From contig CAVUOF010000017.1 of NCBI GenBank assembly GCA_963743045.1, positions 82,595-146,594 on the forward strand: a DNA stretch of 64,000 nucleotides. Direction: 5' to 3'. The notes under the pieces are model-generated. The model searched no databases, was not told the origin of the DNA, and saw nothing but the letters and a program-made list of their open reading frames with translations. The translations under genes and the position numbers were made by a program. Of the stretch, positions 1-64,000 are shown in pieces. Within the stretch, counting starts at the first letter, position 1. Each line of letters opens with the position of its first letter. This DNA comes from an uncultured Acidobacteriota bacterium (GTDB lineage: Bacteria > Acidobacteriota > Blastocatellia > RBC074).

Positions 1-1617
1 ATGATCTCTGGAAGTAAGAAAAAACGCGCCATGTTCCTCATCCCAGAACTGATCGATCATGATCTCTGCCAGATCTCTCGCTTCACGAAACCACAAAACG
101 TCAAAGCTCGCCTCATAAAGAGACAGCAACCCATCGATCACGAATGCGTAGTCTTCCAGATAGGCGTTGAGCTTCGCCTTTCCATCCTTCCAGGTCCTGA
201 GCAGGCGGCCATCACGCTTCATCTCCCTCACCAGAAACTCAGCATTGCGCTGTGCAGTCTGCCGGTACGCTCCGCGACCCAGGGCGCTCGAGGCTTCGGC
301 AAAACTCCGTAGCATGAGCCCGTTCCAGGCGGCCAGCACCTTCTCGTCTCGACCCGGCTTGACGCGCTGCTCGCGCGCCTGGAAAAGCAACGGGCGGGCA
401 CGGGCGACAGCCTGCATGATCCTTTCCGGCGCGACCTGAAGAAGACGGCCAATTACCTCCATCGACTCATCGACGTGGAGAATGTTGTGCCCTTCAAAAT
501 TGCCCTCAGTCGAAACGTCGTAATAGCGGTTGAAGAGAGCCGCATCCTCCTCGCCGAGGAGCTTCGCAATCTCTTCGGGTGTCCAGACGAAAAACTTGCC
601 CTCTTCGCCTTCGCTGTCGGCATCCTGCGTCGAGTAGAAGCCGCCGCTGGGATCGGTCATTTCGCGCTGGACATAATCGAGGGTTTCAGTCGCGATCCGC
701 TCATAGAAACGGTTCCCGGTGACGAGAAAGGCCTCAACATAGGTGCGACTCAAGAGCGCGTTATCGTAGAGCATCTTCTCGAAGTGCGGGACCAGCCAGC
801 GCTCATCGACCGAGTAGCGGTGGAAACCGCCGCCAAGCTGATCGTAAATGCCTCCGCTGGCCATCTCATCGAGGGTCAGCTTGACCGCTGCCAGAGCAGC
901 CTCCTGCCCCGTGCCCTCCTCCTTTGTCCGATGATACTGCCTCAAAAGAAAAGAGAGATTCATGGCCGGTGGAAACTTTGGCTTGCTTCCGAAACCACCA
1001 TGGCGATGATCCAGTTGCGCGAGCAGACGCGCCGCTGCGTTGTCAAGAATGGCCTTTGACAACTCGCCTTCCGATTGCGGAGGGTGACTCAGACGAGAGA
1101 GCTCAGTGAGAAGCCCCTGGGCCCCACGCTCGATATCCTGGCGCCGGTTGTGATAGGCATCCGCAATAGCCGCGAGAATTCTCGGAAAGCCCGGCATTCC
1201 ATGGCGATCTTCAGGCGGATAGTAGGTGCCCCCGTAGAAAGGCACGCAGTTCGGTGTCAGGAAGACGGTCATCGGCCAGCCGCCCTGCCCGGTCATCAAT
1301 TGGACGGCGTTCATGTAGATGGTGTCGAGATCGGGCCGCTCTTCGCGATCAACCTTGATGCAGACGAAATTTGCGTTCATGAGCGCTGCTATCGCTTCGT
1401 TCTCGAAAGACTCCCGCTCCATGACGTGACACCAGTGGCAGGCCGAATAGCCGATGCTCAGAAGAATCGGCTTATCCTCGTTTCGAGCCACCGCCAGGGC
1501 CTCTTCACCCCACGCGTACCACATCACCGGATTGTGAGCGTGTTGGAGAAGATAGGGACTGCTCTCGTCGATCAGCTTGTTGGTGTGGATGGGCGCTGCG
1601 TTGTCTGCACTCGACAT
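1..1617 (-). CDS. YyaL/DUF255-family thioredoxin-domain protein (thioredoxin-like N-domain plus alpha/alpha-toroid domain); 3' end runs off the window
   Basis: Absent from the ORF track because there is no stop inside the window. Reverse-strand translation from the ATG at 1617 gives [74 protein letters not shown]... and stays open for all 539 codons to position 1. The + strand ORFs 475..1059 and 1075..1647 are antisense shadows. Confidence 0.85.
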
Positions 1618-1730
1618 CTGACTCCTTATTATAGGTTTCTGCTATAGTATTGCTTTTTCTGAAGATTGGAAACGCACCGATTCTACCCCAACCAGAGAGA
1701 AGCACACCTCCAGGCGCGTTGTCACGAACC

Positions 1731-2540
1731 ATGAAATACGGTTGTCTGCTCTTTGATCTCGATGGCACATTGATCGATTCGCTCGCCGACATCACCACCT
1801 CTGTCAACCTCATGCCGCGTGAGTTCGACAGGCTGCTGCTGCCCGAGTCGGCCGTCACCGGGCTCATCGGCGAAGGCGTCCGAATGCTCGTCGAAAGGGC
1901 TCTGCTCGTCGGCGTTGCCGACCTTCGCAACAGTTTTCCTTCACCGGCAGAAGTTGAAATGGCGATGGCCGCGTTCCGTCGCCACTACCGGGACCATCTC
2001 TTTGATACGACGACCACCTACCCTGGCGTGTTCGAAACGCTGCGATACTTCGACCGCATCCCGAAGGCAGTGGTCACGAACAAGCCTGTTGAGTTCGCGC
2101 GGGAGGTTCTTCAGCGGCTCGACCTGTCGCCCTTTTTCGTTGCCGTGGTGGGTGGTGACAGCCTGCCGCAGAGGAAGCCGTCACCCGAACCTCTGCTCGA
2201 GGCGGCCCGGCTGTGCGGAGTCTCACCGGAAGAGTGCCTGGTGATCGGCGATAGCCCCGTCGATATGATCGCGGCGCGAGCAGCCGGCATGTCGTCATGC
2301 GGCTTCACTGGAGGGTTTTGCAGAAGAGACGATATTATCGCTGCGGGAGCGGAGACCCTGATCGATGAAATGCGAGCCCTGCGAGATGTAGTGGGTGCCG
2401 GTGACGCTGAAAGTGCTACCGCCGCCGACCCGTGCGACATTGGAGACCGGATCGACGGCGGCTTCCCCGGGAAAATCTCTACACTGCGCGCACTACACCG
2501 CGAATCACAATCCAGACCAGATAGATCAGCCCGCCGATGA
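1731..2540 (+). CDS. HAD-superfamily phosphatase (phosphoglycolate phosphatase-like)
   Basis: ORF 1650..2540. The likely start is the Met of MKYGCLLFDLDGTLIDS (HAD motif I, DxDGT). Later motifs VVTNKP and GDSPVDMIAARAAGM are present. The last ~40 aa are low-complexity and overlap the convergent small ORF, so the true 3' end is uncertain. Confidence 0.8.
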   Translation: MKYGCLLFDLDGTLIDSLADITTSVNLMPREFDRLLLPESAVTGLIGEGVRMLVERALLVGVADLRNSFPSPAEVEMAMAAFRRHYRDHLFDTTTTYPGVFETLRYFDRIPKAVVTNKPVEFAREVLQRLDLSPFFVAVVGGDSLPQRKPSPEPLLEAARLCGVSPEECLVIGDSPVDMIAARAAGMSSCGFTGGFCRRDDIIAAGAETLIDEMRALRDVVGAGDAESATAADPCDIGDRIDGGFPGKISTLRALHRESQSRPDRSARR

Positions 2541-2670
2541 AAGCCAGCTTGATGAGCAACGCCGCAAGTCCTACGAAGAGCCCCAGCAATGACAGGACCA
2601 GGCCGAGCAGGGCCGCCAGAACTACCACTGCCACGACAACAAGAACTATGCCCGTGAGTGCCTCAAACAT
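2479..2670 (-). CDS. Small hydrophobic membrane protein (63 aa), function unknown
   Basis: ORF MFEALTGIVLVVVAVVVLAALLGLVLSLLGLFVGLAALLIKLAFIGGLIYLVWIVIRGVVRAV consists of two or three predicted TM helices. No family recognised. Confidence 0.4.
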   Translation of the reverse strand: MFEALTGIVLVVVAVVVLAALLGLVLSLLGLFVGLAALLIKLAFIGGLIYLVWIVIRGVVRAV

Positions 2671-2741
2671 GAGTCATTCCCTCCTTCATCACTATACGTT
2701 AAGAGCTGTTCTGAAGTTGCAGCATCGCCAATTGTGGCTCT

Positions 2742-3068
2742 TCATGGCCTGGGCCGTTTAAAGTAGAGAATCGGATCCTGCGGCGAACCTGAAACGCTGA
2801 CCAGTTCCCACCCCTTTTCACCCACCTTATCGAGATTGCGCTCGAATGGATAGGCTTCACGAGTGAAGGAGCCTTCTGGCGCCTTCTTGATACTGCTGAA
2901 TTCACCACTCGACATCGACGCCAGATTGGTCGATCCGCCGCTGACTACGAGATACTCCCAATGAACATCGTCGCTCGCATGATCGCTTGAAGGCCGCTTC
3001 TGCTGGACCGCTGCCGCAGCCGTGATAACGACAAGTATTCCCACGAACAAGATCACTCTTGCTTTCAT
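2742..3068 (-). CDS. Small exported protein, DUF4177-like
   Basis: ORF 2742..3173. The preferred start is MKARVILFVGILVVITAAAA (signal or TM segment) at 3068, preceded by AAAGGAG. WEYLVV...LDKVGEKGWELVSV...LYFKRP resembles the DUF4177 pattern. Confidence 0.5.
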   Translation of the reverse strand: MKARVILFVGILVVITAAAAVQQKRPSSDHASDDVHWEYLVVSGGSTNLASMSSGEFSSIKKAPEGSFTREAYPFERNLDKVGEKGWELVSVSGSPQDPILYFKRPRP

Positions 3069-3210
3069 TGCAGATGGCTCCTTTCGGTGCGTAAGGTAGG
3101 CTCGCCGGGTAGGCGGATTATACTCGAAATGTCGTCTTCGGTCTGAAGCCATTTGCCGGAGTCGCTGCAGCACGCCTTATAATGCTCAGTCTCGAGAATT
3201 CAGCTTAACT

Positions 3211-4786
3211 GTGAGGAGCCTTGTGGTTGAACAGGAGAATGATCAGGTACGGCAGAGGAAGCATCACCTATCCGAGATTGTGGAGCTTGGCCATGCGGCC
3301 TACCCGCATCGGTTTGATCGAACCCATTCGATCTCGGCGATTGCCGAGCGGTATGGAAGCTATGCGGGCGCCAAGACGGCCGAGGAGAGTGAAAAGGTAA
3401 ACGCTCTATTGAAGATCCGCTGAAGGCGGGCAGCTGCGCATGGCAGGACGGCTCATGACCAACCGGCTCATGGGTAAGGCAGCGTTCTCTCATATCTCGG
3501 ATGGCGAGGGGCAGATTCAGCTCTATTTCAGAAAGAACGACCTCGGCGATCAAGGCTGGGCGCTCTACCAGAAGCTCGATCTCGGCGACTGGATTGGAGC
3601 CGAAGGATTCCTCTTCATCACCAGAACAGGTGAGCTTTCGCTGCACGTCACGGCTCTCCACTTTCTGGCGAAGGCACTGCTGCCGATGCCGGACAAGTTT
3701 CACGGCGTACATGACAAGGAGCTCAGGTACCGCCAGCGCTATGTCGATCTGATTGCCAGCGGTTCGGTGCAGGAGCGCAGTCCGGGCGAGCTCACCTCTC
3801 GCGAGGTCTTCGTTCGCCGAGCCCGGATCATCGCACTAATCCGGCGCTTCTTCGATGACCGGGGCTACATCGAGGTCGAGACGCCAATGCTCACTCCGCT
3901 GCCCACGGGGGCGACGGCACGCCCCTTCGTCACGCACCATAACGCGCTCGATATAGATCTTTATGCCCGAATAGCGCCCGAACTCTATCTCAAGCGGCTG
4001 ATTGTCGGTGGCTTCGAACGGGTCTACGAAATCAACCGCAACTTTCGCAATGAGGGCCTGTCGATCAGGCACAATCCTGAGTTCACTATGCTCGAGTGGT
4101 ACCAGGCCTACTCTGATTATCACGAGCTCATGGATCTGACCCAGGAACTGATCACCATGCTCGTTGATGAGGTGCATGGTACGCGCCAGGTGCAGTATCT
4201 GGATCAGCTCCTCGACTTCGACAACTGGCAACGCATGACGATGCGAGAAGCCGTGGTCAGATTCTGGCCTCAGAGTGAAACACGGCCGACCATCGACGGG
4301 CTGACCGAATTGGGCGAGCTTCAAAGACTGGCTGAAGCGCTCCAGGCTGCCTATGATCCGCGTCTCAACGAGGGTCAGTTGCTGGGATTGCTCTTCGAAA
4401 CCGTGGCTGAGCCGCAACTCATCAATCCGACTTTCATCACTGAGTTCCCGACTCAGCTCTCACCCCTTTCGAAGCAGAAGCCCGGCGATCCGAGATTCGT
4501 CGAGAGATTCGAGCTCTACATTTCCTGCATGGAGATCGCCAATGCGTTTTCCGAGCTGAATGATCCCGAGGAACAGCGCAACCGTTTTGAAGAGCAGGCA
4601 CGGCAGCGCGAACGCGGAGATGCCGAAGCGATGGTCACCGACGAAGACTACGTGCGCGCGCTCTCGTATGGCATGCCGCCGACGGCTGGAGAGGGGGTTG
4701 GTATCGACCGGCTGGTTATGCTCCTTACCAATCAGCGCTCAATCCGTGATGTCATTCTGTTTCCGCACATGCGACCGGAGAGTTGA
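3211..4786 (+). CDS. lysS: Lysine--tRNA ligase, class II; reading frame broken once (+1) near 3413-3420
   Basis: ORF 3440..4786 carries the OB-fold and class II catalytic core ([60 protein letters not shown]). ORF 3211..3423 encodes the usual N-terminal helix ([28 protein letters not shown]) in another frame. The only window free of stops in both frames is 3413-3420. A GTG at 3223, after GAGGAG, is an alternative start. Confidence 0.9.
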
Positions 4787-4811
4787 AGAAAGGGATTCCG
4801 GCACCGAGGTT

Positions 4812-4850
4812 GTCGCGCCAACGGCGCGACCTCAAATAGCCCAGGGTTCG
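4812..4850 (+). repeat. Solo (half) copy of repeat family A (GCGCC-loop-GGCGCG hairpin plus start of a CCCAGGG hairpin)
   Basis: gtcgcgccaacggcgcgacctcaaatagcccagggttcgg matches the arm consensus seen at 22235, 22474, 43231, 53098 and 60496. Confidence 0.7.
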
Positions 4851-4856
4851 GTTGCG

Positions 4857-5021
4857 CCTTCGGTGCAAACCAAGAGCACGCGGGACGCGTGCGCTCCCAG
4901 GCCAGGCTCGTCTCGATCAATCGCCCGGTCAGGCAGAATCGATTTCGCAGCTAGCCCAACCGGAACGCTCGGACAGCCTGGGAGCGCACGCGTCCCGCGT
5001 GCTCTTCGGTCGCACCGAAGG
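4857..5021. repeat. 165-bp palindromic, MITE-like element: 46-nt inverted arms (3 mismatches) around a 73-nt centre
   Basis: The left arm ccttcggtgcaaaccaagagcacgcgggacgcgtgcgctcccaggc (4857-4902) is the reverse complement of 4976-5021 apart from 3 mismatches. Each arm also contains its own gcacgcg-gga-cgcgtgc hairpin. The element ends 17 nt before the LolC/E start codon. Confidence 0.75.
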
Positions 5022-5037
5022 TGCACATATTGACTTC

Positions 5038-6292
5038 ATGTCATACGAATGGTTCATTGCTCTTCGCTATCTGAGAGCGCGGCGGCGCGAAGCCGCGATG
5101 TCGGTCAATACGGCTATCGCTGTTGCCGGAATCGCCCTCGGGGTGGCTGCATTGATCGTTGCACTCGCGCTTATGGTCGGGTTCAGGTCGGAAGTTCAGG
5201 ATAAGATCCCTTGCAGGTACCGCTCACCTCAATCTCCTCCGATCCGACAACGGCGGTATAGAAGACTACCCGGCTCTCGTCGAAAGACTCAGCCAGGTGC
5301 ACGGCGTCCGAGCTGCCGCTGCAACCATCTATGCGCCGGTCCTGCTCAGTTCGGGTGACCGGGACGAATCGGCGGTACTGAAGGGGGTCGATCTCAGCAC
5401 ACCGCACGAAGCCAACGAAGTGTTTGCGACGACTATCGAGGGCGATCCCTCTCAGCTCTCGGCAGCCAGCCAGCAGGGGAATGGAGATGAAGCGCTCTCC
5501 GGCATCATTCCCGGGAAAGAGCTTGCCCGGACACTGGGCTTGCGCGTCGGAGATATGGCGACAGTTATCTCGGCGGGCAGCCGGTTGACACCGGTCGGTC
5601 TTCAGCCCCGCGCGAGGTCAATACGCTTCCGCGTGGTAGGAATCTTCTCCTCCGGACTCTATGAATATGACTCGAAATGGGCGTACGCATCTCTCGAAGC
5701 GACTCAGCGTCTCGGCGACCAGGGGGCGACGGCTGGCGTCATTCAGATGAAGGTGGACGATCTGGATCGCGTCGATGAGACGGCTGCCCGCGTGCGCGAC
5801 GTGGCCGGTCCGGGCTTCATCACAACCACGTGGCGCGAGCTCAACCGCCCTCTCTTTGCGGCTCTCAGCCTGCAGCACCGGGTGGTCATCGTATTCTTCG
5901 TCATGCTGATCGCGATTGCCGCGCTCAACATCGGCACTACGCTGACGATGTCGGTGATCGAGAAGCACCGCGACATTGCGATTCTTCGCGCGCAGGGGGC
6001 GACAGCGGGCGCGATAACCCGAGTATTCGTCTATCAGGGTCTGATGATCGGACTTGCCGGGTCCGCGATCGGAGTTTTGCTCGGATTGCTGGCAGCCTGG
6101 GTGGCAAACCGATACCAGCTGGTGTCGATTCCGGCCGAGATCTACTCGGTTTCGCACGTCACCCTGCGGGTGCAGCTGACAGATTGCGTCGGAATAGCCC
6201 TGGCGGCAATTGTAATCAGTCTCCTTGCGACAATTTATCCTGCCTTCTCGGCCGCCCGGCTCCCACCGGTCGAGGCCTTGCGCCACGAGTAG
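5038..6292 (+). CDS. LolC/LolE-family lipoprotein-releasing ABC permease (FtsX/MacB-type); one frame break near 5208-5210
   Basis: [57 protein letters not shown] (frame of ORF 4852..5358) continues as [10 protein letters not shown]... in ORF 5159..6292. Removing one C from the CCC run at 5208-5210 restores DKILAGTAHL. The C-terminal FtsX helices are present. Confidence 0.85.
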
Positions 6293-6350
6293 TACCAGCC
6301 GCCGGCGAGCCATCTATCAAGATTCGAAGTTGGAGCCCCGCTCATTAATA

Positions 6351-6379
6351 TTGACAAATTCTAACTGACCGCTTAGAGT
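6351..6379 (+). promoter_or_regulatory. Sigma-70-like promoter for paralogue 1 (TTGACA-N17-TAGAGT)
   Basis: TTGACA at 6351-6356, a 17-nt spacer, then TAGAGT at 6374-6379, about 70 nt upstream of the ATG at 6449. The same hexamers and spacing recur at 7561. Confidence 0.5.
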
Positions 6380-6448
6380 GCAGGGCGCTGATTAAGATCC
6401 GCCAACCTCCGATGGGCGGTAATTACCACGCTAACAAAGGAGACTCTT

Positions 6449-7444
6449 ATGCGAACCTCACGCTTATTGGCTCACGGCCTCGTGACGCTTGGTGCGTTAC
6501 TGGTCCTCTCTATGGTCGCACTGGCGGCCGATCCCGGCCTGGTTTATCCAGCCGCCTCTGAAGTGAGTGATCAGAAGGCCGGCTCGATTCTGATCTTCAA
6601 CACCTACACCTCATCCGCGAGTGCTCCGGCGCAGGAGAACACGCGCATCAATATCACTAACACGAGCACGACGAGTGCTGCGTTCGTCCACCTCTTCTTC
6701 GTTGAAGGTCAAACCTGCGGTGTCGCCGATACTTTCATCTGCTTCACTGCTAACCAGACGGCCAGTTTTACGACGTCGGATGCTGATCCCGGAACCCGCG
6801 GCTACATAGTCGCGATTGCGGTAGACGGAGTCTTCGGGTGCCCATTCAGCAATAACGTCCTGATAGGCGACGAGTACGTCAAGTACGCGTCTGGACACGC
6901 TGCCAACCTTGGTGCCGAGGCCATTGCAGCACTCTTTCAAGGACCGTTGCCAGGCTGCGATGCCAACAGCGTTGCGGCGGCGATCAACTTTAATGGTGTC
7001 GCAGGCGCGGGATATAACCTCATTCCGCGTGTGCTCGCCGACGACTCGATTCCCTCCCGCCTGGACGGAAATGACACGAAGCTCATTGTCAACCGCATCG
7101 GAGGCAACCTCGCAACTGGTGCGGCAACACTCAGCACGCTCTTTGTCGTCATCTACGACGACGCTGAGAACACTTTCAGCACGACGATTACTGGACAATG
7201 CCATCTCGAATTGTCGCTTGGAGCTAACAATCTGCCGAGAGTCGTAGGTGGCTGGAATGCGTTGATTCCGGCCGGCCATACGGGCTGGCTGAAATTCTGG
7301 TCAACTGCCGATATCGGAATTCTCGGGGCTGCGATCAACTTCAATGCAGGGACGGCCGGATTCAATGGTGGCCACAACCTTCATAAGCTGACACTCTCAG
7401 CGACCAATAACTACGTCATGCCAGTCTTCCCACCTGCCTGTTAG
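6449..7444 (+). CDS. Secreted protein of unknown function, paralogue 1 of 4 (331 aa, intact)
   Basis: AAAGGAG ribosome-binding site. Signal peptide MRTSRLLAHGLVTLGALLVLSMVALA|ADPG. Six Cys, including the C-terminal residue (..PVFPPAC). No family recognised. Confidence 0.85.
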   Translation: MRTSRLLAHGLVTLGALLVLSMVALAADPGLVYPAASEVSDQKAGSILIFNTYTSSASAPAQENTRINITNTSTTSAAFVHLFFVEGQTCGVADTFICFTANQTASFTTSDADPGTRGYIVAIAVDGVFGCPFSNNVLIGDEYVKYASGHAANLGAEAIAALFQGPLPGCDANSVAAAINFNGVAGAGYNLIPRVLADDSIPSRLDGNDTKLIVNRIGGNLATGAATLSTLFVVIYDDAENTFSTTITGQCHLELSLGANNLPRVVGGWNALIPAGHTGWLKFWSTADIGILGAAINFNAGTAGFNGGHNLHKLTLSATNNYVMPVFPPAC

Positions 7445-7460
7445 AAAGGGGCTGGTTTGC

Positions 7461-7501
7461 GGCAAAGACGGCGGAGGGCTTCGGCTCTCCGCCGTTTTGC
7501 C
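7461..7501 (+). terminator. Long hairpin after paralogue 1 (about 15-bp stem with one bulge, UUCG-capped)
   Basis: ggcaaagacggcggag...ttcg...ctccgccgttttgcc. The U-run lies inside the 3' arm rather than after it. Confidence 0.45.
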
Positions 7502-7560
7502 GTTGCGCTCCATCTCCATCCGCCTCATGGTTAATTCTCTTTAGTAATCATGTTTAATCG

Positions 7561-7589
7561 TTGACAAACAACCTGGAGTTCATTAGAGT
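7561..7589 (+). promoter_or_regulatory. Sigma-70-like promoter for paralogue 2 (TTGACA-N17-TAGAGT)
   Basis: TTGACA at 7561-7566 and TAGAGT at 7584-7589, about 85 nt upstream of the ATG at 7675. Confidence 0.5.
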
Positions 7590-7674
7590 GCGCTGGCCGG
7601 AAGCGGCACTTTTTCCAGCCTTTTCCTTATATTTCGATAGGGAAAGGCGACCCTCAATTGCAAAAGGAGACCTC

Positions 7675-8668
7675 ATGCGAACCTCACGACTATTGGTTCG
7701 GAGCCTGCTGGCGATCTCGGCTCTTATGCTGGCATCCTCCGCAGCCTTCGCCGCCGACCCTGGCCTGGCCTATCCGCCAGTGTCGGAAGTGAGCGATCAG
7801 AAGGCTGGTTCAATTCTGTTCTACAACACCTACACCTCATCCGCGAGCGCACCTGCACAGGAGAACTCGCGTATCAATATCACCAACACGAGCTCCTCGA
7901 GTCCTGCCTTCGTGCATCTCTTCTTCGTCGAGGGAGCAAGCTGCGGAGTTGCAGACACCTTCATCTGCTTCACCAACAATCAGACGGCGAGCTTCACCAC
8001 TTCGGATGCCGATCCCGGCACTCGAGGGTACATCATCGTTATCGCAGTCAACCCGTTTGACGGTTCACCGGCCAACTTCAACTTCCTGATCGGCGATGAG
8101 TACGTCAAGTATGCATCGGGCCACGCCGCCAACCTCGGCGCTGAAGCGATTTGCCAAGCTTACCGACACTAACGTGGTCAGCACCGACGGTTCTCTGGCT
8201 GCGATCTTCTTCGACGGTCTGCTCCTCGCGGGCAGCTACAATAAGGTGCCGCGCGTGCTTGCGGATGATTCGATACCCTCACGCCTGGATGGCAACGATA
8301 CCAAGTTGATCGTCAATCGTATCGGTGGGAATCTTGTCACAGGCGCATCAACTCTCGGCACTCTCTTCGCCGTCATTTATGACGACGCGGAGAATACCTT
8401 CAGCACGAGCTTTACTGGCCAATGCCATCTTGAGCTCTCGCTCGGCGCCAATAATCTGCCGAGGGTGATCGGTGGCTGGAATGCGCTCATTCCCGCAGGC
8501 CATACCGGCTGGATGAAGTTCTGGTCGACTGCAGACATCGGAATCCTCGGTGCGGCCATCAACTTCAATGCCGGGGCGTCAGGATTCAACGGAGGCCACA
8601 ACCTCCACAAGCTGACGCTGTCCGCAGCCGCCAATTACGTAATTCCTGTCTTCCCGGCGAGCTGTTAA
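7675..8668 (+). CDS. Secreted protein of unknown function, paralogue 2 of 4; frame broken by one extra G at 8153
   Basis: ORFs 7561..8172 and 8096..8668 together are collinear with paralogue 3. Paralogue 2 reads gcgatttGccaagc where paralogue 3 reads gcgatttccaagc. The start is at [12 protein letters not shown] after AAAGGAGA. Confidence 0.8.
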
Positions 8669-8693
8669 GAGCCGCGGATATACCTCAACAACC

Positions 8694-8729
8694 AATGCGG
8701 GCAGGGCGCGTAAGCGTTCTGCCCGCATT
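8694..8729 (+). terminator. Hairpin after paralogue 2 (11-bp stem: aatgcgggcag / ctgcccgcatt)
   Basis: Perfect 11-bp stem with a 14-nt loop. A near-identical hairpin follows paralogue 3. Confidence 0.45.
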
Positions 8730-8854
8730 GCATTTACGCTGCTCAGCAGATCCCACCATCCTCGGGTTTTCACTCCTGCAGACGATCTGACAAGTACTGC
8801 TGAATCCGCGAACGCCGTTTCCGGCGATCTTTTGAGATGCCGGGACCTTAGGGG

Positions 8855-8883
8855 TTGACAAGACTTTCCTAATCCACTAAATT
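8855..8883 (+). promoter_or_regulatory. Sigma-70-like promoter for paralogue 3 (TTGACA-N17-TAAATT)
   Basis: TTGACA at 8855-8860 and TAAATT at 8878-8883. Confidence 0.45.
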
Positions 8884-8971
8884 TCAATAGATCGAGCGGC
8901 TCCTTCGAGCGCTCTCATCTATTTTCTTGCAACACCACGAATATTGACCTCAACCTCAAAAGGAGAATCAT

Positions 8972-9964
8972 TTGCGAACCTCACGAACACTCATTAGGAG
9001 CCTGCTGGCGATCTCAGCTCTTCTGCTGGCATCCTCCGCAGCCTTCGCCGCCGACCCTGGCCTGGCCTATCCGGCAGCGTCGGAAGTGAGCGACCAGAAG
9101 GCTGGTTCAATTCTGTTCTACAACACCTACACCTCATCCGCGAGCGCACCTGCGCAGGAGAACTCGCGCATCAATATCACCAACACGAGCTCCTCGAGTG
9201 CTGCCTTCGTGCATCTCTTCTTCGTCGAGGGAGCAAGCTGCGGAGTCGCCGACACCTTCATCTGCTTCACCAGCAATCAGACGGCGAGCTTCACCACTTC
9301 GGATGCCGATCCCGGCACTCGAGGGTACATTATCGTTATCGCAGTCAACCCGTTTGACGGTTCACCGGCCAACTTCAACTTCCTCATCGGCGATGAGTAC
9401 GTCAGGTATGCCTCGGGCCACGCCGCCAACCTCGGCGCTGAAGCGATTTCCAAGCTTACGGACACTAACGTGCTCAGCACCGACGGTTCTCTGGCTGCGC
9501 TCTTCTTCGACGGTCTGCTCCTCGCGGGCAGCTACAATAGGGTGCCACGCGTACTGGCGGATGATTCGATACCCTCACGCCTGGATGGCAACGACACCAA
9601 GTTGATCGTCAATCGTGTCGGTGGGAATCTTGTCACAGGCGCATCAACTCTCGGCACTCTCTTCGCCGTCATTTATGACGACGCGGAGAATACCTTCAGC
9701 ACGAGCTTTACTGGCCAATGCCATCTTGAGCTCTCGCTCGGCGCCAATAATCTGCCGAGGGTGATCGGTGGCTGGAATGCGCTCATTCCCGCAGGCCATA
9801 CCGGCTGGATGAAGTTCTGGTCGACTGCAGACATCGGAATCCTCGGTGCGGCCATCAACTTCAATGCCGGGGCGTCAGGATTCAACGGAGGCCACAACCT
9901 CCACAAGCTGACGCTGGCCATAGGGGCCACTTACACAGTTCCGATCTTCCCGGCTAGCTGTTAA
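8972..9964 (+). CDS. Secreted protein of unknown function, paralogue 3 of 4 (330 aa, intact, TTG start)
   Basis: AAAGGAGA ribosome-binding site. The codon equivalent to the ATG of the other copies is TTG here. Signal peptide ..SSAAFA|ADPG. Four Cys, with a C-terminal ..PIFPASC. Confidence 0.8.
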   Translation: MRTSRTLIRSLLAISALLLASSAAFAADPGLAYPAASEVSDQKAGSILFYNTYTSSASAPAQENSRINITNTSSSSAAFVHLFFVEGASCGVADTFICFTSNQTASFTTSDADPGTRGYIIVIAVNPFDGSPANFNFLIGDEYVRYASGHAANLGAEAISKLTDTNVLSTDGSLAALFFDGLLLAGSYNRVPRVLADDSIPSRLDGNDTKLIVNRVGGNLVTGASTLGTLFAVIYDDAENTFSTSFTGQCHLELSLGANNLPRVIGGWNALIPAGHTGWMKFWSTADIGILGAAINFNAGASGFNGGHNLHKLTLAIGATYTVPIFPASC

Positions 9965-9988
9965 GAGTCGGAATCTACTTCAACAACG

Positions 9989-10029
9989 ATGCGGGCAGGG
10001 CGTGTAAGCGTCCTGCCCGCATTTGTTTC
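9989..10029 (+). terminator. Hairpin plus U-rich tail after paralogue 3
   Basis: atgcgggcagg / cctgcccgcat stem followed by ttgtttcc. Confidence 0.55.
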
Positions 10030-10112
10030 CTCACATCAATAGCTTGGCAACCAGCCTCACTAACACCTTTAGCTTGAACAACTCTGTTCTTTGGCTCCCG
10101 CATCACTAAATC

Positions 10113-10142
10113 AAAAGCGGCGACAAGTCGCCGCACTCCATA
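10113..10142. repeat. Repeat family C hairpin (gcggcgac-NN-gtcgccgc core)
   Basis: aaaagcggcgacaagtcgccgcactccata. The same core occurs at 36982, 46388 and 46484. Confidence 0.7.
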
Positions 10143-10396
10143 CCTGGCGGTTGAACTCAACTTAAAGTCTTTTAATTTGCCGCCCCGATAACCTAAAGGT
10201 ACAATATTCGGGCTTCGGGTGGCTGGATCGATACCTGGCAACCTGAAACGTTTGACTTAAATGGGCAATTGAACGACCAAGGGTCAACGGTGACTCGGCG
10301 GGTTCATCCCAGTCTTCACCATGCTGAAAGGCATGTCATCTGGGTTGAACCAGGCGATCGGATTGATTGCCTCTAAAGAAACAAAAAGGAGCTTAA

Positions 10397-11386
10397 ATGC
10401 GAACCTCACGTAGCCTGATTCATGGCCTGCTGGCAGTGTGTGCCTTGCTGGTCATATCAACAGCCGCTTTTGCGGCCGATCCAGGGCTGGTCTACCCGGC
10501 CGCTTCTGAAGTCAGCGACCAGAAGGCTGGCTCAGTTCTGTTTTACAACACGTACACTTCTTCGGCGAGTGCTCCTGCACAGGAAAACACGCCGAATCAA
10601 CATCACCAACACGAGCACTACAGGTGCTGCATTCGTGCACCTCTACTTCGTTGAGGGCACGAGCTGCGGTATCGCAGATACCTTTATCTGCTTTACTCAG
10701 AATCAGACGGCCAGCTTTACAACGGCGGACGCTGATCCCGGCACGCGCGGCTACATCGTCGCGGTTGCAGTCGATGGCTTCACGGGCTGCCCGACAAATT
10801 TCAACTTCCTGATCGGCGACGAGTACGTCAGGTACGCCTCCGGTCATACTGCAAACCTCGGAGCGGAAGCAATCGCTGCTCTGTACCCGGGCAGTTTGCC
10901 TGGATGCGATGCCAATAGCACGATCGCGACTCTCTCCTTCGACGGCATCGCCGGGTACAACCAGATTCCGCGTGTGCTTGCCGATGACTCGATTCCGTCA
11001 CGGCTCGATGGCAATGACACCAAGCTCATCGTCAACCGCGTCGGAGGCAACCTCGTGACCGGTGCGGCCACGCTAGGGACACTCTTTGCCGTCATCTATG
11101 ATGACGCGGAGAACACATTCAGCACGAGCTTTACTGGGCAATGCCACCTCGAAATTTCGCTCGGAGCCAACAATCTGCCAGGGTAGTCGGTGGCTGGAAT
11201 GCGCTCATTCCCGCAGGCCATACCGGCTGGATGAAGTTCTGGTCCACAGCAGACATCGGAATCCTCGGTGCGGCGATCAATTTCAACGCCGGCGCAAGTG
11301 GATTCAATGGTGGCCACAACCTTCACAAGCTGACGTTGTCGGCAACCAACAATTACGTCGTTCCAGTCTTCCCGCCAGCTTGCTAG
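10397..11386 (+). CDS. Secreted protein of unknown function, paralogue 4 of 4; two frame breaks (about 10592 and about 11180)
   Basis: ORFs 10397..10654, 10422..11186 and 11141..11386 together are collinear with paralogue 1. QENT|RINITNTS needs one C removed near 10592. NNLP|RVVGGW needs one base added near 11180. Confidence 0.75.
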
Positions 11387-11412
11387 TAGCTGAGCAGAAA
11401 GCACTGCGGTAA

Positions 11413-11450
11413 AGAGAAAGGCAGGTCAGATGACCTGCCTTTCTCTTTGT
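11413..11450. terminator. Bidirectional terminator hairpin between convergent genes
   Basis: agagaaaggcaggtc-agat-gacctgcctttctct is a perfect 15-bp stem, followed by ttgt on the + strand. It lies between the paralogue 4 stop (11386) and the stop of the - strand gene at 11471. Confidence 0.6.
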
Positions 11451-11470
11451 GGCGTCAATTCAACAGCGGG

Positions 11471-12427
11471 CTAACGGTACCGTAGTATCAGCCCGTCTGC
11501 GCCAACGGCCCAGACCTCCTTTTTGCGTACAAAGAGGCCATAGACATTGCCTCGAGTCTGACTCTCCTGCTCAATCCATGTCGCCCCACCGTCGCTCGTC
11601 CTGAGGATGGTCCCTTTCCAGCCGACGATCCAACCCAGCTTATCGTCCGTAAAACCGATGTTGAGCAGGGTCTGCTTATTGCTGATTGACACCGATTCCC
11701 ATGTCGCACCACTGTTTATTGTTCGCAAAACGGTGCCTTTATCGCCGACAGCGATCGCTCGCTCTTTGCTCAGCGTCTCAATGTGATATAGATGCTGCTT
11801 TGTGCCGCTCTGCTGCCGTTCCCAACTTTTGCCGCCATCGCTGGTAAAGAGAATCGCGCCACCGCCGCCCACCACCCAGCCACGCTGATCACTGACGAAC
11901 CGAACGTGAACCAGTTCATCCTTTGTGCCGCTCATCTGCTGCACCCAGGCATGTCCGCCATCGTCCGTGTGCAGGATTCGGCCTTCGGTACCAACCACCC
12001 AGCCCTTCTTCTTATCCGGAAAGGCTACGCTGTAGAGCTCAGGCGCGTCCTGTGGCCGGCTACCCGGAGGCGCGGGCAGCTGGAACATCGCCTGCCACGT
12101 GTCGCCACCGTCACTCGAATGCAGAATGCGGCCGCCGGCAGCCACGATCCATCCTTCTTCGCGGTTGCGAAAGAATATGTCGCTAAGGCTCACGGTGACT
12201 CTCGGATTCTGTGAGAACCAGTTCGCTCCGCCGTCATGCGTAGCGAGGATCAAGCCCCGGTCACCGATCACCCAGCCGTTCTTCTGATCCGCAAAGAAAA
12301 CGGCATTGAGATCGCCTTTCTTGTCATCCCGGAACGAGACCGTCCATTGCGCTCTCGTACTTGCGCTCACCAGTACAACGACGAAGAAGATTGCCGCGAT
12401 CCGAGCCGCGGCCCACCAAATGAGCAT
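11471..12427 (-). CDS. Ycf48/BNR-repeat beta-propeller protein (PSII stability/assembly-factor-like fold), membrane-anchored or exported
   Basis: Repeated SxDGGxTW-type motifs (THDGGANW, SSDGGDTW, TDDGGHAW, TSDGGKSW, NSGATW, TSDGGATW). The preferred start is MLIWWAAARIAAIFFVVVLV at 12427. The GTG at 12478 would overlap the upstream stop. Confidence 0.75.
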   Translation of the reverse strand: MLIWWAAARIAAIFFVVVLVSASTRAQWTVSFRDDKKGDLNAVFFADQKNGWVIGDRGLILATHDGGANWFSQNPRVTVSLSDIFFRNREEGWIVAAGGRILHSSDGGDTWQAMFQLPAPPGSRPQDAPELYSVAFPDKKKGWVVGTEGRILHTDDGGHAWVQQMSGTKDELVHVRFVSDQRGWVVGGGGAILFTSDGGKSWERQQSGTKQHLYHIETLSKERAIAVGDKGTVLRTINSGATWESVSISNKQTLLNIGFTDDKLGWIVGWKGTILRTSDGGATWIEQESQTRGNVYGLFVRKKEVWAVGADGLILRYR

Positions 12428-12474
12428 TTTCGATTCCTCCAGTCGTACCGCAAACGGGACAGTCTGCGGCACTA

Positions 12475-13386
12475 TCACCCCTTAAAGTTGTAACGCACGA
12501 GAGCGCGCACGCTGATCGGCCGACCATTTCGCTCAGCGGGCTTGAAGCGCAGCCTGGCTGCGGTCTGGCGAGCTGAATCATCAAGACCGAAACCTGCCCA
12601 CCTGACGACTTCGACGTCTGTTACATGCCCGTTGGCCCTAAAGACGGCCTGGACTTCAACTGTTGCCGTAATACCTGCAAGCTGGGCCTCGCTCGTATAC
12701 TGCGGCTTCAGTCTTTCGTAGAAGACCGGTTGAGTGACGCCGTTCATTGATGTCGAGGGGTCATCGAGGTCAGTTATTGCTCCATCCTCAGATGACTGGG
12801 ATGGCGGCCCGGCATCCGCTCTGCGTCCGGCCACGAGGCCGTTCTTCAGCTGACTCCACGCAGCATCAAGAGAAGAGAGAAGCCGCCGGCGGGCTGCCTC
12901 TTCGCTTTTGCCCTCTACCTGCTGAAATGCAAACGCGGCCAGGCGTCCGCTGCGTGCCTCGACCAGAAAGAGACCAATGACGCCGGGATAGTATTCAGCG
13001 CCACTGCCCGCCTCCGTTCCGATTGGTCCGACTCGCCGGGCGACAACTGCTTTTCCGGCGATGTAATACTCACAACCAATACTCATTCCGAGATCGCGCG
13101 CTTCGCGAAGGCTGAGATTCAGACTGCCGCGATAGCCGCTTCCGTGCACAGCCGAAGCAACCTGCTGTTCGTCAACCAGTTCGAGAGGCTCATTCAAGCC
13201 CTCCCTGACAGCAATCGCGCGGATGGCGCCGCCGAGCGCGCCCCCCTCGTCTCCGGCTATATCGATGAGAGCAAGGCGGGAAGAACGCCGCACGTCGGCC
13301 CGTGATGCCACAGAGAGGACCGTGATCACAAGAACTGCAACAACTCCGAAGGCCCTTCCTCCGTTTATTCGTGCGCTTCGGATCAT
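12475..13386 (-). CDS. TonB C-terminal-domain protein with an unrecognised central domain
   Basis: The C-terminus PVFYERLKPQYTSEAQLAGITATVEVQAVFRANGHVTDVEVVRWAGFGLDDSARQTAARLRFKPAERNGRPISVRALVRYNF is a typical TonB_C fold signature. There is an N-terminal TM segment. The start was chosen at MIRSARING (13386) to avoid overlapping the HD gene; 13413 is the alternative. Confidence 0.7.
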   Translation of the reverse strand: MIRSARINGGRAFGVVAVLVITVLSVASRADVRRSSRLALIDIAGDEGGALGGAIRAIAVREGLNEPLELVDEQQVASAVHGSGYRGSLNLSLREARDLGMSIGCEYYIAGKAVVARRVGPIGTEAGSGAEYYPGVIGLFLVEARSGRLAAFAFQQVEGKSEEAARRRLLSSLDAAWSQLKNGLVAGRRADAGPPSQSSEDGAITDLDDPSTSMNGVTQPVFYERLKPQYTSEAQLAGITATVEVQAVFRANGHVTDVEVVRWAGFGLDDSARQTAARLRFKPAERNGRPISVRALVRYNFKG

Positions 13387-13393
13387 GCCCGGA

Positions 13394-14659
13394 TCAGGCT
13401 CGCAATGATTCAATCGGATCGCTCAATTCCGCCGGAAAACATGCGCGGTGTATTTCGTATCCTCTCATCGCACGGACTACTTCAGACAGATCGGAAATGT
13501 CACACAATCCGTCGTCCGAGCCACTCCGCTCAATGAGCAGCCGCGCCTTGCCCTCGGCACGGTAGTAACTGTAGTAGGGGATATCTCTGGCTCTGTCCTC
13601 AATGAGGTAGTAGTCGGGATCAAAACCGAGCGACAACGATTTTTCGCGCGCCGATTCGAAGAAGGTGGCTCTCTCCTCGGGCGGCAGGTTGACATCGATG
13701 GCCTTGAAGAGGCGCCGCTCAACAAAACGGCGAGCGAGATCGCTAAGTATCGGGTCAGGCTCGCGGACCCACTGCTTGATATAGAACATTATGTCGTGGT
13801 CATCAAAGCTCAGGTAGTCAGAGACCTGGACCTCATCCCCGGCAAGAACTCTCGCCATCGCCGAATCCGCCACGAGAAAACTGAGCCGCCCCTCTTTCAT
13901 AAGCATAACAGCTCGACGAAGAATGCTTCGTAACACGGCCTCTGCCGAACGCAATGTTCGATGAAAGTAGACCTGGCGGAACATGTAGTAGCGAGCCTGG
14001 AGGTATTCCTCCACGGCGTAGAGCCCTCTCGCGGCGACATAGATGCGGTCGTTTGCTTCGTCAATCTCGATGGCGTGAATGATCCATTCGAGGTCGTAGA
14101 GTCCATACTTGGCGCCAGTCATGAGGCTGTCGCGAAGCAGATAGTCGAAGCGGTCGACATCGAGCTGTGACGAAACCAATTGTCCTACAAACGCCGGCTT
14201 GTATTCATGGTCAATCGTTGCATTGACCTTTGCCGGGAGACCCGGATCGAATTGTGCGAGCCGCTGATGCACCTCAGTCGACGGTTCAGCAATGATGCTC
14301 GTAGTCCACCGCTCGTGGTTCTGCTTGAGTACAGATTCGATGACATGCGAGAAGGGCCCATGACCGAGATCGTGGAGGAGCGCCGAGGTGCGCGCCACAA
14401 CGCGGGCCTCGGGACTGATCTTGTGACGTTTCGCGAGATGATCAAGTACACGTGTCATGAGGTGCATGACACCGAGCGAATGTGAAAAGCGAGAGTGCTC
14501 TGCTCCCTGATAGGTGTAGAACGCCAGGCCGAGTTGCTTGATATGCCTCAGCCGCTGGAACTCGGGTGTGTCGATGAGCCCGATCAGCAGGACGTCTTCC
14601 GGAAGAGTTTCCGAGAGCGCAATGACATTGTGGACTGGATCACGATAGATTCGTTCCAT
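13394..14659 (-). CDS. HD-domain metal-dependent phosphohydrolase (COG1078 / SAMHD1-like HD fold)
   Basis: [15 protein letters not shown]...[15 protein letters not shown]...[12 protein letters not shown]...[12 protein letters not shown]. Confidence 0.85.
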
Positions 14660-14707
14660 AGTGGATGCATCGATCGGCCGTGCTCGGCAGATGCTTATGT
14701 CGACTGA

Positions 14708-14829
14708 CGTTCTTTGCGTCCGCTTTGCGTTCTTTGCGTCTTTGCGCGAGGAGTATCCCGGTTCAGGCCTCTTGCGAAATACTCTTCACGCAAAGACGCA
14801 AAGACGCAAAGACGGGCCGCAAAGAAGAG
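14708..14829. repeat. Repeat family D: inverted blocks of short CTTTGCG / CGCAAAG(AC) oligo-repeats
   Basis: ttctttgcgtccgctttgcgttctttgcgtctttgcg (14710-14746) faces cgcaaagacgcaaagacgcaaagacgggccgcaaagaag (14789-14828), which contains 8-nt gcaaagac x3. Confidence 0.7.
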
Positions 14830-14858
14830 CCCACACCGCAGAATCCCGCGTTGGGAAT

Positions 14859-15996
14859 CTAAGCCATCTGAAGCAGTCGCGTCAGCAGCGCGGCACGGCG
14901 TGGAAGATCGTCGAGAATGATATGCTCGTGGTCCGCATGGGCGCCCGCGCCGTCGACACCAAGGCCGTCGAGGGTTGGTATACCAAGCGCCGACGTGAAG
15001 TTGCCGTCCGATCCTCCGCCCACTGCCCCATCGGCGAGATCAAAGCCGATTTCATTGGCGAGCCCGCGCGCAAGCTCGAAGAGCGCAATATTCCCGGCAG
15101 TCCGCGCCATCGGTGGACGATTGAGGCCGCCGGATATTTCAAGTCGTGCGCCCTCGATTACGGGGCGCAGAGCTCTGACGGCCTCCTCGATGGCGGCACC
15201 GCTCTCCATATTCCAGAAACGTACATCGACCTGAATCCGGGCCTCGGCCGGGACAACATTGACCGCAGTGCCACCGTCGACTCGACCGATGCTGACTGTT
15301 GTGCCGCTCTTCGGATCATTAAGCCCCGCCAGTTTCAGCGTGTGATGCGCCAGTTCCACGATGGCGTTGATTCCCTTTCCAGGGTCGAGCCCGGCGTGGG
15401 CTGCGCGGCCGATGGCCCGAATAGTGAATCCCCCCACTCCCTTGCGCGCTGTTTTAACGGTGCCGCCGGGAATCGGCGGCTCGAAGAACGAGCACCGCGG
15501 CGGCGTGGCGCGCATTCTCCTCGATCAGCGGGCGCGAGGTGCAGCTACCAATCTCCTCATCGCATGTGAGCAACAGAGTCAAAGGCCGGCGTGTCTCGAG
15601 GCCATGGAGCTTCATTGCACGGAGTGCTTCGATGAGGATGGCAATCCCGGACTTCATGTCCAAGATTCCGGGCCCGTGTGCACGCCCCTCATCAGTCACG
15701 CGGAAAGGCAATCGCTCGAGAGTTCCTGCCGGCCATACCGTGTCCATATGGCCGATGACAAGGAGTGCAGGGTCACGCTCGTCGTGGTTGAAGGAAAGGC
15801 GAGCTCGCAGATGTGATCCGTAGCCCGAATGATGAAAAAGCTCGCAATCAGCACCGAGGGACGACAGGCTTCCGGCGATTGAGGCCGCGAGAGAGGCCAA
15901 TGCAGGCTCGTCCCGCGAATTGCTCTCATGCGCCACCAGATCGTGAATCAGCGCAAGAATGGCCTCACGGCGCCCACTGAAGTGTTCTAAGAGCAT
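14859..15996 (-). CDS. M20-family metallopeptidase (carboxypeptidase G2 / glutamate carboxypeptidase-like); one frame break within 15454-15515
   Basis: ORF 15454..15996 (..[32 protein letters not shown]..) continues in ORF 14859..15515 (..[32 protein letters not shown]...GGGSDGNF..). Confidence 0.8.
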
Positions 15997-16023
15997 GATT
16001 CAAAAGACGCGGCGAAGGGAGAA

Positions 16024-16199
16024 GGCCACCAGGAAGCACAGAAGGCACAAAGTGGTACGAGGTTGATGCCAGTGTGTGGTTGATGGTTTGGCTCTGATCT
16101 TTTGTGCCCTTTGTGCCTTTTTGTGGCTATCCCCGTTTGTTCGAAGAGAGATGGCCACGAGAAAGCACCGAAGGCACAAAGTTGTGCGAGGTTGACGCG
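16024..16199. repeat. Repeat family E: two direct ~47-nt copies plus one inverted partial copy of a GGCACAAAG-containing unit
   Basis: ggccaccaggaagcacagaaggcacaaagtggtacgaggttgatgcc (16024-16070) and ggccacgagaaagcaccgaaggcacaaagttgtgcgaggttgacgcg (16153-16199). The inverted copy is ttttgtgccctttgtgcctttttgtggc (16100-16127). Confidence 0.7.
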
Positions 16200-16535
16200 C
16201 GAAACGGAATGTGTGCGATTCATGGTTCATCTCGGACTTTGAGCTTTGAGCTTTTCGTGGCTAGACTTTCATCCCGGTGGCACCCGGCGGATGATGGCGA
16301 TTCTTGACGGGAGCATCTGAATCATGCACAATTACGGGACGTCTGACAAGTTCTTGGAAGAGCCGTTAGAGCAGCGACATCATTCAGTTTCGTCAATCAC
16401 GAGAGCGGGGTCGGAACCGGCCAAAGCCGCATCGCGGGCTAACGAATCATCAGATGAACCAGTCAGTACCCATCCACTTACGTGGCTGAATCTTGAGATA
16501 CCTTGAGAGATGAGTAGAGGGGAGGATCAGTTGTC

Positions 16536-17625
16536 ATGAAGAGAAACAGCTTGTTGCTCGCGATCTCGCTGCTCGCCAGCATTTGGGTAGGCTTGCCGGC
16601 CAGCGCCGCGGCGCGGTTGTCGATTCAACAACCTAGCGATGCCGAGCGCGAGGCGTACGAGAAGTTTTATAACGAGAAGGACGAGGCTAAGAAGTTGGGA
16701 TCTGGCCAAGGATTTTGTCGGCAAATTCCCACAAAGCCAATATGCCAAGCCTGTAGACAGCTACATTCTGGGTGCTCTGGGACGGCAGTTCCAGGCGGCC
16801 TTGCAGTCATACTATCAAGGACCGGACGGACCAAAGCTTGACAAGCTGCTGGGTGTCGGAGACGAGTTCCTCAAGCGGCAGCCCGACCAGGCCTACGTCA
16901 CCACCTATATGGCGCTGGCCACTGGGGCAGGCGTCCTCGGCGGTTTCTATAAGGACATACCGAAGGCTTCCGCCCTGGCAGACAAGGCAGTGGCTCTGCT
17001 TGCGCCGACCACGCCGCCGCAAGGGTTCAAGCCGGATGAATGGAATAATCTTCGCGCCACGGGCATGAGCACGCTGAATCAGTACAAGGGGCTCTACTTC
17101 ATGAAGTCGGAGCCGATCAAGGCCGATGAAGCGATTGCCTTCTTCGACAAGGCTGCGGAGATGAAGGACGGCCCGGCAGCCAAAGACCCCAACACCTACT
17201 ATCTTCGTGCTTCCGCGTACAACACGAAGTATGACGAACTGAGCGGCAAGTATCGCGCGTTGCCCGACGATCAGAAGACTGCCGATTCAGGAAAGGCGAT
17301 CCTTGCCAAGGTCGACCCGATTGTCGACAAAATGATCGAGGACTACGCTCGGGTCTACGCACTCAGTAACAAGCCAGAGCTCAAGCAGTTGCGGGATGCA
17401 TCGAAGGAGATGGTTGATCAGTTCTGGAAGTACCGCAAGGGCGGCAAACTCGACGGACTTGATCAATACCTCAAGCAGTTTGATACGAACCCCACCGCAC
17501 CTCACCCGGTGCCTGCAACCGCCGCGACCACCTCGAACGACGGAGCGGCAGCTTCGAGCGAGAAGGCCGGCAACAGCGACGCCCCGCCCGCTACGCGAGC
17601 GAGGTCGTCGAAGGCTCACCCCTAA
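16536..17625 (+). CDS. Exported alpha-helical protein of unknown function (possibly TPR-like); one frame break near 16690-16697
   Basis: Signal peptide MKRNSLLLAISLLASIWVGLPASAA (ORF 16536..16841). The protein continues as WDLAKDFVGKFPQSQYAKPV... in ORF 16639..17625. A GGGGAGGA ribosome-binding site lies upstream. Confidence 0.5.
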
Positions 17626-17666
17626 AAAGGGTTGACAACCGTCCCGAGCTCCTGGGTTTCGGGTGA

Positions 17667-17703
17667 TTGAACCAGGGTTGGCCTTTACGCCGGCTCTGGT
17701 TCA
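17667..17703 (+). promoter_or_regulatory. Extended hairpin in the rnc leader (possible RNase III autoregulatory substrate)
   Basis: ttgaaccag (17667-17675) pairs perfectly with ctggttcaa (17695-17703). The inner ggttggc/gccggct adds about 7 more pairs including G-U. The ATG of rnc is at 17749. Confidence 0.35.
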
Positions 17704-17748
17704 AGCAACCTGGCCAGCCCTGCCGCGCGGCGCACGGCTGCAAATCGC

Positions 17749-18612
17749 ATGAGTCAAACGAGTGATGAGATCACGGCAGACGCGCCTGTGCCATCACTTT
17801 CAGCAGAGGAGAAACTCGCGGAGCTGGAGACCGCCATTGAGTACGCCTTCCGCGACCGGTCGCTTCTGCTGCGAGCATTTACCCATCGCTCCTTTGCCAA
17901 TGAACAGCCCGAGCCGCGCCCTCCCGACAATGAAGCGTTGGAATTCCTGGGTGATGCGGTACTGGCGTTCCTGATCAGTGCCTGGCTTCTGGAGCTCTTT
18001 CCTTCACAGGCTGAGGGCACGCTTTCAAAGCTGCGAGCCAATGCAGTCAGTGCCGTCGCCCTTCATACTCACGCGGCCCGTCTTCGGCTGGGCACCTTTC
18101 TCCTGCTCAACCGTGGTGAAGAGAAGACGGGCGGCAGAAATAAGGTCGCACTCCAGGTCGATGCGTTCGAGGCACTCATTGCGGCGATCTATCTCGATGG
18201 TGGAATCGATGCGGCGAGGACGTTCGTTCATCGTCAATTCGCCTCGACCTTTACCGGTCTCGATCCAGAGCACCTGGTGACAGCCGACTTCAAGACGGCG
18301 CTCCAGGAGCGTCTGCAGTCACGTGGCCTTCCTGCCCCGCAGTATGTGACGGTCGAGACGCTCGGCCCGGATCACCGCCGCACCTTCCAGGTGGAGATGC
18401 GCGTTCTTGGCCAGCGGGTCGCTGCTGGAGAAGGGCCGACCATCAAGCGTGCTCAGCAGGAGGCAGCACGCGTCGCTCTGGACGAGTTCGATGCTGCCCT
18501 CGCCAAGGCTGGAATGAGCGAGACCGCCGTGCCGGCGCAGCCTGAGGCGAGGCCGTCCTCGATTGGGGAAGACCCCACACCCGAGAGCGAGCCTCTTGAT
18601 AATGGAAATTGA
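17749..18612 (+). CDS. rnc: Ribonuclease III
   Basis: [27 protein letters not shown], the signature [12 protein letters not shown], and a C-terminal dsRBD ([16 protein letters not shown]...[12 protein letters not shown]). Confidence 0.9.
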
Positions 18613-18800
18613 TACTTAAAAAGCCCAATTGATACCCACCAGGGGACAGAAAATGTCCCGTTGTTGTCCTGCCCTCTGATCGCACCGCGCCCCTCCCACC
18701 AGGGGCTGGTTCTACGAGTGCCTGCCCTGCGGGCGGCCTCGATCTCATAGATTCGAAGAATTCGATCGCATTCGGTTGAGAATCGGTCGTGGAGGAATAA

Positions 18801-20681
18801 ATGAGCATCCTACTGAGGAGCGGGATCCGACAGTTGTGGCTTTTTGTCGTCTGCGTGGCGGCGATGGCAATCCGAGTGCAGGCTACTACCGTCATCATAC
18901 CGAGCGATGACGAATTGATCATTGGCTCGCGCGCTATTGTCAAAGGCCAGGTGACTTCCATCGGGTCAAGCTACGATGCAAATCAAAGAGGCTTCTTCAC
19001 CTATGTCACGCTTCGCGTCACCGAAGTCCTCAAGGGCCAGATCACCACGCGCGAAGTGGTCCTCAAAGAGCCCGGTGGCATTGCCGGCGGCTTCGGCAGC
19101 ATGTTCTTCGGAGTTCCCCAATTCACCGTCGACGAACAGGTCCTCCTCTACCTCGACACCTGGCAGGATGGGAGCCTTCGTGTCTACCAATGGTTCATGG
19201 GCAAGTTCGCCATCTCGAGCGATGCGAGCTCAGGTCAGATGATAACTTCCCGAGCCCCTGCCGAGGGCGGTGTCAGCGTGCTTGGACGATCAGCGGCTGG
19301 CCCCTCGACAGATCGCATGGAGATCGGAGCCTATACCACGATGATTCGCGAGCATATTGCCGCCACTCGCGAGCGAGGCGATGAGCACGAAGCGCGCAAT
19401 TTCCGTGGCATCGGCCTACGCTCAATGCCGACCGAGCTCAGCGTCCCAGGAAAGACGCCGCTCGAAAACTTCGTCCTCTTGAATCCTTCGCAACCGCCAC
19501 GATGGTTCGAGCCGGACTCGAATCAGCCGGTCACCTTCAACATCAACTTCGCTGGCGCCTTCACGTCCTCAATGTCGAGTGACGTGGCAGCAGCGATGGC
19601 TGCGTGGTCGAACGTATCAGGTGCGTCGCTGCGGCTTCAGAGCGGCGGATCGACATCCTCCTGCGGGCTCAAGAGCGACAGCGTCAATGCAATATCCTTC
19701 AATAATTGTGATGGATACTTCCCTGCTCCCTCGGGATGTTCGGGACTTCTCGGTGTGGGAGGCATCACGCTCTATACGCTCTCGCCCTCCTTATCAAAAG
19801 TGGTCAACGGCACACTCTTCTACCGAGCCCTGGAAGGTGACGTATCTCTCAATCCGGGCGCTGCATGTTACCTGAGCGAGCCCTGTCAGCTGCAGGAAGT
19901 GCTCACGCACGAGCTTGGGCACGCGGTTGGTCTCGGCCATTCCGATGACCAGACAGCCACCATGAATGCATTCGCCCACTTTGACGGTCGGTGTGCGAGC
20001 CTCGGGGTGGACGATGCAAATGCGATCAGATTCATCTATCCAGGAGGCGCCACTCCCCCGCCCGCTACTGGCACCGGCACGATTACGGCTACGCCAAATC
20101 CGATTCAGGTCTGCGACGGCTCGAATCTCGGCGTCGCGACAATCAACTGGTCGGCGACCGGAGCTTCACGGACAGAGGTTCACATTGGATCGCCCTCCGG
20201 GCCTTTATTCGCGAGCGGCATGTCGAGCGGGAGCCAGACGACAGGAAAATGGGTGACCAATGGGACTGTCTTCTATCTGCAGAATGTCACGAATGGCCTT
20301 CCGCTCACTTCGGGCAATACCATTGCTACGGTGACAGCCACCGTCAATGCCAACGGATGCGGGCTGATCCCGATTTCCGCGACACCCAACCCGATCACGG
20401 TCTGCAATGGGAGCAAATTTGGAGCGACCACGATCACCTGGTCGGCTGCCGGCAATCAACTGGTGGAGGTCCTGGCGGGTGGAGCGCTCTTCGCACGAGC
20501 GGGTGGCAGTGGCAGTAAGGCCACGGGCGCCTGGGTCAGCAACGGTCTTGTCTTCTCACTAAGAGACATGGCCAGCGGCAGCACGCTTGGGAGTGTCACC
20601 GTAAATCTCATAAATGGCGGCTGCCTCTCAATTCCTCCGGCTGCAACGCGCGCCGGCCCTCACACCCGAACCCAAAGGTAG
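18801..20681 (+). CDS. Secreted metzincin (matrixin/M10-like) zinc protease with two tandem ~95-aa C-terminal repeat domains
   Basis: Signal peptide, then an HELGHAVGLGHSDD zinc-binding motif. The C-terminus carries two related modules: TATPNPIQVCDGSNLGVATINWSATG... and SATPNPITVCNGSKFGATTITWSAAG... Confidence 0.75.
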   Translation: MSILLRSGIRQLWLFVVCVAAMAIRVQATTVIIPSDDELIIGSRAIVKGQVTSIGSSYDANQRGFFTYVTLRVTEVLKGQITTREVVLKEPGGIAGGFGSMFFGVPQFTVDEQVLLYLDTWQDGSLRVYQWFMGKFAISSDASSGQMITSRAPAEGGVSVLGRSAAGPSTDRMEIGAYTTMIREHIAATRERGDEHEARNFRGIGLRSMPTELSVPGKTPLENFVLLNPSQPPRWFEPDSNQPVTFNINFAGAFTSSMSSDVAAAMAAWSNVSGASLRLQSGGSTSSCGLKSDSVNAISFNNCDGYFPAPSGCSGLLGVGGITLYTLSPSLSKVVNGTLFYRALEGDVSLNPGAACYLSEPCQLQEVLTHELGHAVGLGHSDDQTATMNAFAHFDGRCASLGVDDANAIRFIYPGGATPPPATGTGTITATPNPIQVCDGSNLGVATINWSATGASRTEVHIGSPSGPLFASGMSSGSQTTGKWVTNGTVFYLQNVTNGLPLTSGNTIATVTATVNANGCGLIPISATPNPITVCNGSKFGATTITWSAAGNQLVEVLAGGALFARAGGSGSKATGAWVSNGLVFSLRDMASGSTLGSVTVNLINGGCLSIPPAATRAGPHTRTQR

Positions 20682-20692
20682 TTTCGGAAACA

Positions 20693-22216
20693 ATGAGAGT
20701 CGCTCAGACATTGACACGAGCCGGTCCAAAAGCAGAAATTGCCCTCATGCATGCAGAGAATCCACTCCTTGCCCGCCTTCCGGCACACGAGAGCCGGCTG
20801 GACGCTGCTTTCCGGCTCAGCGTATTGGTACCTGTTTATAACGAGCGCCATGTGGTGGAGGCGAGTCTTAGACGCGTTCTCTCTCTGCAGAGCGAACTGA
20901 TCAGCGAACTCGAGTTGATCGTCGTGGACGATCGCAGTTCTGATGGCTCGTGGGAGATACTCCAGCAGCTTTCTTCACTGGACGATCGCATCAACCTGGT
21001 CCGCCATGACAAGAACCGTGGAAAGGGTGCGGCCATCAGAACGGCAGTTGAGCACGCCACCGGCGATATCTGCATTGTTCACGACGCGGACCTGGAGTAC
21101 TGCCCGGACGACATCCCTTCGCTTCTGGTTCCCTTCGCAAGAGAGGGTGCGGATGCCGTTCTTGGTTCGCGTTACCTCTCCGCTCCATATCGACGGGTCC
21201 TCATGCACCGTCACACGACGATCAATCGCATGCTGACTGCGGCGGGCAGTTGGCTCACGGACCTCAGTCTTACGGATCTCGAAACCTGTTACAAAGCGAT
21301 CAATGCGACGCTTCTGAAGTCTATTCCGCTTCGCAGTGATGACTTCCGATTCGAGGTCGAGATCATCTTCAAGCTCGCCAAGCGGCGGGCGCGAATATTC
21401 GAAGTGCCGATCCGCTATCTGCCGCGGACGCAGGAAGAAGGAAAGAAGATCAGGCCGCGGGACGGCATCCTTGCGCTTCTGGCAATGCTTCGTTTCTGGG
21501 TGATTGACGACCTGTATCACAAGGATGCTTATGGTTCGCACATTCTTGCGGAGCTCGAGCGAGCGCGTCAATTCAATCTCTGGATGGGCCACACGCTTCG
21601 ACCGTTCCTCGGTAATCGAGTTCTGGAACTGGGCGCAGGAATTGGAACGCTGACAAGTCAGTTCATCCCGCGCGAGCTCTACGTCGCGTCCGACATCAAC
21701 CCACACTACCTCCAATACCTGCATTCCTACTCATTTGGAAAACCGTACCTCAGGATCAAGAAGATCGACGCCAGCTGCGCAGAGGACTTTGAAGGGTTGG
21801 AGGAGCAGTTTGACACCGGCCTGATGATCAACGTGCTGGAACACGTTCCTGATGAACAACAGGCCCTCCGCCTTCTGAGGTCAACCTTGCAACCAGGCGG
21901 CAGGGCCATCATCCTCGTCCCTCAACATCCCGGCATTTACGGAACTCTCGACCGGGCCCTCGATCACCGTGAGCGGTACACCTCGGCACAGCTCGAAGAG
22001 TCGTTGAGAAGAGCCGGGTTCCGAGTTGAGAAGGTTCTTGATTTCAATCGTTTTTCAGTGCCTGGCTGGTGGCTGAACGGCAAGGTGCTCAAGCGGAACA
22101 CATTCTCGCGAGTTCAGATCAAGACTGTCAATACATTGATTCCTCTTCTCAAGAGGATAGATCATATATGGCCGTGGTCCGGTTTGAGCCTGATCGGGGT
22201 CGGCGTCAGAGACTGA
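20693..22216 (+). CDS. Bifunctional family-2 glycosyltransferase / class I SAM-dependent methyltransferase
   Basis: The N-half is GT2 (LSVLVPVYNERHVVE..LIVVDDRSSDGS..NRGKGAAI..VHDADLEY). The C-half is a methyltransferase (VLELGAGIGTLT..MINVLEHVPDE..LQPGGRAIILVP). An alternative start is MHAENPLL at 20747. Confidence 0.85.
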   Translation: MRVAQTLTRAGPKAEIALMHAENPLLARLPAHESRLDAAFRLSVLVPVYNERHVVEASLRRVLSLQSELISELELIVVDDRSSDGSWEILQQLSSLDDRINLVRHDKNRGKGAAIRTAVEHATGDICIVHDADLEYCPDDIPSLLVPFAREGADAVLGSRYLSAPYRRVLMHRHTTINRMLTAAGSWLTDLSLTDLETCYKAINATLLKSIPLRSDDFRFEVEIIFKLAKRRARIFEVPIRYLPRTQEEGKKIRPRDGILALLAMLRFWVIDDLYHKDAYGSHILAELERARQFNLWMGHTLRPFLGNRVLELGAGIGTLTSQFIPRELYVASDINPHYLQYLHSYSFGKPYLRIKKIDASCAEDFEGLEEQFDTGLMINVLEHVPDEQQALRLLRSTLQPGGRAIILVPQHPGIYGTLDRALDHRERYTSAQLEESLRRAGFRVEKVLDFNRFSVPGWWLNGKVLKRNTFSRVQIKTVNTLIPLLKRIDHIWPWSGLSLIGVGVRD

Positions 22217-22234
22217 ATGAAGTACCCATCTGGT

Positions 22235-22435
22235 TGCCGCGCCAAAGGCGCGACCTTGAAGAGCCCGGGCGAAGCCCTGGGTATGCGTCACTAAACCGCA
22301 CGCAGCCCCATCGGGCGGCGTTTCGCCAATATCCAACTTATCCTGGGAATGCCACCCCGTTGGGGCTGCGCCTGGCGTCGGCGGTCAACCCGGGGCTTCG
22401 CCCCGGGCTTCTTCAGGTCGCGCCTTTGGCGCGAC
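22235..22435. mobile_element. Repeat family A, full inverted doublet (REPIN/MITE-like, about 200 bp)
   Basis: The left arm ccgcgccaaaggcgcgaccttgaagagcccgggcgaagccctggg faces the right arm cccggggcttcgccccgggcttcttcaggtcgcgcctttggcgcgac. There is an internal second inverted pair, gcagccccatcggg / ccccgttggggctgc. Confidence 0.75.
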
Positions 22436-22473
22436 AAACCACATTGATTCCTCTTCTCAAATGGAAGTGCCGC

Positions 22474-22570
22474 CGCGCCAAGGGCGCGACCTTGAATAGC
22501 CCAGGGCGAAGCCCTGGGTACCGTCCCCACACCGCAAACAGCCCCATCGGGGCGACCTTTCGCCATTGAC
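22474..22570 (+). repeat. Repeat family A, left arm plus internal segment only (half element)
   Basis: ccgcgccaagggcgcgaccttgaatagcccagggcgaagccctgggta followed by ..cagccccatcggggcgacctttcgccattgac. This matches the left halves of the elements at 22235 and 43231. Confidence 0.7.
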
Positions 22571-22617
22571 GCCTGGCGGCGGTGATCACGGCTTGCCGCG
22601 GCCATTGTCGCCAGCCT

Positions 22618-24930
22618 TCAAGTGGGCTGGGCCATGGCGGGATTCCCTCGCTCAATCATGTGCTCTTCGAGTTCCAGCGGGGCCGAACCATGCGGCACCC
22701 ACGCCATCTGCCACTTCGCCTCGAACCGGCGTCGGTTCTCGTCAAAGACCGACTTGTAAATCCCCTCCTCAATGAGCTTCGAGAATGATGCCTGCCCGAA
22801 ATGATGGACGAAGACGTCTGCCGCACAGATTACGCGATAGCCCTTGCCTCGCACCCTGAGCGAATAGTCATCGTCCTCGAACATTCCGACTCCATACTGC
22901 TCATCAAGTGGACCAATCTCTTCAAAGAGATCCCTGCGCATGGCGACACAGAACATCGCAAGCATCCTGATGTCTGCAACCTGCCGCTCGTGAGAGAAAC
23001 ACTGCTGCCGGGCAAACGTCTCCATCTCGCGCCAGCTCCGGTAGGTCACGTTGATCATGGCCTCGTTACCAATCTTGTTGGTCACAGGGCCGACGAGGCC
23101 CACCTCCGGGTCCTCGAGATGCCTGACCAGCCGGTTCAACCATCCTGGCGGCACGATCGTATCGTTGTTAAGCAGAACAAGGTGCTCACCCGTAGATACG
23201 GCGATACCCTGATTGTTGGCCTTTGAGAATCCGCGGTTCTCCTGATTGATTATGATCCTGAGCCGTTCCTGCTGCTGAGCCGCAAGCCTGAGATACTCAG
23301 GCGTCCCATCCGTCGAGTTATTGTCGACCACAATCACTTCGTAATTCAGATGCTCAGTATTCCGAAAGACACTCTCCAGACAGAGCCTGGTAAGCGCGAG
23401 ATTGTTGTAGGTGACCACGATGACACTTGCCCGCGGTGTGACTTCTTTGAGCGACGCCCTGATCGATCGATACCGATCCCCCCAGCTGTTCACCTCGGCA
23501 AGCGCTATGCGTTGCTCGACCATGGTGGGATTGTTCTCTTTGACCGCCCGGTCCAACGCTGTGACAAAATCACGGCTGTCGTGCGCGACATAGATCAGGT
23601 CGTGGTAAGGCGCCAGCTCGGGCAATCCGACGGCCACTACAGGCTTGCCCGCAGACAGGTATTCATAGAGCTTGACCGGGTCCGTAGACTCGGTCACCGG
23701 ACTGATCTTGAATGGGATTGTACAGACGTCAAAATGGTAGAGATACTGCGGAATGCTCTCATATGTACGTTCGCCCAGCAGCTGGACGTTTGGAAGAGCT
23801 CTCAGCGACGAGACATCGATTTCAAAGACGCCGCCGACCAGGACAAAATTGTATTGAGGCCGTTGACGGGCTGCGCTCGCGACAAGCTCCACGTCGAACC
23901 ATTCGGCGATCGCTCCGTAATATCCGATCACCGGGTGCTTCATTCCAGCAATTATCCGGTTGGGCACACAGCGCGATTTGAAGAATTCAAAATCGGAGCC
24001 ATTCCTGGCAAGGACCATGGGTCGCTTGTACGGCTCCCACCGCTGATACAGCCGGTTGGCCGTGGTTACCAGCAGATCGCACTCGCTGACCAGCCGGCGC
24101 TCCATATCAAGGATCGGCTTCTTGATGAGTGGCATATCTGCCCAGTCGTCCATCGAGTCGTAAACCAGCTGCCATCCCCAGCGCTCTCGTGCTGCGAGCC
24201 CCACCGGCCCCCAGCTGGCAAACATTGTATATATGACCGCATTCTCGATGCCCTGGATATGACGGAGCTCGTCCAATGAATCAATTAGCGTCTCCGCCTC
24301 TTCACTCGAAATCACATCCTCGAATATCTGCGGCCGCCGGTGGAGGGCAAGCGAAACGTTGAAGACGTTCTTCTTGATAGTTCTGACCAGAACCTTCTGC
24401 GGGCCATCTGGTGACTGAAACTCCGTGCAGCTGATGTAGAAGACGCGATGCCCGGCGAGAGCAAACTGGGACATCATCTGCTGCGGCCGTTGATATCGAA
24501 AATGCCAGTCGAAAAGGGAGAAACAGATGATATCCGGCAGGCGGGCGCCGGCCTGAGTGCTCTCGCGCGCGAGAATCGCATCGCTCTCCGCACCGGGCAG
24601 GACGGGCCGAATGGTCAAAGACTCGAAGAAGTCGTCCCTATCCGCTTCGGTGACTGGATTGTCATCACAGCACCACCGAGCTTTAAGATTTCTCGGCCCT
24701 GCGCCTCGCGCAAGCGGCTTGAACATCTGCCACGCTCGCAACTGCAGACCCTCCGGGAGCACCACACGAAGCGTCTGCTTGATCAGCCGCCGGGTTGTCC
24801 AATAGAGGCGTCTTCGCTCGAGCCATCCCGTTGTATCGGATGAAACATTGACGAAGGTCGTCAGGGACCAGCAGAGAAGGCAACGCGCCTGGTATGACAC
24901 CCATGGTCTCGGACTGGAAAGGCTTGCCAT
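22618..24930 (-). CDS. Two-domain glycosyltransferase: N-terminal GT-B (GT4/TuaH-like) plus C-terminal GT2
   Basis: 770-aa intact ORF. The N-half has ..ICFSLFDWHFRYQRPQQMMSQFA..GYYGAIAEWFDVELV..DPVKLYEYLSAGKPVV. The C-half has SVIVVTYNNLALTRLCLESV..VIVVDNNSTDGT..NRGFSKANNQG..LLNNDT. Confidence 0.85.
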   Translation of the reverse strand: MASLSSPRPWVSYQARCLLCWSLTTFVNVSSDTTGWLERRRLYWTTRRLIKQTLRVVLPEGLQLRAWQMFKPLARGAGPRNLKARWCCDDNPVTEADRDDFFESLTIRPVLPGAESDAILARESTQAGARLPDIICFSLFDWHFRYQRPQQMMSQFALAGHRVFYISCTEFQSPDGPQKVLVRTIKKNVFNVSLALHRRPQIFEDVISSEEAETLIDSLDELRHIQGIENAVIYTMFASWGPVGLAARERWGWQLVYDSMDDWADMPLIKKPILDMERRLVSECDLLVTTANRLYQRWEPYKRPMVLARNGSDFEFFKSRCVPNRIIAGMKHPVIGYYGAIAEWFDVELVASAARQRPQYNFVLVGGVFEIDVSSLRALPNVQLLGERTYESIPQYLYHFDVCTIPFKISPVTESTDPVKLYEYLSAGKPVVAVGLPELAPYHDLIYVAHDSRDFVTALDRAVKENNPTMVEQRIALAEVNSWGDRYRSIRASLKEVTPRASVIVVTYNNLALTRLCLESVFRNTEHLNYEVIVVDNNSTDGTPEYLRLAAQQQERLRIIINQENRGFSKANNQGIAVSTGEHLVLLNNDTIVPPGWLNRLVRHLEDPEVGLVGPVTNKIGNEAMINVTYRSWREMETFARQQCFSHERQVADIRMLAMFCVAMRRDLFEEIGPLDEQYGVGMFEDDDYSLRVRGKGYRVICAADVFVHHFGQASFSKLIEEGIYKSVFDENRRRFEAKWQMAWVPHGSAPLELEEHMIERGNPAMAQPT

Positions 24931-25277
24931 CTTCTGCGACTACTCCTCCCGCAAGACTACTCGAACAGCTTCATGGAATATGACCATATGGCCTTCAAAC
25001 TCACCGAAACCGTTGATCGGCTAATCCGAAGCCGACTCAAAGAATCCACTCGCCAGATCAGGTCACTCTAGCTACACTGGCTGAGGTTCGCTTACAGGGA
25101 TTTACATTGGGGCGTGAGGCGGGCCCAGATGCGAACTCCAGAAACACTCCAAAAAGGATCACAAATATTGCTGATTCGGTCAAGCATTTGTTCGAGGATC
25201 GACTCAACTTCCTCTACGCGCCGCGACTAATGCCGCCGGACAGCCAGTCAGGCACCGTTGCCTGAGTCCCATAAACA

Positions 25278-27807
25278 TTGAAGCTATTGGTCTTCACACT
25301 CGAGCATTACCTCGTCGTCGGGATTATTGGACTCGTTGCCTGGCTGATGGGCCGTAGTCTTACCCAGCGCCTGACCTTTGATTCCTCCCTCGAAGGATTC
25401 TCTTTTTCGCTTAGCCTTGGATTCGGGTGCCTGGCATACATTATTCTGCTTCTTGGCCTGCTGAAGATTCTTTACCTGCCAGTCGTAGTTATCAGCATTC
25501 TGATCGCCCTGGTCATTCTCTACGTTGCCGGAAGCGGTGGTTTGCGGGCTGCTCGAGCCCAGGCTCTTGTGTTGAAAGCCGGAATTGCCGGACGGATCGG
25601 CCCGGCATTGGCGTGGGCGGGTGTGATTGCCGTTCTCTTCCTCTCTCTCCCGATATTTGTCATTCCGCTCTTTTCGCCCAGGCGATGGCTCGCAGGCTTC
25701 CAGCGCCGTCTCAAGCTTACCAATCCTGTTGGCAGCCTCGTGACTCTCGTGGCCATTCTCCTTCTGGTAGTGCTTCTTGTTCCGCTGCTCCTCCTGCCTT
25801 TGTATCCGCCTTCCTATTGGGACGACATCTGGTACCACTTGCCATATGCCCGGGCTTATATCGAGCATCACGCCCTTGTGCTAACGCCATATCTCAACTT
25901 TCCAGTCTCACCGCAGACGAATGAGATGCTCTTTGCTCTGGCTCTTCTCTTTCACGATGATCTGATTGCTCAATTGATTGAGTTGTTGCTGCTGGCCAAT
26001 CTCTTTCTGTTGACTGTTGCGGCGGGACGAAGATTCGTGTCCGGTCGTGTCGGATGGTGGGCTGGGGCGATCCTCGTCTCGAATCCGTTGATCATCTGGC
26101 TCGGCGTCTGTGCATATGTTGAGATCTGCACAGCTCTCTTTGTCTCAGCGACGATCTATGCCGCCGGGATCTGGGCGCTCCGGGAACTGGTTGGAGCAGA
26201 AGCAGAACTATAGATGGCTGGTGCTCGCGGGGGGCTTTTGCGGTCTGGCCATTGGAACCAAGCTATCCGCTCTTTTCATTCTGGCCTTCGTCGGCCTTCT
26301 ATTGTGTGTCGCCGCCTTCAAACATCGCCGTTTTGGCCCTCCGTTGATTTTTGGGATGATCGCTTTGGTTGTGGCTCTTCCCTGGCTTGCGAGGAGCTTT
26401 TACTATACAGGCAACCCTGTTTTCCCGCTCGCTCACTCGTGGTTCGGCGGCCCCTGGCTTGCAGGAGTGCTTCACAATCCATTCTGGAAGCCCGACTACG
26501 CCCAGGCCCCGTTCGACAACATGCTTGGGAGATCGGACGAGAAGAGCCTTCGATCACTGCTGATCCTGCCGTGGACGCTGACCTTTGACGATCGTTTTCG
26601 CAATGCTCCGGCCGCAATCTCTCCGCTCTATCTCCTGGCGCTGCCGCTACTGGTCGTAACGGCCATTAAGGCAACAGCAGCGAACATACAAGTAACCCAG
26701 GTAGTCAGGCTGATACTCATCTGCACACTCGCGTTCACTCTCTGCTGGTTCTTCACGATTCAGGACATTCGCTACTATACGGTTGTCATTCCCATGCTCA
26801 GCATTGCAACGGCGGCCGCGATTGATCGCCTGTTGACATGGCTTCTACGAGGGCGCTCCTGGGGTGAGCACGCCCTGGTCTGGGCGATGATCTTCGCGAT
26901 CCTGGCGGCGCCTGCCTGGTTCTATTGTCAGAACCGTTGGGAGATATATGGTCCGATCCCGGTGACGGAAAAGGAGCGCGAGGCATACCTGACTCACCGT
27001 TTGCCGCTTTATCCTGTCTACCGCCACCTCAACCAGCTGGCTGGCGACCGTTATACCGTTTACGCCCTCTTTTCGCCTTTTATGGCATACTTTGCGCGGG
27101 GGCAGTTCATCGGAAACTTCTATGGCCCTGGAAGATATTCACTCATGGTGTCGGGGAGAGAGCGGAAGGGCAGAATCGTCGACGGGCAGACGCTCTACAC
27201 GCGTCTTGGACAATTCGGTGCAGGCTACTTTCTGTTCGACTCCGGCTCTCGCGATGTGGAACTACCCGACGATCCGTTCTTTGACAGTCATTTCAAGCTG
27301 ATCTATGCGCGCGGCAATGGCTTGCTATTCTCGCTTTGCGACCACTCGATGACGACTGCAGTCGGCCCGCAACGCCTCGTCAATCCGCAGTTTGAGGAGC
27401 TCGAAAACGGCCTGCCTCTGGCCTGGTCAATGACCGGGGAACCTGCTGTTGATTCGACAGGTGAGCAGAGCCTGAGCGGCAGCGTTGCTATCAGGGCAAC
27501 GACCAGCGACTGGCTTGAGACCCGCGTTGACTCAATCACCCCAGGCAGCGTCTATCTGCTCTCGGTTCAGGCTCGAGGCGATGGAAAGGCGGAGCCGGGA
27601 GCGTTGACTGTCGAGTGGCACACAAACGACGGGGAGTTGCTGGCATCGGATACGCGCGAGTTGCTCATTGGCAATACATGGAAATCCTGTTGGATATACT
27701 CCTCCGCACCGCCGGAAGCGGTGTCCGCGATCATCAGATGTTCCGGCCGGCTTAATGGCGCAGTCTGGTTTGATAACGCCTCGTTCGCAGAAGTTGTCTA
27801 CGAATAA
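25278..27807 (+). CDS. GT-C fold (family 39 / PMT-ArnT-like) integral-membrane glycosyltransferase with a C-terminal carbohydrate-binding-module-like domain; one frame break near 26178-26184
   Basis: Many TM helices. ORF 25278..26213 (..ATIYAAGIWALR) continues as NWLEQKQNYRWLVLAGGFCGLAIGTKLSALF in ORF 26110..27807. The soluble tail (VNPQFEELENGLPLAWSMTG...GAVWFDNASFAEV) resembles CBM4/9-type jelly rolls. Confidence 0.7.
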
Positions 27808-28908
27808 TGGACAAGCGGCAGCTCGAACGTGAGAAATGGGATCGCTACTATGCCTCTGCCGATGTCACAGCAAGCGACATCGCCGTCGAACAGTTTAGCG
27901 AGGAACTTGCAGCAGTAGTGGCAGAGCTTCTTCCGGCAGGCAGTGCAGTTCTCGAAGCGGGTAGCGGTGGCGGCCACCAAAGCCTCGCCCTCGCCCGCGG
28001 CAGGAAGGTTTCGGTTGACACTGATGGATTTTGCTGCGAACGCAGTAGCTGCGGCGGAGCACTTTTTCGACCATCAGGGAGTGTCGGCAACGTTCGTCGA
28101 GGGCGATGTCTTCGCGCCGGGTGAAGCTGAATTTGACCTCGTCTTCAATGCCGGAGTCCTCGAGCATTACACACTTGGCGAACAGATCGATTTTCTCAAG
28201 GGAATGGCCAGCCGGAGCAAACGGTATGTGCTGGCAATTGTTCCCAATCGATACTGCTATTGGTACTGGATCTGGCGAATGAGGGTTGTGCTACAGGGAG
28301 ACTGGCCTTTCGGCAAGGAGGTTCCCTTGCTCGATCTCTCAGCGGCCTTCGAGGGCGCCGGGCTTCGGTTTATCGGTCAGACTTTTATGGGAGACGGATG
28401 GACTGAGGATTTCATCAACTCCGTCGGGCGGGGCGGAGCGCAGGAGGAACCAGGTGCGATAAACGATGAGCTTCGCAAGCAGATCATCCAGGTTCACCGT
28501 TCCCCTCTCATCCCAAAGTCTCAGAAGTCCTATCTGGTGGCCGCTCTCGGAAGTGTCATTCCGAATGACAATGCCCCTCCAGTCTGGACAAAGCCGCTGT
28601 TGGAACAGGGACAGGAGCTTGCAGAATTGAGTGCGGCTCTTGCAGAGGCGCTTGCATTGACGATAGGTTCCGAAGAAAGGTTGCTCTCGCTTCAGTCGAG
28701 GGTCACCGGGCTCGAATGCGAGGTGGCACGTCTGAAAAGCGAAGCGGAAGCGCAGCGATCTGTGCTCGCCGCACGAGAAGAAGCGCTCAAAACAGCGCTC
28801 TATGATCTTCAGGAGATTCACGGCTCCCGCTATTGGTCGCTCCTCACACTCTATTGGCACGCGATCGCGAGTGGACGAAAGGCTCTAAATCGCGTGCGCG
28901 GCGACTGA
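27807..28908 (+). CDS. Class I SAM-dependent methyltransferase with a C-terminal coiled coil; one frame break near 28005-28011
   Basis: The ATG overlaps the upstream stop (TAATG). VLEAGSGGGHQSLALAR (ORF 27807..28124) continues as AGRFRLTLMDFAANAV...DLVFNAGVLEHY in ORF 27943..28908. The tail ELAELSAALAEALA...RVTGLECEVARLKSEAEAQRSVLAAREEALKTALYDLQEIHGSRYWSLL is heptad-like. Confidence 0.75.
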
Positions 28909-28940
28909 ATGGCATGTCCGTTTATATCGTAGTGGCGGTC

Positions 28941-29160
28941 GGCATCCCGAAGGGATGCAAGAAGGTAGCCAGGGGCAAGCGAAGCGCAGCCCCTGGAACG
29001 CTGGTGGGCGAACCCTTGCGTCCTGAAAGGCCGCGTGATTTCTCGCGATTGACCAATCCGGTTGGGGTTGGCGTCCTCAGGACGCGGTCCTTTCCCGTAC
29101 GATTCCAGGGGCTGCGCTTCGCTTGCCCCTGGCTACCTTCCTGCATCCCTACGGGATGCC
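28941..29160. mobile_element. Repeat family B MITE-like element, copy 1 (about 220 bp, about 57-bp terminal inverted repeats)
   Basis: The left arm ggcatcccgaagggatgcaagaaggtagccaggggcaagcgaagcgcagcccctggaa faces the right arm ttccaggggctgcgcttcgcttgcccctggctaccttcctgcatccctacgggatgcc. The interior is homologous to the copy at 48701. Confidence 0.8.
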
Positions 29161-29213
29161 CGAAGGGTCGGGGACGATTTCGAGACAGCTCCGTCCTTGC
29201 CAGATAAGCGGGC

Positions 29214-32190
29214 ATGTTGCGAGATTGTGATGTACTGCGGCTGATAGTCGCGCAAAAGACCAATATGTTCGGTGTAGTAATTATTACCGGCGAGACCGAT
29301 TCTTTCGACGAGAGCCTCATTGCCGGGTATCAAAGAAGATTCGACGCCGACGTCTACATAGCCGGCACGGTTGGACGAGTGCCCTTTCCAAGCGAAACGG
29401 TAGATGACTCGGAAACAGGCAGAGCCGAACTTGCGGACCATCTGCGCGGTTGTGACCTGGTTCTTTGTCTCCGGGCACCGCTATGGGTGACGAATATCGT
29501 CAAAGAGACCGGCAAACCGGCCATCGACATCTCAAGTGAACGCGGCGCACGAACTTCGGCGCTCGTAGACGCAAGGCGCCGAGACGATGACGAGACCTCC
29601 CTCTTGACAGCCCGCCTTGAAGACCGAGAGCAGAAGCTCGCGCACGCCAGTGCCCGCATCGACTCCCAGGAAGAGATTGCGAGGTCACTCAGGAATGAGC
29701 TGCATCAGCTGGCCGCCCTCAGGCAGCACCTTGCCGAGGCGCAAGCCGAGGCGCGAGTCTACCGCGAGCAGATGGAGTTGATCACGAGCAGCAATGCCTG
29801 GCGCATCGTTCGAAAACTCTGGCGTATCAGCGGCCGGATCAGGAATCGGCGGGGGACAGATCGCCTCCCTGCTCAAAGCGCGCCTGAAACCCAGGCAAAA
29901 GGCGCGCCTGCCACCGATCTGAAGGTCGAAAATCGACTGCCGGCGCATGACGAAAAGGCCCACTCGCCACTGCCCACTGATGTCAGCGCTCGCGTCGCAG
30001 ATTCCAGGCGCGTCCCAATCGTCGCACCTGCGTTCTTTGATCTCAATGGCAACAACATGCACTTCGGGGGAGCTGAGAGATACCTGATTGAGCTCAGCCA
30101 TCTGATTCGTGAGCTCGGTTACGAGCCCGAAGTCTATCAGCCAGCCATTGGCTCGTGGGTTCGTTACTACTCAGGCCTGCGGGTCAGGGGAATCGACAGT
30201 GGAGGTGATCTTCAGAAGCTGAACGCAAAGTTCCACAGCCTGGTGCCTGAAGGTGCACTTACTATTTACCTGGCTTTCTTTCTCGCAACACCAAGGTTTC
30301 ACGCTCGTTCCATAGGTATCAGCCACGGCATCTACTGGGACAACGACCTCTCGCAGAAGTCTGGAGAGCTGAATCGTCAATATCAGAAAGACGTTCTCAG
30401 TGCGATGGTCAATGTCGGACGCATGGTTCAGTCGACTCGGCGACGATGAACTGGGTTCGAGGTGTGCGGGTACCGCTGGCGAAAAAGTTTGAGTACATAC
30501 CCAACTTCGTTGATCTCGAACAGTTTCATCCCGCGCCAGTATCTCGCCGTGAAGGGGATGATTCGATTGTCATACTCTTTCCGCGGCGCTTCAATGAAGC
30601 TCGTGGCTTCTGGATGCTGGTCGACCTTGTCCCGGAATTCCTCGAGAGATATCCGAACGTCAAGTTTGATTTTGTAGGAAAGGCAATTGGACGCGAGGCG
30701 GAGGCGATGCTCGACCTGATAGACCGCTATAAGGAGCGAGTCTCGTGGCGCTTCCTCCGCCTGAGAGGATGCACGAGGCCTATCAGCAAGCAGACATCGC
30801 GCTTATCCCAACAGTAGAAAGCGAGGGCACCTCCCTCTCGTGTCTTGAGGCCATGGCGTGTGGAAATGCAATTGTTGCCACAACTGTTGGAGGCCTCACC
30901 GATCTGATTCTGCCTGATTTCAACGGCCTGCTGATCGAGCCACGAATAGCGGATCTGCGTGATGCGATAACGCGCCTGCTGGAGGATGAGGAGTTGCGGC
31001 GGCGACTCGGCCGTCGCGGCCGCAAGGTGGCACAGGCCTTCAGTATAACAATCTGGCAGGAACGCTGGAAACGAGTCCTGGCGGAGTTCCTGCCCCAACA
31101 GTCTTCCCCGCTCCCGGCTACTCATCGTGGCGTGGCTGTCTTCCCTGCGATATCGTACATTACGTGGGAGGTGGTCAAGCAACGGCCTCATCATCTGGCA
31201 GTGCAGCTCGCCGCACACGGGATTGAGACCTATTGGCGCAATCCGACAGGCAAGCAAGTGAGCGGCCGGCCGGGCCTGCATATTGTCTCACCTGAAGATG
31301 ACCTATATCTCAAGTCGCCCTTTGTTCTAATCTATTGGCCATTTCACTACCTGAATCTTGGTGAGTATGATCGGCCGCGCGTTATCTTTGATGTCCTCGA
31401 CGACATCAGTATTCATGACGCTTCAGATCGCGCCGCCAACCTGCCGGTTGGCCGCCGCGCGAGAGACTACTACAAGCTCATGCTCAGCGCGCAGATCTGG
31501 TCATGACGTCATCCAACGTTCTCTTTGAGAAGGTCCGGCTGGAGCGTCCCGATGTAATGTTTATCCCAAACGGAGTGGATTTGGAGCACTTCAACCCTGA
31601 GCGCGTGGCGGTATCAGCTGAGCTCAAGGCGATAGAAGAGCCGGTGGTTGGATTTCACGGAGCCATTGCGGAATGGGTGGACTACAAGCTTCTCGAGGAG
31701 GTCCTGGATTTACGGCCTCAATATCAATTCGTCTTCGTCGGACCGGTATCGCAACCGAAGGACTTCGCACGCGTTCTGGCAAGACGAAACGCGAGGCATA
31801 TTGATACCAAGGTCTATGAACTCGTTCCTGGCTATATAGCGGGGTTCAAGGTCGGCATCGTCCCCTTCCTCATGAATGATGTCACGCGCGGGTGTCCGGC
31901 CTCTCAAGGTTCTCGAATACATGGCCATGGGGAAGCCGACAGTGGCCACACCCTTGCCCGACATCACGCACTGGCCGGGCGTTCTTTGCGCTACGACAGC
32001 GGAAATGTTTGCGGCGAAGATCGATGAGGCCCTGGAGAACGGCGCAGCACTTATGTCGGGCAGGGATGTCGCCGACTTTCTTTGCGCCTCCTCGTGGAAG
32101 GAAGTGACGAGACCGTTAATGGCAGCTCTCGACGAGATGCTCGGAAATTCGGCTAACGAGATCGCGGCAAAGACACTCCAGGTTACCTGA
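29214..32190 (+). CDS. Very large multi-domain glycosyltransferase (N-domain, coiled coil, GT4 domain, second TuaH-like GT-B domain), read through four frame breaks (about 30428, 30750, 31490, 31890); could be two genes
   Basis: ORFs 29214..30449, 30446..30817, 30745..31506, 31503..32027 and 31876..32190 join into a collinear protein. The joins are ..NVGRMV|SVDSATMNWVRG.., ..YKERVSW|ALPPERMHEAYQQADIALIPTVESEGTSLSCLEAMACGNAIV (GT4 EX7E region), ..KLMLSA|ADLVMTSS.. and ..FLMNDVTRG|VRPLKVLEYMAMGKPTV. No in-frame stop separates the GT4 part from the second domain. An in-frame GTG at 31132 could start a separate gene. Confidence 0.6.
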
Positions 32191-32246
32191 GGTAGCCAAG
32201 CGCATTTCAACCCGCTAAAGTAAAGGTTCGAAGGCTGGAATAGATA

Positions 32247-33084
32247 ATGGCAGCCAATTCCACACAGCAAAAACCGGTCTACGATTCGGCAGCACAGAGG
32301 CGTCCCTGGATCGTCGAGCTTGTCGAGCTCTACCGGTATCGCGATCTGCTCGTACAGTTGATCGCGCGGAACATCAAGACCCGCTACAAGAGATCCGTGC
32401 TCGGGGACTTCTGGACGATGCTCAACCCGCTTTTTACGATGATCGTCCTTTCGCTCGTCTTTTCTCAGGTGTTTCGCTTTCAAACAAAGTACTACGCCAC
32501 CTACGCACTGGCCGGGCTGATCTTCTGGAATTTCTTTGCCCAGACGACAAGCCATGCGAATCAGTGAGCTGCTCTGGGGCAGCACGCTGCTCAACCGGAT
32601 ATATGTACCGCGGGCAATCTTTGCGGCAACGGCGCTCGGCACAGGGCTCGTCAACTTTCTTATCGCTCTGGTGCCGCTGTTGCTGATCATGCTGGTGACG
32701 CGAACTCCGATCAGGCTGTCACTGCTCTTTCTGCCGGTGCCGGTGGTGCTGATCGCCTGTTTCGCGCTGGGAGTCAGCCTGCTGCTTGCGAGGCTCGCCA
32801 TCTACTTCGCCGACGTGCTCGATATGTATCAGATACTGTTGACGCTCTGGATGTATCTGACTCCCATAATCTATCCGAAGAACATTCTGCCGGCGCGATT
32901 TTACTGGGTGCTCAATCTGAATCCGATGTATCACTTGCTGGAGGTCTTCCGAGCGCCGATCTATGCGGGCTGGCTTGCCGGGCCCAAGACTCTTGCGGCA
33001 GCAACCCTGATAGCATTCTCGACACTCGTATTCGGCTGGTGGTTCTTCACTAGAAAGGCTGATGAACTCTCTTACCGCGTCTGA
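32247..33084 (+). CDS. wzm: ABC-2 type polysaccharide export permease (Wzm/TagG-like); one frame break within 32536-32567
   Basis: LYRYRDLLVQLIARNIKTRYKRSVLGDFWTMLNPLF.. (ORF 32247..32567) continues as ..LLNRIYVPRAIFAATALGTGLVNFLIALVPLL.. (ORF 32536..33084). Confidence 0.85.
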
Positions 33085-33847
33085 GATGCGTCCGACAGGG
33101 AGCGCGCGGGAGACGGCTCCCGTGGTAATCAAGGTCGAGCACGTCTCGGTACAATACAAGGTTCAGCGTGACCGCATCCGCTCGTTCAAGGAGTATGCGA
33201 TCAGGCGGATGCAGCGTCGCGTAAGTCAGGAAGACTTTGCTGCCCTTCGAGACGTAAGTCTCGAAATCCGCGAGAGCGAAGTCTTCGGGATTATTGGCCG
33301 CAACGGCGCGGGCAAGAGCACTCTCCTCAAGGTGGTCTCGCGCGTTATGAAACCGACGACAGGCCGTGTCTGGGTATGCGGGAAGGTAGCGCCGTTGCTG
33401 GAGATCGGAGCAGGTTTCCACCACGAGCTCACCGGTCGAGAGAATGTTTATCTCAACGGCACGCTTCTCGGCTACAGCCGCGCAGAGATGTCGGCACAGT
33501 TTGACGACATAGTTGAATTCGCCGAGCTCTGGGATTTTATCGACGCGCCGCTGCGCACATATTCGAGCGGCATGGTCAGCAGGCTGGGGTTCGCGGTGGC
33601 GACTTCTACGCAGCCCGACATACTTATCGTGGATGAAGCTCTTTCGGTTGGTGATGAACAGTTCAGAAAGAAGTGCTCAGAAAGGGTCAGGCTGTTCAGG
33701 GAGAGCGGCACCACGACACTGCTTGTAACCCACGATCCGGAGCTGGCTCACAATCTCTGCGATCGGGCCGCGCTGCTTGACCACGGCTCGCTGAGAGCAA
33801 TTGGTCGGGTCGACGATGTCATCAAAGAATACCATTCAAACGTTTGA
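33062..33847 (+). CDS. wzt: Polysaccharide export ABC transporter ATP-binding protein (Wzt/TagH-like, short form without a C-terminal carbohydrate-binding domain)
   Basis: Walker A GRNGAGKSTLLK, signature YSSGMVSRLGFA, Walker B ILIVDEALSVGD. An alternative start at 33086 lies 2 nt after the wzm stop. Confidence 0.9.
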   Translation: MNSLTASEMRPTGSARETAPVVIKVEHVSVQYKVQRDRIRSFKEYAIRRMQRRVSQEDFAALRDVSLEIRESEVFGIIGRNGAGKSTLLKVVSRVMKPTTGRVWVCGKVAPLLEIGAGFHHELTGRENVYLNGTLLGYSRAEMSAQFDDIVEFAELWDFIDAPLRTYSSGMVSRLGFAVATSTQPDILIVDEALSVGDEQFRKKCSERVRLFRESGTTTLLVTHDPELAHNLCDRAALLDHGSLRAIGRVDDVIKEYHSNV

Positions 33848-33878
33848 GCCCGCCGCCATTCCCGTGAACAAGAATCCG

Positions 33879-34991
33879 ATGAAGGTCCTCTGCGTCTTTG
33901 GAACGCGCCCTGAAGCAATCAAGATGGCTCCCGTTGTCAGGGAGCTGTGGCGCCGTTCTGCTCGGTTTTCGACGATCGTTTGCGTCACCGCGCAGCATCG
34001 CGAAATGCTCGACCAGGTTCTCTCACTGTTTCAGCTTAAACCGGATTATGACCTCAACCTCATGCGGGATAACCAGTCGCTTGCCGGCATGACTGCCGAA
34101 GCTTTGACCGGACTCGACCGGGTACTGGATGAGGTCAAGCCTGACCTGGTACTCGCTCAAGGCGACACGACCACCGCAATGGTTGCGACGCTGGCCGCGT
34201 TTTATCGCCGAATCAGGATCGGCCACGTGGAGGCGGGTCTGAGAACCTGGAACAAATTCCATCCTTTCCCGGAGGAGATCAACCGGAAGATCGCAGACGC
34301 AGTATGTGACCTGCATTTTGCACCGACTGACGGCGCCCGTGACAACCTCCTGCGTGAAGGCATCAATGGAGCGAGCATTCTCGTCACCGGGAATACGGTG
34401 ATCGACGCTCTGCTCGAGGTCTCTGCGCTTCCTTACGACTGGAACTCAGGTCCACTAGAGGGCATCCCACGCGATCGGCGCTTGATCCTCGTTACCGCAC
34501 ATCGCCGGGAGAATTTTGGAGGGCCGCTGGCAAACATCTGCGCTGCACTGAGCGAGATTGCCGAGCGGCGCCCCGACACACACATCGTGTTTCCTGTCCA
34601 TCTCAATCCAAACGTTCAAAGAATGGTTTACGAACGGCTCGAGGGTCTGTCCAACGTGAGCTTGACAGAGCCGCTGGATTATCTGCCAATGGTTCACCTC
34701 ATGAAGCAATGCTACCTGGTTCTGACAGATTCGGGTGGACTGCAGGAAGAGGCTCCGGGACTCGGGAAGCCGGTCGCTGTCATGCGCGAAGTCACTGAGC
34801 GACCGGAGGGAATTGCAGCCGGAACAGTAAAGCTGGTTGGAACCGATGCGCGGCGGATCGTGGATGCCACCCTGGAGCTTCTGGACGATCCGTCAGAGTA
34901 CGAAAAAATGTCGCAGGCGGTGAATCCCTATGGAGATGGCCAGGCGAGCCGTCGGATCGTTGATTCTCTTGAGGGACACGGGCAAGCCTGA
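33879..34991 (+). CDS. wecB: UDP-N-acetylglucosamine 2-epimerase (non-hydrolysing)
   Basis: MKVLCVFGTRPEAIKMAPVV..VCVTAQHREMLDQVL..VQGDTTT..HVEAGLRT..FPEE..TDSGGLQEEAP. Confidence 0.9.
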   Translation: MKVLCVFGTRPEAIKMAPVVRELWRRSARFSTIVCVTAQHREMLDQVLSLFQLKPDYDLNLMRDNQSLAGMTAEALTGLDRVLDEVKPDLVLAQGDTTTAMVATLAAFYRRIRIGHVEAGLRTWNKFHPFPEEINRKIADAVCDLHFAPTDGARDNLLREGINGASILVTGNTVIDALLEVSALPYDWNSGPLEGIPRDRRLILVTAHRRENFGGPLANICAALSEIAERRPDTHIVFPVHLNPNVQRMVYERLEGLSNVSLTEPLDYLPMVHLMKQCYLVLTDSGGLQEEAPGLGKPVAVMREVTERPEGIAAGTVKLVGTDARRIVDATLELLDDPSEYEKMSQAVNPYGDGQASRRIVDSLEGHGQA

Positions 34992-34996
34992 AACAA

Positions 34997-36871
34997 TCAG
35001 TGCTGGACCTCGGCTTTCGGCGTCGAATCAGTCCTCGCTGGAACAGTCTGGACTGCCTGTGAACTCTTGTGGCGCGAACTGGCCATGACGTCGCCGTTGG
35101 AGAGCAAGCTGGTATAGCCGCGTGAGTTCCAGCAAAACGCCGCGCAAACCAGTCGCTTCGGCATCTCCTTCTTGACAAGATCAGTGGCCTGTTTCTGAAC
35201 CAGGTCACCCTGCTTAAGGTTTGGATCCAGCTGAACAAGTTCGCCGGCAATTGTAATCTGGGACTTGATGAAGATATTTAAGTCAAACTTGGTTGTATAC
35301 CCCAGCTGAATCAATCCGGAAAGCAATTCCTGAATGTCATTAAAAGCGCCACGCGGCGGCCTGGGCTTGATTACCTCGGCGATGAGAGCATCGATTTTCT
35401 GCAACTTCTCCGGATCATTGGTCAATCCATTTTCGACGAGCCCTCCTATGTTCTTACGCAGGCGCCTGGCATCAGAGAGCTGAACTCCAAGAATCATCTG
35501 CATGAGGACCAGGCGATCCTCACGCGGAAACACGCCCATCAACCCCCAATCCAGTAAGGCAATCTTGTATGGGTTCCTGGGGTCATCGGTTACGCGGTAG
35601 ACGTTGCCAGGATGCGGATCGCCGTGAAAGATAGCGTCCGGCTTGGGCGAGAAAATAACGCCACCTGTCATGACCTCACTCAGGCGGGCTGCCATGATCG
35701 ATCGCTGCCGGGGGCTGCCGAGGAAAGCGCTGGTAATCTTCTCACCGCTTATGAACTCCATCATGGCGACGTGCCTGGTAGAGATCGGAAATATCTCAGG
35801 GACCAGAACCTTCCTGCTGCCTTTGTAGTACCCCCGGGCGCGGATGAAGTTTTGCTGCTCAGCGACAATGTCGATCTCGTTGGTCAAGGCTCTTCGGATC
35901 TCCTTAAACATATCAGCAAGCGGCACCGCGCCGAGGTCGTAGAAGTCGTGATTGGTGGTGAAAAACGCCGTTAGTCCATCTATTATGGAAAGGTCCTCAG
36001 GCACATAGGCAAGTACGTAGGGCTTGACGACTTTGCAGATCACCTGCCGCCGGACAGTGCTTCCGGGCGGAATTGTTGATGCGCGAATGGTTGCTCCAAC
36101 GGTGGCCTCCGCCAGAATCTTGTCGGCAAACTGCACCTGATACTTGTCGATCGAAGACTTGCCGATATCCTCGATAATGAACTGCACCAGCTCCTCGCGA
36201 GCCATCGTGTGGATGCCGTTCTCCAAATCCTGGAGAGCCGTCTGAAAGTCGGGAGGCAGATCAGGATTGCGGGCCAGAATCTGACCCATCTTCTGCAGGC
36301 TTGGGATTCTTGAGACGAACTCTTTAAGATAGTCGCCGCGGGAAGAATTCGGAGGAAGCAAGGCGAGGCTGACAAGCTTGTCCAGAAGACGATCATCCGA
36401 AAGATGGTCCAGAAAGAAGAGCAATGCATCGTGGACAATTGGCGCCCACATAGGTCCCCACTTCTCAGGAATCATTTCCAGAACCTGTGACTGGTGCAAA
36501 AAGAACTCCAACAAGAGTGGGCGATTGGCTTGCCAGTCTGCCTGCTTGAGTAAGCCCACGATCTCGGCCTTCGGGATCGGGCCTTTGGTCGATATTCCAA
36601 CGGCCTCGGCCAGACTCTTTAGCTCTTTGAGATGGGACGAATCGAGCTGGGCAGATTCCTTCAATAAATCCATCAACAGGGGCAGCCCCGAAATGCCCCG
36701 CTTTAGTGTCTCGTAGTGACTGTGCGGAGTTGGGAGAGCGATCTGCTGATGAGTCTCCTGGCCTGGCCCCGGAATTCCCGCCCTCGCAATGGAACAGGAA
36801 ACCAGCAACGTGCACATTAGTACACGGCCAGCTTCCGTTACTCTTGCAATGGCGAAGGATGGAAGAAACAT
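34997..36871 (-). CDS. ABC1/UbiB-family atypical protein kinase with an N-terminal signal or TM segment
   Basis: ..LAEATVGATIRAS..VICKVVKPYV..LTNEIDIVAEQQN..LVPEIF..STRHVAMMEFISGEKI..IFHGDPHPGNV..ALLDWG. Confidence 0.8.
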   Translation of the reverse strand: MFLPSFAIARVTEAGRVLMCTLLVSCSIARAGIPGPGQETHQQIALPTPHSHYETLKRGISGLPLLMDLLKESAQLDSSHLKELKSLAEAVGISTKGPIPKAEIVGLLKQADWQANRPLLLEFFLHQSQVLEMIPEKWGPMWAPIVHDALLFFLDHLSDDRLLDKLVSLALLPPNSSRGDYLKEFVSRIPSLQKMGQILARNPDLPPDFQTALQDLENGIHTMAREELVQFIIEDIGKSSIDKYQVQFADKILAEATVGATIRASTIPPGSTVRRQVICKVVKPYVLAYVPEDLSIIDGLTAFFTTNHDFYDLGAVPLADMFKEIRRALTNEIDIVAEQQNFIRARGYYKGSRKVLVPEIFPISTRHVAMMEFISGEKITSAFLGSPRQRSIMAARLSEVMTGGVIFSPKPDAIFHGDPHPGNVYRVTDDPRNPYKIALLDWGLMGVFPREDRLVLMQMILGVQLSDARRLRKNIGGLVENGLTNDPEKLQKIDALIAEVIKPRPPRGAFNDIQELLSGLIQLGYTTKFDLNIFIKSQITIAGELVQLDPNLKQGDLVQKQATDLVKKEMPKRLVCAAFCWNSRGYTSLLSNGDVMASSRHKSSQAVQTVPARTDSTPKAEVQH

Positions 36872-36981
36872 TGAATACTCCTTGCCCTCATAAAAGGCTC
36901 AAATCACTCGGGGAAAATGGCAGGAAGGCCACCGGATTCCTTTGGAAGGATAGGCGGGACAAGGAGGCTGTTTCACAGCCT

Positions 36982-37019
36982 AGTATGGAGTGCGGCGACA
37001 AGTCGCCGCACTCCATACT
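36982..37019. repeat. Repeat family C: perfect 18-bp-stem palindrome
   Basis: agtatggagtgcggcgac-aa-gtcgccgcactccatact. Confidence 0.8.
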
Positions 37020-37190
37020 CAGCCGGTAGGCACGCTTCGCGGCAGGTACGCAACGTCGCAAGTCTTTCATCCTAAAGCGCGGAAGAAGCAAAATTTCTTG
37101 GACGAATTGTCGAATTCCGGTCCGGCCGTTCGACTATACAGTAAAGGGCAGGGCAACCAAGACTGACCATCGGAAGGGAAGAGCAAAATT

Positions 37191-39666
37191 ATGTCATTCG
37201 TTAACGATTTGAGAGTTGCATTCCGCTCGCTGGCTCGAACCAAAGGGCTTGCGCTCACGGTGGTGCTGACGCTGGCGCTTGGCATCGGCGCCAACGCCGC
37301 CATCTTCACGCTGGTGCGCGGCGTGCTCCTCAAACCTCTCGTTAATCGCGACGAGGACCGGCTGATCTATATCCGTCAGAGCGCCCCTGGGGTCGGCGAC
37401 GACAACACAACCTTCTCCGTGCCCGAAATCCAGGATTTGCGCGCCAGCGTTAAAACTCTGAGCGCGTTCGGCGATTTCTCGACCGTCGGTTTCACCATGA
37501 TCGGCCTGGGTCAGCCTCGCGAAGTTCAAGCTGGCGTCGTCGGCGGCACCTACTTCGATGTTATGGGCCTTCACCCTGTCCTCGGTCGTCTCATCGGACC
37601 TCAAGACGACGGCCCCAACGCTGCCGGCGTCGTCGTTCTCACGTATCGTTTCTGGACGACCACTTTCAAGAAAGATCCTTCGGTCATCGGCAAAGCCGTT
37701 CGCCTTGATAGCGGTGTCCTTGGCAATCGGTCTGCCACCGTCATCGGCGTCCTCGAACCCTGCGTCCCATATCCCCAGGACACCGAAATCATCGCCAACG
37801 TCGTCACCAGCCCGCACCACCTCTCCGCCACCATGGTCACCGGCCGTATCCATCGCATGACTGAGCTCTTCGGCCGTCTCGCTCCCGGTGTCACCCTCGA
37901 TCAAGCTCGCGCCGAGTTGCGCTCCGTCTACGGGGCCATGATCAAGGAACATCCCGAAGCATATTCGCCCAAAGCGGACTTCCAGATCGGGGCGAAGCTG
38001 TTTCGCGACCAGATCACCTCGGGCGCCCGGACCGTGTTGCTGGTGCTGCTCGCAGCCTCAGTACTGGTCTTCGTCATCGCGTGTTCCAACGTCGCCAACC
38101 TGATTCTCACGCGGACGGTTCGCCGCGAAGGCGAGCTGACCATCCGTGCGGCACTCGGCGCCAGCACGGGCGCGCTGCGCCGCATGCTGCTGGCCGAAAG
38201 CCTTCTGCTTTGCAGCGCCGGCGCTGCTCTCGGCGTAATCAGCGCGCAGCCGATGGTGGCTATCCTGGCCCGCTACGCCTCGCGCTTTTCGGTCCGCGCG
38301 CTCGATTTGACGGTCGATTCCAGCCTGCTCTGGGTGGGAGCCGCGCTGGCCGTCGTCGCGGCGGTGATTCTGGCGTTCGTCCCGCGCCTGCCGTCGGCCG
38401 ATACGTCCAGTGGCCTTAGCCTATCGAGCGGCAGCGTACGGATTACCGGGAGCACCAGCCGCCGCCAGCGGATCTTCGCGGTGACACAAATCGCGGCATC
38501 CTTCGTGCTGCTGGCCGGTGCCAGCATGTTGATCACTACGCTGATCGCACTGCAAACGGCGCAGACAGGTGTCGACACCCGCCACGTCCTTGCCATCAAC
38601 GTCCCCGCTATGTCCTACGGAAAAACACCTCAGCAAGTGCTCGATTTCTACAAGGAATCGATTCGCCGCGTGGATGCGCTACCCGGCGTGAAAAAGACCG
38701 CTTTCGGCCTGACTCGTTCCCTGGCGCGATGCCGCCGCCGGCGTCGGCCTGCAATTCTCCGCCGACGGTCATGTTCATGCCGGGGGCGAAGAGGATCCTC
38801 GCGCGCAGTGGCGTGTCATCTCTCCCGGATTCTTTGCCGCGCTCGGCGTTCCCATCCTCACCGGTCGTGATTTCAACGACCTCGACGGCCAAAGTAAAGA
38901 TAAAGATCCCGTCGTCATCATCAGTGAGACTCTCGCACAGCGCATGTTCCCTCATCAGGATGCTATTAATCGGCATGTCTATTGGACGGATCCCGTGCTG
39001 AAATTCGTCCCGGGGATCAGCGCCGCACCGCACCGCATCATCGGCGTCACCGCCGATATTGACGACCAACACGTCGTTCCCGAGCCCATCCTCACCATCT
39101 ATAGCTCATTTGAAGAAGGGCCAATGTTTGGCGGCCGCCTTTTCATCCATACCGATGCAGATCCTTATTCGCTGGTCACGCCGGTCACGCGGATCATTCG
39201 CGACATGTCCGCCGACCAGCCCATTGAGCGTGCCGCCACTCTCGAAGACGTCCGCGCGGAAGTGCTTACGCCGGACCGTTTGAACTCGCTGGTGTTTGGC
39301 GTGTTCGCGGCCGTCGCGTTATCGATTGCCCTGGTTGGCGTCGCAGGCGTGCTGGCGTTTTCGGTCAGCTCGCGGACGCGCGAATTCGGTATCCGGCTGG
39401 CGCTCGGATCGCAACCACGGGATCTCCTGCGCGGCGTCATCGCAGAAGGCGCCGTGATGGCTGCGGCCGGCGTCCTCGCAGGCGCGGCATTCGGGTTCGT
39501 GATGGCGCGCTTGGCGGGCAGCTATTTCCTCGACGTGAAGATGCCGGGCGCCTTGCCCGTGGTCCTTTCTGCGTTCGTGCTGCTGACGGCCGCGGTCGTC
39601 GCATCCTCGGTGCCGGCCGCGCGCGCTGCGCGCATCGACGTCATGAAGGCTCTTCGCGCCGAGTGA
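37191..39666 (+). CDS. ADOP-type duplicated FtsX/MacB-like permease; one frame break near 38712-38722
   Basis: The N-terminus MSFVNDLRVAFRSLARTKGLALTVVLTLALGIGANAAIFTLVRGVLLKPL is typical of the family. The frame of ORF 37191..38870 is lost after ..KKTAFGL and resumes as VPWRDAAAGVGLQFSADG...ISPGFFAALGVPILTGRDF.., the frame of ORF 38944..39666. A second FtsX helix bundle sits at the C-terminus. Confidence 0.85.
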
Positions 39667-40110
39667 AATGGCAGGTGGCCCAGGTACCTGATGCTCCGGT
39701 CGGTGCCCCGGTTCGCGCCCCAGTGCTGAGTCTCCAGCCTCAATGTCCTCGCACGAACGAATGGCTCGGCAACGGGAGGGCGTTACCCGTTTATTTGGTC
39801 CGAATTACGCCTGATCAATAAAACACAGACGTTTCGTCACTTGGGGCAAAGAGCGGCGGGCAAAGGAAGAATTGCTGGCTGCCAGTGCGCGGCGTTTCAG
39901 ATTGCGGTACGCTGTCGTACGCTTGGCGATGCTACTGGCCGTGGTCGGCTGGATCGATGGAACAGCAATGCGTGGCAAACTTTCCTGATCAAAAAAGACT
40001 TGCACACTGAGGCTCGGAGCGCGACTGCTGACGTCTTCGCATATGATCCGGCCCGCCTCTAATGCCCACGGTATCGCGTTACAGATAAGTATCTCAGGAG
40101 GAGTATCCCA

Positions 40111-42732
40111 ATGATGCGAACAACAACAAGAGTTTTGCTTATGAACTTCTGCCTGATCGCGGCCGCGAGCGGGGTTATGGCTCAGGAGCCGCGGCAGGAC
40201 CAACCGCCTGCCGCAGACGCGCAGCGCCCCGTGTTCACTCCTCCAACGCAGGAACCGCAACCTTACGATAAGGTCATCACCAAGGAAGCCAAGTCGAAGA
40301 AAGGCATCTTCACAGTGCATCAGGTGAAGGAGAAGTATTACTACGAGATTCCCAAGAACGAATTCAACAAGGAGTTTCTCTGGGTTACGCAGATCGCCCG
40401 GACAACGCTTGGCGTAGGTTACGGCGGGCAGGCGTTGGGAAATCGCGTCGTGCGATGGGAGCGCAATGGCAATAAGATGTTTCTGCGAAACGTTAACTAC
40501 AGCGTCGTCGCGGATCCCAGGAAGCCGATCTCGCAAGCAGTGCAGGCAGCCAATAACGACTCGATCCTGATGACCTTTCCGGTGGCCGCCTGGGGCCCGG
40601 ATGAGGCGGCGGTGATCGAGGTCTCACGGCTGTTCACGACCGATGTGTTCGAGTTCAGCGCGCGGCAGCGGTTGAACGCTACAACCCTGGACTCCTCGCG
40701 ATCCTACATTGAGCGCATCTCGACTTATCAGCAGAATATCGAGGCAGAAGCTTCACAAACTTATACTCGGATGGCAACGCCAGTCGGAATCACTACCACT
40801 CCTGCGCCCCTTGCTGGAGGTATGAGTCCGGGCAGCGCGACCGTGGTTCTGCACTTTAGTATGGTGAAGCTCCCCGAGAAACCTATGATGCCGCGCGTCT
40901 TTGACGAGCGCGTCGGCTACTTTACGGCGAGCCAGATGGACTACGGTCGAGACAATGAACAAAAAGCGCCCGAGCGGCACTACATTACCCGCTGGCGGCT
41001 GGAGAAGAAGGATCCCAGCGCCGAACTCTCTGAGCCTGTCAAACCGATCGTTTATTGGATTGATTCGGCGACGCCCACCAAGTGGATCCCGTACATGAAA
41101 CGTGGAGTGGAGAAGTGGCAGAAGGCTTTCGAGGCAGCGGGCTTCAAGAACGCGATCATCGCCAAGCTGGCCCCGACGCCGCAAGAAGACCCCGACTTCA
41201 GTCCTGAGGATGCGCGTTACTCGGTGATCCGCTGGCTCCCTTCGACCATTGAGAACGCTTCGGGCCCGCACATCCATGATCCGCGCACCGGCGAGATTCT
41301 TGATTCGGACATTCAGTTCTATCACAACGTCATGAACCTCCAGCGCGCATGGTACTTCCTGCAGGCCGGACCGCTCGACTTGCGTGCGCAGAGGCTGCCC
41401 TTGCCTGACGATCTGATGGGCACCCTCCTGGAGTTTGTAGTTGCGCACGAGGTCGGGCACACGTTGGGCTTCCAGCACAACATGAAGGCAAGCTCGACTT
41501 ACCCCCAAGAGAAAGTCCGCGACCGCGAGTGGGTACATAAGATGGGCCACACGCCGTCGATCATGGATTATTCGCGCTTCAACTACGTGGCGCAGCCCGA
41601 GGACAAAATCGATGCCGGCCGATCTTGTTCCGGGCATCGGACCCTACGACGTATGGGCAACGATGTGGGGCTACAAGCCGATCTCCGGCGCGCACACTCC
41701 GGACGATGAGAAATCGACGCTTGACCAGTGGGCGCGCGAACAGGACAAGACGCCGTGGTACCGATTCTCGACCGCGGGCGCCGCGGGCAGCGATCCCGGC
41801 GAGCTGACTGAAGCGGTCGGTGACGCGCGATGCGGTGAAATCAACCACGATGGGTATCAAGAATTTGCAACGCGTGGCCAAGATGCTGTTGGCGGCGACC
41901 ACCTCGAAGGAGGGCGAATCTTATGACGACCTGGACCAGCTGTATGGCAGAATGCTCGGTCAGTGGACGCTGGAGCTGAGCCACGTAGCCGCCATCGTCG
42001 GCGGATTCAACAGCCAGCAAAAACGCGTGGGGCAGGATGGGGTGCGGTTCACGCCGGTGGCGAAGGCTCGTCAGATGGAGGCGGTGAAGTTTCTCAACGA
42101 GAATGCATTCTCAACACCGACCTGGGCGCTCGACAAAGACATCCTGCGGAGAATCGAGCCGATCGGCGCGCTAAACCGGGTGCGCAACGCGCAGAACAGT
42201 GTGTTGAATAATCTTCTCTCAAGCGCACGCTTCGCGCGGCTCGTAGAACAGCAAGCGCTTGACGGCGAAGGCGCTTATCAACCAGCCGAATTCCTCGCCG
42301 ACGTTCGCAAGGGTATCTGGAGCGAACTCGACCGCGCCGCATGGGAAGACCAACGCTTATCGCCGCAATCTCCAGCGCGCATATCTCGATTTGGCAAACA
42401 GCAAACTCAACGGCCCAACACAGGTGCTGCCCGCTGGTCTTCCATCGGCGTTTGCAGCGTTCTCCATCACAAGCGGTGACGAACGAGGGTTCTATCGCGC
42501 CGAACTTCGCGCTCTGAATACATCGGTAGCTGGGGCGCTTGCGAGGACAACCGATCGAGCCACCCGCGTGCACCTGGAAGACGTGCGTGATCAGATAGTC
42601 AAGATTCTCGATCCCAAGTTCGCCTCGAGTAACGCAGCGGCGGCGGCGGTGCGACTGTTCGGCTTTGAGCAACTGGACTCTTTTTTGAGGGACCCTGATA
42701 CGTGTTGGACGGATTACATCATTCGGCCATAG
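40111..42732 (+). CDS. Secreted zinc-dependent met-zincin protease (DUF4953/DUF5117-type); three frame breaks (about 41612, 41825, 42342)
   Basis: Signal peptide, then the HEVGHTLGFQHN...SIMDY motif. ORFs 40111..41709, 41612..41926, 41820..42479 and 42259..42732 join as ..EDKID|ADLVPGIGPYDVWA.., ..TEAVGD|DAVKSTTMGIKNL.. and ..SELDRAA|KTNAYRRNLQRAYLDL.. Confidence 0.8.
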
Positions 42733-42837
42733 AAGGGCGGGCGGTATCCACGAAGTCTATCTAGACGGACAGTCACCTTGAACCGTCCAACGGAGCCACG
42801 TTCGGGTTCCTCATCGTCAGAGGCGGTAAATCAAAGA

Positions 42838-42918
42838 ATGCCCGAAGTCGCGGTCAAAAGCATCACGGTCTCTCAGAAGTACGTGCATCCCTCTACGGAA
42901 GCGATGGAAGGTGCGTGA
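42838..42918 (+). pseudogene. Probable C-terminal remnant of a tyrosine recombinase (phage-type integrase)
   Basis: The 26-codon ORF MPEVAVKSITVSQKYVHPSTEAMEGA* resembles the very common integrase end ..GHSSVTVSQRYVHPSPEAMERA, which contains the catalytic Tyr. Nothing upstream resembles the rest of an integrase. It lies 118 nt before tRNA-Leu. Confidence 0.4.
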
Positions 42919-43035
42919 GCGATTGGCCGCTCAATGCCTCAGAAGAAGAAACACGACAGTCACCCGCTACAGTATCCGTTGAATTGGCTGAGGTCTTGTC
43001 GGTGGTGATGAACTAAACTATTGTAAATACAAGCT

Positions 43036-43120
43036 GCCGGGGTGGTGGAATCGGTAGACACAGAGGACTTAAAATCCTCTTCCTCAAAAGGGAGTGCGGG
43101 TTCGAGTCCCGCCCTCGGCA
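43036..43120 (+). tRNA. tRNA-Leu: tRNA-Leu (anticodon UAA), class II with a long variable arm; CCA not encoded
   Basis: GCCGGGGTGGTGGAATCGGTAGACAC... The anticodon stem-loop is gagga-cuUAAaa-uccuc. The T-arm is gcggg-ttcgagt-cccgc. The 7-bp acceptor stem has one G-U pair, and the discriminator is A. Confidence 0.9.
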
Positions 43121-43230
43121 CTATGCGCGCCATCCGTAGTTGATCTCTCCCAACTAGCGGACTGTAACAGTGAGATCACGACCTCAAGTCGGACTTCGCC
43201 CACGTAAAACCACCCGATCCGGCCACGCAG

Positions 43231-43427
43231 GCGCGCCAACGGCGCGACCTAAGACAGCCCAGGGCGAAGCCCTGGGTATTCGCCAGCTATCACGCGCAGC
43301 CCCAACGGGGCGGCGTTTCGAGCATTGACTCTAGTCCCAACGGCGCCCCGTTGGGGCTTGGTCGCAGGTTCGGCTACGAACCCGGGGCTACGCCCCGGGC
43401 TATTTCAGGTCGCGCCGTTGGCGCGCC
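43231..43427. mobile_element. Repeat family A, full inverted doublet (REPIN/MITE-like)
   Basis: The left arm gcgcgccaacggcgcgacctaagacagcccagggcgaagccctggg faces the right arm cccggggctacgccccgggctatttcaggtcgcgccgttggcgcgcc. The internal pair is gcagccccaacgggg / ccccgttggggct. Confidence 0.8.
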
Positions 43428-43485
43428 AGTGGGTGCCGCTCGCTAGCGATTTCGCCAATACAGTCACTAGAAGCTGCGTTCGTGC

Positions 43486-45530
43486 TTACTTGCTGCTGAA
43501 CGCCGTCTCGTGGAAACACTGTTCGATCCACTCGATCCATCGTCGCTGCACGTCGCGCTGCCGCACGGGGTCGGTGGCGTTGTGGCCGGCGATTGGATAG
43601 GCGATGAACTTTGTCGGCACACCGTTGTCCCTGAGGGGCATGATACAGCTTGAACGATTGCGTAGGCGTGACGCGGAAATCCCGCGTGTTTGTCATTATT
43701 AACGTCGGCGTGCGCATCTTAGAGGCGGACATGATGGGCGACTGCTCCATATAGGCCTGCATTCGCTTTACGTCCGTCCAGGGCGAACCACCGAAAGCAG
43801 CGCCCCGCCGCACGTTCGCATCGCCAAGATCGTACTGATCCAACCAGTCCGTTACTGCCGCTCCCGCCACGGCTCCCCGCCAGCCCTGATAGTGTCCGAG
43901 CAACCAGGTGGTCATATATCCGCCATAGGACCATCCTGATACCGCGATCTCTGCCGGGTCGACAAAGCCGCGCGCCTTCAGCGCCTCAATGCCCGCCATT
44001 ACGTCCCGACCGGGGCCGGCCCCCGCGTCGTTTACGATGGCGTGCTGATAGGTATTGCCGATCTGATCGCTGCCCCGGTAGTTTGGCTGGAAGACCACCC
44101 AACCCTTCGCCGCCATCAACTGGGCTTGCGGCGCGAACGTTTCCAGCGACGCCGCAGTGGGACCGCCGTGGATGACGAGTACAAGCGGATACTTCCGGTT
44201 ACTCGAAAAATCAGGCGGATAGGTCACGATGCCGTTGTGGGTGAAGCCGTCCGTCTGCCATGAAATGACCTCCGTCCGTCCCAGTGCCAATGAAGCAACT
44301 TCAACGTTGAGGTCAGTCAATCGCTTAGGCGCTGCTGTCGGTGAGGGCATGTAAAACAGTTCAGCGGGCCGTTGCGGATCAGTCGCAATGAATGCGATCG
44401 CTCCTTCCTTGCCAACGGCAACATCGACCCAGAAGGCGGACGCAGGGCTAACCTGACCAACATCGAGCTTGCGTGCGGCTCCGTCAAGCGGTTGCAACCA
44501 GAGCGAAACGCGGCTGCCGTCGTTTGCGCCGACCAGCAAACTCTTGCCATCTGGCATCCAGATCGATCGCGCCGCGTTGCGGTCCAGAGGGCGAGTGATG
44601 CTGCGTCCGGCGCCGCCCGACGCAGACGCTACATGTATCTCGTTGACGCTGCCGGAGTCTCCGTCACGCGGCTGCCAGTACGCGATCTGCGCGCCGTCTG
44701 GCGAGAACGTTGGTTGGCCTTCAAGGCGATCGCTGCCGGTCAGGCCCCGCATTCGTCCGGTCGCGACATCCACTATTTGAATCGCCGCATCGCGCGCATC
44801 GCCGGAGTGCGGAGTCGACAGTCGGACCAGGGCGATAGATTTGCCATCGGGCGACCACGCCAGCGGAGAGGCCGGCGCTCCGGGAGGATGATTGATTGGA
44901 AGGCTCCACGAGCCCGAGGTCAGACGCCGCGCTTCACCGCCCGCCGCGGGAATCAGCCACGCGTGCGTCGGCAGCGCCTGTGACTGGATCAGGAAATCAT
45001 CGTTGCCGACCTCGAACGAATCATTGAAGCGCTCTGGCCCGGTCTTCTTCTCGGCTTCATCTTCGGTCGCATAAGCGATCGTTCGCCCATCGGGAGACCA
45101 GGCGAACTGCTGCACACCTTTTGGCGCGCTGGTGATGCGCCGCGCGTCGCCGCCATTCATCGGCATCACGAACGCCTGTGGATACGGCTGCTGGCCGTTT
45201 GAAAGCGCGACGTTGGACAGAAAAGCAAGGCTGTCGCCGCGCGGCGAAAACCTCGGATGGCTGATGCTCCGGCGGTCGTGAGTCAGGGTGCGCAAGCTGC
45301 CGCTCGCGATATCGACGAGCACCGGTATCCGCGTCGTAGCGGTTCTCTTCGTAGTTGGCGCGCGCCACGACGATGACGATCGCGCGGCCATCCGGAGAGA
45401 TCTGCGGATCCGAAATGCGCACGATACGCCCGAGATCATCTAATTGCATATGTCGCGGCTGTTGCGCCATGCCAACACCAACAAGAAGACTGATCGCAAC
45501 CACGCACGCTGCCAGAATCGTTCGTTTCAT
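43486..45530 (-). CDS. S9-family serine peptidase (acylaminoacyl-peptidase / prolyl oligopeptidase type: beta-propeller plus alpha/beta-hydrolase); two frame breaks (about 43635, about 45330)
   Basis: Signal peptide MKRTILAACVVAISLLVGVGMA. PD40-like repeats (FSPDG.., WSPDG..) and the catalytic GWSYGGYM nucleophile elbow are present. After ..FKLYHA the frame resumes as LRDNGVPTKFIAYPIAGHNATDP...ETAFSSK* if one base of the GGGG run at 43635-43638 is removed. Confidence 0.85.
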
Positions 45531-46123
45531 GAGTCACCCCTGTGTGCACCTTCTATTTCGAATTCGCCTGCCTCGCGCGCGATGGCGGGGAGCGTAGATG
45601 CTGGCGGGAACCCACTGGTCTCACAATCGAGCGCGATTTTAACATACGCTTATTGAACTCCCCACCCTGGTGAGAGGCGCAAGGCCCATACAGTCCGTAT
45701 TGGATAACGCTGACGAACCAGAGAAGAATGGTTGAAGGTTAGATTGCGATAGAAGCGTGATCGTCAGGGGTCAGCTTAATAGCCAACCGGCCCAACTTGA
45801 AACTATCGCAAGGCTGTAGGACTTTTCTGGCTGCAGGAAATGATCGCCGGACACAAACCTGTCTACGACTGTATCAAAGCATTTCCGAGACGCATTTCCG
45901 AGACCGATTTTACCCGCACCTCAAAAGGTTTGAGGTGCGGATCCGCATACTGCCTGGAGATGATGCGACCGAGTCAGTCTCAGCTTGCGACCGCATGCGT
46001 TTCGCATGCTCCTGTTCATTGAAGCATGCAAGAATTAGGTCGAGTACGCCCCATCAGGATGCTCCACTGCCCGGCGTCAACAGACTCATCTAATCACTCA
46101 ATTACTCGGGGCGAGACGAACCA

Positions 46124-46270
46124 TTATACGGTGCGTCTCCCCGAGATGAAGTTGATAATAAAGACCACGAGGGCTATAACCAGCAGCAGGTGAATGAAGC
46201 CGCCCGCAACGTGGGTTAGTAGACCAACGAGCCAGAGGACCAAAAGGATTGCAACTATCGTCCAGAGCAT
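46124..46270 (-). CDS. Small membrane protein (48 aa), Lmo0937-like
   Basis: Below the ORF-track size cut-off. My translation is MLWTIVAILLVLWLVGLLTHVAGGFIHLLLVIALVVFIINFISGRRTV*, preceded by GGAGGTG at an appropriate spacing. Confidence 0.6.
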   Translation of the reverse strand: MLWTIVAILLVLWLVGLLTHVAGGFIHLLLVIALVVFIINFISGRRTV

Positions 46271-46387
46271 AATCACCTCCGTGATTTCGTTTGCGGGCCT
46301 GACAGGTCCGCGTTAATCATCTTTCTCAACACAATTATCGAGAGCAATTGCCGTGCCTCACGTTCCGCGCCGGGTCTATTCAAGGAA

Positions 46388-46520
46388 GCAATTTGGAGTG
46401 CGGCGACCTGTCGCCGCTTTTAGTCACCTGCTGCTGCATTGGAGCTGAGAGGCCCTCTTCCTCGATAGATTCTGCAATAGATAACTAAAAGCGGCGACAG
46501 GTCGCCGCACTCCAAATTGC
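46388..46520. mobile_element. Repeat family C doublet: perfect 37-bp inverted repeat separated by 59 bp
   Basis: gcaatttggagtgcggcgacctgtcgccgcttttagt (46388-46424) is the exact reverse complement of 46484-46520. Each arm also contains the gcggcgac-NN-gtcgccgc hairpin. Confidence 0.85.
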
Positions 46521-46573
46521 TCCCCTAGGTGGGCAATAGGATATTTTTCCCACAGGCTCCCTACGGAGGGCTA

Positions 46574-46616
46574 CCTGGGCTTCGCCCCAGGCTGTTTCAG
46601 GTCGCGCCTTGGCGCG
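46574..46616 (-). repeat. Repeat family A, solo arm
   Basis: cctgggcttcgccccaggctgtttcaggtcgcgccttggcgcg, about 40 nt downstream of the stop of the - strand MFS gene. Confidence 0.7.
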
Positions 46617-46657
46617 AGTAGCGAGCCACTGCATTCATGAAAGGCCAACCGCAACAT

Positions 46658-48046
46658 TCACGCCTCGGGAGCCGTAAGCTGCGCAGTAGTGTTGATGCTG
46701 GTGGCGATCTCGGGAATGATGCCCTTTCTGACGTAGATCGGTCGAACCTCCTTACGCAAGGCAGGCAAGGACTTCGCAAACCAAAGCGCACCAATGACGC
46801 AGCCCAATCCTCCCAATAACAACGTATGCGGAGCACCGATCTTCTCAGCTACGCTGCCCGCAAGCAGGCTTCCAAATGGCGCAGTTCCCATAAAGGCAGC
46901 CGTGTAGAAACTCATCACCCTTCCGCGTTTGTCCTCATCCACTATCGTCTGAAGGAGCGTGTTGCTCACAGCCATCTGAACCATGAATCCCAAACCGGTT
47001 ATCACCATGAGAATCAGGGAAAGCCATACGAAATGCGAGAGGGAGAACGCGATCAGGCCGGTACCGAAGACTCCTGCCATCAGGGGTATCAGTTTGCCCA
47101 ATCCCACTACGCTCGTTCTTGACGCGAGGTACAAGGCTCCGGTCAATGCACCAATACCTGATGCGGCCATCAGCCATCCGAGAGTATTGGGACCGCCGTG
47201 CAGAATCTGGTTGGCAAAGACTGGCATGAGGACCGTATAAGGCATTCCTACAAGGCTGACCAGTGCGAGGAGAATCAGAATGCTTCTCACCGGGGCAAAC
47301 CGGCTCGCATAGTTCCACCCATCCCGAAGCTGTGCCAATATGCCGGACTCGGTCTTCACCAGCGTTGGACGCCGTGCAATGGTCATCGCCAGCAGCGAGG
47401 CTATCACTGCCAGATAGCTTATACCGTCTATGATGAAGCACCAGCCCTCACCTACAGCGGCAATGATTATTCCGCCTATTGAAGGACCAAGCAGACGCGC
47501 CGCATTTACCATCGATGAATTGAGCGCGATGGCATTGGCGAGGTCCTCTCGCCTTTCTACCATCTCGATTACGAACGCCTGCCGCGCAGGCATATCGAAG
47601 GCATTAATCAGACCCTGAAGCAGGCTCAGCAGAATGACGTCGCGCATATTGATAAGGCCTGTCAGCGCGAGGATGCCAAGCGCAAGTGATTGCAGCATTG
47701 CCAGCACCTGCGTGACAACAAGCAGCCTGTGCCTGTTCCAGCGATCAACCAGAACACCTGCGAAAGGCGAAAGAAGAAAAGTCGGAATCTGCCCGGCAAA
47801 GCCAACCACACCCAGAAGCAGGGCCGAACCGGTCAGCTTATAGACAAGCCAGCTGGTTGCGATGCGGGTCATCCAGGTACCGATCAGTGAGATGCTCTGA
47901 CCCCCAAAGAACAGACGGTAGTTGCGATGCTTCAGCGCCCGCCACATCACCGAGATGCCCTGTGAGCTTGTTTTGCTTTTCAGGTTCACCGTCCTGGAAT
48001 TTGGCCCGGAAGTCTGCATCCTGTCACGGCTCCAAATGAGCTTCAT
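46658..48046 (-). CDS. MFS transporter (EntS/MFS_3-like)
   Basis: ..ALKHRNYRLFFGGQSISLIGTWMTRIATSWLVYKLTGS.. with about 12 TM helices. The true start may be an internal Met (48019 or 47947). Confidence 0.85.
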   Translation of the reverse strand: MKLIWSRDRMQTSGPNSRTVNLKSKTSSQGISVMWRALKHRNYRLFFGGQSISLIGTWMTRIATSWLVYKLTGSALLLGVVGFAGQIPTFLLSPFAGVLVDRWNRHRLLVVTQVLAMLQSLALGILALTGLINMRDVILLSLLQGLINAFDMPARQAFVIEMVERREDLANAIALNSSMVNAARLLGPSIGGIIIAAVGEGWCFIIDGISYLAVIASLLAMTIARRPTLVKTESGILAQLRDGWNYASRFAPVRSILILLALVSLVGMPYTVLMPVFANQILHGGPNTLGWLMAASGIGALTGALYLASRTSVVGLGKLIPLMAGVFGTGLIAFSLSHFVWLSLILMVITGLGFMVQMAVSNTLLQTIVDEDKRGRVMSFYTAAFMGTAPFGSLLAGSVAEKIGAPHTLLLGGLGCVIGALWFAKSLPALRKEVRPIYVRKGIIPEIATSINTTAQLTAPEA

Positions 48047-48309
48047 CTACATCGAGCAAACGCCGAGCCATACAGACCTAACCACCTGCTGATGCCCATT
48101 ATCAGTCTTCCCCGCGAACAGGTTAATGAAGAAATTTCGGGCGATCCGGAAGTACGTTCGCGCCTGAGACACCAGGGCGTCTCGGATTCTTACAAGGTGA
48201 TCTGAAGAAGGGCTGCACAGGTAGACCGGCAATTCCGAAAGAGAGTGGTTGCCAGGATAGGCAGGAGACCATTATTGTTCACTGATCGCGACTGAAGATC
48301 GCGGCGAAA

Positions 48310-48711
48310 ATGGCAAACGAGACTGCTACAGCCAAAGGAGTTCTGGAAAGGTTCAAAGACCAGAGGACAGTCCTTCTGACTACTTACAGGCGTGATGGAA
48401 GGCCGGTTGGAACTCCGGTAAACATCGCCGTCGAGGGCGATCACGCGTTCGTGAGAACGTGGGACACTTCCTGGAAGTTCAAGCGCATTCGCAACAATCC
48501 CGAAGTCGAGATTGCGCCGTCAACAGTGAGAGGCAAAGTCACAGGTCCGCCGATCAGAGCTCGTGCCCGCGTGCTCGCAGGCAATGAGGCGGCGCATGCC
48601 GCCCAGGTGATCGTACATAAGTATCCGATCCTGCACGGAGTCTTTGTACCTCTCAATCACCTGCTATTGAATCGGAAGACCGTATATTTTGAGCTTACGC
48701 GCATCCCGTAG
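48310..48711 (+). CDS. PPOX-class (pyridoxamine 5'-phosphate oxidase-like, probably F420/FMN-binding) small split-barrel protein
   Basis: ..QRTVLLTTYRRDGRPVGTPVNIAVEGDHAFVRTWDTSWKFKRIRNNPEVEIAP.. The last three sense codons and the stop (atc ccg tag) lie inside repeat B copy 2. Confidence 0.7.
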   Translation: MANETATAKGVLERFKDQRTVLLTTYRRDGRPVGTPVNIAVEGDHAFVRTWDTSWKFKRIRNNPEVEIAPSTVRGKVTGPPIRARARVLAGNEAAHAAQVIVHKYPILHGVFVPLNHLLLNRKTVYFELTRIP

Positions 48712-48920
48712 GGATGACAGAGGTTAGCCAGGGGCAAGCGAAGCGCAGCCCCTGGAACGCCAGTCAACAAATGGTTGCGTCCTGAAGGGCCGCGCGATCT
48801 CTCGCGATTGGCCATCCGATTGGCATCTGGCGTCCCTTCAGGACGCGGTTCTTTCCCGTAGGGTTCCAGGGGCTGCGCTTCGCTTGCCCCTGGCTACCTT
48901 CTCGCATCCCTACGGGATGC
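48701..48920. mobile_element. Repeat family B MITE-like element, copy 2
   Basis: The left arm gcatcccgtagggatgacagaggttagccaggggcaagcgaagcgcagcccctggaa faces the right arm ttccaggggctgcgcttcgcttgcccctggctaccttctcgcatccctacgggatgc. The interior is collinear with copy 1. Confidence 0.8.
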
Positions 48921-48980
48921 CCGGAGTGAATCGGCGACGATATTCGAGACATTTGCTTGCCGTCTGACTGAGACGCCGCA

Positions 48981-49806
48981 CTAGGAGCTTGCCTGTTCAG
49001 CGGAGGCTGCACTGAGCCGCTCATGAAGCCATGACTGCCAGCGGGCCTCCTCACTCCTGACGACTTCAGTCCCTCGCTCACCGTAACAGTAGAGGCTCAG
49101 TTGCACGTAACCCCGGTCGCCGGCATCGACAATGATCAGCGAAATGATTGCCGGGAAAGGTTGATCCACCAGCGCCAGCGCATAAAGATGATCGTTGCTC
49201 TCTCCGATTCTGCGAATCTTCCCTGATACCGACGGCGTGCCAGACGGAGTTTTCCACGAATCGCCGTCCTTGCCCGCAGTGAAATCCCAGGCCCTCAATC
49301 ATCGAGTCCCACGCCTCGGACTTGCTCTGAGATGAGACCTCCACCAGCTGAATGTTGGAGCACGCCTGGCCGCGAAAATGCGCAACGTACAAGCGCAGAG
49401 TCTCGAAGAAGACAGGCCAACCCGACTCGATGCTCTCCAACTGGTTATCCCACTCATCGCTATCCGTGAAGAGACTGTGAACTACACGCACCGTGCAGAT
49501 GCCACCGGACCGCGCCTCAACGTGCCACTCGGTAGCGAGAGCAGGTGCGCCCGGCCCAAGACCGTCGCTTTCGGCAGAGAATCTCCGGGGCGGCTCCCAA
49601 TCAGTGATTGTCGCTTGCCCTTCCATTCCCGGACCGAAGTTCGACGTCACAACGCCGCCCTGCTGCTCAGTGATTTCCGTAGGCACAAACCACGACGAGA
49701 CACCACGCCCGGTGGCGATCGCCTGCCAGACCTCTTCGGGAGTCCCGGGCACCTCGACTTCGACTTCGATGGACCTGCGGCCGGATTTGTCGACTTTGAC
49801 GCTCAT
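48981..49806 (-). CDS. SRPBCC / AHSA1-like (Activator of Hsp90 ATPase homologue 1-like) protein; one frame break near 49277-49283
   Basis: ORF 49078..49806 (..PEEVWQAIATGRGVSSWFVPTEI..) continues after ..AWDSMIEGLGF as TAGKDGDSWKTPSG... in ORF 48981..49298. There is a 4-nt ATGA overlap with the upstream ArsR-type gene. Confidence 0.7.
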
Positions 49807-50429
49807 GTTTTCTCCTCGGTATGGGATTGGTTCGATTGTGGATGCGCCACGATGACCAGCCGGTGCGCTCGACCTCCAGGTGCTGATGCGTCGTGATAGC
49901 GCCCAGCCAGCTGGGTGACTGCTCTGATGAGATCACTGCTGAAGGCCGCCCGGTCGGCAGCGGAACGGAAGCGAATGACAGTGTCCATGGAGAGGGTGGC
50001 CAAACGTTTATCCATCTTCTCAGACCGGCCAAGCAGCGCTTTGACCTCGTGTACGACACGAGCTGCAAGCGCGATGAGATAGGCGGCTGAGAGCCGATCA
50101 GTATCTCGATCCGGATCGGCGGCGACGGCCCCCATGGCAACCGGTGAGACCAGATATGATGCGGCCGTCGCGACCAGGCGCCGTTCGATGAGACCTCCCC
50201 ACTGGCGCGTTTCGGCGACATTTACGAGGTTATGGGCCTCGAGGGCTCGAAGGTGGTAATTGATCTTCTGACGGGGTACGCCGAGTCGTGCGGCGAGCTC
50301 GGCTGCCGAAGCAGGCGTAGCCAGTTCTGCGAGGAGCCGGCTCCGCACCGGCTCGAGCGCGACCATGGCGGCATTGGGATCGTCGATGACTTCGAGCGCC
50401 TGCACGCCAGTGACTCTACGCCTTGACAA
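49803..50429 (-). CDS. ArsR/SmtB-family winged-helix transcriptional regulator
   Basis: ..ALEPVRSRLLAELATPASAAELAARLGVPRQKINYHLRALEAHNLV.. The ORF-track TTG start (50429) sits inside the operator palindrome. The in-frame GTG at 50405 is the more likely start. Confidence 0.75.
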   Translation of the reverse strand: MSRRRVTGVQALEVIDDPNAAMVALEPVRSRLLAELATPASAAELAARLGVPRQKINYHLRALEAHNLVNVAETRQWGGLIERRLVATAASYLVSPVAMGAVAADPDRDTDRLSAAYLIALAARVVHEVKALLGRSEKMDKRLATLSMDTVIRFRSAADRAAFSSDLIRAVTQLAGRYHDASAPGGRAHRLVIVAHPQSNQSHTEEKT

Positions 50430-50444
50430 GATTATTTGTCAAGG
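50413..50444 (-). promoter_or_regulatory. Promoter (TTGACA-N18-TAGAGT) overlapping a 9-6-9 perfect palindrome (candidate ArsR-type operator)
   Basis: ccttgacaa-gattat-ttgtcaagg (50421-50444). On the - strand, TTGACA is at 50442-50437 and TAGAGT at 50418-50413. The GTG at 50405 is 7 nt downstream of the -10 element. Confidence 0.45.
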
Positions 50445-50504
50445 CGGATGAGAAAAAATTAGAAGCGGCGCCGGGGGCGCCGCATTCCAGACGATCTCAG
50501 CTTG

Positions 50505-51041
50505 TCATTGGCTGGGCTTCTTGGCTGGTGGCGCCGCTTTTGGCGCCTCGGATGGCTTCCTGATCACTTCCCCTCCACCTGCCTCCCATGCATCGAGACC
50601 ACCCTTCAAGGCGCTCGCACCCTTGTAACCGGCCTTCTCCAGCAGCAGTGCCGCACGGGCACTCGTGTGTTCGACCGGTCAGGTGCAGTAAGCGACTATG
50701 CGTTTCTCCTTTGGAAGGTCCTTGAAGTCTCCCTTCTCGATGCGATCGAGCGGATAGGATACCGACCCCTTTGCATGGGCCGCATTGAAGGAATCGGGAG
50801 AACGCACATCCACAATCAACACTTCGTTTCTGGCCACCAAAGCCTTGAGCTCGGCGACCTCAATTCGCGGCGCGTTGTCACCTTGCGGCGGCGACGTGCC
50901 GGGAGCTACGGTGATCACGGGTGTCGCGAGGGCCGTGGCAGCCGGCTGACTACCGCTGGCCTTGCGCTCGGCGCAAGACAGCAGGAGGGCTGAGCATATG
51001 GCCATCGCGAGGCTCAGGAAGACTTTTGATTCCTTGTTCAT
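50505..51041 (-). CDS. Rhodanese-domain lipoprotein with an in-frame TGA (50679-50681) at the catalytic-Cys position; candidate selenoprotein, otherwise truncated
   Basis: MNKESKVFLSLAMAICSALLLSC (lipobox) ...EVLIVDVRSPDSFNAAHAKGSVSYP...KEKRIVAYCT-TGA-PVEHTSARAALLLEKAGYKGASALKGGLDAWEAGGGEVIRK...PSQ*. The same frame stays open for 58 more codons after the TGA and encodes the rest of the rhodanese fold. Confidence 0.65.
50629..50681 (-). promoter_or_regulatory. Candidate bacterial SECIS-like two-tier hairpin immediately 3' of the in-frame UGA
   Basis: After the UGA, CCGGUC (50678-50673) pairs with GGCCGG (50634-50629) with one U-G pair. The upper stem is AGUGCC (50663-50658) paired with GGCACU (50652-50647), with apical loop CGUGC starting 21 nt after the UGA. 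Confidence 0.3.
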
Positions 51042-51275
51042 ATTCAATAGTCTACACGAATGTCTCCCTTCTAAAAAAGAGACGAAGAGGCCTCGCACCT
51101 GGCCTGTAACATTGAGCCGACACCGATAGATATCCCGATCACTAACACCTCAAAGCTGCTATCATTGTACATTCAATCAAAATCTGGCCGCTCGACCGCC
51201 GCAAGGGCTGCGGGCTCTCGTGTCGGGGTGACCAGGAGAAACGGATTCTCGATTCCAATTGAAGGAGAAGTGCCT

Positions 51276-51864
51276 ATGAATAGACGGACAATGGCGATTG
51301 TGATGATGCTTGCCCTGAGCCTGCTCGTTGTGGCGCAGTCTGCCGCGAAGGCGCAGGATAAAAAGGCGCAGGAGAAAGCGAAGAAGCAGGCCGAGGCGCA
51401 AAAGCTGGCCCAGAGACGCGCTAAACGAACTCTACAAGGTTAAGCCCTCCGCAAAGGCCAGCATCAGCGCAGCTGCGGGGTACGCTGCGTTCAGCAATAA
51501 AGGAATGAAAATCCTTGTTGCTGGTGGTGGCAAAGGAGAGGGCATTGCTTTCGACAACGCCACGCAGAAGACCACTTACATGAAGATGCTCGAGGTACAG
51601 GCAGGCCTGGGGATGGGAGCCAAGAAATTTCTGACGATCTTCGTATTCGAGACCCAGGACGCGCTGAACCAGTTCGTTAACTCCGGTTGGGAATTCGGCG
51701 GTCAGGCCACCGCGGCTGCTAAAACCAGCGACAAGGGGGGCGCCTATCAAGGCGCAACGACCGTAGCGCCGGGCGTCTGGATGTATCAAATCACCGAGAA
51801 GGGACTCGCACTGGAACTGACGGGAAAGGGCACGAAATACTACAAAGACGATGATCTGAATTGA
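51276..51864 (+). CDS. Exported Ysc84/SYLF (DUF500)-like lipid-binding domain protein; one frame break near 51400-51412
   Basis: GAAGGAGA ribosome-binding site and signal peptide MNRRTMAIVMMLALSLLVVAQSAAKA. After the Lys/Ala/Gln-rich linker the frame continues as DALNELYKVKPSAKASISAAAGYAAFSNKGMKILVAGGGKGEGIAFD... (ORF 51328..51864). Confidence 0.65.
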
Positions 51865-52010
51865 GGTTGTCACAGCGAAGCAGACTCACCGCCTGGGACG
51901 ACCAGGGCCGAGGCAGCATCGGATGACTGCCCTCCGCCCCCAGGTTTCAACTACATCTGAGACACTTCGGAAGAGAGCGACCCTTGAAGTTTCGCGCGTC
52001 GTTGGAGAGT

Positions 52011-53072
52011 ATGTGCGCACTGTTGCAAAGGCGCAGAGAAAAGGATATCCGCGGTCTTGCAAAGACGGCGCGCGTCAGGTCGATAGCTGCGCCGGCGGCC
52101 GTTGCTCTGGCGGCCCTGGTGCTGCAGGCCGGTTGCCCGGTCAGGCGGGGCAGTCAGACAAGTGGCTCACCCAGTCCCACACCGCAGGCGACTTCCCTCA
52201 TTGCCTATCTACGCGAGGGCGATTTGTGGGTAATCGGCTCGGGCGGTGAATCGCCGAGGAGACTCGCATCGGCTCCTGAAGGTGAAGCGATCAACGAGTT
52301 CATCTGGTCTTCGGACGGGCAGCATGTCTTCTATCTTATCGGATTCAAGCTCCTTAACGTGTCGCCGTCCAGCGGAAGGTCGGAGCCGGTTGCCGAAATC
52401 TCGTTGCCGCCGGGCACGACGATTGACCGGCTCGAGCTCGCCCGTGACGGGGAGACATTGATCGCCCACTGTCTGGATGCGAACGCGGCTCCGGTACTCT
52501 TTTCTCTGACGAAGAGTGGCCGCGAAGTCCGGGAGCTCGCTGTCGATCAATACGAGGCGCTCGCTCCTGCCCGCCCGGTGACTATCAGGCGCTACGGTGA
52601 GATGTCGGTCTCGCCGGACGCTCGCCAGGTCCTCTTCAAAGCTCCGGTCGGGCCGAATGAGGAGCTCTTTGTGGCCGACGTCGAAACAGGTGCACGCCGG
52701 CAATTGACTGAGCTCGACAAGATGGAAGGCTTCGAACAGTCCGCGCAGGAGGTTGGACGGAGAATTCTCGAGGCCTCATGGTCGCCAGACGGAAGGTACG
52801 TAATCTTCAATCCGGCCCAGGCGTGCTCTGACACCGGTCTCTGCTATGGGAAATTGTACGTCGTTGGAGCGTGGGGCGGTGCGATCACCCAGCTATCCCA
52901 TGAAATGATGGTTACGGTGCCGGTAGGGTGGAAGATGCGAGAAGACTTACTGACATACGACGATGGAAGCCAGATTCTGGTCTCCGACGTGCACGGGGCA
53001 ACGCGGCGCCTCGCAGAGGGGAGCAGTCCTCGATGGCAGCCTGCCGTTCCCGCAGCCGTGGCAGTGAAATAG
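52011..53072 (+). CDS. TolB-like / PD40 beta-propeller lipoprotein
   Basis: ..AALVLQAGC (lipobox-like) followed by repeated ..SSDGQHVFY.., ..ARDGETLI.., ..VSPDARQVLF.., ..WSPDGRYVIF.. The ATG at 52011 is preferred over the TTG at 51984. Confidence 0.6.
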   Translation: MCALLQRRREKDIRGLAKTARVRSIAAPAAVALAALVLQAGCPVRRGSQTSGSPSPTPQATSLIAYLREGDLWVIGSGGESPRRLASAPEGEAINEFIWSSDGQHVFYLIGFKLLNVSPSSGRSEPVAEISLPPGTTIDRLELARDGETLIAHCLDANAAPVLFSLTKSGREVRELAVDQYEALAPARPVTIRRYGEMSVSPDARQVLFKAPVGPNEELFVADVETGARRQLTELDKMEGFEQSAQEVGRRILEASWSPDGRYVIFNPAQACSDTGLCYGKLYVVGAWGGAITQLSHEMMVTVPVGWKMREDLLTYDDGSQILVSDVHGATRRLAEGSSPRWQPAVPAAVAVK

Positions 53073-53097
53073 GTATTGAGGCTTACCGGCGCCTAAG

Positions 53098-53308
53098 GTT
53101 GCCGCGCCAAGGGCGCGACCTGAAATAGCCCAGGGCGAAGCCCTGGGTCCTTGGCAACGAAACGAAACCCAGCCCTATATAGGGGCGGCATTTTCGCAAC
53201 GGTTCGATTCTACTTGGTGAATGCCGCCCCTGTGGGACTACCAATTTGCTCCTTCGTGAATCCCGGGGCTACGCCCCGGGCTATTTCAGGTCGCGCCTTT
53301 GGCGCGAC
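53098..53308. mobile_element. Repeat family A, full inverted doublet (REPIN/MITE-like)
   Basis: The left arm gttgccgcgccaagggcgcgacctgaaatagcccagggcgaagccctggg faces the right arm cccggggctacgccccgggctatttcaggtcgcgcctttggcgcgac. Confidence 0.8.
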
Positions 53309-53461
53309 CCAATCGAGCGTGGTCGTCAAGTGCCGCAAGGTCGATAGAGGTTGTAGGGGCAAGCTGTCCCTCCCAGCCCGGCGGCGTCAGGCGTCGAATA
53401 GGCTTCGCCTTGAATTTGACGCAATCGGGTCATGTAGGTTAGATTGTGCGCGGTGATTTGA

Positions 53462-53899
53462 ATGGCCAATTCACTCGGAATAGTCAAAAAGTCCCGCCCG
53501 GGCGATGATGTCGACGCCTACTGCGGAAAGTGCAAAGAGGTTCGCACCCATGCGATTGTCGCTCTCAATAGCCAGAGCGGCATCGATCGAGTGCAATGCC
53601 GCACCTGTCAGGGCAATCACAAATACAAACCAGCCCCCAGTGATGGTGCGTCGAGCCTTCGGAAATCGGGTACTACGAGAACCAGGGCGGCCGGAACACG
53701 TGAAACACGCGGCAGACGCGGAGCCGAGGCTGGCGCCGACCTCGCACCAGCGAAGGATTACTCGATGCGCGAGCGTTTTCGCGTGGGCGATCGCATTACT
53801 CATCCAAGGTTTGGCGTGGGACTTGTCATCGATGAGCGCTCAGGCAAGATTGACGTCCGGTTTGGAAAAGAGGTTCGCACGCTGGTCCACAGCATCTGA
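53462..53899 (+). CDS. Hypothetical zinc-ribbon protein (CxxC...CxxC) with a basic linker and a small C-terminal beta-rich domain
   Basis: ..DAYCGKCKEVRTHAIV...VQCRTCQGNHKY.. then ..RFRVGDRITHPRFGVGLVIDERSGKIDVRFGKEVRTLV. No family name recalled with confidence. Confidence 0.5.
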   Translation: MANSLGIVKKSRPGDDVDAYCGKCKEVRTHAIVALNSQSGIDRVQCRTCQGNHKYKPAPSDGASSLRKSGTTRTRAAGTRETRGRRGAEAGADLAPAKDYSMRERFRVGDRITHPRFGVGLVIDERSGKIDVRFGKEVRTLVHSI

Positions 53900-53939
53900 T
53901 TCCGCTGCTTTTTCCACTTCCTGAATCTCCACAACCAAG

Positions 53940-54311
53940 ATGATGCGACTATTAGTACGTTGGGCAATTGCTACAATCGCCATCTTCGTTGCCGTCAAAT
54001 TCCTGCCTGGGATTCACTTTCATGGCTCACTCTGGGCGCTTGCCGGTGTGGCCGCCATCTGGGGACTTGTCAACTCGCTCGTCCGGCCACTGCTGAAGCT
54101 ACTGACCTGTCCGTTGATCATACTCACACTTGGTCTCTTCACTCTGATCATCAACGCCGCGATGCTTCTGTTGACCTCGTGGCTCGCGGAAGGCTTTGGG
54201 ATCCGCTTCATCGTTGATGACCTCTGGGCGGCATTCTGGGGAGCACTCGTCATAAGCATCGTCAGCTTCCTTCTCAGCCTGCTGATTGGCGAGGCTGAAT
54301 CAGCGGCGTAG
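53940..54311 (+). CDS. DUF360 / phage-holin-4_2 family membrane protein
   Basis: MMRLLVRWAIATIAIFVAVKFLPGIHF..LVNSLVRPLLKLLTCPLIILTLGLFTLIINAAMLLLTSWL.. with four TM helices. Confidence 0.7.
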   Translation: MMRLLVRWAIATIAIFVAVKFLPGIHFHGSLWALAGVAAIWGLVNSLVRPLLKLLTCPLIILTLGLFTLIINAAMLLLTSWLAEGFGIRFIVDDLWAAFWGALVISIVSFLLSLLIGEAESAA

Positions 54312-54913
54312 CCAGCCCTCAAGAAACGTCCGAGCCTTCCTCAGAGCCTTTCCACGATGGCTGCGTCTTGCCTTCTCTTCGCGGCTCAATTCAGCAAATG
54401 TAAGATCGAGCTCAGGATCCAAAAAGATCGGATCGTAGCCAAAACCGTTTGCTCCCCGAGGCTCAAGGGCAATCCGTCCTTCGCAGACTCCTTCGAACAT
54501 CGTTTGAATTCCGTTACCCACCAGCGCCAGACAGCAGACGAAGCGCGCCGTGCGCTGCGATATCGGGACTCCCTTCAACGAGTCGAGAAGCAGCGCAATC
54601 TGTTGGGCTGAACTGGCTCCCGGGCCGCCGTAACGGGCGGAATAGACTCCCGGCGCTCCATCGAGGTAGTCGACTTCGAGCCCTGAGTCGTCGGAGAGGA
54701 CGAGCAGGCTGCTCAAGGCGTGATAGTGCTCGGCCTTGATAAGGGCGTTGGCTGCGAAGGTCTCGCCGTTTTCAACCGCTTCCGGCAGAGCAGCGGAAGA
54801 TCGGCAAGTCCGATGATCCTGCACGGAAGTCCGCTCAACTCCGCCTCAATCTCGACTATCTTTCCGGGGTTGGTCGTCGAGACCAGCAGGGTTGTCGACT
54901 GGGCCTCGGCCAT
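54300..54913 (-). CDS. rdgB: Non-canonical purine NTP pyrophosphatase (RdgB/HAM1); one frame break near 54789-54798
   Basis: MAEAQSTTLLVSTTNPGKIVEIEAEL..IIGLADLP (ORF 54713..54913) continues as ALPEAVENGETFAANALIKA...SDDSGLEVDYLDGAPGVYSARY...ANGFGYDPIF..EEKARRSHRGKA (ORF 54300..54824). Confidence 0.85.
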
Positions 54914-54957
54914 GGATGGTCAGGGGTGGTCGGGCGGTCGGGCCATTGGTATTGAAG

Positions 54958-55829
54958 CTAGGGCGCGATGAGAATCAACTGGAGCTCGGTGTTGCCGACT
55001 CGAAGCCGGTCCTTGCTGGAGATCTTCTGCGTCTCAGTAACGCGGACATCGTTGACGAACGTGCCGTTTGTCGAAAAGTCATCGCGGATCGAGCAGTCAC
55101 CGTCGCGGCAAACAATGAGTGCGTGAGAGGAGCTGACTGCATCGTCCTCGATGATAATGTCACACTGGCCTCTTGCCCCTATGCGATTGACTCCGGCACG
55201 CAGCCGGAAATCCTTCCCTTCCGGATGGCCGGTGAAGGTTACGAGCCATCCTACGAGGCGCCTGTCAGAGGCTTGCTTCACGTCGTCTACCGAAATAACC
55301 ACCGTTCGCCGGTCGCTGCTATTCCCATCCTCGGAGAGTCGTGGAGCAGGCGGTGTCACGGTTGAGGGTTGTATCGGTGGTGGCGGCGGGGGAGGCGGCA
55401 TGCGATAGGCCTTTGAATCAACAGTGTTGGCTGATTCGACGACCTCCGGCTTTTCAGCGAGCCTCAGTTGAGGCGGGATATCGACAGGAGTTGCCCCGTC
55501 CGATGATGGCCGATTTTCTCTTCTCGTCCTGTTGTCGACCACGGGATCAGGAGCGGAGAGACCACCTGTTACATCGCCTGTTCCTTTGCCCCAACGCCCA
55601 AGGTCAGACGTGAGGGTGCTCGCCGCTTGTCGGGAGCGACAGCGGGAGGGTCGAGTGATTCGGCGGCCGGGCAGTAGGGGCAGCGATCATAAACCGCGCT
55701 GTAAATATGGCCGTGGCCGCAGTTAACAAGAGATGAGCTGACGAGGTCCTCGCGAGGGAAAGGTGTGCCGCAGTTGCCGCAGAATTTTGCGGTGTCAACG
55801 TTCTGACGATGGCATGCAGGACAGTTCAT
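54958..55829 (-). CDS. Double zinc-ribbon plus FHA-domain protein (probably one gene with a frame break around 55580-55640; otherwise two adjacent genes)
   Basis: MNCPACHRQNVDTAKFCGNCGTPF...VNCGHGHIYSAVYDRCPYCP (ORF 55569..55865, GGAGGG ribosome-binding site). The FHA part is ..LVGWLVTFTGHPEGKDFRLRAGVNRIGARGQCDIIIEDDAVSSSHALIV..DDFSTNGTFVND.. (ORF 54958..55542). The FHA frame is open far upstream of its GTG, overlapping the zinc-ribbon ORF. Confidence 0.65.
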
Positions 55830-55891
55830 TCGGGAACCCTCCGAAAGGCGCCAATACGGATGCATAGCCGCCTGAGACAGGCATTGACCAC

Positions 55892-56884
55892 TTACCTCTT
55901 CCCAACAACGATGGTGGCCTTGACCGAGACGTCCCAGTTAACCCCGTGACGCTCTCGATCAATGATCAGGCTCAGACTTTCAAGGACGCGTTGCCTCGTA
56001 TCCTCGTCGGGCAGCATCTCGAGCCACTCATCAAGGAAAGCATTCTCAATGAGCGGGTCTGCCAGGAATGCTGCGCCGTTATCGTAGTCGAAGCTCCTCC
56101 TTGCGTGTCACGCTGTGTACACGCTTGAGGCCGCTAGCCTCGGCGATTTCTTCTGCGTTGCTCGATCGTCGGGCGTTCAGTGATCAACCGTTCAAGGGCA
56201 GGAGTCAGTCCTTCGAGGCCGATATCATGCAAGGCCTCCCAATAGATCGAGAAGAACTCATCGAAGCTTCCTCGTGTTGCTAGCTTGATGGCAACGGTGC
56301 CACCACCCCTGGTGACGCGAGCCAACTCCGAGAGCGCCGCTCTCGAGATCGGCAGGCGCCAACATTGACGCATCTCCGATGGTGACGTCGAAGATCGAAT
56401 CGTCAAATTGGAGATCTAGAAGCGATGACTGCTGGAAGACGATTCTGTCGAGCTTCTGCGTGATCGCCTTGGCGCGTGCAAGCTCCAGTCGTTCAAGGCT
56501 GTGATCTGAAGCAAACACCTCGAGCTTTACCGGATTGCCTGCAGCAAGCTCCAGCGCGTAGCCACCGGTGCCACACTCCGCGTCCAGTATCCGCGCGGGT
56601 AACGGAATGGTGACTTCAGAATCGACCAGACTGTCAAATCTTTCCCGCCACAACGGGGCGATATAGAGATCGTAGATGAATGCCAGCTCCTTCTCGTCCT
56701 TGACTGCCGCCATGAACTGATAGTAGCCATTCCTGTCAAGGCCATCAAGCCACGCTCTTGTTGCCACACTCTGTTGACGCTCCTTGGACTGATCAAGCAG
56801 GAGCGTGCTAGATTGCTTGCCAATAGCCGGTGCTGGTCCCCTTGAGGACCCCGACGGTGTCCATCGGTACATGACAGCAATCAT
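55892..56884 (-). CDS. Class I SAM-dependent methyltransferase with a C-terminal extension; three successive +1 frame breaks (about 56350, 56145, 56090)
   Basis: ..ILDAECGTGGYALELA.. and ..FDVTIGDASMLAPADLE (ORF 56258..56884) | RAALSELARVTRGGGTVAIKLATRGSFDEFF..ERPTIEQ (ORF 56134..56406) | AEEIAEASGLKRV | FDYDNGAAFLADPLIENAFLDEWLEMLPDED...VVGKR* (my translation; stop at 55892). Confidence 0.55.
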
Positions 56885-56916
56885 TGGCTCTACTGCCAGA
56901 GAGGAAGTGGATTCTC

Positions 56917-57306
56917 ATGCCGCGAAGAATATTGATCGCCGACGATGAAAAGGAGGCGCGGCTGCTCTGGTCTGCCGTCGCTGAGTCCGAAGGCTTCAGC
57001 GTCGTTGAAGCCACGGATGGGCGTGCCGCCCTCGATGCCCTTCAGGGCGACGACAAATTTGACGTGGTGGTGCTGGATGTCATGATGCCCTTTCTCGACG
57101 GTTATGAAGTCCTCCGTCAAATGAAAGAGGACTCTCGCCTCAAGTCGGTTCCCGTAATCATCTCAACTGCCGATCGTACAACCCAGGATCTCGAAGGCAT
57201 CTTTTCCGGCCCGGGCATCTTCTTCATCAACAAGTCCTCAGGACTCGAGAACATGCGGCGCGGTATGGCCAAGGCGGCCGCAGCGTCGGGTCATGCATCT
57301 GATTGA
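56917..57306 (+). CDS. Stand-alone response-regulator receiver domain (CheY-like)
   Basis: MPRRILIADDEKEARLL...FDVVVLDVMMPFLDGYEVLRQMK...PVIISTA. A GAGGAAG ribosome-binding site precedes it. Confidence 0.8.
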   Translation: MPRRILIADDEKEARLLWSAVAESEGFSVVEATDGRAALDALQGDDKFDVVVLDVMMPFLDGYEVLRQMKEDSRLKSVPVIISTADRTTQDLEGIFSGPGIFFINKSSGLENMRRGMAKAAAASGHASD

Positions 57307-57760
57307 CGGAAACAATGTAATCGGACAGCGAGTCGGATGGCATCGCGACAAGGCCGGGGCTCGGCGTCGCCTGCTGACCGAGCTGGCGCGTGCAGGAAAG
57401 GCCCGACCAGGCAGGTTTGCCGTAGTCTTCGATGGCGCACCCGACCCGGGATTTCCTGACGGCTCGCGTTTCCAGGGCATCAAGGTCTACTACGCAAGGT
57501 CCGGCTCCGATGCAGATCATCGAATCCTCGAGTTGATCGAAGCCGAGCGAGACCGGCGGGGACTGATTGTAGTCACCTCGGACCGCGGCCTGACTGCCAG
57601 GGTCAGGGTCTCAGGCGTCAGGGTGGTGAGGTCAGGAGCTTTCCGAAAGCAGCTCGCCGATTGGCTCCTTGACCATGATGAGGACGGTGAAGACGAGCCG
57701 GACGAACGCGGACTCTCGGAATGGATGCGATATTTTGGTGCCTCCGAAGAGGAGGATTGA
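57293..57760 (+). CDS. NYN-domain (YacP/Rae1-like) predicted ribonuclease
   Basis: MHLIDGNNVIG...FAVVFDGAP...IKVYYARSGSDADHRILELIE...LIVVTSDRGL. It overlaps the receiver gene by 14 nt. Confidence 0.7.
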   Translation: MHLIDGNNVIGQRVGWHRDKAGARRRLLTELARAGKARPGRFAVVFDGAPDPGFPDGSRFQGIKVYYARSGSDADHRILELIEAERDRRGLIVVTSDRGLTARVRVSGVRVVRSGAFRKQLADWLLDHDEDGEDEPDERGLSEWMRYFGASEEED

Positions 57761-57967
57761 CGGGAGGCAATTACCCGCGCCAGACGGCGCGGGACGGCAG
57801 GGACAAGTCCCTGCCCCTACAATGACTGCGTCGAAGGGGCGGCTCCGAGCCGCCTTCCTGCGGCTGACGCCGCGGTCCCAGGTCTCCTCGCTCCAAATGT
57901 CTCTAATTGACACACCGTAAATATTGACGATAATTGAATCTACCTGCGATTGCAGAAGGGTTGAGGG

Positions 57968-60476
57968 ATGGCCAACAGGAAAACTCCGGCAAGACCTGCG
58001 CCGGCGCACAAGCGCCAGCCTGCAGGATATTCTTCCGGTCCGAATCCTCTTCTCGGGCTCCTCCGCTCTCCCGTCTTTATCGCGCTGGTGGTGATACTGG
58101 GTTTGACCGCCGGCGGAGTCCTCTCCTACTACTACTTTCGATACACTCGCCTTATCGACGCAGGGTTGCGCGGTGATATCTTCGTTCGTTCTTCCGGCAT
58201 TTATGCGGCGCCTACCCGAATCTGGACGGGATCGCCGATAAAAGAGGCCGATCTTATCGCTCAACTGAAGCGCATCGGCTACCAGGACCAGGCCGGGGCT
58301 GACAAACGGCGTGGCCTGTTCACACCGCGCGGCGCGGTGCTCGAAATCCATCCGGGATCGGACGCCACGGTAGACGGAACTCGCCCTTTCCGTGATCTGC
58401 GCGTCTCTTTCGGGAAGAACGGCGACGGCATCCAGGGGATTACCGACCTCAGTTCCCGTGAAGGGATCAAGGACGCAGTTCTCGAGCCTGAGCTCATCTC
58501 ATCGGTACTCAATGCCGAGCGTCAGAAGAGAAAGATCATTGACTTTAAGGACCTGCCTGCAAACCTCGTCCAGGCGATCGTAGCCATCGAGGACCGCCAG
58601 TTCTTCGAACACTATGGAATCAACTGGCGCGGGATCATCAGGGCTCTCATACGTGACTACCAGACGGGCGAAATGCGTGAGGGCGGCAGCTCTATCACTC
58701 AACAACTGGTAAAGAATTTCTTCCTGACTCCGGACAAGACTCCGAAGCGCAAGCTCGCCGAGGCATACATTTCCGTGCTGCTCGAACAGAGACTATCGAA
58801 GGAGCAGATCATGGCAATGTACTGCAATCAGATCTATCTCGGGCAGCGTGGCGGCTTTTCGATCAATGGATTTGGGGAGGCGGCGCGCGCCTACTTCGAC
58901 AAGGACGTGTCGCATCTGACTCTGCCGGAAGCCGCGATGCTTGCGGGCATCATTCGAAGCCCGAATCGATACTCGCCATGGACCCATTCTGACCGAGCCC
59001 AGGAACGCCGGAATCTGGTGCTCGATAAGATGGTCGAAGCGGACCAGATCACGCGCGATGCTGCCGATCGCGCCGAGGCTGCTCCTCTCGGCGTCGTCAA
59101 GGGCGGCATGGACGTCTCGGACGCGCCCTACTTCATGGACTATCTGACCAGACAGATCGAGCAGCAGTATGACGATCGCGCCGGAGCACTGCGATCCCTC
59201 CGTATCTACTCGACTCTCGACATAGGGCTTCAACGTGCCGCCTACCAGGCAGTGTCAAAGCAGATGGCCGCGCTCGACAAGATGTTCGCCAAGCGCAAGG
59301 GCGGTGCGGCCGGTCTCCAGGCTGCGCTCGTCGCAATGAATGCCAAAACTGGTGAAGTGATGGCGATGGTTGGAGGGCGCGACTATGCGGCGAGCCAGCT
59401 CAATCGCGCAACCGAGGCTCGTCGTCAACCCGGCTCGGTCTTCAAGCCCTTTGTTTACGCTGCCGCCCTCTCGACGGCATACGACGATCCGGCCATGGTC
59501 ATCACACCGGCGACGCTCTTCATGGACGCGCCGCGGAAATTCGATTACGGGAGCGGCCGGAGCTACGATCCCGGTAACTTTGGTGACAAGTACGATCGCG
59601 TCAACGTGACGGTTCGCGATGCCCTCGTCCACTCGAAGAACGTCATCACAGTCGAGATCGCCGAGCGCGTCGGCTTCAACATAGTGGCGAGGCTGGCTGC
59701 CAATGCCGGTCTTCCGAAACCACCGATCTATCCATCAATGGCACTGGGTGTGGGCGAAGCGACACCTCTTCAGGTCGCCTCCGCTTATACAATCTTTGCC
59801 AATCACGGCATGCACGTCACACCGGTCTCACTCAGTCGAGTGACAGCCGCCACCGGTTCGACCATTCTCACCTCCAAACCCGAGATGAATCGCGTCATCA
59901 GTCCTCAGGTGGCATACATCATGACCTCGATGATGCAGGACGTGATCAATCGGGGCACCGGCTCGCGAGTTCGACAGATGGGCTTCAAGGGGACGGCCGC
60001 CGGCAAGACCGGCTCCTCGCGCGATGCCTGGTTTGCGGGATACACACCCAACCTGATTTGTGTCGTCTGGGTAGGCTTCGACGATAATCACGATATCGGG
60101 CTCACCGGAGGGATTGCCGCGGCCCCGATCTGGGCCGACTTCATGGCCAAGGCGCTGCAGCTGCATCCCGAGCTCGCGGGAGATTTCGACGATCCCGGTG
60201 ATCTGGCGGCTGTGGACATCGATCCCACCACCGGTCTGGTAGCCCAGATGGGTGGGGGCGACATACGGGCATGAGTTTTTCATCAAGGGCTCCGAGCCAA
60301 CCACGACGGCCCCGGCACTTCCTGGCTCCGAGCCAGGGCAAGCCCTCCCACTTCCTCCCTCAAAGCCAACTCCGCCGGAGCCTCCGGCAGGGCAGACCGA
60401 CAGCCCTGGCGTAGCTATGACCCGCAACCCAGCCGATCGTCCTCGAGTCGTGACCACCCCACGCCCCGCGCAGTAG
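57968..60476 (+). CDS. mrcA: Penicillin-binding protein 1A-type bifunctional transglycosylase/transpeptidase; one frame break at the G5 run 60254-60258
   Basis: GT51 motifs AIVAIEDRQFFEHYGIN and GGSSITQQLVKN. Transpeptidase motifs SVFKP, SKN and KTGS. ..TGLVAQMGG continues as ATYGHEFFIKGSEPT... (ORF 60252..60476) if one G is removed. Confidence 0.9.
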
Positions 60477-60495
60477 CTCTCGCATCAGCGCCAAT

Positions 60496-60665
60496 CGCGC
60501 CAAGGGCGCGACCTGGAATAGCCCAGGGCGCAGCCCTGGGTCAGGATCGAGATTCGTCGAGCCCTATTAGTGGTGTCATATCGCGCCCTGACAGGGCGCT
60601 GGATCTTTTCGATTTATACCCGGGGCTTCGCCCCGGGCTATTACAGGTCGCGCCTTTGGCGCGCC
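60496..60665. mobile_element. Repeat family A, full inverted doublet (REPIN/MITE-like)
   Basis: The left arm cgcgccaagggcgcgacctggaatagcccagggcgcagccctggg faces the right arm cccggggcttcgccccgggctattacaggtcgcgcctttggcgcgcc. Confidence 0.8.
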
Positions 60666-60701
60666 AGAATCCAATATCCGGTCGTCCTGTGGCGTTCCCA
60701 T

Positions 60702-60728
60702 AAAAAAGGAGCGGCACAGGCCGCTCCT
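60702..60728 (-). terminator. Rho-independent terminator of the TonB-dependent-receptor-like gene
   Basis: On the - strand, ggagcggc-ctgt-gccgctcc is followed by tttttt, starting about 20 nt after the stop at 60751. Confidence 0.75.
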
Positions 60729-60750
60729 CAATGTTCAGTTCATGCCAGGT

Positions 60751-63700
60751 CTAGAAGGTGATTCCCAGTCCAAAGAAGATATTCCTTGGCGTTCCATTCC
60801 CATTGGTCGATGTAATCCGACCGAAGTTCGTGCTGTCGAAAGTCTGATCGGCGAACGCGAACTGAGGGTGATTGAAAGCATTCAGGAACGTCGCATGGAA
60901 ATCTACCGTCGCCCGCTCCGTGATCTTGGTTCTCTTGACGATGTTGAAATCGACCTGTGAGAACCCGGGCTGATTGAGAAGGCCTCTCGGGAAGTTGCCA
61001 AATGTGCCGGGCGCCGGAGCTGCAAACAACCCCGCACTTGCGGTAGCCGAGTTGACTAATCCTGTCGCCGCAGCCGTGGTGGTCGTCAGCAGCTTCGGAT
61101 CGATGAAGAATATCCCGGTGGGAGTTTTGAACAAGCCGACACTGTTCTGGAAATCCTTGAAGCTCATTCCGGTCAGGAGGGCTGGATTCAATCCTACGCT
61201 CGAGCCTGGACTGCCGCCGGTGAAGGAATTGAAGGTTGATCGATTCGAGAAGACCGAAAAGGGCAAGCCCGATTGAACGGTCACGATACCGGTCACCTCC
61301 CATCCTTCGATAGCCTTGCGCACCGGCGCAGGACCGCTGTTCAGCCATCGATGCCCCTGGCCGAACGGGAGCTCATAGATAAAGTTCGAAATGAATCTAT
61401 GAGTCTGATCGAAGCTTGCCCGGTGAATGTCAAGGCTCGGGTTTCGCAGCGTGAGGTACGAGTTGAGAGAGCTCTGGGAATTAATGCCCGTGTTCGTATT
61501 GGCGTCAGTGTCGGTCATCACCTTACTGAATGTGTAATCGGCCTGAAACGAGAATCCGCGTGTCAAACGCTTACGGATCTCCACCTGGAGCGAGTGATAC
61601 TTCGAGAATGAGGCATTGGTCAGCAGGTCGGCAAATGCTGCGTTCGGGTTGGCGACGAAGAAGTTCGGCGCCAATGCAGTCCGCGTACCAGCGTAGGTTG
61701 GACTGAATGCAAGGGTTGCCCCAAGCGTGCCTACGTTATTGTTTTGCAGATTGCTGATGAACGTCGCATTGGTGAAACCTGAGGCTGCCGGCAGCCCATT
61801 GAAGAGCGCGGTGAAGATCGGGAGAGGTACCGTTCCCGCCTTGCCGGGAGCAAAGGTAGTACCGCCGTTGACCGCAAGGTTCGTCTGAGCGTTGAGGAAC
61901 TCCTTCAGGAAGCCATTCTCAAAGATATTGACTTCGTTGAGGTTGATCGCGCGATATACCTTGATGGCGTGATTGCCCACGTAGCGGATCTCGATCGCGG
62001 TGTCCCGGGCTATTTCACGCTCGATTCCGAATGACCACTGCTGGACATAAGGTACACGAAGATTCGGATCGAAGGTCCACAGCCCATTGTTCGAGTTTTT
62101 CTGAAGGTTTGCCGCATCAGTGATTGGAATCTGAAACGCGGGTGCGGGAAGCGGAAGGCCGCCCGCGGTCAGCACGCCCGTCGGTGTGTTGTTCGCCTGG
62201 GCCTGAATCAGCCCAGGATTTGTAGTTCCAGTCCCGAGAGCATTGCTGACAATCGTGAAGCCATCATGGAGGTAGCTCATCGAGTATCCGGCACGGATCG
62301 AGCTCTTGCCATCCTTGCCGAAGATCCAGCTCAGAGGACCGCTCTCAAAATTCGGAGAGTAGGCGATGCCGATGAAGGGCGCAAAATTGTTCCAGTCGTT
62401 GTTGTAAAGGTTCTTGCCCGTGTCCCCGCTGACGAAGTCGAGCGAAGTCGGTGCAGTGCCCTTCAGTACGCCCGGGTTGAAGAGGTTGCCAACACCGGTA
62501 ATGCCGTACAGGCCGGCAATACCGTTCGTCGGCTGGATACCCAGACCATCCGGGAGCGTCGGCACTCCTTCCCATTCCCACCTGAGACCGTAGTTGACAG
62601 TCAGATTGCGCTTAGCGCGCCACTGATCCTGAGCATAGAGATTTATGTCCCGCTGCTTGAATACTCGGGATCGCGTGGCGCCCGGAACAAATCCGGACGA
62701 CGGACTTGTAACGTTGAAGGTCTGAGTCGCGTTGTTAAGGAACCCGGTGACGTCGGCAAAGATGTTATGAGCCCGGTTGACAATTGCCGTTCCAGTCGCG
62801 CCGGCCGGGAGATTCGGGAATGATGAGGCCGTTATTCCATCGCTGTTTGCCGAGTTTGTGCCCAGCGTGATCACCGGCCAGATGCCCGCGTCGTTGTAGG
62901 TGATCGCGCTGATTGACTGCACATCTGTGCCTACGCGCACCGTGTGCGAGCCCTTGACGTAGGAGAAATTGTCGAGGAACTGGTAGACGATCGTATTGCG
63001 TCCCTGCGGACATGAATTGGAGCCTGGCATTGGTTACACCATCAACGCCTGCAGTGCCCGGGAAGGTTACGAAGTAGGGATCCGGAGGCGGAGCATCACG
63101 CGTGAATCCGACCGGCGCACGCTGATGCCCGAAGCGAGCCTCATTGGTGGCCCGAGCCCCGAACGTCGACTGAATCGCCGCAGCCGCGAGCGTTCGAATT
63201 GAGCTCTGACTGGCGCTGATTCCACCCGGAAACGGCGCCTCGTTACTGTTGAACGTGTCCGGGCTGATCAGGAAGCTGCCGCGATGGTAAACGAGCTCGA
63301 GCTTGTGAGATCCGAAGCGCTGGCTGTCGATAAGGCTCTGGTCGATGCGGAAGTTGTAGCGGTTGTTCGGATCAGCACCGGGTACGTTGTACTGGAAGCC
63401 TTGCGTATTGAGGCCGTCGCCCACGAGTGAATTGTTGGGCAGGGGCATTGCGTTCAAGAACGATGTAGTCACTGGATTGAGCGTCTTCGCATTTCCGATC
63501 GTCAGCAGGTTAACCGTCTGTGTCTGCCCGTTCGATCCGACGTAGTTGAAGAGGCCCAGGCGAGCTTGGGGCGTCAGTACCGTACGGTTGCGTGTCGCCG
63601 AGAACGGTTCGCGAAAGCCTTCGTACGAGAAGAACCAGAAGCTCTTGTCTCGGCCATCGTAACCGGCCGGACCAAAAACCTTCTTGGGTAGAACGATCGG

Positions 63701-64000
63701 ACCACTGAGCGCGAATCCGAAGTAGTTCTGGCGAATTATGGTTCGTGGCGTATGGTTGACATTGTTGAAGAAACTATTGGCATTCAGGAAGTCATTGTGG
63801 TGCTCCCAGAAGACGCTCCCATGGAGAGCGTTGCCACCCGATGGCGTCACCATGCGAACCTGTGCGACTCCCCGGCCCGAATCTGAGCCCACCGTTCCAA
63901 CGGTGATGCTGAATTCGGCCGTCGAGTTGAGCGTCGGAGCGGTGAGCGCGAAGAACGAGTCCGTCTTGACGAAGTTGTCCATCGCGTTGATGCCGTCCTG
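60751..64000 (-). CDS. TonB-dependent-receptor-like outer-membrane beta-barrel (large acidobacterial type); 5' end outside the window; one frame break within about 62990-63035
   Basis: ORF 62765..63982 (and beyond) continues into ORF 60751..63030 (..TIVYQFLDNFSYVKGSHTVRVGTDVQ..). The sequence is Gly/Asn/Thr/Phe-rich with beta-strand periodicity. The terminal ..IFFGLGITF* ends in the aromatic residue typical of OMPs. Confidence 0.8.

Follow-up and report, generated by a model that had tools for sequence, protein, structure and literature searches.

Coiled-coil rulers are the best-understood means by which the length of ABC-exported bacterial glycans is set. To our knowledge, all characterised cases come from Enterobacteriaceae. 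In Escherichia coli O9a/O8 and Klebsiella pneumoniae O3/O5, the protein WbdD is a terminating methyltransferase or kinase-methyltransferase carried on such a ruler. WbbB of Raoultella terrigena and K. pneumoniae O12, as well as ORF6 of K. pneumoniae O7, unite a terminator, a coiled coil and two polymerase glycosyltransferase modules in one polypeptide, the order in ORF6-O7 being methyltransferase, coiled coil and two glycosyltransferases (PMC11231755). For the terminators of such pathways, the extended coiled coil has been called 'a characteristic marker', and characterised terminated systems all have a carbohydrate-binding module (CBM) on Wzt (PMC11231755). The CBM-less O1/O2 transporters export chains whatever the terminal group, length resulting from the stoichiometry between transporter and biosynthesis (PMC11231755). 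Chain termination by pyruvate is also on record for an ABC-dependent pathway, that of K. pneumoniae O2a/O1 (PMC10629545).

The window analyzed here is a stretch of 64,000 nucleotides from the genome of an uncultured soil acidobacterium. Positions 20693-34991 carry a locus that we interpret, with moderate confidence, as following the coiled-coil terminator design to make a surface glycan that contains ManNAc and depends on an ABC transporter. Its features are the following:

20693..22216, + strand: fusion of a GT2 of the polyprenyl-phosphate sugar synthase type with a class I methyltransferase; 507 aa, intact
22618..24930, - strand: two-module glycosyltransferase, GT-B (TuaH-like) and GT2; 770 aa, intact, basic N-terminus, Pfam and NCBIfam matches
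25278..27807, + strand: GT-C-like polytopic membrane glycosyltransferase with a soluble C-terminal domain; two frames
27807..28908, + strand: methyltransferase (MT) with a helical stalk; conceptual 366 aa, two frames
28941..29160, no strand: MITE-like repeat between the MT and giant glycosyltransferase genes (blastn)
29214..32190, + strand: giant glycosyltransferase (giant GT); conceptual 992 aa, five frames
32244..33084, + strand: wzm, ABC-2 permease (Pfam ABC2_membrane); two frames
33062..33847, + strand: wzt, short form with the nucleotide-binding domain only (Pfam ABC_tran alone); 261 aa
33801..34991, + strand: wecB, non-hydrolysing UDP-GlcNAc 2-epimerase producing UDP-ManNAc (TIGR00236)

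Searches against Pfam, NCBIfam and the PDB bear out the gene set listed in the initial annotation: a GT2-methyltransferase, a GT-B+GT2 protein, a GT-C enzyme, MT, a glycosyltransferase of ~990 aa, wzm, a short wzt and wecB. The absence of Wzx and Wzy holds as well within 20693-34991, where each ORF of at least 100 aa has another assigned function. The ABC-2 permease and the ABC ATPase are encoded together with glycosyltransferases, as in Wzm/Wzt-type assembly; an initiating transferase, a ligase and a GtrA-like flippase were not found within the locus. In the first fusion, Pfam places Glycos_transf_2 at residues 43-205 and Methyltransf_23/12/25 at 304-447. The best PDB relatives of its GT2 part are DPMS (5mlz, 1e-20), ArnC and GtrB, and a search of the fusion for a transmembrane segment found none. 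The GT-C-like protein has 14 hydrophobic segments, a weak PMT match (E 8e-4) and a match to the LIC_10190 family. WecB scores 502 bits against TIGR00236, whose cut-off is 210, and the wzt stop codon lies within wecB, the two genes overlapping.

Four of these genes are interrupted in the assembly by seven frame switches of one nucleotide, a state on which the initial annotation was silent. MT occupies two frames, with one extra G at 27999; the giant GT is spread over five, with junctions near 30428, 30757, 31489 and 31890; wzm changes frame between 32564 and 32593, and the GT-C gene within 26092-26213. Since their genes are not open in the assembled sequence, the '990-aa' and '367-aa' proteins must be regarded as conceptual read-throughs. 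The seven switches are packed into ~7.8 kb (25278-33084) and the flanking 6 kb on each side are open, as might be expected of a decaying pseudogene cluster in which the switches would be real mutations and no polymer would be made. We consider such decay very improbable. The essential rpoB gene of the same assembly is itself split over three frames, the genome is 78% complete despite lying in only 33 contigs, and the breaks are all single-base events, most of them in short runs of G/C or T. The MT orthologue P0003 is intact and 96% identical across 100% of its length; at the DNA level, MT differs from L006, a 96%-identical metagenome contig, by a sole coding indel of one G, and the C-terminal 1,416 nt of the GT-C gene are 96% identical to L006 and free of indels. 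The fragments of the giant GT, in five frames, are colinear with the intact 1277-aa homologue P0001 at 38-51% identity (tblastn), and those of wzm are colinear with residues 6-112 and 117-280 of the L014 Wzm, matching positions 3-69 and 86-209 of the ABC2_membrane profile (Pfam); internal stops and deletions are absent. Judging from dN/dS (0.14 for MT, 0.20 for GT-C), both genes are under purifying selection, and MT retains 45 of the 45 invariant columns of its family. Because rpoB is split, completeness is low for so few contigs, a 96% relative is intact and the fragments are colinear, the breaks are most likely assembly errors. Single-base indels are numerous in the assembly of this genome, and ORF fragmentation here should not be taken as biology. 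Elsewhere in the window, a DUF4953 gene is likewise split.

MT comprises a methyltransferase domain (residues 1-250), a long helix (269-339) and a terminal helix (341-365) bearing the motif GSRYWSLLTLYW. In the intact 96% orthologue, AlphaFold2 predicts the long helix as continuous over 71 residues (pLDDT 91), and residues 287-330 reach about the 99th percentile of per-protein maxima in a home-made heptad score calculated over 1,500 long ORFs of the same genome. The heptad-rich C-terminal segment described in the initial annotation is thus present, but it measures ~70 residues instead of ~90 since the predicted helix spans 269-339. With a muH of 0.43, the terminal helix does not significantly exceed shuffled sequences in amphipathicity (p 0.30), so membrane anchoring through it is uncertain. 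In its modelled architecture, MT resembles WbdD by its N-terminal catalytic head, ~70-residue extended helix and short C-terminal helix; like WbdD, it is encoded in a wzm/wzt locus beside a multi-module polymerase and has relatives adjoining CBM-bearing Wzt genes. It differs in having no kinase domain, in its terminal helix, which is not clearly amphipathic, and in a cognate Wzt devoid of cap-binding module. The WbdD stalk is also much longer. The MT fold is that of a generic class I methyltransferase, with structural matches that include the sugar O-methyltransferases AtmM and RebM among the best 50 of 1,965 Foldseek matches; WbdD does not appear among these 50, and phmmer retrieved no WbdD chain from the PDB at E up to 1. 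Across the MT family, the spacer between catalytic core and motif varies from 67 to 169 residues while its ends are conserved.

The modules of the giant GT were assigned by Pfam on the stitched protein and its stalk by AlphaFold2 on the first fragment. An orphan head (1-100) is followed by a long helix (107-192), an amphipathic helix (194-212, SSNAWRIVRKLWRISGRIRN), a disordered linker (213-265), a GT4 module (~266-620) and a second, TuaH-like GT-B module (~640-990). The long helix is predicted as continuous over 86 residues in the window's own fragment, with helix pLDDT above 90, and residues 127-195 again lie at about the 99th percentile of the heptad score. The helical segment proposed between the N-terminal domain and GT4 is therefore recovered, and in both proteins the heptad score agrees with the coiled-coil propensity suggested initially. 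Helix 194-212 has a hydrophobic moment of 0.77 (p=0.015) and a net charge of +8. The overall layout of head domain, central long helix and two C-terminal glycosyltransferase modules resembles, as modelled, that of WbbB and ORF6-O7. Unlike in these proteins, the modules are GT4 and TuaH-like GT-B, stalk and GT4 are separated by a basic amphipathic helix and then a disordered linker of 50 residues, the head is a ~100-aa orphan, and the candidate terminator is encoded apart, on a stalk of its own. No WbbB chain was found among the PDB matches at E up to 1. The WbdD/WbbB-like arrangement suggested initially is supported in part, as a predicted architecture, reinforced by a natural fusion of the two families described below, and not as homology to either protein.

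The head itself has no Pfam match, and PF04230 with its R-L-H histidine motif was sought in it without success: RAP is read at the position of this motif in the template P0001. A single real relative was found among 1.84 billion representatives. Compared by hhalign with the pyruvyltransferase profile of the homologues, the head aligns over 37 columns only (P 1.8e-4, probability 48%). It may have degenerated from a pyruvyltransferase terminator such as close homologues still possess, and is at most a relic, a point missed by the initial annotation.

The homologues show how such parts can be assembled. In the giant GT family, the N-terminus is modular and consists of PS_pyruv_trans, a methyltransferase, a GT2 or nothing, after which comes a coiled coil that varies in length. 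Pyruvyltransferase heads are found in P0001, P0052 and P0065, and both modules of the window's GT-B+GT2 protein are fused at the C-terminus of another giant homologue, P0002. The complete format of terminator, coiled coil and two glycosyltransferase modules is present in P0069, P0001 and P0065. In P0069, the N-terminus belongs to the same family as the window's MT (49.7% identity, E 3.5e-82) and the remainder is a member of the giant GT family, with 38% identity covering 80% of the protein in the window, so that an MT-family enzyme is fused ahead of a polymerase-family coiled coil; the gene order around it is wzm, wzt with Wzt_C, fusion, wecB. Relatives of MT adjoin a Wzt carrying Wzt_C in four of the six loci examined, immediately following it in L007, L009 and L011, the fourth being L014; in the other two, L008 and L012, no transporter was found nearby. 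The P0069 fusion and these Wzt_C neighbours support the view that MT adds a cap and works with the GT4+GT-B polymerase, much as coiled-coil terminators do in Klebsiella and E. coli. The stalk-end motif common to the two proteins, described below, and the sugar O-methyltransferases among the structural matches of MT also speak for this design.

The Wzt of the locus is indeed, as first described, a short form without cap-binding domain: Wzt_C was detected neither by Pfam nor by alignment in its 261 residues, which align to residues 20-266 alone of a 458-aa CBM-bearing Wzt. Among NCBIfam models, it comes nearest to the short galactan Wzt/RfbE and to TagH. Two other Wzt genes of the same genome, on contig C19, do carry Wzt_C. 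The missing CBM counts against the terminator reading of the locus, as do the negative searches for WbdD and WbbB similarity, the poorly amphipathic terminal helix of MT, the weak cross-family motif matches given below, the failure to find an initiating transferase, ligase or GtrA-like flippase in the locus, and the two MT-family contexts with no transporter nearby. A short Wzt is also found in K. pneumoniae O2a/O1, there with a pyruvate cap added by WbbZ; unlike the modifying domains of the window and its homologues, which are mounted on long helices, WbbZ has no reported coiled coil and does not control length.

In the pathway that we propose, the GT4 and GT-B modules of the giant GT would build a polyprenyl-linked chain on the cytoplasmic side of the membrane, assisted by the divergent GT-B+GT2 protein. 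The giant GT would be held at this membrane by the basic amphipathic helix at the foot of its 86-residue stalk, and the catalytic head of MT would stand ~10 nm away, at the far tip of the 71-residue stalk that ends in an S-x-x-W motif. Once long enough to reach this head, the chain would be methylated at its non-reducing end and extension would stop. Wzm and the short Wzt would then export it, presumably without cap gating since a cap-reading module is missing from this Wzt. After export, side residues are probably attached on the outer face by the GT-C enzyme and the GT2-methyltransferase fusion, acting as a polyprenyl-phosphate sugar synthase. We infer terminal methylation, the ruler function, the oligomeric state, the periplasmic decoration and the modal chain length, and likewise the class of the glycan, O-antigen or other envelope polymer.

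The helices might instead serve for oligomerisation, scaffolding or membrane tethering, with length set by the coupling of extension and export as in K. pneumoniae O2a, and MT modifying internal residues or a precursor. The short Wzt, the indifference of CBM-less O1/O2 export to terminal groups with length set by stoichiometry (PMC11231755), the generic fold of MT and the second methyltransferase domain in the GT2 fusion all speak for this explanation, which we nevertheless find rather unlikely: the association of the MT family with CBM-bearing Wzt in four loci is the signature of cap-adding terminators, and its spacer varies in length between conserved ends. A further arrangement is suggested by the stalk ends. 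In both MT and the giant GT, the long helix leads into a short helix with a common S-x-x-W-(R/S)-(I/L) motif, carried by only these two proteins in the genome; in the giant GT family, a conserved S-x-x-W-R-L...LWR follows the coiled coil and precedes GT4, and the stalk end of P0065 aligns to the MT tail (E 2.5e-4). The two stalks could pair through this shared module, MT replacing a lost pyruvyltransferase head on a heteromeric stalk. Their similar lengths (71 and 86 residues), the possible relic at the head of the giant GT in a genome where no PS_pyruv_trans was found, the MT terminal helix, whose hydrophobic rather than clearly amphipathic character would suit a protein interface, and the fusion in P0069 agree with such pairing. 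We judge it improbable, because motif HMMs compared across the two families give weak E-values (7e-4, 0.057 and 0.022) once the sequences of the window are left out, and homo-oligomeric stalks are the rule in characterised examples.

The coiled-coil terminator design that we favour is thus a known one, which at this locus takes the form of a separate terminator, a polymerase stalk topped at most by a possible pyruvyltransferase relic, and a reader-less Wzt. With unrelated enzymes, namely another methyltransferase family and GT4/TuaH-like polymerase modules, it would reach into Acidobacteriota and further environmental phyla, and among the relatives one polymerase core is combined with various capping heads, fused or split. 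Our more doubtful suggestion is that these GT4+GT-B proteins form a plug-and-play family with swappable capping heads (pyruvyltransferase, methyltransferase, GT2), a variable coiled coil and a transporter reader matched to the cap, the window representing a terminator swap under way. Wzt_C would then go with the methyl type, and the corresponding reader in one locus, L013, would be the SLH domain that is fused to a Wzt next to a pyruvyltransferase-headed giant. The swap would have left the head of the giant GT decayed to a stub, pyruvylation lost from the genome and the Wzt reader lost, while MT would cap in trans, possibly pairing with the headless stalk. The window offers a natural case of stalk-mounted enzymes with a reader-less transporter, in which one can ask whether a ruler shapes length without export gating.

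The giant homologues also recall the CsaB/SLH secondary cell wall polymer systems of Paenibacillus alvei and Bacillus anthracis: they carry PS_pyruv_trans of the CsaB type, adjoin wecB, the source of ManNAc, in L004, L010 and L014, and lie near SLH-domain proteins in L010 and L013. Unlike these systems, the window's genome has no PS_pyruv_trans and two weak SLH matches, and the window's system appears to have left this pyruvylation chemistry behind. Finally, the MITE-like repeat is present at the same site in the 96%-identical L006, the blastn match covering 29103-29160 of the window, and a second copy lies at 48701-48921.

Searches against Pfam, NCBIfam and PDB sequences assigned the genes between 20693 and 34991 as listed here and upheld the gene set of the initial annotation, together with the absence of Wzx and Wzy from the locus.

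Features of the glycan locus
20693-22216, GT2-methyltransferase fusion
22618-24930, minus strand, divergently oriented GT-B+GT2 protein
25278-27807, polytopic GT-C-like protein
27807-28908, stand-alone methyltransferase (MT)
28941-29160, MITE-like repeat
29214-32190, giant glycosyltransferase of about 990 aa (giant GT)
32244-33084, wzm
33062-33847, wzt, 261 aa
33801-34991, wecB

An initiating transferase and a ligase are likewise missing from within these limits. The locus is bordered by unrelated genes: on the upstream side lie rnc and a secreted metallopeptidase, on the downstream side an ABC1 kinase and a MacB-type permease. The wecB gene recurs beside giant GT homologues in three loci of relatives (L004, L010 and L014) and implies that the polymer would contain ManNAc; the product could be an O-antigen or another envelope polymer. 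The MITE-like element, of which a second copy lies at 48701-48921 of the window, fills nearly all the space separating the MT gene from that of the giant GT. It occupies the same site in a 96%-identical relative (L006:2550-2734), so that its insertion is older than their split.

The initial annotation described real genes, but these were apparently seen through assembly errors and are not open as written. In the ORF listing the MT occupies two frames, the giant GT five, wzm two and the GT-C gene two, amounting to seven frame switches in 7.8 kb. No break involves more than one base, and most fall in short runs.

Frame breaks by position
27999 (MT), extra G
30428, TT for TTT
30757, CC for CCC
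31489, GCGC stretch
31890, GGG for GG

By tblastn, P0001, an intact 1277-aa giant GT homologue encoded by a genome in the same class, is colinear across all five giant GT fragments at 38-51% identity, with seamless joins and no internal stops, and the wzm fragments are likewise colinear with the Wzm of L014, again free of internal stops. Taken at face value, the seven breaks would describe a locus undergoing genuine pseudogenisation, a reading that we consider very improbable. The evidence points to assembly error instead, because the essential rpoB gene (C22:140553-144843) is itself split over three frames in the same assembly, where rpoC is intact, and because the genome scores as 78% complete despite comprising just 33 contigs. 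Moreover, on the metagenome contig L006, which is 96.4% identical over 2.7 kb, the MT is an intact ORF of 366 aa (P0003) and the G at 27999 is the only coding difference of the indel kind. Comparison of the two sequences gave dN/dS values of 0.14 in the MT and 0.20 in the C-terminal part of the GT-C gene, and the MT keeps all invariant residues of its family. The stitched proteins were therefore treated as real products. Programmed frameshifting was rejected: the seven sites are spread over four genes and share no common slippery motif, and rpoB is broken similarly. Similar splitting affects a DUF4953 met-zincin gene at 40111-42479. Many single-base indels are thus present in this assembly, and ORF fragmentation anywhere in it should be presumed technical until shown otherwise.

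The helical segments proposed as coiled coils in the MT and the giant GT were borne out by computation. A simple heptad score, with 1,500 long ORFs from the genome as its calibration set, places MT residues 287-330 and giant GT residues 127-195 at about the 99th percentile, and AlphaFold2 predicts a single long helix in each protein. The MT was modelled through its intact orthologue, using an alignment of 38 sequences (mean pLDDT 91.4). The model shows a compact methyltransferase domain (1-250), an unbroken helix (269-339) and a second helix (341-365); the 71-residue stalk would measure roughly 10 nm if straight. The giant GT was modelled on the window's own first fragment (411 aa). Its Rossmann-like head (1-100) is poorly defined and is followed by an unbroken helix of 86 residues (107-192, pLDDT above 90), a second helix (194-212), a disordered linker (213-265) and the start of the GT4 fold. 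The post-stalk helix, SSNAWRIVRKLWRISGRI, is basic and strongly amphipathic (muH 0.77, shuffle p 0.015, net charge +8). The terminal helix of the MT is hydrophobic and then basic, and its amphipathicity is not significant in the shuffle test (muH 0.43, p 0.30).

The MT belongs to a well-conserved family with a catalytic core of about 250 aa carrying a CYWYWIWR...WPFGKEVP insertion. The core is followed by a helical spacer whose length varies, with 67 to 169 residues separating core and motif, and which ends in S-R-x-W-R-(L/I)...(L/W)R. Free-standing relatives directly follow a wzt bearing a carbohydrate-binding module (CBM) in L007, L009 and L011, and those of L008 and L012 have no transporter in their context. 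Adjacency of this MT family to a giant GT is not a conserved pairing, since the methyltransferase beside the giant homologue in genome G030 (L004) is unrelated to that of the window.

In the giant GT family the GT4+GT-B core, about 770 aa long, is constant. The part ahead of it begins with a modular region that may be a pyruvyltransferase (PS_pyruv_trans), a methyltransferase, a GT2 or nothing, and continues through a coiled coil that varies in length to a motif of the same kind as that of the MT, for example LDEIYGSTGWKILQKLWR. The stalk end of a pyruvyltransferase-headed member (P0065) aligns with the MT tail at 28% identity (E 2.5e-4). No protein of the window's genome other than the MT and the giant GT carries the motif; motif models built without the window's sequences gave a weak signal (E-values 7e-4, 0.057 and 0.022). 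What we regard as the decisive link between the two proteins is P0069, a family member of 1680 aa whose residues 9-284 match the window MT at 49.7% identity (E 3.5e-82). Its locus, L014, reads wzm, wzt with Wzt_C, MT-coiled coil-GT4-GT-B fusion and wecB; judged by gene content, it matches the set seen in the window, but here the MT and the putative polymerase form one protein and the transporter is equipped with a predicted cap reader.

Ahead of the stalk, giant homologues that share 51-55% identity have a complete pyruvyltransferase, where the window's protein has about 100 residues matching no Pfam family. An exhaustive HMMER search of 1.84 billion representatives with a 125-aa head query returned a single genuine relative, which is a fragment of 148 aa, along with two spurious matches. 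BLASTP and hhalign map head residues 71-109 to the last beta-alpha unit of the pyruvyltransferase (P 1.8e-4, probability 48%), and the conserved RLH motif of the template, P0001, reads RAP in the window. A pyruvyltransferase relic is tentatively the best reading; with just one real relative of the head, it is suggested only by this weak hhalign match and by position. The genome contains no PS_pyruv_trans domain anywhere and two weak SLH matches only. The head's only close relative, P0199 (56% identity), begins at the equivalent of Met18 (MFGVVIITG...), so translation of the giant GT may in fact begin at 29265 and not 29214.

Studies in K. pneumoniae and E. coli show that in the O9a and O12 systems stalk length sets chain length, and three formats are known: the terminator alone on a stalk (WbdD), terminator and polymerase in one chain (WbbB, ORF6-O7) and fully split (O4) (PMC11231755, PMC10629545). 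In all terminated examples the Wzt CBM admits capped chains only (PMC11231755, PMC10629545), and in the O2a system, whose Wzt is readerless, length arises from the coupling of extension to export (PMC11231755). The window fits the terminator design by architecture, fusion and neighbourhood: the MT would be a cap-adding head on its 71-residue stalk, and the giant GT a polymerase anchored through its amphipathic helix. We lean slightly towards such a terminator-on-a-stalk mechanism. The ruler arrangement suggested in the initial annotation would hold as a likeness of design, a reasonable application of the published paradigm backed by the Rosetta-stone fusion P0069, but not as homology. WbdD and WbbB are related to neither protein by PDB sequence search. 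Among the 50 best of 1,965 Foldseek matches to the MT model there were generic class I methyltransferases and no WbdD, with AtmM and RebM, both sugar O-methyltransferases, at their head; what is claimed is therefore 'works like' and not 'is a member of'. Unlike the published design, the window has two stalk proteins in one locus, and the polymerase's own stalk is effectively headless. In contrast to terminated systems its Wzt, short as first described, carries no CBM and resembles that of O2a. A specialist would expect the main point, because coiled coils have already been called a marker of this terminator strategy (PMC11231755); the split, headless arrangement with a readerless Wzt and the modular family behind it are unusual.

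The same genome encodes two other Wzt proteins with Wzt_C (C19:431005-431418 and C19:323539-323925) in open frames of 428 and 445 aa. Counting the window's locus, the organism hence has three or more ABC-dependent glycan systems, and two of these are of the cap-gated kind. The GT2 half of the GT2-methyltransferase fusion resembles polyprenyl-phosphate sugar synthases in the PDB search (DPMS 1e-20, ArnC, GtrB), which together with the GT-C protein suggests that these two proteins may decorate the polymer after export. No flippase for this branch was seen, and the locus has no GtrA-like gene. L011 has a comparable set (PMT_2 GT-C, MT and GtrA) at its end.

Pyruvylated ManNAc is a ligand of SLH domains. 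The metagenome contig of P0065 encodes a Wzt ATPase with a C-terminal SLH domain (L013:16027-17256, minus strand; Pfam SLH 71.7 bits) among wzm, the pyruvyltransferase-coiled coil-GT4-GT-B giant, a GT4-GT2 protein and several SLH-domain proteins. Given this ligand, the fusion resembles a cap reader that would work in the cytoplasm and be suited to a pyruvate terminator. It is a single case and not a general arrangement, as neither 75 SLH-region hits nor 301 Acidobacteriota genomes contained a second Wzt-SLH fusion. In L004, about 6 kb separate a gene of the PEP synthase/pyruvate phosphate dikinase type (18041-19999) from the giant with a pyruvyltransferase head; this proximity may be coincidence or may be tied to the supply of PEP for pyruvylation.

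What the first reader, a model, noticed from the sequence alone, without database searches (positions are those of the whole stretch)
50505..51041. In-frame TGA at the catalytic-cysteine position of a rhodanese lipoprotein, followed by a SECIS-like hairpin
The ORF track stops the rhodanese ORF at ..KEKRIVAYCT-TGA (50679-50681). The same frame continues for 58 further codons (PVEHTSARAALLLEKAGYKGASALKGGLDAWEAGGGEV...) and encodes exactly the part of the fold that must follow the active-site loop. I made a gapless alignment from memory with E. coli GlpE (..[21 protein letters not shown]....DGGFEAW). Counting back from the conserved GY, it places the TGA on the catalytic Cys (C-Y-H-G-N-S-S vs U-P-V-E-H-T-S). 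Many homologues carry a YC(T/S)CP.E motif whose second Cys is this residue. A two-tier hairpin starts directly after the UGA, with a 6-bp lower stem, a 6-bp upper stem and apical loop CGUGC about 21 nt downstream. That is the layout expected of a bacterial SECIS. UGA replacing a catalytic Cys is the classic hallmark of a selenoprotein. As far as I recall, rhodanese-related sulfurtransferases were among the selenoprotein families reported from marine metagenomes. The alternative is a nonsense substitution or a base-call error.
Basis: partly seen in the sequence, partly recalled or inferred. Interest (0 to 1): 0.8.

Follow-up and report, generated by a model that had tools for sequence, protein, structure and literature searches.

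The report
Selenocysteine rhodanese lipoprotein gene with SECIS
The "stop" codon inside this small sulfur-transferase (rhodanese) gene very probably encodes selenocysteine, making it a divergent member of an already catalogued selenoprotein family that public gene calls cut short.

Summary
On the minus strand an ORF starts at ATG 51041, meets an in-frame TGA at 50679-50681 (codon 121, after Y-C-T), and stays open for 57 more codons to TGA 50505-50507. The Pfam rhodanese domain spans the internal TGA.

- All 7 metagenomic orthologue sequences and 78 of 80 homologues from Acidobacteriota, Chloroflexota and Syntrophales carry TGA at this codon. The other two carry TGC.
- Cys-type homologues have an invariant Cys in that column (YCxCPxE).
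- The downstream frame is under purifying selection.
- A hairpin 21 nt after the UGA (5-6 bp stem, loop CGUGC) is frozen at synonymous sites, shows U:A to C:G double changes, and meets the published bacterial SECIS criteria.
- TGA is the normal stop of 18 of 25 genes in the window, so recoding must be local.

The closest known family is NCBIfam NF041203, "rhodanese-related (seleno)protein", motif CxU. A Syntrophaceae homologue with the same hairpin passes its cut-off. The window protein (76.8 vs 115 bits) does not.

Not tested: selA, selB, selC and selD in this genome. None lies in the window, and the rest of the contig could not be fetched.

Verdict: real, a new divergent member of a known kind, of modest interest.

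The parts
50505..51041 (-). Full selenoprotein gene: 178 codons plus stop. ATG at 51039-51041, Sec-UGA at codon 121, true stop TGA at 50505-50507.
   Evidence: The Pfam rhodanese domain spans the internal TGA. Orthologues share the same architecture.
50973..51041 (-). Lipoprotein signal peptide, residues 1-23 (MNKESKVFLSLAMAICSALLLSC). The lipobox is L-L-S-C23.
   Evidence: Read from the sequence. A lipobox-like motif after a hydrophobic stretch occurs in 62 of 87 family members. Most of the rest have ordinary signal peptides.
50580..50858 (-). Rhodanese domain, residues 62-154.
   Evidence: PF00581, 59.7 bits against a cut-off of 22.2. PDB rhodanese-domain matches.
50685..50687 (-). TGC codon for Cys119, the first residue of the C-x-U motif.
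   Evidence: Cys in 85 of 86 Sec-type genes, and TGA in one. At least 90% conserved in Cys homologues.
50679..50681 (-). In-frame UGA, read as selenocysteine 121.
   Evidence: TGA in all 7 metagenomic orthologue sequences and in 78 of 80 genome homologues, TGC in the other 2. The column is an invariant Cys in 25 Cys-type homologues.
50647..50663 (-). SECIS core hairpin AGUGCC-CGUGC-GGCACU. The loop lies at 50653-50657 and starts 21 nt after the UGA. Energy alone is -9.2 kcal/mol.
   Evidence: The codons are frozen at synonymous sites. The hairpin meets the bSECIS constraints quoted.
50626..50681 (-). Optional lower helix: UGACCGGUC (50673-50681) paired with GGCCGGUUA (50626-50634). It encloses the core hairpin and includes the UGA.
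   Evidence: MFE folds. All 8-9 pairs form in only 11 of 86 sequences, the window's clade included. Only a short core is common elsewhere. It may be an accessory or a by-product of the Pro, Gly and Tyr codons.
50455..50483 (-). Intrinsic-terminator-like site GCGGCGCC-CCC-GGCGCCGC followed by UUCUAAUUUU, 22 nt after the true stop codon.
   Evidence: It places the end of the transcript after the second TGA, not after the first.

Best explanation
This is a bona fide selenoprotein gene encoding an exported, lipid-anchored single-domain rhodanese with a C119-x-U121 active-site motif.

Inferred mechanism:
1. A monocistronic mRNA ends at the terminator at about 50455-50483.
2. The ribosome starts at AUG 51041 and reaches UGA 50679-50681.
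3. SelB-GTP-Sec-tRNA(Sec) binds the hairpin at 50647-50663 (loop CGUGC) and delivers selenocysteine instead of release factor 2.
4. Translation melts the hairpin, whose bases also encode the invariant peptide T-S-A-R-A-A, and stops at UGA 50505.
5. The 178-residue precursor is exported through the Sec translocon and lipidated at Cys23.
6. The rhodanese domain then works outside the cytoplasmic membrane. Sec121 acts as the nucleophile that carries sulfane sulfur or forms a selenylsulfide with Cys119.

Shown here: the sequence anatomy, its conservation, the RNA-level constraint, the Sec/Cys alternation, and the relationship to NF041203.

Inferred, not shown: SelB binding, actual selenium insertion, export and lipidation, and the chemistry.
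For: 1. The codon is conserved as TGA. This holds in all 7 distinct metagenomic orthologue sequences (51-83% identity over the part before the UGA; one of them found on 7 contigs) and in 78 of 80 species-representative genomes. Titles name Acidobacteriota, Blastocatellales, Pyrinomonadaceae, Vicinamibacteria, Anaerolineales, Chloroflexia and Syntrophales.
2. The only alternative is Cys. L020, L045 and P0066 carry TGC. The column is an invariant Cys in 25 Cys-type homologues.
3. The frame after the UGA is translated. It stays open for 44-60 codons in every orthologue. dN/dS is 0.08-0.25 after the UGA against 0.11-0.28 before it.
4. There is an RNA-level constraint. Across 86 genes the hairpin codons are Ser AGC/AGU only, Ala GCC 85/86, Arg CGU 82/86 and Ala GCG 85/86. 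Invariant Gly+17, Tyr-3 and Cys-2 use synonymous codons freely. The 5-bp core is paired in 84-86 of 86 genes at every position and the loop is CGUGC in 82 of 86.
5. Covariation supports the stem. One pair is C:G 67, U:A 16, and both sides are synonymous third positions. The closing pair changes to U:A once. 90.9% of cells are paired against 31-56% in slid controls, and 0 of 500 shuffles reach the covariation score.
6. The bSECIS criteria quoted are met. These are loop 3-9 nt, stem at least 4 bp, a G in the first two loop positions, 16-37 nt spacing, and MFE at or below -7.5. The window has loop CGUGC, 6 bp, 21 nt and -9.2 kcal/mol.
7. There is a within-contig control. In L095 a Cys paralogue (YCSCGAEQTSKRAA) lacks the hairpin (-2.6 kcal/mol). 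The adjacent Sec paralogue has it.
8. TGA is the ordinary stop of 18 of 25 Pfam-supported genes in the window, so recoding is local and not a code change.
9. The top NCBIfam hit is NF041203, 'rhodanese-related (seleno)protein'. Syntrophaceae homologue L072 has the same hairpin and passes the cut-off (134.8 vs 115 bits).
10. Rhodanese CxU selenoproteins are catalogued in the literature (PMC13188914; PMC9312934).
11. Sec-using Acidobacteria are known (PMC1794560; PMC12013277).
Against: - No selA, selB, selD or tRNA-Sec lies in the 64-kb window.
- No tRNA-Sec was found in 88 related loci.
- The rest of the 154.7-kb contig and the genome could not be reached. The machinery is therefore assumed.
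- The window protein scores below the NF041203 cut-off (76.8 vs 115 bits).
- Rfam has no matching family.
- The hairpin on this single sequence is only marginally better than shuffles.
- The assembly has several frameshifted genes, so its base-level quality is imperfect.
- The 78-of-80 figure is biased. The scan patterns included the peptide encoded by the hairpin, which favours Sec-type genes.
- There is no experimental evidence for selenium in any member that I could find.
Confidence: 0.92

Rival explanations
1. UGA is read through without selenocysteine. One route is a suppressor tRNA, such as the acidobacterial allo-tRNAs or a SelC*-type tRNA-Cys that mimics tRNA-Sec. Another is near-cognate tRNA-Trp. 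The product would then be a Cys or Trp protein, and the hairpin would stimulate read-through.
For: Mukai et al. (PMC5389517) describe tRNA-Sec-like tRNAs. Allo-tRNAs in Acidobacteria may act as nonsense suppressors. SelC* tRNA-Cys in anaerobes may act as an opal suppressor. The Sec machinery of this genome was not seen.
Against: The hairpin fits the SelB-type bSECIS model. It is identical in a homologue that passes NCBI's selenoprotein model. The column alternates only with Cys, as is usual for Sec. If Cys were the inserted residue, a TGC codon would be simpler, and it is in fact found in a few lineages. SelC* genes were reported in Firmicutes, Thermodesulfobacteria, Nitrospirae and Proteobacteria, not in Acidobacteria.
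Confidence: 0.04
2. The gene is a pseudogene, inactivated by a nonsense mutation of the catalytic Cys codon (TGC or TGT to TGA).
For: TGC to TGA is a single-base change. The window contains other apparently disrupted genes.
Against: The same TGA occurs in 85 other genes across phyla. The downstream frame is intact and under purifying selection. A conserved RNA hairpin follows.
Confidence: 0.01
3. The TGA is a base-call or assembly error in this contig.
For: Several frameshifts in the window suggest indel errors.
Against: Independent assemblies from many samples and projects carry the identical TGA and context. The errors seen elsewhere in the window are indels, not substitutions.
Confidence: 0.005
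4. Translation really ends at 50679-50681, giving a 120-residue protein. The hairpin would be a regulatory or terminator element and the downstream frame open by chance.
For: Public gene calls do exactly this. P0001-P0010 are all 100-123 residues and end in YCT.
Against: The truncated product lacks a third of the rhodanese fold, including the active-site loop and the GGxxAW helix. Downstream codons show dN/dS of 0.08-0.25. The real terminator lies after the second stop. The hairpin has no T-run.
Confidence: 0.01

Closest known systems
NCBIfam NF041203 'rhodanese_LYCAU, rhodanese-related (seleno)protein'. [quoted passage not shown]
   Same: It is the best NCBIfam hit for the window protein. Both are single rhodanese domains with the same C-x-U motif and the same Sec column. 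The bona fide member L072 (Syntrophaceae, 134.8 bits) carries the same hairpin G(U/C)GCC-CGUGC-GGC(A/G)C at the same distance. Both have N-terminal export signals.
   Different: The window protein scores 76.8 bits, below the curated 115-bit cut-off. The same is true of the other Acidobacteriota and the Anaerolineales members tested (62-103 bits). It has a lipobox plus a Pro/Ala-rich linker and a C-terminal Lys/Pro-rich tail. The motif reads AYCTU-PVEH rather than LYC(A/T)U-HNEA.
Other catalogued rhodanese selenoprotein forms: UxxS, UxxG, TsoB UxxxxU, and the Sargasso Sea and GOS 'rhodanese-related sulfurtransferase' families.
   Same: Rhodanese fold with Sec in or near the active-site loop. 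All were predicted by the same Sec/Cys-plus-SECIS logic.
   Different: They have different Sec-flanking motifs and no Cys two residues upstream. TsoB is only a weak hit (21.6 bits against a cut-off of 805).
Cys-type homologues. These are DedA/VTT-rhodanese fusion proteins of Rhodanobacter, Dyella and Frateuria ('DedA family protein/thiosulfate sulfurtransferase GlpE'), and single-domain lipoprotein or secreted forms (P0066, P0136, P0011).
   Same: They carry the YC(S/T/N)C(P/G)xE active-site motif. The second Cys aligns with Sec121 and is invariant. Identity over the domain is 33-57%.
   Different: They use TGC. Where DNA was available they have no SECIS hairpin (P0066 and L020). The peptide after the motif is variable (ATSASAA, QTSKRAA, ESSGRAA) rather than the frozen TSARAA. 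Many are fused to a DedA membrane domain.
Bacterial SECIS consensus model of Zhang and Gladyshev (as quoted in PMC13188914). The E. coli formate-dehydrogenase genes carry the best-characterised bacterial SECIS elements according to that review.
   Same: The hairpin lies inside the coding sequence right after the UGA. It has a small apical loop with G then U in positions 2-3, a 4-16 bp stem, 16-37 nt spacing and MFE at or below -7.5.
   Different: No sequence similarity to any Rfam family was found. SelB binding is untested. This element is unusually invariant in sequence across phyla.
Single-domain rhodanese sulfurtransferases with solved structures: GlpE (1gmx), the YgaP rhodanese domain, BH2092 (3nhv), and Wolinella periplasmic polysulfide-sulfur transferase Sud (1qxn).
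   Same: Same fold by sequence. The AF2 model of the Cys paralogue P0066 also matches them. Sud is periplasmic (from general knowledge, not checked here).
   Different: Those enzymes use a single catalytic Cys in a 6-residue loop. Here the loop region is two residues longer when counted from Cys119, and it carries a Cys-x-Sec pair.

Membership tests
Bacterial selenoprotein gene (Sec-UGA plus bSECIS) | In-frame UGA inside a conserved ORF, with the downstream part homologous to the rest of the protein family. | tested here: met
   the Pfam domain spans the UGA; orthologues.
Bacterial selenoprotein gene (Sec-UGA plus bSECIS) | UGA conserved in orthologues, with Cys in the same column of Cys-type homologues. 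| tested here: met
   86 TGA-bearing genes, counting the window. Three genes with TGC. An invariant Cys in 25 Cys homologues.
Bacterial selenoprotein gene (Sec-UGA plus bSECIS) | Purifying selection on codons after the UGA. | tested here: met
   dN/dS of 0.08-0.25 downstream against 0.11-0.28 upstream, in six close orthologues.
Bacterial selenoprotein gene (Sec-UGA plus bSECIS) | [quoted passage not shown] | tested here: met
   Loop CGUGC, 6 bp, 21 nt, -9.2 kcal/mol. Conserved with covariation.
Bacterial selenoprotein gene (Sec-UGA plus bSECIS) | selA, selB, selC (tRNA-Sec) and selD present in the same genome. | not testable with these tools
   None lies in the 64-kb window. The contig is not indexed for retrieval.
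Bacterial selenoprotein gene (Sec-UGA plus bSECIS) | Selenium demonstrated in the protein by 75Se labelling or mass spectrometry. | not testable with these tools
   This needs an experiment.
NCBIfam NF041203 rhodanese_LYCAU (equivalog) | HMM score at or above the curated cut-off of 115 bits. | tested here: not met
   76.8 bits with Cys substituted for Sec. Syntrophaceae homologue L072 scores 134.8 bits.
NCBIfam NF041203 rhodanese_LYCAU (equivalog) | C-x-U (or C-x-C) motif at the end of the central strand of a single rhodanese domain. | tested here: met
   Y118-C119-T120-U121. NF041203 is the top NCBIfam hit for all 13 family members scanned.
NCBIfam NF041203 rhodanese_LYCAU (equivalog) | Common descent of the Sec trait, judged by the same SECIS at the same position as in a bona fide member. 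| tested here: met
   L072 and the window share GUGCC-CGUGC-GGCAC starting at the same offset from the UGA.
Rhodanese homology domain (Pfam PF00581) | Score above the gathering threshold over the whole domain. | tested here: met
   59.7 bits against 22.2, profile positions 2-101 of 102. PDB rhodanese matches.
Rhodanese homology domain (Pfam PF00581) | Catalytic residue at the start of a 6-residue active-site loop that precedes the helix. | tested here: inconclusive
   BLASTP to GlpE (sequence from memory) puts U121 on Cys65, giving the loop U-P-V-E-H-T. HMMER alignment to BH2092 instead pairs C119 with that protein's YC. The AF2 model of paralogue P0066 places both Cys residues in the loop between strand 115-119 and helix 125-137.
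Bacterial lipoprotein | N-terminal signal peptide ending in a lipobox [LVI][ASTVIL][GAS]C. | tested here: met
   K3/K6, a hydrophobic core, then L-L-S-C23. The pattern is found in 62 of 87 family members. Processing was not tested.

The most novel reading that the evidence does not exclude
The window gene represents a large subfamily of exported, mostly lipid-anchored C-x-U rhodanese selenoproteins that no curated model recognises. It is found in soil and sediment Acidobacteriota and Anaerolineales and falls below the NF041203 cut-off, so gene callers truncate it systematically. Its SECIS is almost identical in sequence across three phyla, because the hairpin doubles as the codons for an invariant T-S-A-R-A-A peptide. 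That would suggest a self-contained Sec cassette that moves between phyla and works with divergent SelB proteins. In some genomes it sits next to a Cys paralogue, which could serve as a selenium-independent backup.
Probability: 0.4. Interest if true: 0.4.

Novelty: new member of a known kind. Interest (0 to 1): 0.3.

Why it matters
- **Annotation:** every database protein of this clade (P0001-P0010, including the public call for this very contig) is truncated at YCT. Several are misnamed, for example 'SseA' or 'lysophospholipase'. The active-site half of the enzyme is therefore missing from protein databases.
- **Model coverage:** the curated selenoprotein model NF041203 captures only the Syntrophales core. 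Lowering the cut-off or adding a sister model would recover at least dozens of species from Acidobacteriota and Chloroflexota.
- **Biology:** the gene implies that this acidobacterium uses selenium and places a selenoenzyme outside the cytoplasmic membrane.
- **Dual coding:** the frozen hairpin is a clean example of a coding sequence constrained at both the RNA and the protein level.

None of this changes the general understanding of Sec decoding.

Tried and rejected
1. **Sec machinery.** ARAGORN and Rfam on the window found only tRNA-Leu and Acido-Lenti-1 RNAs. Pfam scans of 43 window ORFs found no SelA, SelB or SelD. ARAGORN on 88 related loci found no tRNA-Sec. An odd 98-nt 'tRNA-Ala' call in L045 has no Rfam support.
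2. **Reaching the rest of the contig or naming the organism.** P0001 and P0021 are not indexed for retrieval. The cluster look-ups gave no accession or organism name.
3. **A second selenoprotein gene in the window.** A scan for pairs of long open frames separated by a single in-frame TGA gave 120 candidates, too noisy in G+C-rich DNA. The split Met-zincin gene is explained by two frameshifts, not by a TGA. A second near-match to the hairpin at 40965-40979 lies inside an open ORF with no UGA.
4. **Rfam on the hairpin region at E up to 10.** Nothing was found.
5. **Conserved gene neighbours as a clue to function.** Only lineage-specific synteny appeared: Peptidase_M3 and Glyoxalase neighbours (28 and 13 of the 145 neighbouring ORFs scanned, which by gene layout seem to lie in the Anaerolineales loci), AhpC/Redoxin neighbours in 5, and the ArsR-like/AHSA1/MFS genes in the window's clade.
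6. **AlphaFold on the window read-through protein.** The Cys paralogue P0066 was modelled instead.
7. **Genome-wide TGA reassignment.** Rejected, because 18 of 25 confident genes end in TGA.
Full report
**1. What is in the sequence**

The feature lies on the minus strand. An ORF begins at ATG 51039-51041. It encodes 120 residues ending ...KEKRIVAYCT and meets TGA at 50679-50681. The same frame continues for 57 sense codons (PVEHTSARAALLLEKAGYKGASALKGGLDAWEAGGGEVIRKPSEAPKAAPPAKKPSQ) to a second TGA at 50505-50507. The recoded residue is therefore number 121, and the read-through product has 178 residues.

With Cys placed at the TGA, Pfam Rhodanese (PF00581) matches residues 62-154. This covers profile positions 2-101 of 102 at 59.7 bits. 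The internal TGA therefore cuts the domain in two.

The N-terminus (MNKESKVFLSLAMAICSALLLSC23) has the shape of a lipoprotein signal peptide. A terminator-like hairpin with a T-run follows the second stop, at 50455-50483. The window is 58% G+C. TGA ends 18 of its 25 Pfam-supported genes, so TGA is an ordinary stop here.

**2. Is it more than chance?**

On this sequence alone, barely.
- The 71-nt segment after the TGA folds at -27.9 kcal/mol, with z = -2.0. Eight of 200 shuffles fold as well.
- An open frame of 57 codons is not rare in G+C-rich DNA.

The comparative evidence is what decides.
- A protein search returned nine relatives of 62-100% identity. All are 118-123 residues long and all end in YCT. 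A tenth, at 51% identity, is truncated in the same way.
- One of these is the public gene call for this very contig (P0001, NCBI/ENA, contig length 154,714).
- Every metagenomic contig retrieved has TGA at that codon. The frame stays open for 44-60 conserved codons after it.
- A scan of one genome per species returned 80 loci. Their titles name Acidobacteriota, Blastocatellales, Pyrinomonadaceae, Vicinamibacteria, Anaerolineales and other Chloroflexota, and Syntrophales.
- 78 of these loci have TGA at the aligned codon and two have TGC.
- This proportion is biased. One scan pattern was the peptide encoded by the hairpin. It should not be read as the true ratio of Sec to Cys forms.

**3. Sec/Cys alternation**

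Full-length Cys-type relatives exist.
- P0011, P0066 and P0136 are single-domain forms.
- A large group are DedA/VTT-rhodanese fusions from Rhodanobacter, Dyella and Frateuria. They carry YC(S/T/N)C(P/G)xE.

In an alignment of the window protein with 25 such proteins, the Sec column is an invariant Cys. The Cys two residues upstream is conserved in at least 90%. No residue other than Sec or Cys was seen in that column.

**4. The downstream frame is translated**

Between the window and six close orthologues, dN/dS over the 41 codons after the UGA is 0.08-0.25. Over the 60 codons before it the value is 0.11-0.28.

**5. The RNA element**

The core hairpin in the window is AGUGCC-CGUGC-GGCACU at 50647-50663. 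Its loop starts 21 nt after the UGA. The hairpin alone folds at -9.2 kcal/mol.

Across the 86 TGA-bearing genes, the five codons that form the hairpin are frozen at synonymous sites.

| Codon (relative to UGA) | Usage in 86 genes |
|---|---|
| Ser +6 | only AGC or AGU, never UCN |
| Ala +7 | GCC in 85 |
| Arg +8 | CGU in 82 (six codons possible) |
| Ala +9 | GCG in 85 |
| Ala +10 | GCG or GCA |
| Gly +17 (control, invariant residue) | GGU 37, GGA 25, GGC 19, GGG 3 |
| Tyr -3 and Cys -2 (controls) | both codons used |

The third positions of Ser +6 and Ala +10 pair with each other and covary. The counts are C:G 67, U:A 16 and mismatch 1. The closing pair changes from C:G to U:A once (L091).

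U:A occurs in the window's clade, in L021, in the Anaerolineales genome L047, and in most of the genomes labelled Syntrophales or delta proteobacterium (seven of eight). The nearest relatives of L021 and L047 have C:G. This implies several independent double changes.

For a 7-bp helix, 90.9% of cells pair. With the partner slid by 1-3 columns, 31-56% pair. No shuffle out of 500 reaches the observed covariation score. RNAalifold recovers the 5-bp core on its own. The loop is CGUGC in 82 of 86 genes.

The element meets all four constraints of the published bacterial SECIS model, as quoted in PMC13188914:
- a loop of 3-9 nt;
- a G in the first two loop positions, followed by G or U;
- a stem of 4-16 bp;
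- 16-37 nt between UGA and loop, with MFE at or below -7.5 kcal/mol.

The invariance of the peptide T-S-A-R-A-A in Sec-type genes is best read as a by-product of this RNA constraint. Cys-type genes vary there (ATSASAA, QTSKRAA, ESSGRAA).

Controls:
- The Cys gene L020 has no hairpin (-2.7 kcal/mol).
- On contig L095 a Cys paralogue without the hairpin (-2.6 kcal/mol) sits directly upstream of a Sec paralogue with the canonical hairpin.
- The Cys gene of Pyrinomonas methylaliphatogenes K22 (L045) keeps the stem, but its loop is CGCGC.

It is 9 bp and includes the UGA. All 8-9 pairs form in only 11 of the 86 sequences, a set that includes the window's clade. Elsewhere only a short CCG/CGG core recurs, which may simply reflect the Pro and Gly codons.

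**6. What it is called in the literature**

Rhodanese-related sulfurtransferases have been listed as predicted selenoproteins since the Sargasso Sea and GOS analyses (PMC1088965 and PMC2398784). Recent catalogues split them into forms. One form has the motif CxU and the model NF041203 (PMC9312934 and PMC13188914).

NF041203, 'rhodanese_LYCAU, rhodanese-related (seleno)protein', is the best NCBIfam hit of the window protein. The score is 76.8 bits against a curated cut-off of 115. Scores of other members tested:

| Member | Bits |
|---|---|
| Syntrophaceae L072 | 134.8 (passes) |
| Chloroflexia L069 | 103 |
| Anaerolineales L041 | 83 |
| Acidobacteriota and related (6 tested) | 62-86 |

L072 has the same hairpin at the same offset. 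The window gene therefore shares the Sec trait by descent with the recognised family. It belongs to a divergent branch that the curated model does not capture.

**7. Localisation and function (inferred)**

62 of 87 family members have a lipobox after a hydrophobic stretch. Most of the rest have ordinary signal peptides. The family therefore appears to act outside the cytoplasm.

Aligning from the strand side pairs Cys119 instead (BH2092).

An AlphaFold model of the Cys paralogue P0066 has pLDDT of about 83-98 over the domain. It places both residues in the loop between strand 115-119 and helix 125-137. The model matches single-domain rhodaneses: BH2092, the YgaP rhodanese domain, Alr3790, human TSTD1 and Wolinella polysulfide-sulfur transferase Sud.

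I take Sec121 as the nucleophile and Cys119 as a resolving or selenylsulfide partner. This step is inference.

Gene neighbours are not conserved across phyla. In the window's clade the gene is flanked by a Ysc84-like gene on one side. On the other side lie an ArsR-like HTH_20 regulator, an AHSA1/SRPBCC protein and an MFS transporter. The rhodanese gene has its own terminator.

**8. What could not be tested**

No selA, selB, selD or tRNA-Sec lies in the window. None of the 88 related loci holds a tRNA-Sec. The rest of the contig could not be fetched.

Sec use does occur in the phylum. The 2006 survey counted 3 families and 4 selenoproteins in Acidobacteria (PMC1794560). Occallatibacter riparius has 3 selenoprotein genes (PMC12013277).

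A minor rival is insertion of another residue by tRNA-Sec-like suppressor tRNAs, which have been described in Acidobacteria and in anaerobes (PMC5389517).

**9. Verdict**

The gene is a selenocysteine-encoding rhodanese lipoprotein with a conserved SECIS. It is a new, divergent member of a known predicted selenoprotein kind.

Its practical value is in annotation, because truncated calls are present throughout public databases. It is also a clear example of dual RNA and protein coding. It is not surprising to a specialist.

Noticed in passing
window 40111-42479 (+); 37191-39666 (+); 60751-63982 (-): Three genes are split by frame changes rather than by in-frame stops. The Met-zincin DUF5117/DUF4953 gene needs two 1-nt frame changes, near 41617 (gccggcc) and near 41826 (gacgcgcgat). 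A MacB_PCD/FtsX permease is split into 559 and 240 residues. An OMP_b-brl_4 outer-membrane barrel is split into two overlapping ORFs. These are either indel errors in the assembly or pseudogenes.
   Followed up: partly
window 22389-22518, 43232-43425, 53103-53306, 60496-60663: There are eight copies of the Rfam Acido-Lenti-1 RNA (RF01687, 38.7-43.3 bits against a gathering score of 37). They are arranged as four closely spaced pairs on opposite strands. This supports an acidobacterial origin. Their role here is unknown.
   Followed up: no
window 50413-50445: A perfect palindrome CTTGACAA-gattat-TTGTCAAG overlaps a sigma-70-like promoter (TTGACA, 18 nt, TAGAGT; 10 of 12 matches). It lies at the 5' end of the ArsR-like HTH_20 ORF, whose listed TTG start (50429) falls inside the palindrome. 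It looks like an autoregulatory operator.
   Followed up: partly
window 51079-51096 (-): A terminator-like hairpin with a T-run lies in the 5' leader of the rhodanese gene, about 40 nt upstream of the ATG on the same strand. It could be chance, since 0.8 such sites are expected per region, or it could be a leader structure.
   Followed up: no
L091:560-590: One homologue (uncultured bacterium MAG, CBDUSH010000156.1) also has TGA at the first Cys of the motif (LVLY-TGA-S-TGA-PAEATSARAA). It may be a U-x-U double-Sec variant. Its hairpin closing pair has changed from C:G to U:A.
   Followed up: no
L095:3001-3938: Tandem paralogues lie on one contig. A Cys-type lipoprotein rhodanese (P0066, YCSC, no hairpin) is followed 38 nt later by a Sec-type copy (YCT-TGA, canonical hairpin). 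This may be a selenium-independent and selenium-dependent isoform pair.
   Followed up: partly
L045:10199-10260 (Pyrinomonas methylaliphatogenes K22): The Cys-type (TGC) gene of this cultured acidobacterium keeps the SECIS stem (-10.1 kcal/mol), but its loop is CGCGC instead of CGUGC. This fits a recent Sec-to-Cys conversion. ARAGORN calls an odd 98-nt 'tRNA-Ala' overlapping the 3' end of the gene on the opposite strand, and Rfam does not support it.
   Followed up: partly
L072, L077, L086, L090, L094 (loci labelled Syntrophales / delta proteobacterium), about 10350-11200: In the neighbour scan five neighbouring ORFs matched AhpC/Redoxin/thioredoxin-like/GSHPx families. They are probably the roughly 170-residue ORFs on the opposite strand next to the bona fide NF041203-type genes in these loci. 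I did not check which loci they came from, or whether they are themselves selenoproteins.
   Followed up: no
L023, L030: Two Sec-type loci are titled Heliomicrobium or Heliobacteriaceae MAGs. Their proteins are 40-50% identical to the window protein over the matched segment, as are those of the Blastocatellia-type acidobacterial loci, and L030 shares their active-site and helix motif. This probably reflects mis-binning or mislabelling.
   Followed up: no
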